Shown here: piece by piece, positions 1 through 24,000 of the stretch | Position numbering within the stretch: the stretch's first letter is position 1 | Layout of the letters: every line of letters begins with the position of its first letter | Translations under genes and position numbers: made by a program | NCBI RefSeq assembly: GCF_000422965.1 | Contig: NZ_AUHB01000002.1 | Location: forward strand, 326,119 to 350,118 | Direction of reading: 5' to 3' | Origin: Pleomorphomonas oryzae DSM 16300 | GTDB lineage: Bacteria; Pseudomonadota; Alphaproteobacteria; Rhizobiales; Pleomorphomonadaceae | DNA length: 24,000 bases | The notes under the pieces: model-generated | Seen by the model: the letters and a program-made list of their open reading frames with translations, nothing else | What the model was told of the DNA's origin: nothing | The model's database searches: none

Positions 1-88
1 CGTCTTTGTCGCAAAAATACTCTCTCAGAACTGCGTGGCGCTGTGCGGCGTCGTCAGGCAAGCAATCAAGCGCGATCTGCAGGACCAT
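1..88 (-). CDS. Partial hypothetical ORF (first 29 codons; continues past the left edge), immediately downstream of the radical SAM gene
   Basis: ATG at 88..86 lies 1 nt after the TGA (92..90) of the upstream gene. The frame stays open to position 1 (MVLQIALDCLPDDAAQRHAVLREYFCDKD...). It is too short to appear in the ORF track and has no recognisable motif. Confidence 0.3.
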   Translation of the reverse strand, partial: MVLQIALDCLPDDAAQRHAVLREYFCDKD

Positions 89-89
89 T

Positions 90-2315
90 TCACGCAGTTC
101 CAGGTTGCTGGCGCCTAGCCGCGTCTAGAGTCTCAATTAAAGCATTGCCCAGCGGCGTCATGCTACACGTTCGTAGAGTCGCGAAGCCGAGTTCAAGATT
201 GCGGTCGGTATCCTTGAGCTGGTTAAGCGCACGCTCACGCATATACTGAGGACCAGCTTCGAGTACATGAGCCCAAAACCGCTTGAGTTCGACGAACACG
301 AAGACGGCGTGCAGGAGGCCTGACGGCGGTCGCAAATCAGCGCGCCAAGGCGAGACAACCCGGGGAGCCGTCGGGCTAACCGTCGGGCCGAAACGCTCCA
401 GCAGATACAGTTTCTGGTGTCGGTGTTCGTGGACGAGTGAATCGGCGAGGTCGTACGGGTCGATCAGTTGTTGGCCCTGTGACACGGAAACAAATAAAGC
501 TCCAGGAACAGAGTCATCGCTGAAGGACACGATCTTCGCCGGATCCGCGGATGGATCGCGGACAAACTGGACAGCTCGACAGGCTCTCATTAGCTCGTCC
601 GCCAATGCTGGCCGCCACCGACGAACGATCTCGAGTGCATCATGAACCAGCGGCATTGCTTCTACAGCGATTCTCTGCGGTTCAAACTCTATCTGGTCGC
701 CAAAGGGTGCGCGCAACCACGCATCGTCCTCTGCTACAGCAAGCCCTCTAGGCCCCACCTTCCGGCTAGCCAACGCGCCCAGATATTCCCCATCTGCACG
801 AAGAGGCTTGCCGTCAACGTCATGTACCATGGAGCCTACGGCATCGGCGAGCATGGCTCGTGTCCAAGCGACGACGCCCGGCTCACTAGCAAGCTGGGTC
901 AAGAAACCCTCGCCACGTTCAATAAGCGCCTTGGCGGCTGCGGCAAGCTCATCACGCCGTAAAGCGTATTCAAGGGCAGAGCGAAAACGGGTTAAATAGG
1001 TCGAACGCGCGTCCTCAATCAGGAACTGCACTGCAGATTCTGAAGTCTCCGCTAGCTCGAAACGAGCCAAATCAAAATCAGGAGGAAGCCGAGAGCTTAA
1101 ATCCTCCATTCCCGCACTTAAGCCATCAGTGAGACGCATTTTGACGTGGGAAATTAGAGCGAATAGCTCGTCGCAGTAGACGGACGGGTTCTTGAAGCTG
1201 TTGCCGTCATAGCGATGTGGGACGGATCCCCCACCGCAGATCTCAACTACCGTGCAACCAAGACACTTGGCGCTAAGGCCGTCTTTTCGCAGAAGTGCTC
1301 TGTGGGCTTCAATCCCAGGAGATGTGGCTACCGCCGAGATAGCCGCATCTAGAACCGTGCCAGATAAGGCTGTGGCGCCGTCCCGCACGATCTTAAGAAC
1401 GTCGAGATCGTGATAGCTGCCGTCGGTTTCGATTGACAGGAGATTTACATCGCCAAAGCCAAAAGCATCCGTCGCAGAAGGCAAGCCGGCGGCGACGTCG
1501 AGCAGTGCCTCAAATGTGCGAACTGGCAGATGCGGATAGCGATCGAACCAAAGATCGAACGCGTGAATCAGCCATTCTTGGTATTGTAGCGGAAGCTGGT
1601 CGCGCCCTGGTGGTTGACGAAGATGATGGGCATCGGGGAGAAGGAAGTCGAGTTTCGGAGGGCGAAGCTCGTCAAAGAACGCAAACAGTTCTTCGGGAGC
1701 CACCGACGGATCAATTACAGCGATCACTCCAGCGAAGACGGCCGGCCGCTGTTGAAGCAACCGATAGCCCGCCATTACGCGATCAAAGCTTGATCGGCCC
1801 TTGTGGCTGGTTCGGTGAAGATCATTAGCCCACCGAGGCCCATCCAGGCTGAGCGAGACGGAAACGTCCGCCCTTTCCAATTCGTCAAGCGTCGTATTGC
1901 TAAGCAACAGTCCGTTAGTCTGCATTGCAAACTCAAGCTTGACTTCAGTTCCAACAGAAGCGCGCAACTCACCCGCGAAACTAACGATAGTATCCACGCC
2001 AGCTAACAGTGGCTCACCGCCATGGAAAACAATGACGGCGCGCTTCAGTGCGGCTTCCTTTGTATATTCAGAAAGGCGCGAGGCAAAAGCTTTCCGCACC
2101 TCAGCCGACATTGTCTTTGGCATAGTGCGCCAGCCTTGATCGGCATGATGGTATACATAGCAATAGTCGCAATCGAGATTGCATCGCGACGCGACTTTTA
2201 GCAGGAAGGAGGTGATCCGAGCTGCCACCAAGGTCAGCTCAAGAGCGATTATGCCGATGGTGCATGCGGTCGTAGCTCGTAATAACCTCACTAGCTTCCG
2301 CCGTCGCAAGGACAC
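90..2315 (-). CDS. Radical SAM/SPASM-domain peptide maturase fused to a C-terminal HExxH domain (FxsB-like architecture)
   Basis: 741-aa ORF starting at GTG 2315. Alternative TTG 2231 or GTG 2228 starts lie just after the stop of the upstream 60-aa ORF. SRCNLDCDYCY is the CxxxCxxC radical SAM motif. CLGCTVVEICGGGSVPHRY...PSVYC is a SPASM/twitch-like Cys cluster. LVHEHRHQKLYLLE is the HExxH motif in the C-terminal third. Confidence 0.85.
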   Translation of the reverse strand: MSLRRRKLVRLLRATTACTIGIIALELTLVAARITSFLLKVASRCNLDCDYCYVYHHADQGWRTMPKTMSAEVRKAFASRLSEYTKEAALKRAVIVFHGGEPLLAGVDTIVSFAGELRASVGTEVKLEFAMQTNGLLLSNTTLDELERADVSVSLSLDGPRWANDLHRTSHKGRSSFDRVMAGYRLLQQRPAVFAGVIAVIDPSVAPEELFAFFDELRPPKLDFLLPDAHHLRQPPGRDQLPLQYQEWLIHAFDLWFDRYPHLPVRTFEALLDVAAGLPSATDAFGFGDVNLLSIETDGSYHDLDVLKIVRDGATALSGTVLDAAISAVATSPGIEAHRALLRKDGLSAKCLGCTVVEICGGGSVPHRYDGNSFKNPSVYCDELFALISHVKMRLTDGLSAGMEDLSSRLPPDFDLARFELAETSESAVQFLIEDARSTYLTRFRSALEYALRRDELAAAAKALIERGEGFLTQLASEPGVVAWTRAMLADAVGSMVHDVDGKPLRADGEYLGALASRKVGPRGLAVAEDDAWLRAPFGDQIEFEPQRIAVEAMPLVHDALEIVRRWRPALADELMRACRAVQFVRDPSADPAKIVSFSDDSVPGALFVSVSQGQQLIDPYDLADSLVHEHRHQKLYLLERFGPTVSPTAPRVVSPWRADLRPPSGLLHAVFVFVELKRFWAHVLEAGPQYMRERALNQLKDTDRNLELGFATLRTCSMTPLGNALIETLDAARRQQPGTA

Positions 2316-2421
2316 GGCTGCGCAGACGCTGGATCGCCGGGTTGACGGATTGGGTCCGGAGCACTGCGGTCTTCAGGGATTCGTCGTGCATCTCTTGAGT
2401 GGGCTGACTTGCAGAGGACAT
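2239..2421 (-). CDS. Candidate RiPP precursor peptide (60 aa) for the adjacent radical SAM maturase
   Basis: The ATG at 2421 is preceded by AGGGAAG (SD-like) about 5 nt upstream. The TGA at 2241..2239 lies 7-10 nt before the alternative TTG/GTG starts of the maturase. The C-terminus is SYDRMHHRHNRS. There is no homology evidence, and the ORF overlaps the longest-ORF start of the maturase. Confidence 0.35.
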   Translation of the reverse strand: MSSASQPTQEMHDESLKTAVLRTQSVNPAIQRLRSRVLATAEASEVITSYDRMHHRHNRS

Positions 2422-2443
2422 GGCAACTTCCCTATACGTGTTT

Positions 2444-2486
2444 TTGACTACTGCAATCTACACAAGAAATCTTGACATTGCAATCT
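2444..2486. repeat. Direct repeat TTGAC(T)A(C)TGCAATCT, two copies
   Basis: TTGACTACTGCAATCT (2444-2459) and TTGACATTGCAATCT (2472-2486). The copies overlap the candidate -10 and -35 elements. Confidence 0.5.
2455..2483 (-). promoter_or_regulatory. Candidate sigma70-type promoter for the precursor/maturase operon
   Basis: On the minus strand, TTGCAA (2483..2478), a 17-nt spacer, then TAGATT (2460..2455), about 35 nt upstream of ATG 2421. It sits at the edge of an AT-rich tract. Confidence 0.25.
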
Positions 2487-2788
2487 CTTCAAAAACTATG
2501 CTTCATAGCAGCAGGCGTCGACAATAGAATTAAATATATACAGTATACTATGTGCATTAATTTGTAAAAAGTGGGCTAATTTATTGCGAATAAAGTGTAG
2601 TATGAAAATTACGACCGTTTGTTTGAATATTGTAATTTTCCAGATGAAAGAATACTTTGAATAAATTAAAGGGGATGGCGGGGGCTGAGTATTTTACATC
2701 ATTATGGCGCAACTCGATTTATTCCATTACGCAGCACTAAGTGGCGGCCTGGATAGCAACACTCTTGTGGGGACAACGGCAAAATCGC

Positions 2789-3391
2789 CTACCACATGCG
2801 AGCCGCCACCGCCCGCTCCTCCGATCCCATAACATGGGTGTAAATGGCGGTGGTGGCGATATCCGCATGCCCAAGCCAACGCTGAATGAGATCCAGCGGG
2901 ACACCACTGCGAACGGCATGCACGCCGAAGCCATGACGGAACCCCTTGGGCATGGCGTGATCACCGCGCACCCCAGCGGCCCTTAGAACCGTTTTGACAA
3001 CCCGCCATGCCGACACCCGGCTCCACAGCCAAAACCGCTCTTGTGGGTCTTCATGACCTTCGGCAAGGCCCTTCAGGGCGCTCAGCAGTTCCGGCGGTGC
3101 CGGAACCTCCCGGACGACGACCGTTCCCCGCTTTTTCAGGCACCGGACAGCCACAATCCCCTCCTCGAACTGAACGTCTTCGGGCCGCAAGGCCAAGGCT
3201 TCGCTAATGCGAAGCCCAAGAAGCATGAGCGTCAGGCAAAAGGCTCGCTCGTCAGAAGGTATTCCCGACAATACCTCAAGAATGCGCCGCCGTTCCTCAG
3301 CATTGATATATTTTCTCCGGCCATTCCGTGAATAAAGGGATGCTCCCGCGCTCCCGGCCTTTTCGCGCACGCTCCCGCTTTCCCTTGTCAT
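2789..3391 (-). CDS. Small tyrosine recombinase/integrase (catalytic domain only, 200 aa)
   Basis: LGLRISEALAL (Arg), HGFRHGFGVHAV (HxxR) and LGHADIATTAIYTHV (His...Tyr) are the classic phage-integrase catalytic motifs. Confidence 0.85.
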   Translation of the reverse strand: MTRESGSVREKAGSAGASLYSRNGRRKYINAEERRRILEVLSGIPSDERAFCLTLMLLGLRISEALALRPEDVQFEEGIVAVRCLKKRGTVVVREVPAPPELLSALKGLAEGHEDPQERFWLWSRVSAWRVVKTVLRAAGVRGDHAMPKGFRHGFGVHAVRSGVPLDLIQRWLGHADIATTAIYTHVMGSEERAVAARMW

Positions 3392-3400
3392 TGACCTGCG

Positions 3401-3435
3401 CCCCTGAAACAGAATTACCCATTCTGTTTCAGGGG
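3401..3435. repeat. Perfect 15-bp inverted repeat with a 5-nt spacer
   Basis: CCCCTGAAACAGAAT (3401-3415), TACCC, ATTCTGTTTCAGGGG (3421-3435). It begins 10 nt upstream of the recombinase start codon (3391). Confidence 0.9.
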
Positions 3436-3598
3436 ATTGGGGTTTGGCGCCTTTTCAATCGGTTCGGCGCACTTCCTTCAAATTATAAGCAAGCTACCCA
3501 CTCATAATCAACAAGTGAATACGCAAATTTCCAGCCAGAAAGACTTTGGGTAATTCCGTTTCACCTCATAAGGCTCTCCAGCGCGCGGCAGGTACGCT

Positions 3599-4786
3599 AT
3601 GAAGATCGTTCGAAGCGTGGCTTTTCTTCCTGTGTTGTTGCTTGCTTCCTCCCTGTTCGCTCGGGCCGATGACGGGCTCGGAAAATGGCAGTTCGACCCG
3701 AGCCCCGACACCCCTCACGCGACCCTCGATAGCGGCCCCGATTTTCCGAAGATTGAGGTGTCGTGTGTTGCTGCCGATGCTCTCGGCTACCGGTTCACGA
3801 TGCGAAACGGCGCAGCTCCCAACTACATCACGCTCCTTAACTACGATAACAACGAGGACCTCAGTATCGAGGCCTCGGGCTTCATGCCCCGGAAAAACGC
3901 CGCGCGTCTCATTGGCTGGTTGGCCGAGACCCTGAAGCAAGCCAAGGCGGACGGGAGCAACCGGCCCGAAAGCGAGTTCGTAACGCAGTTTGGCGTCAAC
4001 GGCGGCATGCCGACGCCCGTCCCGATCGGTGGGCTGATGGCCGTCCGTGAACGGCTACGCCCCCTATGCGCTGGAAATAAGGAAGCTGCTGCAACCTCAC
4101 CGGCATCGGTGCCGATGACGGATGGACCGAATGAGCGCTTTTACGGCGTGTGGCTGGGCCTGAACAGCGATCTGCACTTGAACCCGGACGGGACGTACAA
4201 GATCACATTCGCTGACCGTAGTGAGACCGGCAGTTGGTCGGCCAGTGAGACGGACTTGGTGTTCAAATCCGAGGAGTCTGTCTCGGTCTGTGGCTACGAC
4301 AAAACCGTTGAAACCCATCTCCTTCTCGCGCCATCCGCCAGCGCCGGGGCAAGCACGCCCTGCCGCATACAGGGGGCGTACTGGAGTGAGAAACGCGCGG
4401 AAACCAGCGCTTCCACGATGCCATTCGCCTGTACCGTGAATGCAAATGCCGTCCGGAGAATCTCAAGCCCACTGCTTCAGTTCAGAATATTCGATGGCTC
4501 AGGCCCTGTTCTTCTGGCCGCCGACAGCAAGGACAGGATCGTTTATCTCCACAAGGACGGCGTGGACAGGCATTTTGTCGTGCGTAACGACAACATCTAT
4601 CAGGACCATATTGCCTTTATGGTCAGATTCGACAAAGGAGATTTTCAGAACATCGAGATTTCGAAGGATGGCGGCATGTTTAACATGAGCTATTACCCAT
4701 CAAAATGCAGCCAATCCGGCGGTATGTCCGTATGTGCCCAAGTGGTTTCTTATCCCATTGGCACCTGCATGAAGGTGGTGCGATGA
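3599..4786 (+). CDS. Secreted hypothetical protein (395 aa)
   Basis: N-terminal signal peptide MKIVRSVAFLPVLLLASSLFARA/DD. Its stop overlaps the start of the next gene (ATGA at 4783-4786). No recognised domain. Confidence 0.7.
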   Translation: MKIVRSVAFLPVLLLASSLFARADDGLGKWQFDPSPDTPHATLDSGPDFPKIEVSCVAADALGYRFTMRNGAAPNYITLLNYDNNEDLSIEASGFMPRKNAARLIGWLAETLKQAKADGSNRPESEFVTQFGVNGGMPTPVPIGGLMAVRERLRPLCAGNKEAAATSPASVPMTDGPNERFYGVWLGLNSDLHLNPDGTYKITFADRSETGSWSASETDLVFKSEESVSVCGYDKTVETHLLLAPSASAGASTPCRIQGAYWSEKRAETSASTMPFACTVNANAVRRISSPLLQFRIFDGSGPVLLAADSKDRIVYLHKDGVDRHFVVRNDNIYQDHIAFMVRFDKGDFQNIEISKDGGMFNMSYYPSKCSQSGGMSVCAQVVSYPIGTCMKVVR

Positions 4787-5349
4787 CGGAGTCCCTCCCC
4801 ACCACCCTGAAATCCCCAAGGGAGCCGTCTTCCGTGCCTCGTTTGAACCTTTTGGCGGCCCTTGCCGCCCTGATCCTCACGGGCTGCTATCAGGTAAACG
4901 ATCCCGTCCTGACCAAGGGCGAGTATGCCCCCGTGGCGGGGTCGTATGCCTGCACCAACCGGCTGGACGGCTCGCCACTCGTCGACAGCCTTGTGGAGCA
5001 GAAAAGCGGCTTCTTCAGCCCGGATTACCGCTACCTGACCGACGACAAGGTCGAGGTGATGTTTGCTGACCTTGGTAATGGCCTCTACCTCTCGCAGGTG
5101 AACCAGAAAGGAAACCCCATTGCCTTGGCCTTCATGGAGCCGACCGCCAAGGGCATGGAGTTTTACGTGGTGAACGCCATGCTGGCGGCACCGCAGATCG
5201 ATACGCTCTCGCGTCAGAACGGCGTTACACCCCACCTGCTTCAGACGGGGTGGATACCGCTTTCGGGCACCGCCGCTGACATCAAGGCGTTCCTTGCCAG
5301 CCACTCGAAGGGAATGCTTCTGCCCGTCCTGAGCTGCACGAAGAAATAA
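4783..5349 (+). CDS. Putative lipoprotein (188 aa)
   Basis: An internal ATG at 4783 with GAAGGTGG upstream is preferred over the track start at 4705. LNLLAALAALILTGC is a signal peptide with a lipobox Cys. ATGA overlap gives translational coupling with the upstream gene. Confidence 0.65.
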   Translation: MTESLPTTLKSPREPSSVPRLNLLAALAALILTGCYQVNDPVLTKGEYAPVAGSYACTNRLDGSPLVDSLVEQKSGFFSPDYRYLTDDKVEVMFADLGNGLYLSQVNQKGNPIALAFMEPTAKGMEFYVVNAMLAAPQIDTLSRQNGVTPHLLQTGWIPLSGTAADIKAFLASHSKGMLLPVLSCTKK

Positions 5350-5371
5350 CGAAGCGAGACGCTTAGGTGCC

Positions 5372-5926
5372 CTATGGGGCGTAGGTCATGAGCCAGACCT
5401 TAAATTCAGGGCGCATTTTCCCAATTGAAGCAAGGTAAAGCGCAATATCAAACCGGCGATGTCCTTCAATGAGCAAATACCCTTTGGGAATAGGATGATA
5501 GGTTGGAACGGGATCAATTCCTGGCTGAAGGTGACCGTCGAGATTGTTCAGGACAATAATGGGCGCTGGGAAATCGCCGTGTTCGAACATGTACGCTGGC
5601 GTTTTGTAGGGCGAATTCCTGAGCCTTCTCACTATGGCTTGTCCACGTTCACGACATACTCTCTGATCTCCGCTGAAGTTCGACGAGCCAGACAAAATGC
5701 TTTCCAGACATTCTGGAGTCCAATCCACCAGATCAAATCGATACCAAGCGGACGGAAGGTAGCTAAATGGCGAGTGGCTCCAGTGCTCGTGGAGCCAAAA
5801 TCTCGCAACGTTCTCCGGCACGCGGGGGAAAGCATCGCGGACGCGAGCCCACCACTCCTCAAATGGAGTGGCTACTCCTCCACCCTCTTCAAATTCGGGA
5901 GCAAGATGCACGGGATAATTGTCCAT
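5372..5926 (-). CDS. Hypothetical protein with a C-terminal ParB/Srx-like GHRR motif
   Basis: The ORF track gives 5372..6028. I prefer Met35 (MDNYPVHL..., 5926) because the 6028 start overlaps the upstream gene by 38 nt. LLIEGHRRFDIALYL resembles the ParB N-terminal domain GxxR motif. The assignment is weak. Confidence 0.5.
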   Translation of the reverse strand: MDNYPVHLAPEFEEGGGVATPFEEWWARVRDAFPRVPENVARFWLHEHWSHSPFSYLPSAWYRFDLVDWTPECLESILSGSSNFSGDQRVCRERGQAIVRRLRNSPYKTPAYMFEHGDFPAPIIVLNNLDGHLQPGIDPVPTYHPIPKGYLLIEGHRRFDIALYLASIGKMRPEFKVWLMTYAP

Positions 5927-5990
5927 TCTGCTCTCTCGCCTGGCTACTTCATGTTTGAAAGCCAGCCATAGAGGTATCGGCCGAGTGGGT

Positions 5991-6857
5991 CTATCGCCGG
6001 TAAGGCAAACGGCGGATGTAAGTTTCATCTCGCAGGGCTTGAAGACGCTGTTCCAGAGTCGGATGTGTTGACAGAAGCGTCTTCGGATTGGCGCGGATCA
6101 TCATCCGGGCATAGGCGAGGTATTCCGGGGACGGCTGTGCTCGGTCGGCATGGATGTCCCGAAGGGCCTCCATCATGGCGTCCTTGCCGATAAGGGCCGC
6201 TCCGGTGGCGTCGGCCCAGAACTCCCTTGTCCGGGAGAGGCGCATCAGCATCAGTTCGCCCAGGAACCCGAGGATCCACCGCACGAAGACCTTCCCGCGT
6301 TCCCACCAGAAAAGATACCACGTGAGGGCGTTCTGGAACGAGGTGGCATACTGCATCCGCCGCATGTCCCGGTTGGCCACATGAGCCAGCTCGTGCGCGG
6401 CGATCGCCAGAATGCTGCGCGCCGGTAGTCGGTCCACAAGGCTCTGGCTGAAACTCACCACGGCTTTTTGCGGGGATGAACCCGCCGCGAAGGCGTTCAT
6501 GGCCTGATCCGGGTAGACGCCAACGGATGGGCACGGGATGTCCAGCTTCGTGGCCAGTGCCGCCACCCCTTTTGTCAGCGGATGATCTGCCGGAAGAATC
6601 TTGGTTCGGGTATGGCTGATGACCCGGTCGCGGGACCGGGACACGCCGATCGAGCCGAACACAAAGCCAAAGACCGGCACAAACAACAGCGCCGGGAAGA
6701 AGAACGTCACGACAGCCAGTGTGCCGAAGCCCGTAAGGCCCAAGAGAATGCTGCCTAGGAAAACCCCGAGCCAGGCGCTCAGGATCAAAGCGATTTTCTG
6801 CCCAACGCCGCCGTGGGCAAGGCGGCGGGTATCCAGTTCCGGTAAGGTCGCGCTCAT
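5991..6857 (-). CDS. Membrane-anchored M48-family (HtpX-like) zinc metalloprotease
   Basis: N-terminal hydrophobic helices (ALILSAWLGVFLGSILLGLTGFGTLAVVTFFFPALLFVPVFGFVFGSIGV). AAHELAHVANRD carries HExxH. The start lies 3 nt after the stop of the upstream ATPase gene. Confidence 0.8.
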   Translation of the reverse strand: MSATLPELDTRRLAHGGVGQKIALILSAWLGVFLGSILLGLTGFGTLAVVTFFFPALLFVPVFGFVFGSIGVSRSRDRVISHTRTKILPADHPLTKGVAALATKLDIPCPSVGVYPDQAMNAFAAGSSPQKAVVSFSQSLVDRLPARSILAIAAHELAHVANRDMRRMQYATSFQNALTWYLFWWERGKVFVRWILGFLGELMLMRLSRTREFWADATGAALIGKDAMMEALRDIHADRAQPSPEYLAYARMMIRANPKTLLSTHPTLEQRLQALRDETYIRRLPYRR

Positions 6858-6860
6858 AGC

Positions 6861-8522
6861 TTATTCCCCCACGGTATAAGCCCCGGCCCGTTCCTTCAGC
6901 GACGGGCTCAGGGAATACTCGGTCAGATGCAGCTTGGTCGGCCGAAGCCCGCGCACCTGTAAAATGCTCTGGCGGATGCCCCGGCCCGTCCAGCCTGAAA
7001 GCAGCTCCATCACCTCATCCGGCGTGAGCAGGGGGCGCCCGGTAAGCTCCACGGAGTCGGAAGGTTCTGCGGAAAGATCCCGGTTCCCGGAAAAGGATCG
7101 ATAGGCCACCGTGGTTTGCCCGAGATAGCTTCCCACCAGCCCGCCAGTCATCGGATCGTCGACCCCGAAGAACTGCTTCACGGAGCAATTGAAGAACGGA
7201 CGCCAGGCATCCTGAGGATAATGCTCACGCAGGGCGCCCTCGTCTTGAAGGAAGAACCAGAGGCGCACGCCCGCACCCGCATGGGTGCGAATGGCGTCCC
7301 GGAATTCCGGGTAGGAGCCGAGCGACAGGAATTCATCGAGGACGAAGAGGACGGGGATATCCGGCCGGGTCGGGTTCCGCGTCATCGCGCTCAAGGCGGA
7401 GCGCAGGATGACTTTGAGCCACGGGGCGTAAGGCGTCATGAGATCAAACGGCACATCGAGGTAGACCGTGGCGGGCCGGTCTTTTAGATCCTCGAAATCG
7501 AAATCATGCTGGCTGCATGTCTGGTAGATACCGTCATCGCTCCACAGGGACAGTTTGGCGTTGAGCGTGTCGCGCAAGGTGGGGAGTGCTTTGCCGCGAT
7601 CCTTGCCCAGAACATTGGTGGCCGCTTCCTGAACGCTGGGCATGTCGTCCAGCCCCGCCATGAGGGAGGCCAGAGCCCTGAAGTCATCCAGCGGTGCCGC
7701 CAGAAACCGCCGCACCGTGCCGAGGTGGCGCAGAGGCTCGGGGCACTTTTTCTTCACGTAAAGAATCGTGGCCGTCACGAAGGCCACGGCGTCTTCGATG
7801 AAGAACGCCGATGCACGGGGATCGGCGGGAAACATGAGTTCCGCAAGGGCACGGGCGTCCGATTGGGACCGGACGCGCGCCAGCGGGTTATAGCTGCTCC
7901 GGATAAAGTTCGCCGTTGTGGGGTTGGTGCCGTCATCGAACGGGGCAAGCCGGTAGACGGGGCCGACGTTTTCCCGGCGCCACTTGGACGTGGCCGCGTA
8001 CAGCTCTCCCTTGGGGTCGAGGACAACGGCGCTGCCCTTGTACCGGAGCAGGTTCGGTATGATCGCTGTGACGCCCTTACCCGACCGTGTCGGCGCAAGG
8101 GTGAGCAGATGCCCCTCTTCGTCCCAATGAAAGAAGCGTGGCCCGCTTTGCCCTTGAAAGGTCCCCAGAACGATGGAGCGTGGGTTGTCCAGGGCCTCCC
8201 GTCCCTTGAGTTGGTTCCCAATCTCGCTCTCATCCGCCCACCGGCCCGAGCCGTGGATGGGCGGTGGTGAAGTCAGAAGATCGTCCCGTTCCTTCTGGGC
8301 TTTGCGGGCTCGCTCGGCCCTTTCCAGAACACCCCGGTGGTCTTTGCCTGCCTTGATAGCGTCCACAACGTCTTGAGCTATCTGGGGACCATAAAGGGCA
8401 TCGACCTGGTTCCGGACACGCCTCGCGTGCAGCGTCCGGAAGAACCAGGTGCTCGCTTTGTGATAGTGCTGAAAGTCCCCTAACGTCCGCGACAGGTCGC
8501 CGACCGGATCGAAATCTTTCAT
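6861..8522 (-). CDS. TraG/VirD4-family type IV coupling protein-like ATPase with no N-terminal transmembrane region
   Basis: GSGRWADESEI, Walker A LAPTRSGKGVTAIIPNLL and Walker B PVLFVLDEFLSLG. There is no hydrophobic stretch in the first ~150 aa. Confidence 0.8.
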   Translation of the reverse strand: MKDFDPVGDLSRTLGDFQHYHKASTWFFRTLHARRVRNQVDALYGPQIAQDVVDAIKAGKDHRGVLERAERARKAQKERDDLLTSPPPIHGSGRWADESEIGNQLKGREALDNPRSIVLGTFQGQSGPRFFHWDEEGHLLTLAPTRSGKGVTAIIPNLLRYKGSAVVLDPKGELYAATSKWRRENVGPVYRLAPFDDGTNPTTANFIRSSYNPLARVRSQSDARALAELMFPADPRASAFFIEDAVAFVTATILYVKKKCPEPLRHLGTVRRFLAAPLDDFRALASLMAGLDDMPSVQEAATNVLGKDRGKALPTLRDTLNAKLSLWSDDGIYQTCSQHDFDFEDLKDRPATVYLDVPFDLMTPYAPWLKVILRSALSAMTRNPTRPDIPVLFVLDEFLSLGSYPEFRDAIRTHAGAGVRLWFFLQDEGALREHYPQDAWRPFFNCSVKQFFGVDDPMTGGLVGSYLGQTTVAYRSFSGNRDLSAEPSDSVELTGRPLLTPDEVMELLSGWTGRGIRQSILQVRGLRPTKLHLTEYSLSPSLKERAGAYTVGE

Positions 8523-8639
8523 GGCAGATGCCCCACAGAGGGCAGCCTGCCGCAGTTTTCCAAATGTTAATATTTGTGGCGAATGCGTATCGTCGGTTGA
8601 GTATCTAGTGACTTACCCGCAAGGCATCCGATGCCCTAG

Positions 8640-9557
8640 TCAATATCGCCCGTGCCATGATCTCGCTAGCCGGTCGGAGAGACGCTGCTTGGCGGTGCGA
8701 TCAGCGTCAGGGTCGAACTCATCGTCTTCTTCTTCGAATTCAGGCCATAGCATAAGCAGCGCATAGCCTTCCTGCTGATGAAGAACTTGCTCGTAAAGAG
8801 CGGGCGGGCGCTTGCCCCATTCAGATATGAGCCATTGGTCACTAGAAGCTTCCTCAAGCTGGGATATTGCAGTCAATCCGCGTGTGCGCCAATAAATGCA
8901 AGATCGAGGCACTAAGCCGCCTTGCTCCACGCTAAGACGAGGAGCTTTTAGAGCCCGATAAGACCGCAAGACCTTGCCTTCATGGACAACAATCATGGTG
9001 ATAGGCTCACCATGATACAGCGTATAAGCACGCGCGGCGGCGTCTTTACTAACTTCGAAGTCTTTATGAATCCGGAGGACGGTAGCAATATTGGGGTCAC
9101 CGTAGCGTGAAAGGTAAGGGCGCAGCAGCGGCGGCGGCATGAGCATTAACGCGGCAAACTTGTTTGCCTCCACTTCCATGCGCTCATAAGCGTTCTGCTC
9201 AGCTGCCGACCAGAGTCGCATATCGTCGCGAGAGCAAAGGAAAGCATCGTTCTTCACTGGCCGGTGCATTGGGATGAGGAAGTGCCCGAGTTCATGCCCG
9301 ATGGTGAATCTGCGGCGCCCAGCGCGCGCCAGCTTGTTAACAAGGATGACGCCGCGACTACGGTGGGCATCCATCAATAGGCTACCTTCGAAACCTTCCG
9401 CTTCAAGCTCGCGGATTTCGATAATATCGAGTGCAGCTGCCAGCGCCTCGATCGGCACAGGTGGGGCGAGTCCCGGCTCGGCTTTTAGAATTTTGGTCAC
9501 AAGCCCCTCAGGGGAGCCTGTTCCATCCAAATCGAGCCGGGTTATCTGCATGCTCAC
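8640..9557 (-). CDS. ImmA/IrrE-family metallopeptidase with an extra C-terminal domain (305 aa)
   Basis: FTIGHELGHFLIPMH carries HExxH. A 4-nt overlap with the upstream XRE gene is typical of repressor/antirepressor-protease pairs. Confidence 0.85.
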   Translation of the reverse strand: MSMQITRLDLDGTGSPEGLVTKILKAEPGLAPPVPIEALAAALDIIEIRELEAEGFEGSLLMDAHRSRGVILVNKLARAGRRRFTIGHELGHFLIPMHRPVKNDAFLCSRDDMRLWSAAEQNAYERMEVEANKFAALMLMPPPLLRPYLSRYGDPNIATVLRIHKDFEVSKDAAARAYTLYHGEPITMIVVHEGKVLRSYRALKAPRLSVEQGGLVPRSCIYWRTRGLTAISQLEEASSDQWLISEWGKRPPALYEQVLHQQEGYALLMLWPEFEEEDDEFDPDADRTAKQRLSDRLARSWHGRY

Positions 9558-9874
9558 CCATCCTTGCTTTTTAAGCGCTCGATCATTTGCTGAATGACAT
9601 CCAAGTCTCGACCGGAAAGGTCCTTTAGTTCCCGATACATTCCCAGCACCCGAGACCCTTCCTCTTCCTCTGAGGGATTCTCACCAACGAGATCGATAAC
9701 GGCAACGCCTAGCTTGTTCGCCAGGTTGGTGAGCAGCTCTATCGATGGATTCTTGCTGCGTCCGGTTTCCAGGTCCCAAATATGAGCCTTTGACACTTTC
9801 GTCGCGTCAGCCAGGTCCTGCAGCGACAACTTTTTTTTCATCCGGAACGCTTTGATCCGGTCCGCAAGGGCCAT
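9554..9874 (-). CDS. XRE-family helix-turn-helix transcriptional regulator (106 aa)
   Basis: RIKAFRMKKKLSLQDLADATKVSKAHIWDLETGRSKNPSIELLTNLANKLGV is the canonical Cro/C1-type HTH pattern. Confidence 0.9.
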   Translation of the reverse strand: MALADRIKAFRMKKKLSLQDLADATKVSKAHIWDLETGRSKNPSIELLTNLANKLGVAVIDLVGENPSEEEEGSRVLGMYRELKDLSGRDLDVIQQMIERLKSKDG

Positions 9875-9929
9875 TACCTACCTCTAAGTTGTTGATTATA
9901 AGCGAGGACATTCCCTGTCCATACGAATT

Positions 9930-9976
9930 TGTACCAGAATACTTGACTCCCGGCAATGTACAACTTAATCTGTACG
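9930..9976 (+). promoter_or_regulatory. Candidate sigma70 promoter of the ubiquitin-like operon with TGTAC operator-like repeats
   Basis: TTGACT (9943-9948), a 17-nt spacer, then TAATCT (9966-9971). TGTACC (9930-9935), TGTACA (9957-9962) and TGTACG (9971-9976) lie in the 146-bp divergent region between the XRE gene and the 10021 ATG. Confidence 0.35.
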
Positions 9977-10020
9977 AAAGTGTTTGGTCATCCGAACGCT
10001 GAGTCAAGAAAGGGCCTGCC

Positions 10021-10737
10021 ATGACCATTATCGATACGGCGGAAGGCGATCTCGCCAATGATCGCGACCGGTTCACCGCCCAGATTGCCGACGAGACGTT
10101 TGCGTTTCGCGACTTTCACTTCAACGACCGGAGAGTAACGGGTTCGCAGATTGCCGAAGCGTTCGGCGCATATCCGCTGACCGATTATGTGGTCCTCCAT
10201 CACCTTCCGAACCACCAGCTTGAAACGCTTCGGCCGAATGAGACGGCGGACCTGAAAGACGGCGCCCACCTGTTCGTCATCAGGGGCGACGGTACTGACC
10301 GTTTCTTCGTTGACGGCATCCCTCTCGAATGGCCACGCAAGGCTTTGACAGGCGCTAACATCAAATGGTTGGCCGGAAAGGATGAGGATCTTGAGCTGGT
10401 GCTGGAGCGTCAGGATCAGCCAGACAAGGTTATCGGCGATGATGAAGAAGTCCGCATAGGCAACCCAGGTGTTGAAAAGCTCTACACTCGCCCTGCGCAG
10501 GTCAGCATAACCATTGTCGTCAATACTCGGCCGAAGGTCTGGAACAAGAAGCGGATTAGCTTTGAAGAGCTGGTCGCTATCGCGTTTCCGACGCCGCCTC
10601 CTGGTCAGAATATCGTCTACACGATTGGCTATTTTGACGGCCCTCCGAACCGGCCGGAAGGTTCACTAACCGAAGGGGAATCTGTGCGCGTCCGCGACCA
10701 GATGGTGTTCGATGTCAAATTCACTGATAAGTCTTAA
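10021..10737 (+). CDS. Multiubiquitin-type protein with three tandem beta-grasp-like repeats (238 aa)
   Basis: Three repeats of about 65-75 aa. The second reads FFVDGIPLEWPRKALTGANIKWLAGK...EVRIG. The third reads ITIVVNTRPKVWNKKRISFEELVAIAF...ESVRVRDQMVF. An AAAGGG SD-like element precedes the ATG. Recognised by pattern, not by search. Confidence 0.75.
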   Translation: MTIIDTAEGDLANDRDRFTAQIADETFAFRDFHFNDRRVTGSQIAEAFGAYPLTDYVVLHHLPNHQLETLRPNETADLKDGAHLFVIRGDGTDRFFVDGIPLEWPRKALTGANIKWLAGKDEDLELVLERQDQPDKVIGDDEEVRIGNPGVEKLYTRPAQVSITIVVNTRPKVWNKKRISFEELVAIAFPTPPPGQNIVYTIGYFDGPPNRPEGSLTEGESVRVRDQMVFDVKFTDKS

Positions 10738-11878
10738 CCCCGACCTCCAACAGCTCGTGGCAGAGGGCTACGAGCTTGAGATTGTTGCGGACCATCTTGT
10801 TGTCCGCAACGTCCCCTTCGTCAATGCGGAGCGACAGGTTCGGCGCGGCTCACTTATCTCCGAGCTGAACCAGGCGTCCCGAATACCGGGGACGCACGTC
10901 ATCATGTTTGAGGGTGGCATTCCTTGCAACAAGAGCGGGATGCCTCTCAACCAAATCTTCCTTTCTACGGATCAGCAAAAGATCGCTGAGCGCCTCGTGG
11001 CTGATTGTTCGTTCTCGAGCAAACCCCCGGAGGGCTATCCCAATTATTATTTGAAGGTCACGTCATACGTCGCAATTTTGCAGAACGAAGCGCAGGCAAT
11101 TGACCCAAGCGCTACTGCACGGACTTGGCGCGTTATCCCTAACACAGATGCCGACTCCCCCTTTGAATATCTCGATACCGCGTCCAGTCGTGCAGGCACT
11201 ACCTATGCGAGTCGCAAACTAAAGCAGGAAAATGTTGCTATTGTGGGGCTCGGTGGCACAGGATCCTACGTGCTGGATCTCATCGCCAAGACGCCAGTTC
11301 GCAACATTCATCTCTTCGATGGCGACAAGTTCGGCCAACATAATGCGTTTCGCTCGCCCGGCGCGCCGTCACTGGGGCATCTCCAGACCATCCCTTACAA
11401 GGTGGACCATTGGGCGAGCATCTACAGCAATATGCATCGTGGCATTGTCCCGCACCGCGCCTCAATCGATGCCGAGAATGTCCATTTATTGAATGAAATG
11501 GACTTCGTGTTTGTGTGTGCTGATGCTGGTTCAGCAAAGAGTTCTCTCTTCGCGGAACTGGAGCGCGCGGGTGTTCCTTTTATCGATACGGGCATGGGGC
11601 TGGATCTCGCAGGGGACACGCTGCATGGCATGCTCACCGTTACGCTCAGCACGCCCAACAAGCGGGACCATGTTTCTAAACGCGTATCGTTTGCCGGGGA
11701 TGGCCACGAGAATATTTACGCGAAGAATATCCAGGTTGCGGATCTTAACATGCTCAATGCAGCGCTGGCTGTGGTGAGATATAAGAGGTTTCTCGGTTTC
11801 TACGATGATAAACGGCGTGAGCATTTCATGAATTATGTGATTAGCGGCAACACGCTTATCAGCGAGGATCGGACATGA
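10712..11878 (+). CDS. ThiF/E1-like adenylyltransferase with a ~173-aa N-terminal domain of unassigned (possibly E2-like) function
   Basis: NVAIVGLGGTGSYVLDLIAKT is the Rossmann GxGxxG motif. IHLFDGDKFGQHNAFRSPG is the ThiF-type motif. The N-terminal domain contains THVIMFEGGIPCNKSG. It overlaps the upstream gene by 26 nt. Confidence 0.85.
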   Translation: MSNSLISLNPDLQQLVAEGYELEIVADHLVVRNVPFVNAERQVRRGSLISELNQASRIPGTHVIMFEGGIPCNKSGMPLNQIFLSTDQQKIAERLVADCSFSSKPPEGYPNYYLKVTSYVAILQNEAQAIDPSATARTWRVIPNTDADSPFEYLDTASSRAGTTYASRKLKQENVAIVGLGGTGSYVLDLIAKTPVRNIHLFDGDKFGQHNAFRSPGAPSLGHLQTIPYKVDHWASIYSNMHRGIVPHRASIDAENVHLLNEMDFVFVCADAGSAKSSLFAELERAGVPFIDTGMGLDLAGDTLHGMLTVTLSTPNKRDHVSKRVSFAGDGHENIYAKNIQVADLNMLNAALAVVRYKRFLGFYDDKRREHFMNYVISGNTLISEDRT

Positions 11879-12324
11879 GGCCTCCCGTTATTCTGCGTCA
11901 TGTGTTCGTCGATTCCGTGCCTGAACAGATGGAAGATGGAGTTATCTATGTCTCCATTCGCTACCGTACCGTTATGCACCGGTGTTGTTGCGGATGTGGA
12001 AGCGAGGTGGTCACACCACTAAGTCCGACCGATTGGAAACTCACCTTCGATGGAGTGTCGGTGTCGCTGGACCCGTCAGTTGGTAACTGGAGCCTGAATT
12101 GTCGTTCTCACTACTGGATAAAGAACAACAAAGCGGTTTGGGCTGGCGCTTGGTCGGACGAGAAGGTTGCTGCTGGCAGGGTAAACGATAAGCAGGTCAA
12201 GGAGCGTTATTTTGACCGATCCAGTCCAGCCCAGCCATCAGGGCCTATTGCCGCACCTTCGAAGATGACAAATGGATGGACTGCTCGGATCAGATCTCTT
12301 TTTTCCAAGTTTTTGCGACACTAA
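11875..12324 (+). CDS. DUF6527-like Cys-rich protein (149 aa)
   Basis: ATGA overlap with the E1 gene. HRCCCGCGSEVVTPLSPTDWKL...LDPSVGNWSLNCRSHYWI matches the pattern I recall for DUF6527 proteins found beside multiubiquitin and ThiF genes. Confidence 0.7.
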   Translation: MRPPVILRHVFVDSVPEQMEDGVIYVSIRYRTVMHRCCCGCGSEVVTPLSPTDWKLTFDGVSVSLDPSVGNWSLNCRSHYWIKNNKAVWAGAWSDEKVAAGRVNDKQVKERYFDRSSPAQPSGPIAAPSKMTNGWTARIRSLFSKFLRH

Positions 12325-12338
12325 GAGTGAGAGAAAAT

Positions 12339-12809
12339 ATGGGGGACGGTCATAACTTTAGGCAACTAAAGGAGGCAATTCTCGCCCACAGCCAAGCGCA
12401 AGACTGGGAAATTGCACGCAAGGAATGGAGCCTCGTTCGCGTAGCTACCGCCGATGAGCCGGAGACTTGCCCATGCGGGCATTTCCCGATTCTTGAGATT
12501 TGCACCATTGCTAATCAGATAACTGGACACCGGATCGATGTGGGGAACCGCTGCGTTAAGCGGTTTCTAGGCGTGCGTTCGGATCTGATCTTCGCGGCCA
12601 TTAAGCGCATTCAATCGAATATAGAGAAGAGCCTGAATGGTGATGCCATCGTCTTCTTTCATCAATGTGGTGTTCTAAATAATTGGGAATACAGCTTCCT
12701 TCAGGATACGATGCGACTACGACAGTTAACCCTTGCTCAGAAAGTTAAACGGCAGTCAATCAACGAAAAGGTCATTGCCGCCGTCGCGAAGCGAGGATTC
12801 CATGGATAA
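12339..12809 (+). CDS. Hypothetical protein with a CxCGH...C...C putative metal-binding motif (156 aa)
   Basis: Start moved to ATG 12339 (GAGTGAGAG upstream), 14 nt after the previous stop. The motif is ETCPCGHFPILEICTIANQITGHRIDVGNRCVKRF. Confidence 0.6.
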   Translation: MGDGHNFRQLKEAILAHSQAQDWEIARKEWSLVRVATADEPETCPCGHFPILEICTIANQITGHRIDVGNRCVKRFLGVRSDLIFAAIKRIQSNIEKSLNGDAIVFFHQCGVLNNWEYSFLQDTMRLRQLTLAQKVKRQSINEKVIAAVAKRGFHG

Positions 12810-12826
12810 AAGCTTGAGGGAATGGC

Positions 12827-13279
12827 GTGGAAAAAGTAGTGATCGAGGAAATCTTAACAAAATCCCTATCAGATCTCTATGCCGAGGAGGGGATGCTTTT
12901 CAAACTCGATGTCGCGGAGCGTACTATCTGCGCCCGCTTTGCGGCGATCTTACAGCGATATTTCACCAACCATTCGGTTCACGCTGAATACAATCGGCAT
13001 GGTGTTTATCCGAAAGAAATTGACATGCCGAATGCCGATGGCGTGTTGACCTCCAGCCTGGTGAGTCCGGATATTATCGTTCATTTGCCGGGACACGACC
13101 AGGCAAACATCCTTGTTATTGAAGCGAAAAAGACATCGAACCCTATGTCGGACCTTGCCGATCTTTCGAAGCTGGAGCGGATTAAGCATCAAATTGGGTA
13201 TCAGCATGCGGTTTTTCTGCGGCTACCAATTGGCGACGATGCATTGGCTGAGAACGTTCAGATTAGTTGGGTCAGCTAG
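12827..13279 (+). CDS. PD-(D/E)xK nuclease-fold protein (150 aa)
   Basis: GTG start with GAGGGA 7 nt upstream. E31 (VAERTI), HAEYNR, P81-D82 (SPDIIVH) and E99-A-K101 (LVIEAKK) follow the canonical order and spacing of restriction-endonuclease-like motifs. Confidence 0.65.
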   Translation: MEKVVIEEILTKSLSDLYAEEGMLFKLDVAERTICARFAAILQRYFTNHSVHAEYNRHGVYPKEIDMPNADGVLTSSLVSPDIIVHLPGHDQANILVIEAKKTSNPMSDLADLSKLERIKHQIGYQHAVFLRLPIGDDALAENVQISWVS

Positions 13280-13482
13280 ATTTCATTCTCACTTCCGGTC
13301 ATGCCATACGCCGCCGGCGGAACCGCCGGTTTCAAAGGCTCAAGCGTGAACACGCGAGCCCCTTTTCCTTTAAAGGCTCAGCGGAAGCTGTCCTTGGAGA
13401 CGACAGCAGAACTGCTGTTTTAGAGCGAAACGCCTTCGGAACCGAAGGCTAAGCGGGTGCTTTGGCAAACACCGGTAGCAAA

Positions 13483-13512
13483 CAGCTAAGGCGCCCAACG
13501 GCGCCTTAGCTG
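13483..13512. terminator. Strong GC-rich hairpin between convergent genes (possible bidirectional terminator)
   Basis: CAGCTAAGGCGCC (13483-13495), loop CAAC, GGCGCCTTAGCTG (13500-13512), a 13-bp perfect stem. There is no long T-run on either side. Confidence 0.45.
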
Positions 13513-13519
13513 CTCCTCC

Positions 13520-13822
13520 TCACCACGAAATCACCAGTTCCGGATATTCTCCCGCGCTCAAAGGGCGGCGGATATCCGGCTCGGTGAACGTCGGTCGCCA
13601 GACGTAGTGGAACTCCTCCTCATCAAGCCATTCCTCAAGGGCGCGAGCCGCGTCGGTATCTGACAGGTCGAACGGCAGCTCCTGGACAATGCGGTAATGC
13701 CGATATCCTTGGAACGCGACCTCGTCGATAGCCGTAGCAACGGCTGCCGGGCTGAATATCTTGCCCGCATACTTGTTCCGCAGGTTGGTCGCCATCATGA
13801 AATTTCCCTCGGAGCGTTTCAT
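13520..13822 (-). CDS. Hypothetical acidic protein (100 aa), translationally coupled to the upstream integrase
   Basis: Only the last 100 codons of track ORF 13520..14323 are credible. ATG 13822 overlaps the integrase TGA (ATGA). The sequence begins MKRSEGNFMMATNLRNKYAGK... and contains ...EEWLDEEEFHYVW. Confidence 0.5.
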   Translation of the reverse strand: MKRSEGNFMMATNLRNKYAGKIFSPAAVATAIDEVAFQGYRHYRIVQELPFDLSDTDAARALEEWLDEEEFHYVWRPTFTEPDIRRPLSAGEYPELVISW

Positions 13823-14694
13823 TGGAAGGCGCTCCCCAGGTACACGTCGGTGACTTTCAGGCGTCCATGGCCCAACTCGCCGGAAATATGGTGACGGGCG
13901 GAGCGGTCGGCCTCGCGTTCCTTGGCGGTCATGTCTGCCCAACGCTTGCCGCCAGCCAACGGGCAGGCTTGGCCGGTCAGCACCGCATAGCGCTGCTGGG
14001 CATAGGCGTGTCGAAACCCGTGCGTGTTGCGGATGCCCGCTTTGAGGGTTTGGTACTCGAACCGTTTGAGCTGTTCGACATAAGTGAGTTGCGCGGGAAT
14101 GAGAGAGCCGCGACCTGGTACGAGCCTCACGACGTGCTGAAGCACCTGTCGCTGTTCCAGGGTGGCGATAGGTATCGTGCGCGCCCGCCCTCCCTTGGTC
14201 CAACTGGAATGTAAAGCGATATGGTCGGAGCGGATTGCTACTTGGGGCTGGAACTTCATGGCCTCCTCGCGCCGCAGGCCAAACGCGGTCTGCAACAGGA
14301 TGGAAGCCTTGATATGCGGGCATTCAATGCTCTGGAATTTCGTATGGTCGAGGATCTGCGCGCGGTTGCGCGTGACCTCTCCCCGTTCGGCAACGCCGTA
14401 GGTAGCGTTATCGCGGCTGACGACATTCGGTTTGTTGATCTTTTCGGCCCACCAACGGAGCCAGGTCAGGCGGTTGCGGATGCTGGCGTCCGTCATGTCG
14501 GCATCGAGCCACCTTTCCACCAGCGCCTCAACGTGTTTGGGCTTGAGGGAGGCAGCCGACGGCAATTTATAGCCGAGATCGCTTAAGTCGTCCGCCATCG
14601 CGGTTAATCCACGTCGGCGGTTCGTTTGTGTGCCGTAAGAGCCGTCCTTGTTGCGGTGGCACAGCCGCACCAAGTCCATGGTCAAATCGCCCAT
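13819..14694 (-). CDS. Tyrosine recombinase of the plasmid/prophage integrase-domain type (291 aa)
   Basis: FGLRREEAM (Arg), HGFRHAYAQQRY (HxxR) and GHGRLKVTDVYLG (His...Tyr). N-terminal KPKHVEALVERW...LTWLRWWAEKINKPNVV. AAGGAAG lies 9 nt upstream of the ATG. Confidence 0.8.
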   Translation of the reverse strand: MGDLTMDLVRLCHRNKDGSYGTQTNRRRGLTAMADDLSDLGYKLPSAASLKPKHVEALVERWLDADMTDASIRNRLTWLRWWAEKINKPNVVSRDNATYGVAERGEVTRNRAQILDHTKFQSIECPHIKASILLQTAFGLRREEAMKFQPQVAIRSDHIALHSSWTKGGRARTIPIATLEQRQVLQHVVRLVPGRGSLIPAQLTYVEQLKRFEYQTLKAGIRNTHGFRHAYAQQRYAVLTGQACPLAGGKRWADMTAKEREADRSARHHISGELGHGRLKVTDVYLGSAFQ

Positions 14695-15159
14695 CTTGCT
14701 CGCTTCCTTTTTGAGAGGTTGGTGAGTGTTGATGGCCGATGCCTGTCCGTAGATCAGGTCACCCCGCGAAGGTCACTCGCGGCAGGAGCCGGAATGCGTA
14801 GTCATGTCCTTCATTCGGTAAAAGCCTCCCAAGCTAGCCGGGTGGCTGGCCTGTAGGGTTTGCCCTGTTGGGCACCCGATGCCCGTCCGGTTTCATGGGA
14901 CATGGCACGGGAAGAACGCCGCCGCGGCGGCGCGCGAATGGTTTGAGCATGCATGATGCTCTCCTTTCTTGATGGGAAAACGGGGAGGAAGATGGATCAG
15001 GCGCTAGGCGTGATCTGGCGGCATTGTGAACATCGCCGGGGGTATAATGCCAGCATGATGCGGCAGAAATGATCGGTGCCGCGCCGTCGCCCGGCGCGTC
15101 ATTCGGGCGTCATGTGGCGGCGTTTGCGGGAAATCGGCGGCTGTCTTGGGCCGGAAGCC

Positions 15160-15197
15160 GGTCCGTCACTCCCCAATGGATTGGCGAGTGACGGACC
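15160..15197. repeat. 38-bp near-perfect palindrome
   Basis: GGTCCGTCACTC-c-CCAAT-gg-ATTGG-c-GAGTGACGGACC. 17 of 18 positions pair. It lies in a ~1.1-kb region with no credible CDS. Confidence 0.85.
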
Positions 15198-15212
15198 TTC
15201 CGCCGCCCGCAC

Positions 15213-15235
15213 GGTCGGATGTAGGACATCCGACC
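15213..15235. repeat. 10-bp inverted repeat with a 3-nt loop
   Basis: GGTCGGATGT (15213-15222), AGG, ACATCCGACC (15226-15235), 16 nt downstream of the 38-bp palindrome. Confidence 0.85.
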
Positions 15236-15830
15236 TCACCCACCTTCAGCCCCGCCCCATGCTCGTATCCTGGCGCGCATCCGACACGGGTGGCAACTAT
15301 GCCCTGCCCGCGACAACCCGCCAGTCGTGTGCCGCCGCTACGCGGTCTCCCGAGCACAGACTGGCAGAACGCCGCTTAAGGCAGAGCAACACTGCCCATC
15401 GACGACGCTTTATTGACTTGCAAAAGGGACCGCGCTTCGCCTGGGGGAATGTGATTAACAGCCGCCCCAAAAGGTAAACGATTACGCAGCAAACGACCTC
15501 GAAGCTCCCATGCACCGTTATCGATCTGACTTTCATGCCGTTGCGCTTCAACTGAAATGCTGTTGTCTCTTTCTGTTGATCTTTAAAGGAAGTACAAGGA
15601 ATCGCCCAATTTGGCATTTCCCCGCTATCGAGCTAGTGTTAATTAGATAAGGTATTGGACAATTTTCTAGAGATTGCTCAGCCTCACATAGTGTGAAATA
15701 TAGTGTAATCTGAGTTATTTTCCGTCGTGCGTGTAAACATAGTGGACTAATCTCTAAGAGATATAATATATTTATGTAGAATTTTGCCACGAAAAGTCTG
15801 CTGTCGTGTAAATGAACCCAGGAGAAAAAA

Positions 15831-16571
15831 ATGAAATCTGCGATTGTGACGGGTGCGTTAAAGCCTGGAATTGGCGCGGCTACCACTAGGCTATTGTTGT
15901 CCGAGAATTATAAGGTATTTGGGACACGAGATGTGGGCTCAGAAATAGAAGAGCTTGGAGTAGATTCCGGTTCACTAGAGATACATGAGGTAGATCATGG
16001 ATCATCAGCCTCAATTGATGAATTTTGCGAGAAATTTCGAGATTTGAAAATCGATTCGTTTGTTAACACTCATATGTTTTTCAATATGGAGAACCAAAGT
16101 GAGTTTGATCACGAGCAATGGGAAAGAAGTATATATGTAAATCTTACCATGCCAAATAGGTTTTTCAGAAATTTGTTTCCGTATCTATCCGACGGATCAA
16201 GCATTGTTACCATATCAAGCACTGAGGCTTTTATAGGTTCTTTCGGAGCCAGTGCTTATGCCGCGTCAAAGGCCGCAATACATAATTTAATTAAAACATG
16301 GGCCAATGTTGGAGGCAAGAAAGGTATTCGTTCAAATGCGATCGCTGCGGGTTGGATCGGCGGGGTAATGGATACTGATGATGTTTTTAACCTATCGCGA
16401 GAAATCACGCCTTTGGGTCGATTGGGTAGTCCGGAGGAAATAGCGAATGTGGTAGCCTTTTTGCTTAGCGACAAGGCATCATTTGTGAATGGATCTGTTA
16501 TCACCGTAGATGGAGGTTATTCCGGGGTGGATAGAATATCTAAGTTTGAATTCGATAGCGTTCAACAATGA
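15831..16571 (+). CDS. Short-chain dehydrogenase/reductase (SDR) family oxidoreductase
   Basis: VTGALKPGIGAAT (TGxxxGxG), SSTEAF...YAASKAA (Ser...YxxxK) and PLGRLGSPEEIANVVAFLLSDKASFVNGSVITVDGG. GGAG lies 8 nt upstream of the ATG. Confidence 0.9.
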   Translation: MKSAIVTGALKPGIGAATTRLLLSENYKVFGTRDVGSEIEELGVDSGSLEIHEVDHGSSASIDEFCEKFRDLKIDSFVNTHMFFNMENQSEFDHEQWERSIYVNLTMPNRFFRNLFPYLSDGSSIVTISSTEAFIGSFGASAYAASKAAIHNLIKTWANVGGKKGIRSNAIAAGWIGGVMDTDDVFNLSREITPLGRLGSPEEIANVVAFLLSDKASFVNGSVITVDGGYSGVDRISKFEFDSVQQ

Positions 16572-16611
16572 CAATTTCAATGTATTGGTCGTCGATTGGG
16601 GGGGGGGCATT

Positions 16612-17520
16612 ATGGCGTGGTGGTGGTCCTTAGTTGTAGCTCTTGTCGAGGTCTTTTTCCTCTTCGGAGTGGGAATATATCTTTCGGCCGATCCTAAGTA
16701 TTCTGCATTGTCGGCCATTTGGATGATCGTCAGCGTCGTCCTTGTAGTTCATAGGCAATTCCTAGTCTTTGAATTTAGGAATGAAATGAAGGAAACCAAA
16801 AAAAACCTGGAAAATACTTTCAACGTGCTGGTCTCCCCAATTAAGAAAGCATCCGAAATTGTCGACCTAAGTGCAAGCTCTGAAATTGGAAGTGTTGGGA
16901 TTATACTGTCTGAGTATTTACGTTTGAAAGAGGAGAGATTATCTCCGGAGAGGACAAGAATAATAGAATCCGCAATAGCTTCATTGAAGTTATTAAATTC
17001 TTCTATGAAGACACCAACTCTTGAGGAGCCTGATTTTTATAGATGGCTGTACCGAGAGTTTGACGATGCTGCGCCGGGATCACGAATACAGATAGTGTCA
17101 ATGGATGAACCTGTTGAATGGAATAATACGATACAAGAACAGACATATTTTGAGAAAAATAAAGCAGCAGCTAAGCGGGGGGTAATGGTTGAGAGGGTAT
17201 TTTTCTTTTCTGCGGAGAGGCTAAAGGAAGCACGGAAAAATAAGTTTATACTAGCTCATGCAGAGGCGAACACGACTCGACTTATTGGGCGCAGGGTGGA
17301 CCGAGAAAGTTTCATTAAATCAGCCCCCACCGCTGTTAAGGATGCGGGGCAGGGGTTCGTATTAATCAATAGCAAATTTGCAATAGTCGATGTGTTCTCC
17401 CCCGATGGTCAGGTTCGCGGATATGTTACTTTTGATCAATCTGAAGTTCAAAAATATAAAGAAACGTTTCAAAAATTCTATGGGTTATCTGCCCCTCTTG
17501 TATTTGACGAGAATATTTAG
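16612..17520 (+). CDS. Membrane-anchored hypothetical protein (302 aa)
   Basis: Start moved to ATG 16612 (MAWWWSLVVALVEVFFLFGVGIYL...). There are two N-terminal hydrophobic helices and a ~230-aa soluble C-terminal region with no motif I recognise. A G10 tract lies 4 nt upstream. Confidence 0.6.
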   Translation: MAWWWSLVVALVEVFFLFGVGIYLSADPKYSALSAIWMIVSVVLVVHRQFLVFEFRNEMKETKKNLENTFNVLVSPIKKASEIVDLSASSEIGSVGIILSEYLRLKEERLSPERTRIIESAIASLKLLNSSMKTPTLEEPDFYRWLYREFDDAAPGSRIQIVSMDEPVEWNNTIQEQTYFEKNKAAAKRGVMVERVFFFSAERLKEARKNKFILAHAEANTTRLIGRRVDRESFIKSAPTAVKDAGQGFVLINSKFAIVDVFSPDGQVRGYVTFDQSEVQKYKETFQKFYGLSAPLVFDENI

Positions 17521-17525
17521 AACGA

Positions 17526-18170
17526 TCATTCTTCCGAGGGGGTATAAATCTGAACGTCCAAATCATCCGGCCTCTTCTGTACCGAATTAGAATCGTAGTA
17601 GTTCATGGGAATAGATATACGCGAAAAATGCCCCCGGAGAGGGGCGACGCGATGCGGAATATTTCGTGCGTCGAAGCAAATAAAGAGGCCTTTCCTTGGC
17701 CATACAACAGCATTTCTTTTTTCGTCGACGTTCCTAAAAACGAGCGCCCCGCCCATTCTTGGATTACATGTGGTACAAAATAGTAGACCCGTTACTGGAT
17801 TGCTGTCCACGTGCCATTCGTACCGAGAGCCAATGCCCTCAATATGATTGATATTTACCGAACTTTTCTGATCGACGGCTACGAATAATTCTTTTCCTTG
17901 GCAGCGGCTCGCGAAGTTGAGAAGAGGCCCCGCGTAGAGAGTCATAAGCCATGGAAGCGAAGCGTTGATGGACGAGCCGTCAACTACATAGACCGGAATT
18001 TTTTGATTTTTCTTCGTCTCACGGCTGGTGGAGCCTTCACCGGTGAGAATAGTCTTTATAGAGTGCTCGCGAATCGTGTGCGAAATTTGGTTATCCCAAT
18101 GGGGTGGTAACAATCCAGCCCCTAATATATCCCAAGAATGATATGGGCGCCATGTCGAGTAGCTATTCAT
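17526..18170 (-). CDS. 2OG-Fe(II) oxygenase superfamily protein (214 aa)
   Basis: YEWHVDSN (HxD), IPHRVAPL (distal His) and SRISIPMN (RxS) in the canonical order. It overlaps the upstream methyltransferase gene by 8 nt. Confidence 0.75.
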   Translation of the reverse strand: MNSYSTWRPYHSWDILGAGLLPPHWDNQISHTIREHSIKTILTGEGSTSRETKKNQKIPVYVVDGSSINASLPWLMTLYAGPLLNFASRCQGKELFVAVDQKSSVNINHIEGIGSRYEWHVDSNPVTGLLFCTTCNPRMGGALVFRNVDEKRNAVVWPRKGLFICFDARNIPHRVAPLRGHFSRISIPMNYYDSNSVQKRPDDLDVQIYTPSEE

Positions 18171-18924
18171 ATTTTACCCCCGAAAAAATAATCTCGTGGC
18201 TGAGCTGTGGGGCGATCTTTGATAGCGCAAGTTCTAGGATTAATGATATTCTAGATTCCCAAACGCCCCCCAAAACACTATGGTATTCGATCTCCTCCAC
18301 GCGAAGACCGGTACCTGGTAGTAAAGCGCTAAAGCGACTTTCACTCATTACCTCGGAATGCACGCCAGTGGAAGTAGTCCTATGTCCTCTCGTCCTATAA
18401 ATCTCTTCGGTCGCTCTCTCCCGGGCTAAAACCCGTCTTAGTGAACTTTCGTTTAGAAACGAGAGAGTGAAATGCCCATTGGGCTTAAGAGCTGTGCCGA
18501 TCGCTGATAAGAGTGCACGCGTGTCAGACATAAATGATGCAGAAGTATTTATGGAAAAAATATAGTCAAATGACTGTGGTTCAAGAAAAGTAAGCGCCGT
18601 AGTGGCGGGGGCGCAAATCAAACGAACACCAGGGTGCCTGGATTTGAATAGGCGGATCATGCCATCCGAAATATCGATGCCAGTATATGTTATACCGCTG
18701 TGCACTGCGCTAATAAGGCGAAACCCAAGACCGCCTCCGCAGCCAATATCGACAATGTTAGTGGCTCTGGAATTTTGGATATGGTCCAACAATAAACGTT
18801 GGGTTTTCCGGTCCTCAGTTCTAGACCAATAATTGTCATATAAAATATCGTATTGATTGGAGATATCATTCCAATAATCTAGGGATTGTGCGGTTATATT
18901 TTCGGATTGGAACTCTGTATCCAT
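18163..18924 (-). CDS. Class I SAM-dependent methyltransferase (253 aa)
   Basis: NIVDIGCGGGLGFRLI is motif I (DxGxGxG), followed by YTGIDISDGM and a typical downstream beta-strand pattern. Confidence 0.85.
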   Translation of the reverse strand: MDTEFQSENITAQSLDYWNDISNQYDILYDNYWSRTEDRKTQRLLLDHIQNSRATNIVDIGCGGGLGFRLISAVHSGITYTGIDISDGMIRLFKSRHPGVRLICAPATTALTFLEPQSFDYIFSINTSASFMSDTRALLSAIGTALKPNGHFTLSFLNESSLRRVLARERATEEIYRTRGHRTTSTGVHSEVMSESRFSALLPGTGLRVEEIEYHSVLGGVWESRISLILELALSKIAPQLSHEIIFSGVKYE

Positions 18925-19228
18925 CGGAATCGGTCCCTAAAACGCGACACATTCTTCTAGAGTTGACATATTAGCTCTAGATCTCAGGTGAGTGAGGGAG
19001 GTATCTCGGTAGTCGCAGTTTGAGGAAGGGTACCTGATGGAAGTGCTCTGAGTCACCGTTTATGGAATCGGAAGTTGTGAAAAAGGTACCTAAACTTTTG
19101 GCGAACGTTTGGAAAAGGCTTGCCAGGGAATTGGCTCGGCAAATTGAAGGGATCGGTTGACGCTGTATTTTTGCACTCCGAACATCTGTACATTGGCCGA
19201 TCGGTATGGTGCGGTAGCTACCTTATTG

Positions 19229-19627
19229 TCATGATCTAAGGCGATAGTGGATGTTCCAGGCAAGCCTGATGGCTGGAAATGACCACTCTCGACGACGCCC
19301 ATAGGATGGACTCGGCCGAGAGAAACATTCGTTCAAACGGCTCTCCCTCTGAAACTTCATGAACCACGCCGTGGACTTCGGTTTGCCGCTTGGCGTCTTC
19401 TCAATCTGGCGGATGATCCCGCTATGTGCCCAGTGGTCATAGGGATTGGAAACCGAGGCGGGGTCGTGCAGATAGGACCGTAGAAGCTGAAGAGTGGCGT
19501 CCTCCGGAGATTGGTGGAGTTCCTTTCGCAGTTCGGCGACGGCGATCGACGCTCCCTGTCTTGCTGCTTCCAGAAGCATATCCTTGAGCTGCTCGTTTGT
19601 GAGAACGAGTGCTTGCAAAGCGTCCAT
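19229..19627 (-). CDS. Hypothetical protein downstream of the P4-type integrase (133 aa from Met28)
   Basis: Track ORF is 19229..19708. MDALQALVLTNEQLKDMLLEAARQG... (ATG 19627) is the more plausible start. No recognised domain. The 3' end runs into lower-GC DNA, so its true extent is uncertain. Confidence 0.4.
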   Translation of the reverse strand: MDALQALVLTNEQLKDMLLEAARQGASIAVAELRKELHQSPEDATLQLLRSYLHDPASVSNPYDHWAHSGIIRQIEKTPSGKPKSTAWFMKFQRESRLNECFSRPSPSYGRRREWSFPAIRLAWNIHYRLRS

Positions 19628-19711
19628 ATGCGGTGGCTTTCGTTGGGTTGAGGGGAGGGGACGGCAGATCGCCGCCGATTGTGGACCCACGATCCACAAG
19701 TGCGTCAAGCG

Positions 19712-21082
19712 TCACACGCCGAGCAGTTCGCCCAACCTCTGGGTGACAGGACGCATAGGGTCAACAAGGCCGAGATCGTAGATCATGGTTGTCGTGAGGT
19801 TGCCCTTATGGTCCACATAGTGGGAGATCGCCTCGTGCGACACTCCCTGACCAGCTAGCATCATCGAGATAGCGATCCGCTTGAGGTCGTAAAGCTGAAA
19901 ATACTCTGGCACGCCCGGCAGGGCTTTGAAGCGCGCCAGCCCTTTCCGAAAATTATCGCGTGGCTGATTGGGATCAGTGTGGGACGGAAATAGGAGCTTG
20001 GCGTCCGGCCAGCGTTGCTGCTGTGCCTGGACCATAGCGGCCACCCTCGGATGAATGGGAACGGACCGATAGGCGTATTCGTAGATAGAGTGCGAGAGTT
20101 TGATGCCTTTGGTGTTGTGCTTATGCCAGACGAGGGCTTCCAGGTCGAAATGGTCGAACTCCGCGCGGACCAAGTCGCTGGGTCGCGCCACAGTGAGAAA
20201 TAGGATCCCCATGAAGTTGCACAGTTCCAGCATCTGGTCATTGGCGACTGAGGCGTGACCCTTCACCAACGCCATATCGCGCTTGGCATAGCCGGTTAGT
20301 GTGCCACTCTCAGGGACTGCTTCGACAACCGGACAAAAGATATTGGCTGCGATTTGCCGTATCTGCTCGGTGGAATAATCACGGCGACGGCGAATCACTT
20401 TGCGGGCGCGGATCGGATGGCAAGGATTGCGCATATCGACCAACTGCATCCTGATAGCCCAGTTGAAAAGGGCTAGCACGTGCCGCAAGGCATTGTTGAA
20501 GACGTATGGCGACGCAAACTGCTTCTGATACCGCTCGATATCGAGCGGTCTGATGGAGGAAAGTGGCCTGTCCGCAAACATGGACCCGAAGTCGGTATAG
20601 CGTTTCCGGACATTATGGCCTCGGCGGCTGGCGATTTTCGGCGCTTTCTTCAGCCATTGGGCGGTGAGTTGGGTGAAAGAACCACGATATTCTTCGGAAA
20701 GTGCGTGAACGTGGCTTTCCCAGTAGTGATTGATCGCCTCCTGCACAGTTAGGAGATGGGCGCGACTCGTGTCGGCCTCAAAGTCAGGATTTTCTCCCGC
20801 ATCTAGCTTTTGAGCACGGTCGCGAACCGCCATGCGCGCTGATCCCACATTCAAGATTACGGTGGAACCGAGTGTCCTTCGATATGGTTTGCCGTTGAAC
20901 TGGTAGGCGTGAATGAAGGATTTTGCTCCCTGCGCCGTCACCCGAAGCCCAAGTCCTGAGATGGAGCCATTGCGGATGTGTCCATCCGCTCCAATAGGAT
21001 GATCCCAGTATATTTCTTGGTCTTTCCCGGCAGGGCAGCGAGCCCCGAAAACAAAAGTATCTGTGAGATATAGTTTAGGCAC
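19712..21082 (-). CDS. P4-like tyrosine integrase with an N-terminal arm-binding (DUF4102-type) domain (456 aa)
   Basis: The N-terminus LTDTFVFGARCPAGKDQEIYWD...GLGLRVTAQGAKSFIHAYQFNGKPYRRTLG is the typical arm-binding domain. Catalytic motifs are VARPSDLVRAEF (Arg), YDLKRIAISM and VDHKGNLTTTMIYD (His...Tyr). GTG start with GGAAG upstream. Confidence 0.9.
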   Translation of the reverse strand: MPKLYLTDTFVFGARCPAGKDQEIYWDHPIGADGHIRNGSISGLGLRVTAQGAKSFIHAYQFNGKPYRRTLGSTVILNVGSARMAVRDRAQKLDAGENPDFEADTSRAHLLTVQEAINHYWESHVHALSEEYRGSFTQLTAQWLKKAPKIASRRGHNVRKRYTDFGSMFADRPLSSIRPLDIERYQKQFASPYVFNNALRHVLALFNWAIRMQLVDMRNPCHPIRARKVIRRRRDYSTEQIRQIAANIFCPVVEAVPESGTLTGYAKRDMALVKGHASVANDQMLELCNFMGILFLTVARPSDLVRAEFDHFDLEALVWHKHNTKGIKLSHSIYEYAYRSVPIHPRVAAMVQAQQQRWPDAKLLFPSHTDPNQPRDNFRKGLARFKALPGVPEYFQLYDLKRIAISMMLAGQGVSHEAISHYVDHKGNLTTTMIYDLGLVDPMRPVTQRLGELLGV

Positions 21083-21084
21083 TT

Positions 21085-21129
21085 CATGTAACTTCCATGT
21101 AAAGATTCCTCTGAAGAACTTACATGGAA
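21085..21129. repeat. CATGTAA repeats (two direct copies, 11-bp phasing) plus one inverted TTCCATGTAA copy, on the integrase-proximal side
   Basis: CATGTAA at 21085-21091 and 21096-21102. TTCCATGTAA (21093-21102) is repeated inverted as TTACATGGAA (21120-21129). Confidence 0.8.
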
Positions 21130-21187
21130 AGTGAAGTAATGACGAAGAGGGAAATATAAAAAATGACGCAATAACAAATGATTAGTC

Positions 21188-21268
<81 letters not shown>

Positions 21269-21312
21269 TGTTTTCAATATGTTATATGTTCATTCTCTCC
21301 GTGATCGATCTC

Positions 21313-21330
21313 CATGTAAATCTCATGTAA
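21313..21330. repeat. CATGTAA repeats (two direct copies, 11-bp phasing) on the far side of the tRNA-like core
   Basis: CATGTAA at 21313-21319 and 21324-21330. The motif and phasing are the same as at 21085-21102. Confidence 0.8.
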
Positions 21331-21779
21331 GTGTACTATCCAGAGAAGGTTTTGTGTAGGATATAGTGCAATAAATTGCCAATTTAGCGCCCACATGGCG
21401 GATGACACCTGGCTGATAGACTAGCAACCGAGATTGTGCCTCAATTTAGCTTCTTGGGACCGATGGGTGCCTTCGCTATGAAACCGGCATGTCTGGACGC
21501 GGGAAGGTCTGGCCGCCCTGCAAACGTAGGCCATAGGAAGAGGAGGGGGCTGAGCTTTGCCGCCGAAGGGGGCCAATCGCTTTACCACGCGACAGGAAGA
21601 CGCCTCTCCTGCCGCCCTCATGGAGGAAGGAATCCCACCTTCGATAATTGCCGAGCTACAGCTTTCAGGTACAGCGCTGGCCGATCACATTGGCGTGAAA
21701 AGAAGGTGGGCAATCAGCCCGATTTGGGTCCCTACTCACACACACATTTTCACACACAGTCTGGATTTTGTTATAAAAA

Positions 21780-21810
21780 GACAATCAATATCAAATTGAT
21801 ATGAATTGTC
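21780..21810. repeat. 31-bp imperfect palindrome abutting the tRNA-Arg fragment
   Basis: GACAATcaATATCAA-A-TTGATATgaATTGTC. 13 of 15 positions pair. Confidence 0.8.
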
Positions 21811-21813
21811 TCT

Positions 21814-21863
21814 TTAGACTACGAATCTGAGGGTCAGGAGTTCGAATCTCTTCGAGCGCGCCA
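21814..21863 (+). pseudogene. tRNA-Arg(ACG) 3' fragment (anticodon arm to CCA); putative att site and island boundary
   Basis: TTAGA-CTACGAA-TCTGA-GGGTC-AGGAG-TTCGAAT-CTCTT-CGAGCGC-G-CCA. There is no matching 5' acceptor strand (GCGCTCG) or D-arm upstream. Confidence 0.65.
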
Positions 21864-22144
21864 TTTATCTTCTTTGATGAAGATAGCGATCTAGCGCATC
21901 TTGCGCGCGATAGTGATGATGCTATTCGCATTTTGTACGACGAGCATTGCCGCCGGTCAGCCGCGACCCTGCGCCATTCCGTCGCCTCGTTGTCGAGGAT
22001 AAGTTAATCCAACAGAATATCCCATCTTTTGATCCAGCATTAAATCAACTTCGGTATTTTGGCACGCGCATATATTATTGTACCCAAACCTAAAGCCATT
22101 CTCGCGCGGGCTTGTGATGACGCGGTATCTCCGTTGGAGACGAA

Positions 22145-23392
22145 TTGGATGTGAGGTCGGCTTTGTTTCAGAAAAAGCTGCAGCAACGAGCGGAGCAGCC
22201 AAGTGCTCGTTGCTTGATCGTAGAGCGCTCGCTGGTTCAAAATCGCGGGCATCACCACACGCAGATTGCAACTCTTGCTAGTTTGCTTCCTGGCTATCAA
22301 ATCTCGCTCTTGGCAGGACCGAATTACAATTTCTTTCTGCCTTATCCCGCTCGTGTAATGACGACCGATGTTGCGCGCATTGAGTACCTAACACGTAGGG
22401 CCGCACATGGGTCACTACGTCAAAAGCTTATCGCTCGAACCGATCTTTTCCTATCGGGAAGGGGCTGGCCGTTACCCCGCTCGGGTTATGGAGCCGATCT
22501 TACCATGGCTATACGCGATTTCGGCCTCGGTCCTGGTGACCTCGTAACGGTCCCCAGTGCCTCGATCGCTGATCTCGCTGCGGTGGTCGAGGCCGCAGCC
22601 GGCTTTGAGCAGGGCCGAATACCACGAGTTCAAATGCGTTTTCTCGATCCCTTTCTCGACGAACCCAAGGAAATATTGCGCGACGCGCGAGTGATGGGGT
22701 TATTAAAGAATCTTCCTCCTTGTACAGAACTCGCATGTGAGACAGAGGAGCTTGCGCGTTGGTTTTCCGACCGGTTTGAATATTCTTTTAAGGGGGGGGT
22801 CTACCTGCCGTGCACCATTGACCCAAGGTCCGATGGGGTGACCTCGCCACAGCAACGAGGCGGCTTTTTCCGAGTTGGTGTTTTCGGCGCACCAAAGAGG
22901 AGAAAGGGTTCAGCGCGAATCACTCCCATCGTTGCTGCCCTAAGCAAGAGGGACGTTGATGTGGAGATCCTTGTTCAAGGTGAGGCGCACGACTTCGAGC
23001 CAGGCGGCTTTTTTTCCGCAGTAGCGCAGTTTGCCAATAAGCGGGTTCGCATCGTACCCATGCTTGGTGAAATTGCCCCAGAAGCATTTCGCGAGGCGCT
23101 GCTTTCGGTGGATGCCGTTCTATTGCCGTATGATACTTCCGTTTACGGTCTGCAGGGCTCCGGCTTGGTGCAGGACGCGGTGGCAGCTCTTCGTCCTGTT
23201 GTGCACAGTCGCGGATTTTCGATGCACTATCTATTGCAACATGGCAACGCCATCGACGCCGTAACGGATGAAGATTTTGCCGACGCGATTGTAAGCTTAA
23301 CACAATGCACAAATGCATTGTCTGAGGGCTGTAAGAAAGCCCGCGAGGCGTTCCGTCTCCGTCTCGATCAACCTGTTCTGTTCGGAAGGTAA
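22145..23392 (+). CDS. Hypothetical protein, possibly a GT-B-fold glycosyltransferase-like protein (415 aa)
   Basis: Long ORF with the GC-rich composition of the flanks. The C-terminal half (VLLPYDTSVYGLQGSGLVQDAVAALRPVV) loosely resembles the GT1 nucleotide-sugar-binding region. It contains an in-frame G8 tract at 22792-22799. Confidence 0.5.
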   Translation: MDVRSALFQKKLQQRAEQPSARCLIVERSLVQNRGHHHTQIATLASLLPGYQISLLAGPNYNFFLPYPARVMTTDVARIEYLTRRAAHGSLRQKLIARTDLFLSGRGWPLPRSGYGADLTMAIRDFGLGPGDLVTVPSASIADLAAVVEAAAGFEQGRIPRVQMRFLDPFLDEPKEILRDARVMGLLKNLPPCTELACETEELARWFSDRFEYSFKGGVYLPCTIDPRSDGVTSPQQRGGFFRVGVFGAPKRRKGSARITPIVAALSKRDVDVEILVQGEAHDFEPGGFFSAVAQFANKRVRIVPMLGEIAPEAFREALLSVDAVLLPYDTSVYGLQGSGLVQDAVAALRPVVHSRGFSMHYLLQHGNAIDAVTDEDFADAIVSLTQCTNALSEGCKKAREAFRLRLDQPVLFGR

Positions 23393-23567
23393 GCATAGAC
23401 CCTTGGCGATAGGAACTCGGTTAGCGTGCCAACTTTCCTTCGGTTGACATAAAGCTAGACTGAGTGCGCTAAGGTCCTCCCGTTAGGAAAGCATTTCTTC
23501 GCCGTGGCTTTTCAGGAAATGCCGTAATGCTTGGTTGAGAGCTGATGTGATTAACTAATCCAAATCA

Positions 23568-24000
23568 TTAAAGGCGCCTTCTGGTTTTTCTTTTTCGAAT
23601 AAGCGAGGCGTAAAGGGCTGTATACCTATCGACGGCGGTCTCGAGTTTATAGTCGGCCAGGGCTTTTTTTCTGGCCGCAACCCGAAGATCCTTGGGTTGT
23701 GGATGGTTTGCCAGCCATTGAAGCCCCTCCGCAAGAGAGCTCGTCTCAAACGGAGTAGCCAGCCAGCCAGTCACTTTGTGCTCGATCATATCCGGCAAGC
23801 CGTTTGTCGCAAATGCCAAGCAGGGCGTCCCGCATGCGAGCGCCTCTGCAACCGTATTGGGTAGGTTGTCCTCTCGAGACGCGCAAACATAGACATCTGC
23901 AGCTGAATAGGCATCAGCCAACAGCTCGTCATCACTCACCTCCCCCAGGGCGTGAAGGTGGACGTGAGCCGGAATTGAAGGAGTTCCTGACTTATCTCCA
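23568..24000 (-). CDS. Glycosyltransferase family 1/4 protein, C-terminal part (gene continues past the right edge)
   Basis: YSAADVYVCASREDNLPNTVAEALACGTPCLAFATNGLPDMIE is the GT1 E-x7-E-type motif region. The frame remains open upstream of the track start (23939) to position 24000. Confidence 0.8.
   Translation of the reverse strand, partial: GDKSGTPSIPAHVHLHALGEVSDDELLADAYSAADVYVCASREDNLPNTVAEALACGTPCLAFATNGLPDMIEHKVTGWLATPFETSSLAEGLQWLANHPQPKDLRVAARKKALADYKLETAVDRYTALYASLIRKRKTRRRL

Follow-up and report, generated by a model that had tools for sequence, protein, structure and literature searches.

The stretch of Pleomorphomonas oryzae DSM 16300 DNA analysed here (24,000 nucleotides, hereafter the window) carries at its left end a set of genes on the minus strand. 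Read in the direction of transcription, these are yhhA (2239–2421 including the stop codon), encoding the 60-aa triceptide precursor MSSASQPTQEMHDESLKTAVLRTQSVNPAIQRLRSRVLATAEASEVITSYDRMHHRHNRS; yhhB, also written yhhBH (90–2228), encoding a 712-aa fusion of a radical SAM/SPASM cyclophane synthase with an α-ketoglutarate (aKG)-HExxH β-hydroxylase; and the first 29 codons (1–88) of a further operon gene that leaves the window. Upstream of yhhA lies an AT-rich spacer (2422–2788, 37.6% GC), presumed to be the promoter or regulatory region, followed by a minus-strand gene for a 200-aa tyrosine recombinase comprising the catalytic domain only (2789–3391; PF00589, E 4.2e-23). Promoter and terminator scans upstream of yhhA returned nothing above chance, and an Rfam search that included the spacer found no family. 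Nucleotides 1–2421 very probably make up the 5′ portion of a triceptide RiPP operon of yhh/chl type, whose bifunctional maturase works by the mechanism proposed below.

The extent of the maturase gene required correction. A mechanical ORF runs from 90 to 2315 (minus strand) without an internal stop, and the first-pass annotation had described a polypeptide of 741 aa. The start at 2315 is rejected because it collides with yhhA and conflicts with the N-termini of the homologs. About the first 25–29 codons of the 741-aa ORF cover yhhA, which is read in another frame. The RefSeq protein 'YhhB [Pleomorphomonas oryzae]' (712 aa) is 100% identical to the window maturase and, together with all homologs, begins with M-x-x-A-R-I-T-S-F. 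Judged from sequence, the polypeptide almost certainly starts at GTG 2228, 87 nt downstream of the mechanical start, and is 712 aa long. RefSeq already uses the gene symbols yhhA and yhhB.

The N-terminal half of YhhB (residues 5–368, nucleotides 1125–2216) is a radical SAM/SPASM domain of the three-residue cyclophane-forming (3-CyFE) type. It matches the YhhB equivalog model NF041707 (487.9 bits against a cutoff of 445, E 1.7e-146, model positions 1–367 of 369) and the FxsB subfamily model TIGR04269 (487.1 bits against 370, E 2.9e-146), both matches spanning residues 34–397 in the numbering of the 741-aa ORF. The solved ChlB radical SAM domain (PDB 9gm3) is matched over residues 4–369 with E 1.1e-137. 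The CxxxCxxC motif CNLDCDYC (C16/C20/C23, nucleotides 2160–2183) is invariant in an alignment of 16 homologs. Beyond it, the sole invariant cysteines in this alignment are those of a C322-x2-C325-x5-C331 plus C352 arrangement (nucleotides 1173–1265), in which CLGCTVVEIC occupies 1236–1265 and the VYC containing C352 occupies 1173–1181. Ser335 takes the position of the fourth cysteine of the canonical SPASM motif. The presence of only four auxiliary cysteines implies a single auxiliary cluster.

The C-terminal half (residues 385–703, nucleotides 120–1076) is a ChlH-like aKG-HExxH β-hydroxylase domain. It matches TIGR04267, the model for aKG-HExxH-type peptide β-hydroxylases, with 133.5 bits against a cutoff of 40 (E 7.8e-39), and the ChlH structure (PDB 8s5f) over residues 385–703 with E 7e-77. 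Its HEHRH sequence (H600–H604, nucleotides 417–431) supplies a 2-His-1-carboxylate motif made up of H600, E601 and H604 and is invariant among the 16 aligned homologs. The CxxxCxxC motif, the auxiliary cysteine cluster and HEHRH, which had been listed as features of one polypeptide, were thus all located, with family-model E-values far beyond chance. The family models and the ChlB and ChlH structure matches also bear out the earlier assignment to the FxsB branch of three-residue-cyclophane radical SAM/SPASM maturases, here fused to a peptide-modifying HExxH domain.

Two other identities for the enzyme were weighed. The maturase might be a radical SAM protein outside RiPP biosynthesis, such as an anaerobic sulfatase maturase (anSME) or another SPASM protein maturase, and it does give weak anSME matches (TIGR03942, E 4.5e-38; PDB 4k37, E 8e-17); one homolog, from a metagenome record, is even named 'anaerobic sulfatase-maturating enzyme'. 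The TIGR03942 score of 131.3 bits is far under the cutoff of 349.45, so that anSME identity is rejected and the grouping with sulfatase maturases that would have undermined the first-pass annotation was not observed. The cluster contains no sulfatase gene, and a cognate RiPP precursor is encoded 10 nt upstream of the maturase. Models of other cyclophane maturases fit no better: XyeB reached 148.2 bits against 450 and GrrM/OscB 103.4 against 310, and membership in the XyeB, GrrM, DynA and DarE groups is rejected on scores far under the cutoffs. A role outside RiPP maturation is accordingly left with a vanishingly small probability. A different possibility is that the C-terminal domain cuts off the leader as a zinc metalloprotease instead of acting as a hydroxylase, since HExxH is the classic zincin motif and the cluster has no conserved dedicated leader protease. 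Against this stand the TIGR04267 score and the ChlH structure match given above, as well as PMC12636437, in which an ortholog once annotated as a metallopeptidase was shown to act as an aKG/Fe hydroxylase. A protease is highly improbable on this evidence, with the caveat that PflC, a related HEXXH enzyme, can cleave backbones too, which makes a side activity possible. The reading of YhhB as a cyclophane synthase fused to a peptide β-hydroxylase is retained in what follows.

The precursor had been thought to be missing and the product to be unknown. The ORF at 2239–2421 (minus strand) lies inside the window, upstream of the maturase gene, and matches NF041705 (RIPP_cyclo_YhhA) with 59.4 bits against a cutoff of 36. 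A Shine-Dalgarno-like GGGAAG ends 6 nt upstream of its ATG. In related loci, small ORFs homologous to yhhA likewise end 10–25 nt ahead of the radical SAM gene. The core peptide ITSYDRMHHRHNRS (nucleotides 2242–2283) contains the Ω-X-Arg motifs YDR, HHR and HNR in the layout YDR-M-HHR-HNR-S. It is invariant in a 14-sequence alignment drawn from Alpha-, Beta- and Gammaproteobacteria, Cyanobacteria and Actinomycetota; among the loci compared, the form TSYDRMHHRHNRS occurs in 34 and a variant ending in HSRS in 22. That the 14-residue core stays invariant across phyla while the leaders diverge implies strong selection on the function of the His/Arg-rich product. The core is also identical to that at the locus of Chlorogloeopsis, the source organism of ChlBH, and the product is therefore predictable rather than unknown.

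Enzymes of the radical SAM-HExxH family were characterised between 2022 and 2024. The YhhA/YhhB triceptide system was reportedly described by Sugiyama et al. in JACS in 2022, and the ChlA/ChlBH system of Chlorogloeopsis sp. (cyanobacterium PCC 7702) is said to have been described by Morishita et al. in Nat Chem in 2024. The characterised YhhB is WP_013448981.1, and the P. oryzae copy is likened to that system through the curated models: both NF041705 and NF041707 are passed, and the core has the same Y...H...H layout with Arg as the cross-linked third residue. Like YhhB of P. oryzae, ChlBH has an N-terminal radical SAM/SPASM and a C-terminal aKG-HExxH domain in a single polypeptide, and the protein of its locus is 47% identical over 709 aa. 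The chl locus has the same core, TSYDRMHHRHNRS, and arginase-like and GNAT genes downstream as well. It differs in its host (a cyanobacterium there, an alphaproteobacterium here), in its leader (YhhA and ChlA leaders are only about 37% identical), in having the arginase-like and GNAT parts unfused, whereas P. oryzae has one 498-aa ORF, and in the GT2 gene: one follows in the P. oryzae operon, and none turned up at the chl locus. FxsB of the actinobacterial FxSxx-COOH system shares the radical SAM/SPASM subfamily model TIGR04269, and FxsB-family genes are often paired with HExxH genes. The actinobacterial FxsB matches, however, are only 36–39% identical and cover the radical SAM half only, and the precursors differ: no FxsA (FxSxx-COOH) peptide was matched as the cognate precursor, which here is YhhA, ending in ...HRHNRS.

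The fusion architecture, singled out as noteworthy before, proves ordinary. It is the standard form of the YhhB family, the same layout with the radical SAM domain N-terminal being common to more than 120 homologs of 676–731 aa (about 710 aa) from at least six phyla, and the family has crystal structures (9gm3, 8s5f), an NCBIfam equivalog and RefSeq symbols. The closest relatives (76–81% identity) all belong to the Hyphomicrobiales, as does the host. By sequence, the P. oryzae genes are an ordinary and already annotated example of the known yhhA/yhhB (ChlA/ChlBH-like) pair.

The cross-linking and hydroxylation chemistry proposed for P. oryzae YhhB is taken from the literature on its orthologs. 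According to PMC11002830, YhhB forms Tyr-C3/Arg-Cβ and His-C2/Arg-Cβ links, and PMC11499958 adds an HNR cyclophane. PMC12636437, citing Morishita et al. (Nat Chem 2024;16:1882), describes the radical SAM-fused HExxH protein as an aKG non-haem iron enzyme that β-hydroxylates Asp and His within a cyclophane scaffold installed beforehand. For the yhh system, PMC12186529 ascribes erythro-β-OH-Asp to 'YhhC', a name that may stand for the HExxH portion or for another protein. By analogy, the YhhA leader, with its conserved NPAxQRL segment, would dock on the maturase. The radical SAM/SPASM domain would cleave SAM reductively at the C16/C20/C23 cluster, take the Cβ hydrogen from each Arg and link this Cβ to the aromatic ring of the residue two positions before it. 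Three three-residue cyclophanes would result, joining Tyr-C3 to Arg-Cβ in YDR and His-C2 to Arg-Cβ in HHR and HNR. The HExxH domain, with Fe(II) held by H600/E601/H604, would then use α-ketoglutarate and O2 to β-hydroxylate residues of the finished rings, which in ChlA are Asp and His. From sequence we infer that the P. oryzae copy is active.

The surroundings of the cluster raise the question of its origin. A small recombinase and an AT-rich junction had been reported next to it and are present, at 2789–3391 and 2422–2788. The further proposal that the cluster is island cargo remains plausible; the adjoining recombinase and the mosaic composition stand, while the recombinase is not conserved next to related clusters and neither att-like repeats nor a tRNA accompany it. 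In its strongest form this proposal makes the cluster the recently acquired cargo of an adjacent integrative/conjugative element. The region to the right is indeed a mosaic of mobile DNA, with tyrosine recombinases at 2789–3391, 13819–14694 and 19712–21082, a TraG/VirD4 coupling protein (6861–8522) and an ImmA/IrrE-type M78 peptidase. GC content ranges from 41% to 63% along the window, and GC3 is 0.56 in yhhB against 0.75 in the TraG and M48 genes. Rhizobium and Novosphingobium also carry yhhB on conjugative megaplasmids, and in Methylobacterium gossipiicola a homologous small recombinase lies close to the cluster (49% identity, 4.7 kb away).

That case and a weak match at one other locus are, however, the only recombinase homologs near the cluster among 80 related loci; the gene is lacking in the other 78, and the recombinase is rejected as a part of the cluster. 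The window contains no direct repeats suited as att sites (only chance-level repeats of 16–18 nt) and no tRNA genes, and the left boundary lies beyond it, with only about 2 kb more sequence on that side. A megablast search of window positions 1–12400 against plasmids gave a single 76-bp match. In other genomes the GC content of yhhB follows that of the host flanks, from 0.41 to 0.67, which points to long residence there, and the nearest relatives come from the host's own order, as noted above. The element may simply have inserted next to a resident cluster. Recent acquisition as cargo of the neighbouring element is a real possibility that falls short of an even chance.

To the left, the operon continues as had been suggested from the ATG at position 88 (minus strand), which lies four bases past the TGA stop of yhhB (TGAAATG). 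In more than 55 related loci, yhhB is directly followed by a gene in which this N-terminus is conserved. Inspection of the genes left of the window, for which a 2.9-kb Logan contig is 100% identical to positions 1–860 and extends about 2 kb leftward, did not reveal the precursor there; it did show the operon going on with an arginase-like/GNAT gene and a GT2 glycosyltransferase gene. The full product of the former, with the same N-terminus as the window gene, has 498 aa and consists of an OspR-like peptide-arginase-fold domain fused to GNAT. The order in P. oryzae is yhhA, yhhB(H), arginase-like/GNAT gene, GT2 gene. Operon order is kept across 80 genome loci, and the cluster has neither a conserved protease nor a conserved exporter.

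The arginase-like domain matches OspR (PDB 8brp) by profile with E 2.5e-7, and OspR is also the top Foldseek hit of its predicted structure (E 1.6e-7, target TM 0.53–0.56). The fold is the same at only about 16% identity. PF12640, the family of OspR, gives 13.4 bits against a gathering threshold of 27 for the downstream gene product, and no member of the downstream-gene family reaches the Pfam threshold (best E 2.4e-4; 24/28 members). The metal motifs DxHxD and (L/H)IDLDYF align with those of OspR, whereas the EEH motif is absent, the OspR EEH(N/H)EAF being replaced by LYDSWTL in P. oryzae; the fusion to GNAT also sets the domain apart from OspR. These genes may tailor the product further. As a tentative proposal, rather unlikely to be right, the third gene of yhh/chl operons would encode a divergent peptide arginase outside PF12640 that converts at least one cross-linked Arg of the YhhA core to ornithine; GNAT would N-acylate the ornithine, and in some lineages a GT2 could add a sugar to the product.

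For annotation, the locus shows a 60-aa precursor gene masked by a long ORF call, with the start of the maturase shifting 87 nt downstream. The maturase itself is one more ortholog in a family for which solved structures, curated HMMs and RefSeq names already exist, and the only potentially new lead lies in the accessory part, comprising the arginase-like/GNAT and GT2 genes. An OspR-like arginase-fold gene with GNAT, publicly annotated as 'hypothetical', occurs in nearly every cluster, which suggests that the true end product of these operons has not yet been described. If the proposed arginase, GNAT and GT2 tailoring takes place, the mature product would differ substantially from the ChlBH- and YhhB-modified peptides described so far.

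The maturase gene at the left end of the window encodes a radical SAM/SPASM-HExxH fusion, and this enzyme class had been read correctly from the raw sequence by the first-pass annotation. All the motifs claimed are present on the minus strand: CNLDCDYC (nt 2160–2183), CLGCTVVEIC...VYC (nt 1173–1265) and HEHRH (nt 417–431), the last containing H600/E601/H604 (numbering of the 712-aa protein throughout), and the HMM E-values of 1e-146 lie far beyond chance. In the mechanical open reading frame (90..2315, minus strand; 741 aa counted from the first GTG), residues 34–397 score 487.9 bits with the NCBIfam model NF041707, 'cyclophane-forming radical SAM/SPASM peptide maturase YhhB' (curated cutoff 445 bits), and 487.1 bits with TIGR04269, the broader FxsB subfamily (cutoff 370). 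Residues 557–729 match TIGR04267, 'aKG-HExxH-type peptide beta-hydroxylase', at 133.5 bits (cutoff 40). Identities as anSME (131 bits versus a cutoff of 349), XyeB (148 versus 450) and GrrM/OscB (103 versus 310) were rejected, as were DynA, DarE and other families, which scored below even GrrM/OscB and missed their cutoffs widely.

The 5.8 billion proteins searched include a 100% identical RefSeq entry of 712 aa, 'cyclophane-forming radical SAM/SPASM peptide maturase YhhB [Pleomorphomonas oryzae]', and more than 120 further matches at 56–81% identity. Every one of the latter is 676–731 aa long; thus the rSAM-HExxH fusion is the usual form of the family and no peculiarity of the P. oryzae locus. 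Two PDB structures match the P. oryzae maturase: 9gm3, the radical SAM domain of ChlB, aligns with its N-terminal half (E 1.1e-137), and 8s5f, ChlH from Chlorogloeopsis, with its C-terminal half (E 7e-77); the protein of the ChlBH locus (L048, cyanobacterium PCC 7702) is 47% identical to the P. oryzae maturase over 709 residues. The yhhA/yhhB pair of P. oryzae is orthologous to ChlA/ChlBH, and the system has been both characterised and annotated before.

The start and the precursor required revision. The RefSeq protein and all homologs open with M-x-x-A-R-I-T-S-F, which matches a GTG at 2228 and not the start at 2315 adopted earlier. The 29 surplus codons of the mechanical frame overlap, in a different frame, a 60-aa open reading frame (2239–2421, minus strand) whose ATG is preceded at 6 nt by a GGGAAG ribosome-binding site. 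This small frame scores 59.4 bits with NF041705, 'YhhA family cyclophane-containing RiPP' (curated cutoff 36), and its homologs in 80 genome loci, collected by a profile search with the maturase, terminate 10–25 nt before the maturase gene. The NF041705 match, the conserved small frame and a core shared with Chlorogloeopsis place the precursor inside the window, upstream of the enzyme. It had been sought to the left of the window and the product called unknown; with yhhA in hand, the product is predictable.

The core comprises the last 14 residues, ITSYDRMHHRHNRS (2242–2283, minus strand; alignment A5). It is invariant among 14 aligned sequences from Alpha-, Beta- and Gammaproteobacteria, Cyanobacteria and Actinomycetota, in which the YhhA leaders drop to about 35–40% identity, and the locus of Chlorogloeopsis, from which the crystallised ChlB and ChlH come, carries it unchanged. 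Within the 80-locus set, TSYDRMHHRHNRS occurs in 34 loci and its N-to-S variant in 22. Such conservation across several phyla is unusually strict for the core of a RiPP, whose product here is rich in His and Arg.

YhhB is described as joining C3 of Tyr, and likewise C2 of His, to the C-beta of Arg (PMC11002830) and as making an HNR cyclophane (PMC11499958). An rSAM-fused HExxH protein is reported to beta-hydroxylate Asp and His of its precursor, only after cyclophane installation (PMC12636437, citing Morishita et al., Nat Chem 2024;16:1882), and erythro-beta-hydroxy-Asp in the yhh system has been credited to a 'YhhC' (PMC12186529). By analogy with the orthologs, this chemistry should carry over to P. 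oryzae: the rSAM domain would form three predicted rings, YDR, HHR and HNR, and the HExxH domain, whose H600/E601/H604 are invariant in the homolog alignment, would hydroxylate ring residues. In the same alignment, the only invariant cysteines C-terminal to the rSAM motif are C322, C325, C331 and C352 (Cx2Cx5C...C), and a Ser occupies the fourth Cys position of the canonical SPASM CX2CX5CX3C (nt 1173–1265, minus strand). These four cysteines and the Ser suggest that the maturase may carry one auxiliary [4Fe-4S] cluster, not two.

The region to the right of the cluster is a mosaic, and the window contains three tyrosine recombinases. At 5991–8522 (minus strand), an M48 (HtpX-like) peptidase adjoins a 553-aa type IV coupling protein of the TraG/VirD4 type; this pair, whose GC3 of about 0.75 differs from that of neighbouring genes, is part or a remnant of a conjugative element. 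The stretch 8640–12324 holds a ubiquitin-like conjugation cassette of the type known from defence or mobile islands: an M78/ImmA-IrrE peptidase, then a triple multiubiquitin protein (PF14452), an E1-like protein with DUF6791 and ThiF, and a DUF6527 protein. Mesorhizobium (L043) and Fischerella (L049) have homologous cassettes within a few kb of their yhh/chl clusters. Integrase genes at 13819–14694 and 19712–21082 flank a block (15500–19000; 41–47% GC, strong positive GC skew) encoding an SDR, a 336-aa protein of unknown function, a 2OG-Fe(II) oxygenase and a SAM methyltransferase, probably a small-molecule modification cassette acquired separately.

That the yhh cluster is itself island cargo, as first proposed, is possible but less likely than not. 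The small recombinase and AT-rich junction on which the proposal drew do adjoin it: a 200-aa tyrosine recombinase reduced to the catalytic domain (2789–3391, minus strand; PF00589, E 4e-23) and a spacer of 37.6% GC upstream of yhhA (2422–2788). The GC3 of yhhB, 0.56, lies below the 0.75 of the TraG and M48 genes, and conjugative megaplasmids of Rhizobium and Novosphingobium also carry yhhB. However, a clear recombinase homolog stands near the cluster in just one of the 80 loci, that of Methylobacterium gossipiicola (L008, 4737–5315; 49% identical, 4.7 kb away), and is absent there from the other close relatives. No att-like repeats or tRNA were found in the window, the GC of yhhB tracks that of the host in other genomes, and the closest relatives belong to the host's own order. 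To the left, the sequence covered extends to the end of L081, a 2.9-kb public contig, short of the left boundary.

The operon does run on leftward from yhhA/yhhB, as had been noted: the ATG at 88, four bases past the TGA stop, begins 29 codons (1–88, minus strand) that form the N-terminus of the 498-aa protein P0125, recorded as 'GNAT family N-acetyltransferase [P. oryzae]'. L081, 100% identical to window positions 1–860 and reaching further left, completes the gene (773–2269 of L081), a fusion of a ~330-aa domain with GNAT. The two parts are separate genes in most other genomes; the ~330-aa gene follows the maturase in 79 of the 80 loci, the ChlBH locus included, and GNAT is present in 74. 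The ~330-aa domain has no Pfam or NCBIfam match at normal thresholds, and PF12640 is the top, sub-threshold Pfam match in 24 of 28 members. A profile of the domain hits 8brp, the structure of the peptide arginase OspR, with E 2.5e-7, pairing LHVDDHRDL with LHVDEHSDL and LHIDLDYF with LDIDIDYF. For an AlphaFold model (mean pLDDT 86.6), 8brp chains are the top three Foldseek PDB matches (E 1.6e-7, target TM 0.53–0.56) and the C-terminal domain matches polyamine and aminoglycoside N-acetyltransferases. PF12640 proteins have three signature motifs, EEH(N/H)EAF among them (PMC12703449); the ~330-aa domain keeps two (DxHxD and IDLDYF) but lacks EEH(N/H)EAF. By profile, sub-threshold Pfam match and predicted fold, this 'hypothetical' domain resembles OspR. 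Because the profile, the sub-threshold Pfam match and the fold all point towards a peptide arginase, conversion of Arg to Orn in the three-Arg core, followed by N-acylation, would be a reasonable hypothesis.

A GT2/GT-A glycosyltransferase gene follows (L081 2304–2867, left of the window). Homologs occupy the equivalent position in 47 of the 80 loci and were not found there in the cyanobacterial chl loci of the set, which suggests that glycosylation of the product is lineage-specific. On the Rhizobium etli plasmid pRetMIM1e, RefSeq annotates yhhA, yhhB, a 'hypothetical protein', a 'GNAT family protein' and a 'glycosyltransferase family A protein'. The conserved arginase-like, GNAT and GT2 genes, which may tailor the product, are the sole part of the locus that may be new.

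Follow-up and report, generated by a model that had tools for sequence, protein, structure and literature searches.

Within the window, as we call the 24,000-nt stretch of the Pleomorphomonas oryzae DSM 16300 genome analyzed here, a 60-codon open reading frame (ORF) directly precedes the gene of a radical SAM enzyme, which raises the question of whether the ORF encodes the substrate of that enzyme and, if so, whether it represents a new kind of peptide. We consider it almost certain that a triceptide RiPP operon of the YhhA/YhhB (ChlA/ChlB) type begins in the window, with its first two genes at positions 2421 to 90 (minus strand; Table 1), and found no data contradicting this reading. The yhhA/maturase pair is already known and, as a member of the curated, structurally solved YhhA/YhhB (ChlA/ChlB) family, is ordinary; both genes would be named automatically by the NCBI annotation pipeline. 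The YhhA/YhhB/YhhC system was reportedly described by Sugiyama et al. (JACS 2022), and the fused radical SAM/αKG-HExxH triceptide system ChlA/ChlB is said to be the work of Morishita et al. (Nat Chem 2024) and Ruel et al. (JACS 2025). The NCBIfam models NF041705, NF041707, and NF041706 represent YhhA, YhhB, and YhhC, respectively, and the PDB entries 9gm3, 9gmc, and 8s5f are structures of the ChlA/ChlB system.

Table 1. Coordinates of the operon features (window numbering) and the basis of each assignment.
Feature	Position	Strand	Basis or remark
Third operon gene, peptide-arginase-like, start only	1..88	-	First 29 codons (88..2); the ~330-aa protein runs off the window
Fused yhhB/chlB-type maturase, 713 aa	90..2231	-	Start TTG 2231 (alternative GTG 2228); NCBIfam and PDB matches
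αKG-HExxH-type peptide β-hydroxylase domain, residues 529-701	129..647	-	TIGR04267; same polypeptide as the radical SAM domain
HEHRH motif, residues 601-605	417-431	-	Sequence reading
Radical SAM/SPASM cyclophane-synthase domain, residues 6-369	1125..2216	-	HMM, PDB, and sequence reading
CxxxCxxC motif, residues 17-24	2160-2183	-	C17, C21, C24
yhhA/chlA-type precursor peptide gene	2239..2421	-	60 aa + stop; NF041705 match, homologues, ChlA chain match
Core peptide, residues 47-60	2242..2283	-	Three Ω-x-R triplets; alignment, related loci, and ChlA chain
Triplet H57-N58-R59 (HNR)	2253-2245	-	Sequence reading
Triplet H54-H55-R56 (HHR)	2262-2254	-	Sequence reading
Triplet Y50-D51-R52 (YDR)	2274-2266	-	Sequence reading
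Conserved leader motif, residues 27-38	2308..2343	-	Alignment; putative role in maturase recognition
Intergenic region upstream of yhhA, presumed operon promoter region	2422..2788	-	367 nt, AT-rich, 38% GC
SD-like AGGGAAG, putative function	2427..2433	-	5-nt spacing to the yhhA ATG; sequence reading

The precursor gene and its core peptide

The small ORF runs from an ATG (2421–2419) to a TGA (2241–2239) on the minus strand and, by direct reading, encodes MSSASQPTQEMHDESLKTAVLRTQSVNPAIQRLRSRVLATAEASEVITSYDRMHHRHNRS, the C-terminal end of which is SYDRMHHRHNRS. The initial annotation had put it forward as a candidate precursor on account of its YDR, HHR, and HNR triplets, an SD-like AGGGAAG, and a TGA placed just before TTG/GTG codons of the enzyme gene, all of which are indeed present. 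That it is a real precursor is borne out by a match to the NCBIfam model "YhhA family cyclophane-containing RiPP" (NF041705; 59.4 bits, E = 2.7e-16), an equivalog HMM with a curated cutoff of 36, which the match exceeds and covers over profile positions 3–33 of 33. This was the sole NCBIfam match of the precursor, the FxsA model not being matched. A total of 253 database homologues were recovered, many of them named YhhA family cyclophane-containing RiPP in RefSeq, and the ChlA chain of PDB 9gmc (chain B) matches with an E-value of 1.1e-7. Judged by its sequence and homologues, the 60-codon ORF is a genuine ribosomal peptide precursor gene.

From a variable N-terminus, the precursor leads through a conserved leader motif to a C-terminal core that is invariant. 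An alignment of 27 precursors contains 18 invariant residues, including I47–H55, H57, R59, and S60, and the tail ITSYDRMHHRH[N/S]RS is identical in 26 of the 27 (the window's own sequence counted). The core, ITSYDRMHHRHNRS, lies directly before the stop codon, and its residues correspond to the invariant columns. In the leader motif NPAIQRLRSRVL (NPAIQRLRxRVL), presumed to be the maturase recognition sequence, N27, A29, Q31, R32, L33, and R36 are invariant in the same alignment, with P28, V37, and L38 at least 90% conserved. We also sampled 54 related loci encoding fused maturases (proteobacterial, planctomycete, and Methylococcaceae); the core tail is common to 50 of these, and the remaining four carry single-triplet variants.

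In PDB 9gmc, the substrate is an R3A mutant of ChlA whose chain terminates in ITSYDAMHHRHNRS. As this chain differs only by the engineered R3A, the window core is that of native ChlA, and hence the peptide that was crystallized, in its R3A form, in complex with its enzyme. The suggestion that the His-based triplets and the missing FxSxx terminus mark a non-canonical substrate class fails on this point, since His/Tyr-x-Arg triplets define the characterized YhhA/ChlA substrates and the core is at once the YhhA/ChlA family consensus and the native ChlA sequence.

Upstream of yhhA, a promoter scan of positions 1–3500 returned no sigma-70 consensus match on the minus strand, a terminator scan of the same interval returned none between the precursor and enzyme genes, and an Rfam search of the whole window gave no family at the gathering score, with no riboswitch or RNA leader ahead of yhhA among its results. 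We infer that this copy of the pair is expressed. A short tyrosine recombinase (200 aa), with weak similarity to FimB/FimE-type invertases, adjoins the yhhA upstream region. An invertible promoter switch at 2422–2788 worked by this recombinase was considered and rejected, with no convincing flanking inverted repeats and with the recombinase beside yhhA not being kept in relatives.

A maturase with two fused domains

The enzyme gene had been assigned to the radical SAM maturases that form three-residue cyclophanes, which its family and structure matches uphold. The protein reaches the curated cutoff of NF041707 (YhhB; 488.1 bits vs. 445) and matches the ChlB radical SAM domain (9gm3/9gmc) with an E-value of 1.1e-137 for 9gm3; the identity to ChlB in this domain is 54% over 367 ungapped positions. 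Its CxxxCxxC motif and SPASM cysteines (C323, C326, C332, and C353) align with the ChlB cysteines in PDB 9gm3. In the same HMM search, the models for XyeB (148 bits vs. a cutoff of 450) and GrrM (103 vs. 310) were not reached. Toward the C-terminus, the protein exceeds the cutoff of the HExxH domain model TIGR04267 (133.6 bits vs. 40, E = 7.3e-39), and the ChlH structure 8s5f aligns to residues 386–704 (E = 7e-77). None of the catalytic motifs (CxxxCxxC, HExxH, and the set of four SPASM cysteines) is disrupted.

This fusion of the maturase with a C-terminal αKG-HExxH β-hydroxylase domain had been overlooked in the initial annotation. In a PADLOC scan, the precursor and the third operon gene gave no match, and the maturase showed only a generic radical SAM similarity, to viperin. 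Separately, we noted that metagenome gene callers often place the maturase start at an internal ATG past the CxxxCxxC motif, giving calls of 678–688 aa without the cluster ligands.

Start codon and competing readings of the pair

In the maturase frame, TTG 2231–2229 and GTG 2228–2226 lie 7 and 10 nt past the precursor TGA, with no recognizable SD sequence ahead of them, and the frame remains open upstream as far as GTG 2315. Were this GTG the true start, the small ORF would be an untranslated overlap artefact, a reading that draws on the 63 open codons ahead of the first cluster cysteine and on GTG/TTG codons at −44, −42, and −36. However, in the nearest relatives (Hansschlegelia and Methylopila, 78–79% identity) the frame meets a stop 19 codons upstream and offers no start but a TTG at −16, the ChlB and NCBIfam homology begins at residues 4–6 counted from the TTG, and the small ORF has its 253 homologues, invariant core, and curated family model. 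Across the 54 loci, a start codon precedes the first cluster cysteine by 16 or 15 codons in 50 and by 18–26 codons in the other four, and because many relatives carry an in-frame stop just 17–24 codons upstream, a long N-terminal extension is excluded. RefSeq relatives likewise present yhhA and then a yhhB of 711–718 aa, which starts no more than 16 nt from the precursor stop or overlaps it by 4 nt. A YhhA ORF lies just upstream on the same strand in 54 of the 54 loci, its end about 7–50 nt from the start of maturase homology (≤25 nt in 51/54). The probability of the overlap artefact is practically nil, and it is effectively refuted already; by these sequence comparisons, the maturase starts at TTG 2231 or GTG 2228, the placement considered initially, and not at GTG 2315. 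The sequence-only reasoning of the initial annotation therefore held up in its order of precursor before enzyme, in its triplet sites, and in its choice of start codon.

Two further readings accept the pair of genes and dispute what it is. The actinobacterial FxsA/FxsB systems (TIGR04268, TIGR04269) use enzymes of the same radical SAM/SPASM subfamily, often with a HExxH partner, and follow the same logic of three-residue cyclophanes near the C-terminus. On one of these readings, the pair is an FxsA/FxsB-type system with an aberrant precursor, and hence a new FxsB substrate class. The maturase does score above the cutoff of the broader TIGR04269 FxsB model (487.3 bits vs. 370), but this model describes a domain at the subfamily level, with YhhB among its members, and the equivalog NF041707 is matched as well. 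FxsA ends in FxSxx-COOH, whereas the window precursor ends in HNRS, lacks that terminus, and belongs to another precursor family in matching YhhA; actinobacterial FxsB enzymes are only 39–44% identical to the window maturase, and none of the 17 actinobacterial FxsB loci sampled contains a YhhA-like ORF. We regard this reading as extremely improbable. The pair could also be a decaying, non-functional remnant on a mobile element, as it is surrounded by many mobile and defence genes and adjoined by the short recombinase, the GC content of the window is 54%, and the remainder of the operon lies beyond the window. Both ORFs are nevertheless full length with every catalytic motif intact, the core is the family consensus, and the third operon gene begins at the expected place, its N-terminus being 68% identical to the Hansschlegelia orthologue over the first 25 aligned residues, which makes decay very unlikely.

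Proposed biosynthesis, related systems, and genomic setting

In the favored YhhA/YhhB operon, yhhA encodes the 60-aa precursor with its leader motif and core ITSYDRMHHRHNRS, and the maturase begins 7 nt past the yhhA stop at TTG 2231, probably with translational coupling. The radical SAM/SPASM domain would remove a Cβ hydrogen from each core Arg and bond each Arg Cβ to the ring of the aromatic residue two positions earlier (Tyr-C3 in YDR, His-C2 in HHR and HNR), leading to three consecutive three-residue cyclophanes, and the αKG/Fe(II) HExxH domain would afterwards β-hydroxylate residues of the cyclized peptide. For the window pair itself, the sequence data show the family, the intact motifs and domains, the order of the genes, the start position, and the conservation; its cross-link and hydroxylation chemistry would be carried over from orthologues with the same core. 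Those orthologues also favor the triplets as cross-link motifs, as initially proposed. According to reviews of the primary work, YhhB joins Tyr-C3 and His-C2 to Arg-Cβ (PMC11002830), the HNR cyclophane is a YhhB product and YDR the native motif of ChlB (PMC11499958), and the fused HExxH domain of ChlB works as an αKG enzyme, β-hydroxylating Asp and His once the cyclophanes have formed (PMC12636437).

ChlA/ChlB of Chlorogloeopsis sp. shares with the window the two-gene layout, the fusion architecture, and an identical core, although its host is a cyanobacterium and the window host an alphaproteobacterium. The leaders are loosely similar, with 19 of 37 aligned positions of ChlA and the window precursor identical, 13 of the 19 falling in the 14-residue core. 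Relative to YhhA/YhhB, both window proteins score above the curated cutoffs, and the triplet chemistry (Tyr-C3 or His-C2 to Arg-Cβ) is probably alike. The YhhA/YhhB/YhhC system also has YhhC, a stand-alone 2OG-Fe(II) oxygenase, whereas no YhhC (NF041706) member was found within the window; among relatives, YhhC occurs in some Pseudomonas loci only, in a part of the operon that here falls beyond the window. The window's single 2OG oxygenase (17526–18170) was considered as a displaced YhhC and rejected, as it matches neither NF041706 nor any other NCBIfam model. XyeB/XncB, GrrM/OscB, HaaB, and HtkB likewise rely on SPASM radical SAM enzymes for an Ω1-X2-X3 aromatic-to-Cβ cross-link, but their motifs differ (Trp/Phe-x-Asn/Arg/Ser, HAA, HTK), and they have no fused hydroxylase.

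The third operon gene follows the maturase directly in 54/54 loci and occurs in a rearranged order in three of seven distant loci, and its family profile matches the peptide arginase PDB 8brp (E = 8.5e-9). In relatives, this arginase-like gene is followed by GNAT and family-A glycosyltransferase genes. As one option, the guanidino group of one core Arg may be hydrolyzed to give ornithine, with the peptide then acylated or glycosylated. The operon in relatives often lies in mobile or defence islands, among BREX, Abi, HEPN, and Tn7-like elements, and this recurrence of the cassette could indicate a function in phage defence or in conflict between strains. Taken together, a natural product more heavily tailored than the described YhhB/ChlB products and serving in phage defence or inter-strain conflict is a speculative and rather unlikely proposal, which bears on the operon more than on the precursor and on genes situated almost wholly beyond the window; to date, triceptides have no known bioactivity (PMC12257519). 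The accessory genes and the mobile or defence-island settings of this widespread, strictly conserved peptide are where new insight is to be sought. At the window locus, the setting is an integrative element that carries a ubiquitin-like defence operon.

Precursor and maturase of the YhhA family

The small ORF beside the radical SAM gene had been proposed in the initial annotation as a candidate precursor bearing three aromatic-x-Arg triplets, and the features on which this rested (the ORF, its triplets, the SD-like AGGGAAG 5 nt upstream of its ATG, and the adjoining enzyme frame) are all present in the DNA. Against NCBIfam, the ORF matched a single model, NF041705 ("YhhA family cyclophane-containing RiPP"; 59.4 bits with a curated cutoff of 36 bits, E 2.7e-16), and a Pfam search with it gave no match. 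A search of a 5.8-billion-protein collection returned 253 homologues (52–88 aa), many named YhhA family cyclophane-containing RiPP by NCBI/UniRef, from hosts including Rhizobium, Ensifer, Hansschlegelia, Prosthecodimorpha, Bradyrhizobium, Pseudomonas, Xenophilus, Halomonas, and Planctobacterium. Across an alignment of 27 sequences, the first ~20 residues are freely variable and are followed by a leader motif (N27, A29, Q31, R32, L33, and R36 invariant; P28, V37, and L38 conserved in at least 90%) and an invariant tail (I47-T-S-Y-D-R-M-H-H plus H57, R59, and S60). This combination of variable N-terminus, recognition motif, and fixed core typifies RiPP precursors and rules out a chance ORF. The ORF also matches chain B of PDB 9gmc ("ChlA R3A mutant"), which ends ITSYDAMHHRHNRS, so the native core of ChlA from the Chlorogloeopsis sp. 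system is exactly that of the window.

The N-terminal half of the partner enzyme (residues 6–369) matches NF041707 ("cyclophane-forming radical SAM/SPASM peptide maturase YhhB"; 488.1 bits, cutoff 445) and the broader FxsB subfamily TIGR04269 (487.3 bits, cutoff 370), and shares 54% identity across 367 ungapped positions with the "ChlB radical SAM domain" (9gm3/9gmc, E 1.1e-137). While the radical SAM partner had thus been recognized correctly, a fused C-terminal domain was overlooked; residues 529–701 match TIGR04267 ("aKG-HExxH-type peptide beta-hydroxylase"; 133.6 bits, cutoff 40), and the C-terminal half of the enzyme aligns with "ChlH from Chlorogloeopsis sp." (8s5f, E 7e-77).

The chemistry of the family is summarized in the secondary literature. 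YhhB is noted to bond Arg-Cβ to either Tyr-C3 or His-C2 (PMC11002830, citing Sugiyama et al. JACS 2022), with the HNR cyclophane as a YhhB product and YDR as the native motif of ChlB (as stated in PMC11499958). The HExxH domain of the radical SAM fusion is summarized as an αKG-dependent non-haem iron enzyme that β-hydroxylates precursor Asp and His and requires the cyclophanes beforehand (PMC12636437, citing Morishita et al. Nat Chem 2024 and Ruel et al. JACS 2025), and the separate 2OG oxygenase YhhC is mentioned as yielding erythro-β-hydroxy-Asp on YhhA (PMC12186529). Whereas the identities of precursor and maturase and the enzyme start come from the present analysis, the cross-link sites YDR, HHR, and HNR are predicted by analogy with these published orthologues, which share the same core. 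The proposed mechanism was correct; its description as a non-canonical substrate class was not, as His- and Tyr-based triplets are the defining substrate of the YhhA family rather than a departure from it. The FxSxx-COOH terminus belongs to FxsA, a precursor family unlike YhhA whose maturases form another branch of this subfamily of enzymes. The finding is the correct recognition of an already known and characterized family.

Features of the window and of related loci (L numbers denote database loci carrying relatives of the window's enzyme, with locus positions after the colon)
Feature	Position	Strand	Details
yhhA, precursor	ATG 2421 to TGA 2241-2239	-	60 aa; MSSASQPTQEMHDESLKTAVLRTQSVNPAIQRLRSRVLATAEASEVITSYDRMHHRHNRS
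Aromatic-x-Arg triplets	Y50-D51-R52; H54-H55-R56; H57-N58-R59		YhhA residues
yhhB, maturase	2231-90	-	713 aa from TTG 2231
CxxxCxxC motif	enzyme residues 17-24
Four SPASM cysteines	enzyme residues 323, 326, 332, 353
HEHRH motif	enzyme residues 601-605
Third gene (partial)	1-88	-	runs off window; orthologue L081:10339-11337
Tyrosine recombinase	2789-3391	-	200 aa, catalytic domain only; Pfam Phage_integrase, E 4e-23
Perfect palindrome and its related copy	3401-3435 and 3535-3563		palindrome with 15-nt arms (CCCCTGAAACAGAAT / ATTCTGTTTCAGGGG), just upstream of recombinase start
TraG/VirD4-type T4SS coupling protein, then M48 (HtpX-like) peptidase	5991-8522	-	coupling protein 553 aa, E 3e-57
IrrE/M78 peptidase	8640-9557	-	PADLOC CapP model, E 3e-51
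Ubiquitin-like conjugation operon	10021-13279	+	Multi_ubiq (3 repeats), DUF6791-ThiF E1-like, DUF6527
Integrase-family genes	13819-14694 and 19712-21082	-	bracket low-GC stretch 16001-19000
2OG-Fe(II) oxygenase	17526-18170		in low-GC stretch
Class I methyltransferase	18163-18924		in low-GC stretch
Precursor variants of distant phyla	L048, L050, L055, L057, L059, L060		upstream of maturase
Miscalled maturase starts	L001:818, L080:8298, L083:8301, L089:9301
Downstream GNAT, glycosyltransferase, or YhhC examples	L090:2194-4511; L088:12308-14416; most of L002-L054		past maturase

Gene layout and start of the maturase

A one-genome-per-species scan gave 78 loci with relatives of the enzyme. These were searched with an HMM built from the YhhA alignment, and the enzyme in them was re-mapped by tblastn. 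A same-strand YhhA-like ORF was found in 54/54 loci from the Pseudomonadota, a single planctomycete, and one Methylococcaceae MAG (enzymes 40–79% identical); in 51 it ends no more than 25 nt from where enzyme homology begins, and in 50 it carries the tail ITSYDRMHHRH[N/S]R[S/T]. Variant tails were ...YDRQYHRHNRS (Planctomycetaceae), ...YDRMHNRHNRS (Methylococcaceae), and ...YDRMHHKHNRS. Related precursors occur in distant Chloroflexota and Verrucomicrobiota loci (enzymes 36–39%), two kinds of which, NYSRMHHRHARSHTRA and NYSRMHNRHNRSHNRG, have a fourth triplet. We also noted that the third position of a triplet can be Lys, in the precursor variant RYSRMHHRHNKS.... No YhhA-like ORF was found by this HMM in the 17 actinobacterial FxsB-type loci.

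The small ORF's TGA is followed by in-frame TTG (2231) and GTG (2228) codons of the enzyme at 7 and 10 nt, respectively, and no stop interrupts the enzyme frame as far back as GTG 2315, the start given by a mechanical ORF list; a start there would make the small ORF an overlapping artefact. Reading back from the first cluster cysteine of each locus, we found a start codon 16 or 15 codons before it in 50/54 loci (18–26 codons in the other four), with an in-frame stop just 17–24 codons upstream of it in many relatives. The window's enzyme has TTG at −16 and GTG at −15, the three closest relatives (78–79% identical) have only a TTG at −16, and the GTG at −44 (position 2315) had no counterpart in the other loci examined. 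RefSeq annotates yhhA then yhhB (711–718 aa) in relatives, with a gap of at most 16 nt, or a 4-nt overlap, between the precursor stop and the yhhB start. Together, the start-codon positions and RefSeq calls do not bear out a start at 2315, and the precursor-then-enzyme layout first suggested for this DNA is right. As no SD was seen before the enzyme's TTG, we infer that its translation is coupled to that of yhhA. Metagenome/Logan gene callers start the maturase at an internal ATG ~36 codons in, past the CxxxCxxC motif, leaving a false ~115-nt gap after yhhA where NCBI calls start at most 16 nt from the stop.

Accessory genes of the operon

The window ends just past the enzyme, where an ATG at position 88, 1 nt beyond the enzyme's TGA, opens a third gene; over its first 29 residues, the product shares 68% identity with that of the gene after yhhB in Hansschlegelia. 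This gene (~330 aa) follows the enzyme in 54/54 loci, and occurs in a rearranged order in three of the seven distant loci. A profile of 11 sequences matches PDB 8brp ("Peptide arginase", E 8.5e-9), HVDDHxDL and DxDxFxNRYDGDSD are invariant motifs in this set, and eight of its members weakly match Pfam UPF0489/PF12640, the peptide arginase family (PMC12703449). We found no report tying an arginase-like gene to the YhhA operon in the literature searched, though the primary triceptide papers may discuss it. A fourth gene in relatives (~160–200 aa) is annotated as GNAT in RefSeq, with weak acetyltransferase Pfam matches; in most alphaproteobacteria the fifth encodes a family-A glycosyltransferase, in some Pseudomonas YhhC (NF041706). 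Beyond cyclophanes and hydroxyls, the mature product probably carries further modifications; a novel reading of the cassette that turns on these accessory genes and on its ecological role is, in our view, unlikely.

Mobile and defence-like surroundings

Seven relatives have mostly mobile or defence-like surroundings, including those in Pseudomonas (BREX, RadC, YqaJ, DUF932, integrase), Hansschlegelia (AbiJ/Abi_C), Prosthecodimorpha (ParE/RHH, methylase, resolvase), Allosphingosinicella (HEPN proteins, M78 peptidase), Planctobacterium (PIN-TPR, UvrD helicase, Abi_C, TniQ/TniB), and Ensifer (nod genes, Tn3 remnant). By guilt by association, this and the window's own gene content may point to a mobile or defence context for the yhhA cassette. 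The window itself carries a T4SS coupling protein, a CapP-like protease, a multiubiquitin/E1/DUF6527 operon, a PD-Lambda-3_A-like gene, and three integrase-family genes.

One of the latter, the tyrosine recombinase, sits immediately 5' of the AT-rich yhhA leader region and gives weak matches to FimB/FimE-type invertase models; no inverted repeats suggesting a switch were found flanking the leader region. The palindrome next to it, with a related copy (79% complementary) ~100 nt away, could be a terminator or recombination site. The stretch bracketed by the other two integrase-family genes has a GC content of 41–45% (54% for the window), and the oxygenase of its methyltransferase/oxygenase pair received no NCBIfam assignment. 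Given the coupling protein and M48 peptidase, their region appears to belong to an integrative conjugative element or a plasmid. CapP is the protease half of the CapH/CapP-type regulator pair of defence operons, and the CapP-like gene is divergent from the ubiquitin-like operon. The latter resembles bacterial ubiquitination-like anti-phage operons, and comprises, besides its E1-like gene (NF004805, 492 bits), a 177-aa ORF without assignment and the PD-Lambda-3_A-like protein (E 3e-26).

Follow-up and report, generated by a model that had tools for sequence, protein, structure and literature searches.

A Type II Bub operon with predicted induction by DNA damage and two accessory genes at its 3' end in Pleomorphomonas oryzae

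The closest described system to the locus studied here is the Type II Bub operon of E. coli ZDHYS365, which encodes BubA, BubBD and BubE (Ye, Gong, Chambers & Corbett, bioRxiv 10.1101/2024.11.21.623953). BubA of Type II Bub has 1-3 beta-grasp domains. In BubBD, a catalytic Ser in the E2, an adenylation Arg and a crossover-loop Tyr serve adenylation and oxyester transfer, while BubE, a DUF6527 protein, is a Ser-His protease and the deconjugase of the pathway (Ye et al., bioRxiv 10.1101/2024.11.21.623953). The biochemistry of Bub has been solved, but no target, effector or phenotype is known for the pathway; published tables of Bub operons contain three genes only, and phage protection was not seen by the authors in E. 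coli (Ye et al.), so a defence role of Bub is itself putative. CapP, an ssDNA-activated protease, cleaves CapH in CapH/CapP-regulated CBASS (Lau et al., 2022, bioRxiv 10.1101/2022.04.27.489752), and the same pair has been reported alongside Bub, in 31% of published operons (Ye et al.). In E. coli, PD-Lambda-3 consists of two genes and acts by abortive infection (Vassallo et al., 2022).

The window, that is, the whole stretch of DNA analysed, comprises 24,000 nucleotides from P. oryzae DSM 16300 (NZ_AUHB01000002.1, positions 326,119 to 350,118). The features of the locus, in window positions, are as follows.

8640-9557, minus strand: capP (PADLOC capP, E 3e-51), ImmA/IrrE-type Zn metallopeptidase (M78) with an HELGH motif
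9554-9874, minus strand: capH (PADLOC capH, E 1e-25), HTH repressor
9875-10020, no strand: divergent promoter/operator region between capH and bubA
10021-10737, plus strand: gene 1 (G1), bubA, overlapping G2 by 26 nt
10712-11878, plus strand: gene 2 (G2), bubBD, with an ATGA overlap with G3
11875-12324, plus strand: gene 3 (G3), bubE, 14 nt before G4
12339-12809, plus strand: gene 4 (G4), 156 aa, 17 nt before G5
12827-13279, plus strand: gene 5 (G5), 150 aa, last ORF of the five
13300-13515, no strand: cluster of five GC-rich hairpins separating gene 5 from the convergent ORFs downstream

Five co-oriented ORFs were confirmed, and their overlaps and gaps agree exactly with those given in an earlier note on this DNA. 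The start of gene 4 (MGDG) is conserved among 25 homologues, and gene 5 begins with GTG, preceded at 5 nt by a Shine-Dalgarno sequence (GAGGGA). A promoter scan placed no promoter between the five genes, and gaps of 14 and 17 nt are too short to hold signals of their own; the spacing suggests a single transcript spanning all five. Ahead of bubA, a candidate -35 element (TTGACT, 9943-9948) and a -10 element (TAATCT, 9966-9971) are separated by a 17-nt spacer and bracketed by TTTGTAC (9928-9934) and GTACGAAA (9972-9979). In the orthologous Dongia locus, the -35 and -10 hexamers and the two GTAC motifs are kept, and the region 9875-10020 shows 84% identity to it, compared with 71% for coding DNA. 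The sigma70-like promoter proposed in the earlier note is thus conserved, but it is weaker than was stated there, as TTGACT-17-TAATCT falls under the threshold of the promoter scan. The hairpin cluster reported after gene 5 is real (RNA fold of 13270-13520, -107.9 kcal/mol, z = -5.2) and probably provides terminators for both strands; none of the five hairpins has a T-tract that the terminator scan would accept. As both scans left these elements uncalled, the promoter was judged by conservation and the hairpins by folding.

By Pfam matches to all three core proteins and an NCBIfam match to BubBD, the ubiquitination-like operon recognized in the earlier note is Bub (6E), and genes 1-3 have the composition of a textbook Type II (6E.2) operon, with a gene order identical to that of E. 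coli ZDHYS365. BubA contains Pfam Multi_ubiq three times (E 5e-48), in agreement with the three beta-grasp repeats described previously, and ends in ...TDKS, kept as T-x-x-S in the alignment. In BubBD, DUF6791 covers residues 10-156 (E 4e-49) and ThiF residues 167-295, and the protein matches NCBIfam PRK06153.1-4 at 492 bits (cutoff 352). The ThiF/E1 domain had indeed been seen behind an extra domain of about 173 aa; on these profile matches that domain is the E2, which makes BubBD an E2-E1 fusion and corrects the view of DUF6527 as the E2-like partner. S102 (FSSKP), R214 (HNAFR), and Y336 (IYAxNIQ) are invariant in 6 sequences of 47-75% identity, and would be equivalent to S106, R219, and Y342 of E. 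coli BubBD, as judged from motif and offset rather than from direct alignment. BubE matches Pfam DUF6527 (E 1e-24), as had been suggested, and its alignment shows no variation at C37/C39/C41/C76 (a C4 zinc site), S68, and H79. The Ser/Arg/Tyr, C4 zinc site and Ser-His residues of the E. coli system are therefore kept. JAB is absent, no JAB/JAMM family match being found in any of the five proteins in Pfam, PADLOC or NCBIfam. The earlier statement that the locus has no JAB or other obvious peptidase is right for JAB, but BubE is itself the peptidase. PHROGs had no match for bubE or gene 5. The difference from published Type II Bub is the presence of two more co-oriented genes 3' of BubE.

The capH and capP genes, which the earlier note overlooked, overlap by 4 nt and are divergent from the Bub operon. 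Their orientation is the arrangement given by Lau et al. (2022), and capP orthologues with 70% identity occupy the same position in L008, L149, L150, L153, and L154. CapH/CapP-regulated CBASS has the same two regulators in the same orientation, with induction by DNA damage expected here too, and homologues of genes 4 and 5 are attached to such CBASS operons in other bacteria; in contrast, the cargo here is Bub instead of a cyclase-effector pair. In addition, the GC3 of the locus is 0.53-0.64 compared with 0.74-0.75 in the flanks, and integrases and a T4SS coupling protein lie nearby, which supports the earlier description of the operon as island cargo.

Gene 4 encodes a basic protein of 156 aa (pI 9.1) with no match in Pfam, NCBIfam, PADLOC, PHROGs or PDB. 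C44, C46, H48, C55, and C72 are invariant and located in an N-terminal beta-hairpin (CxCGH motif), where the conserved Cys/His residues probably form a Zn site, and the C-terminus consists of a helical WEYxF...RKRxLSxxQ module. The AF2 model (pLDDT 87) gave no PDB fold match in Foldseek. The family comprises 1,898 clusters at 50% identity; among its top 150 representatives, the longer ones contain either repeats of the C-terminal helical module or unannotated extensions, and one of them has a sub-threshold match to Nuc_deoxyrib_tr. Assignments of gene 4 as an HNH or beta-beta-alpha-Me nuclease (no Pfam match at E<=1, no PDB profile at E<=10, best Foldseek PDB match at E 0.15) and as the B component of PD-Lambda-3 (no HMM match) were rejected, as was a functional link to gene 5 through fusions, since none of these 150 representatives contains a gene 5-like domain. 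The pattern CxCGHxPI...N...GNxC loosely recalls HNH motifs, which is a weak lead.

Synteny of genes 4 and 5 with the Bub trio in other genomes was found for gene 4 and not for gene 5. Among the 13 Bub loci compared (a small sample, window included), gene 4 is the fourth gene in 6 of the 8 loci of the nearest Bub subclade (window counted), with a gap of 8-16 nt, or an overlap, after BubE and with differing flanks. It follows BubE in L008, L149, L153, L154/155, and L156, and also in a divergent Croceicoccus Bub operon (L130), and the Bub-linked copies group together in the tree. It is missing from L150 and L151 of the same subclade and from four more distant Bub operons. Bub is present at only 1 of the 44 genome loci carrying close gene 4 homologues. 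On Agrobacterium and Sinorhizobium plasmids, CapH-CapP-gene 4 adjoins a CBASS with cyclase, E2 and SAVED-HNH, and gene 4 belongs to the regulator operon, not the effector operon; another homologue lies beside a 6A-MBL-like system with a ThiF protein. Further homologues trail an OLD ATPase with a UvrD helicase, DUF6119, DUF3644, or a MerR-ResIII helicase with a small ORF, or have Gabija-like genes, an integrase, or LexA-like or ImmA-like regulators upstream; the contexts after helicases, Gabija-like genes, DUF6119, DUF3644, integrase, and LexA-like or ImmA-like regulators contain no Ubl, E1 or E2. Taken together, these contexts show that gene 4 is not specific to Bub; it appears to be an undescribed recurrent accessory gene.

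Gene 5 matches the PADLOC profile PD-Lambda-3_A (E 3e-26) over positions 17-158 of the 159 in the profile, and D82, E99, and K101 are invariant across 28 homologues. Its AF2 model (pLDDT 91) matches nuclease structures in Foldseek, namely Cas4-family (9iab, E 5e-4, prob 0.98), RecE, AddB, and NucC nucleases, with 4ic1 and 3h4r among the entries matched, although these matches are marginal (E 5e-4, TM about 0.35-0.4). The PD-(D/E)xK assignment made previously thus holds. The core fold and the D...ExK motif are common to gene 5 and the Cas4/RecE/AddB nucleases; unlike them, gene 5 encodes a minimal domain of 150 aa that stands alone and lacks the cysteines of an Fe-S cluster. Similarly, it matches the PD-Lambda-3 A component (about 159 aa) at full length, with 37% identity to that of an E. 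coli plasmid, but the B component (TIGR02391/HEPN-like, about 267 aa) is absent: PD-Lambda-3_B matched none of the five proteins, gene 4 is unrelated to B, and gene 5 is followed by hairpins and convergent ORFs. The genuine PD-Lambda-3 pair in E. coli p22Q34-1 scores 1e-179.

Gene 5 occurs at 0 of the 12 other Bub loci examined and is paired with Bub in this window only. A candidate second locus with Bub and gene 5 (BubE homologue P0419, gene 5 homologue P0132) was rejected, as tblastn found no gene 5 in L148. Megablast searches of E. coli genomes and plasmids with 8600-13400 returned no useful match. One homologue (L052) is the last gene of a CapH/CapP-controlled CBASS with cyclase, E2 and patatin, overlapping the patatin gene by 4 nt. 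Others follow AbiEi/AbiEii (L046, L141), close a RES operon (L144), accompany a HEPN partner in a true PD-Lambda-3 (L125), or form a gene 4-gene 5 pair without Bub (L127). At the DNA level, 8663-12176 and 12339-12806 of the window align to Dongia L008 (CapP to BubE, then gene 4), and 12338-13202 aligns to L127; homology to the orthologous Bub block ends at the gene 4 stop codon. Gene 5 is probably a promiscuous nuclease-fold add-on that is not run by the ubiquitin-like machinery.

Our results are best explained by a Type II Bub operon that is inducible by DNA damage and has gained two promiscuous accessory genes at its 3' end, a reading to which we give a probability of about 0.6. In the resting cell, CapH would occupy the conserved promoter between the GTAC motifs; once activated by DNA damage or phage infection, CapP would cleave CapH, and one five-gene transcript would be produced. 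BubA would be conjugated through adenylation and oxyester transfer by BubBD, and BubE would remove the conjugates, as their homology to the E. coli proteins suggests. Gene 4 may act as a modular accessory that binds nucleic acids or proteins, has no enzymatic role, and is co-expressed with induced defence operons. Gene 5 most likely arrived in a gene 4-gene 5 cassette, together with gene 4 or behind it, and is predicted to be an extra abortive-infection-type nuclease effector, controlled at the transcriptional level through CapH de-repression, perhaps with the assistance of gene 4, and not by Ubl conjugation. As a counterpoint, the HEPN-like partner of the sole characterized gene 5 relative is missing here.

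The recurrence of gene 4 in the subclade and the clustering of its Bub-linked copies fit an integral component of Bub equally well. It could be a fourth component of this subclade, such as a substrate adaptor or E3-like Zn-finger factor, the target of conjugation, or a protein regulating BubBD or BubE, with gene 5 incidental. The Croceicoccus operon agrees with this, as does the E2-type conjugation enzyme held by all other CapH/CapP-linked contexts (E2-CBASS; 6A-MBL-like with ThiF), and the published tables, with three genes and no Bub targets known, leave room for such a factor. However, 43 of the 44 loci with close homologues lack Bub and include contexts free of Ubl, E1 and E2, the CBASS plasmids place gene 4 with the regulators, and several Bub operons do without it, so we regard this alternative as rather unlikely overall. 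In a wider version, the gene 4 family (about 1,900 clusters) would supply Zn-binding adaptors for CapH/CapP-controlled E2-type systems (Bub, E2-CBASS, 6A-MBL). These adaptors could be the specificity, E3-like or target factor so far missing from such systems, and here gene 4 would couple Bub conjugation to the gene 5 nuclease. This idea is a long shot; if true, Bub would gain its first effector arm.

Effectors regulated by conjugation exist in Type II CBASS, and the earlier note suggested that Ubl conjugation may gate the nuclease. Gene 5 would then be the Bub effector, activated or released by conjugation, for which the tight packing of genes 4 and 5 behind the trio and the lack of a known Bub effector or phenotype could be quoted. 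This proposal is unsupported and the least probable of the alternatives, as gene 5 is absent from the other Bub loci, its closest homologues close unrelated CBASS, AbiE or RES operons or trail gene 4 without Bub, and the orthologous block breaks off before it. It is also doubtful, at much the same long odds as the wider adaptor idea, that the two genes are selfish elements, like homing endonucleases or cassettes, which colonize operon 3' ends in defence islands and have no defence role. Both are small, sporadic among otherwise syntenic loci and almost always last in the operon, with tiny gaps and breaks of DNA homology at the ORF edges; some homing enzymes use the nuclease fold of gene 5, and the HNH-like pattern of gene 4 would fit as well. 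Against this, an HNH identity of gene 4 found no support in Pfam or Foldseek, the characterized gene 5 relative is a working defence component, a target-site or repeat signature was not identified, and the gene 4 copies linked to Bub seem to have been inherited vertically together with the Bub block.

The system is therefore a known one, to which an undescribed recurrent accessory gene (gene 4) and a promiscuous nuclease-fold gene (gene 5) are attached. The locus also cautions that tight operon packing within a defence island is not proof of a functional pathway. As its fourth gene, this Bub subclade usually has a conserved member of a large, wholly unannotated family, and gene 4 and a PD-Lambda-3A-type nuclease attach repeatedly to CapH/CapP-controlled operons, which suggests that stacked, exchangeable effector genes may share inducible defence promoters. 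Genes 4 and 5 are concrete candidates to add in functional tests of Bub or E2-CBASS.

[quoted passage not shown] Five plus-strand ORFs were arranged with exactly the overlaps and gaps described in the earlier note:

10021-10737, plus strand: gene 1 (bubA), the first gene
10712-11878, plus strand: gene 2 (bubBD), overlapping gene 1 by 26 nt
11875-12324, plus strand: gene 3 (bubE), with an ATGA overlap with gene 2
12339-12809, plus strand: gene 4, after a 14-nt gap
12827-13279, plus strand: gene 5, after a 17-nt gap

The longest ORF of gene 4 begins at 12276, and the start conserved in 25 homologues is the MGDG at 12339. Gene 5 starts with GTG, with the Shine-Dalgarno sequence GAGGGA 5 nt upstream. 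Folding recovered the hairpin cluster reported 3' of gene 5 (13270-13520, -107.9 kcal/mol, z = -5.2). The promoter proposed earlier, TTGACT-17-TAATCT (9943-9971), was below the promoter-scan threshold, but the orthologous locus of Dongia retains both hexamers and a TTTGTAC/GTACGAAA pair that brackets them. Between the window and Dongia, the intergenic region is 84% identical versus 71% for coding DNA.

The fold calls made previously for the first three genes were each matched by a profile. Gene 1 contains a triple Ubl repeat (Pfam Multi_ubiq x3, E 5e-48), gene 2 combines DUF6791 (residues 10-156) with a ThiF/E1 domain (167-295) and scores above the NCBIfam PRK06153.1-4 cutoff, and gene 3 matches DUF6527 in Pfam. 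Judged from sequence, genes 1-3 have the layout published for Type II Bub (6E.2), namely BubA (Ubl), BubBD (E2-E1 fusion), and BubE (Ye et al., 10.1101/2024.11.21.623953). Because of this match, two earlier statements have to be revised. Gene 2 does carry the extra ~173-aa domain, but this domain was not recognised as the E2, and DUF6527 is not an E2-like partner but a serine protease with a C4 zinc site and Ser-His residues that strips BubA conjugates (Ye et al., 10.1101/2024.11.21.623953). The locus, said to have no obvious peptidase gene, therefore does have one in BubE. When the window BubBD and BubE were aligned with five other proteins (47-75% identity), S102 (E2 serine, FSSKP), R214 (adenylation, HNAFR), and Y336 (crossover loop) of BubBD were invariant, as were C37, C39, C41, C76, S68, and H79 of BubE. 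By position, with offsets as expected, these would be the counterparts of E. coli S106/R219/Y342 and Citrobacter C57/C59/C61/C99/S92/H102. In total, 2,493 DUF6527 (BubE) homologues were found. Type II BubA proteins (window 10021-10737, L008 from Dongia, and L129-L132) share the conserved ending ...T-(D/I)-(K/Q)-S, in which the last residue is always serine and not glycine; nothing extends beyond it that processing would have to remove. A phenotype of Bub has not been demonstrated to date (Ye et al., 10.1101/2024.11.21.623953).

Directly upstream lie two divergent genes overlooked by the earlier note, which are a DNA-damage-responsive repressor/peptidase pair:

9554-9874, minus strand: CapH (PADLOC, 1e-25)
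8640-9557, minus strand: CapP (PADLOC, 3e-51)

CapH/CapP adjoin 31% of Bub operons (Ye et al., 10.1101/2024.11.21.623953), and they were reported earlier beside '6e' systems (Lau et al. 2022, 10.1101/2022.04.27.489752).

The position after BubE was compared among the nearest Bub relatives, namely loci with CapP/CapH, a 238-aa BubA, and a BubBD at least 72% identical.

Genes found 3' of BubE
Window: gene 4, then gene 5
L008, L149, L153, L154/L155, L156: gene 4
L150: an unrelated 314-aa gene
L151/L152: nothing

In L150, whose Bub operon is 74-77% identical, the protein in this slot (6468-7412) had no Pfam or PADLOC match, which suggests that the fourth-gene position is variable. Gene 4 also occurs (40% identical) in the distant Type II Bub operon of Croceicoccus p1, which was tabulated with three Bub genes only (Ye et al., 10.1101/2024.11.21.623953), and is missing from the distant Type II operons of Rhizobium, Klebsiella, Acinetobacter, and L148. 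The Bub-linked copies group together in a distance tree. Of the two genes that follow the Ubl-E1-DUF6527 trio in the window, gene 4 recurs after BubE elsewhere, but gene 5 was present in 0 of the 12 other Bub loci. No mention of extra Bub genes was found in the literature searched.

Gene 4 had no match in Pfam (E<=1), NCBIfam, PADLOC, PHROGs, or PDB sequence profiles, and an exhaustive HMM search returned 1,898 50%-identity clusters (1,070 at E<=1e-10), so it is a member of a large unannotated family. Most members have 150-170 aa, and a few carry extra C-terminal WExxF...RKRxLSxKQ modules; the helical WExxF...LSxKQ module is repeated 2-4 times in some representatives (P0230, P0244, P0242, P0256, P0264, P0372), and P0230 and P0239 have low-complexity, eukaryote- or giant-virus-like N-termini. 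The protein is basic (pI 9.1). Its AF2 model, which is confident (pLDDT 87), consists of two short helices, a three-stranded sheet, and then five further helices, and the sheet carries the CxCGH motif noticed earlier as an invariant C44-x-C46-G-H48, together with C55 and G69-N70-x-C72. Foldseek found no match in the PDB (best E 0.15) and only uncharacterised viral proteins in BFVD, iridovirus and pithovirus proteins among them.

Outside Bub, gene 4 has many partners. Among 44 genome loci fetched with the gene 4 alignment, the Bub trio adjoined it in one (Dongia, L008) and gene 5 in none. The commonest setting (12-14 loci) has a MerR-HTH/ResIII helicase and an ~80-aa ORF immediately 5' of gene 4:

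About -2300 to +470 relative to gene 4: helicase (MerR-HTH + ResIII/DEAD, ~680 aa), ~80-aa ORF, gene 4; in L004, L006, L007, L010, L012, L015, L019, L020, L032, L040, L041, L136

This module may be an uncharacterised defence system. Its ~80-aa ORF comes in two versions that are not homologous, one of them with CxxC...CxxC. The module often adjoins Shedu-like or ATPase genes. Other genes 5' of gene 4 code for OLD-ATPase with UvrD (Gabija-like), DUF6119, DUF3644, an ImmA-like peptidase, a LexA-like repressor, or an integrase; the gaps are mostly 3-16 nt (76 nt for the integrase), and the genes 3' of gene 4 vary and are frequently convergent. Conjugative plasmids of enterobacteria (IncT Rts1, Klebsiella, Providencia) carry a gene 4-like gene between the genes of two unannotated proteins, one of 700-1,136 aa and one of 150 aa (L135 4983-6465; L140, Rts1, 4483-5387). 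The 150-aa one overlaps the gene 4-like gene by 1 nt and was not gene 5-like by tblastn. Within plasmids (85 records, 75 conjugative), a divergent gene 4 clade forms a CapH-CapP-gene 4 operon; in Agrobacterium and Sinorhizobium it lies opposite a cyclase+E2+SAVED-HNH CBASS, and in Methylobacterium opposite a ThiF+metallohydrolase system:

L134 3766-5477; L137 3275-4983; L138 2929-4974: three-gene CapH-CapP-gene 4-like operon, divergent from CBASS or the ThiF system

No mention of a third gene in the CapH/CapP module was found in the CapH/CapP literature searched.

The earlier assignment of gene 5 to the PD-(D/E)xK nucleases is sound, because PADLOC PD-Lambda-3_A matches the entire protein (E 3e-26), E31, R32, an EYNRxG block, P81-D82, H86, E99, K101, D112, and K115 are invariant in 28 homologues, and Foldseek relates its AF2 model (pLDDT 91; best E 5e-4, prob 0.98) to Cas4-family ACE1, SSO0001 Cas4, RecE, AddB, NucC, and tRNA-splicing endonucleases. 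A PD-Lambda-3 system was rejected for the locus: in E. coli plasmid p22Q34-1, the true pair includes the HEPN-like TIGR02391 B protein (1e-179), of which the locus has no counterpart.

The earlier note suggested that Ubl conjugation may gate this nuclease. Neither Bub nor gene 4 was found in 80 metagenome loci around gene 5. Its homologues instead end CapH/CapP-controlled cyclase+E2+patatin CBASS operons (L052 3597-8441, overlapping the patatin stop by 4 nt; L064; L057), follow AbiEi/AbiEii (L046, Mesorhizobium L141) or a RES-domain operon (Sphingobium L144), or stand alone between Qat and T4SS genes. Those ending CBASS or AbiE operons (L052, L064, L057, L046) are 53-60% identical to gene 5, and in L046 (904-8450) AbiEi/AbiEii is inserted between a CapH/CapP-controlled CBASS and the terminal homologue. 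Gene 5 accompanies many unrelated operons, and outside this locus it was never seen with Bub; its control is therefore more likely transcriptional, and perhaps also exerted by gene 4, than dependent on Ubl conjugation. Tight gene 4-gene 5 pairs without Bub occur in L127, where a divergent 284-aa gene lies upstream, and in a JGI contig.

DNA-level matches fall into separate segments: CapP to BubE (8663-12176) and precisely gene 4 (12339-12806) match Dongia, and gene 4 plus gene 5 (12338-13202) match L127. Three modules, regulated Bub, gene 4, and gene 5, thus combine freely. The view of the block as island cargo fits its GC3 (0.53-0.64 versus 0.74-0.75 in the adjacent genes for integrases and the T4SS coupling protein) and its surroundings of three integrase-family genes, a TraG/VirD4 homologue, and an M48 peptidase. 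The TraG/VirD4-type coupling protein (553 aa) and M48 peptidase (5991-8522, minus strand) directly adjoin capP, and no further T4SS genes were found in the window. A low-GC block at 15500-19000 (0.41-0.47 versus ~0.6 nearby) looks like a separate cargo module. Its products are an SDR reductase, a 2OG-Fe(II) oxygenase, and a methyltransferase that PADLOC rates as mad2-like, and the third integrase (19712-21082) comes after it. A 741-aa radical-SAM protein (90-2315, minus strand) weakly matches PADLOC pVip (prokaryotic viperin; E 7e-11) in its N-terminal ~220 aa only.

The suggestion of an undescribed variant holds for the accessory-gene architecture, which is new, but not for the Bub core, which was already known. 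Gene 4 is the more interesting part, since in this Bub subclade it recurs as a fourth gene that had not been described. More widely, it tends to occur with E2-containing systems under CapH/CapP control, but it is present without conjugation machinery too, and it may be an integral Bub partner or a hitchhiker.
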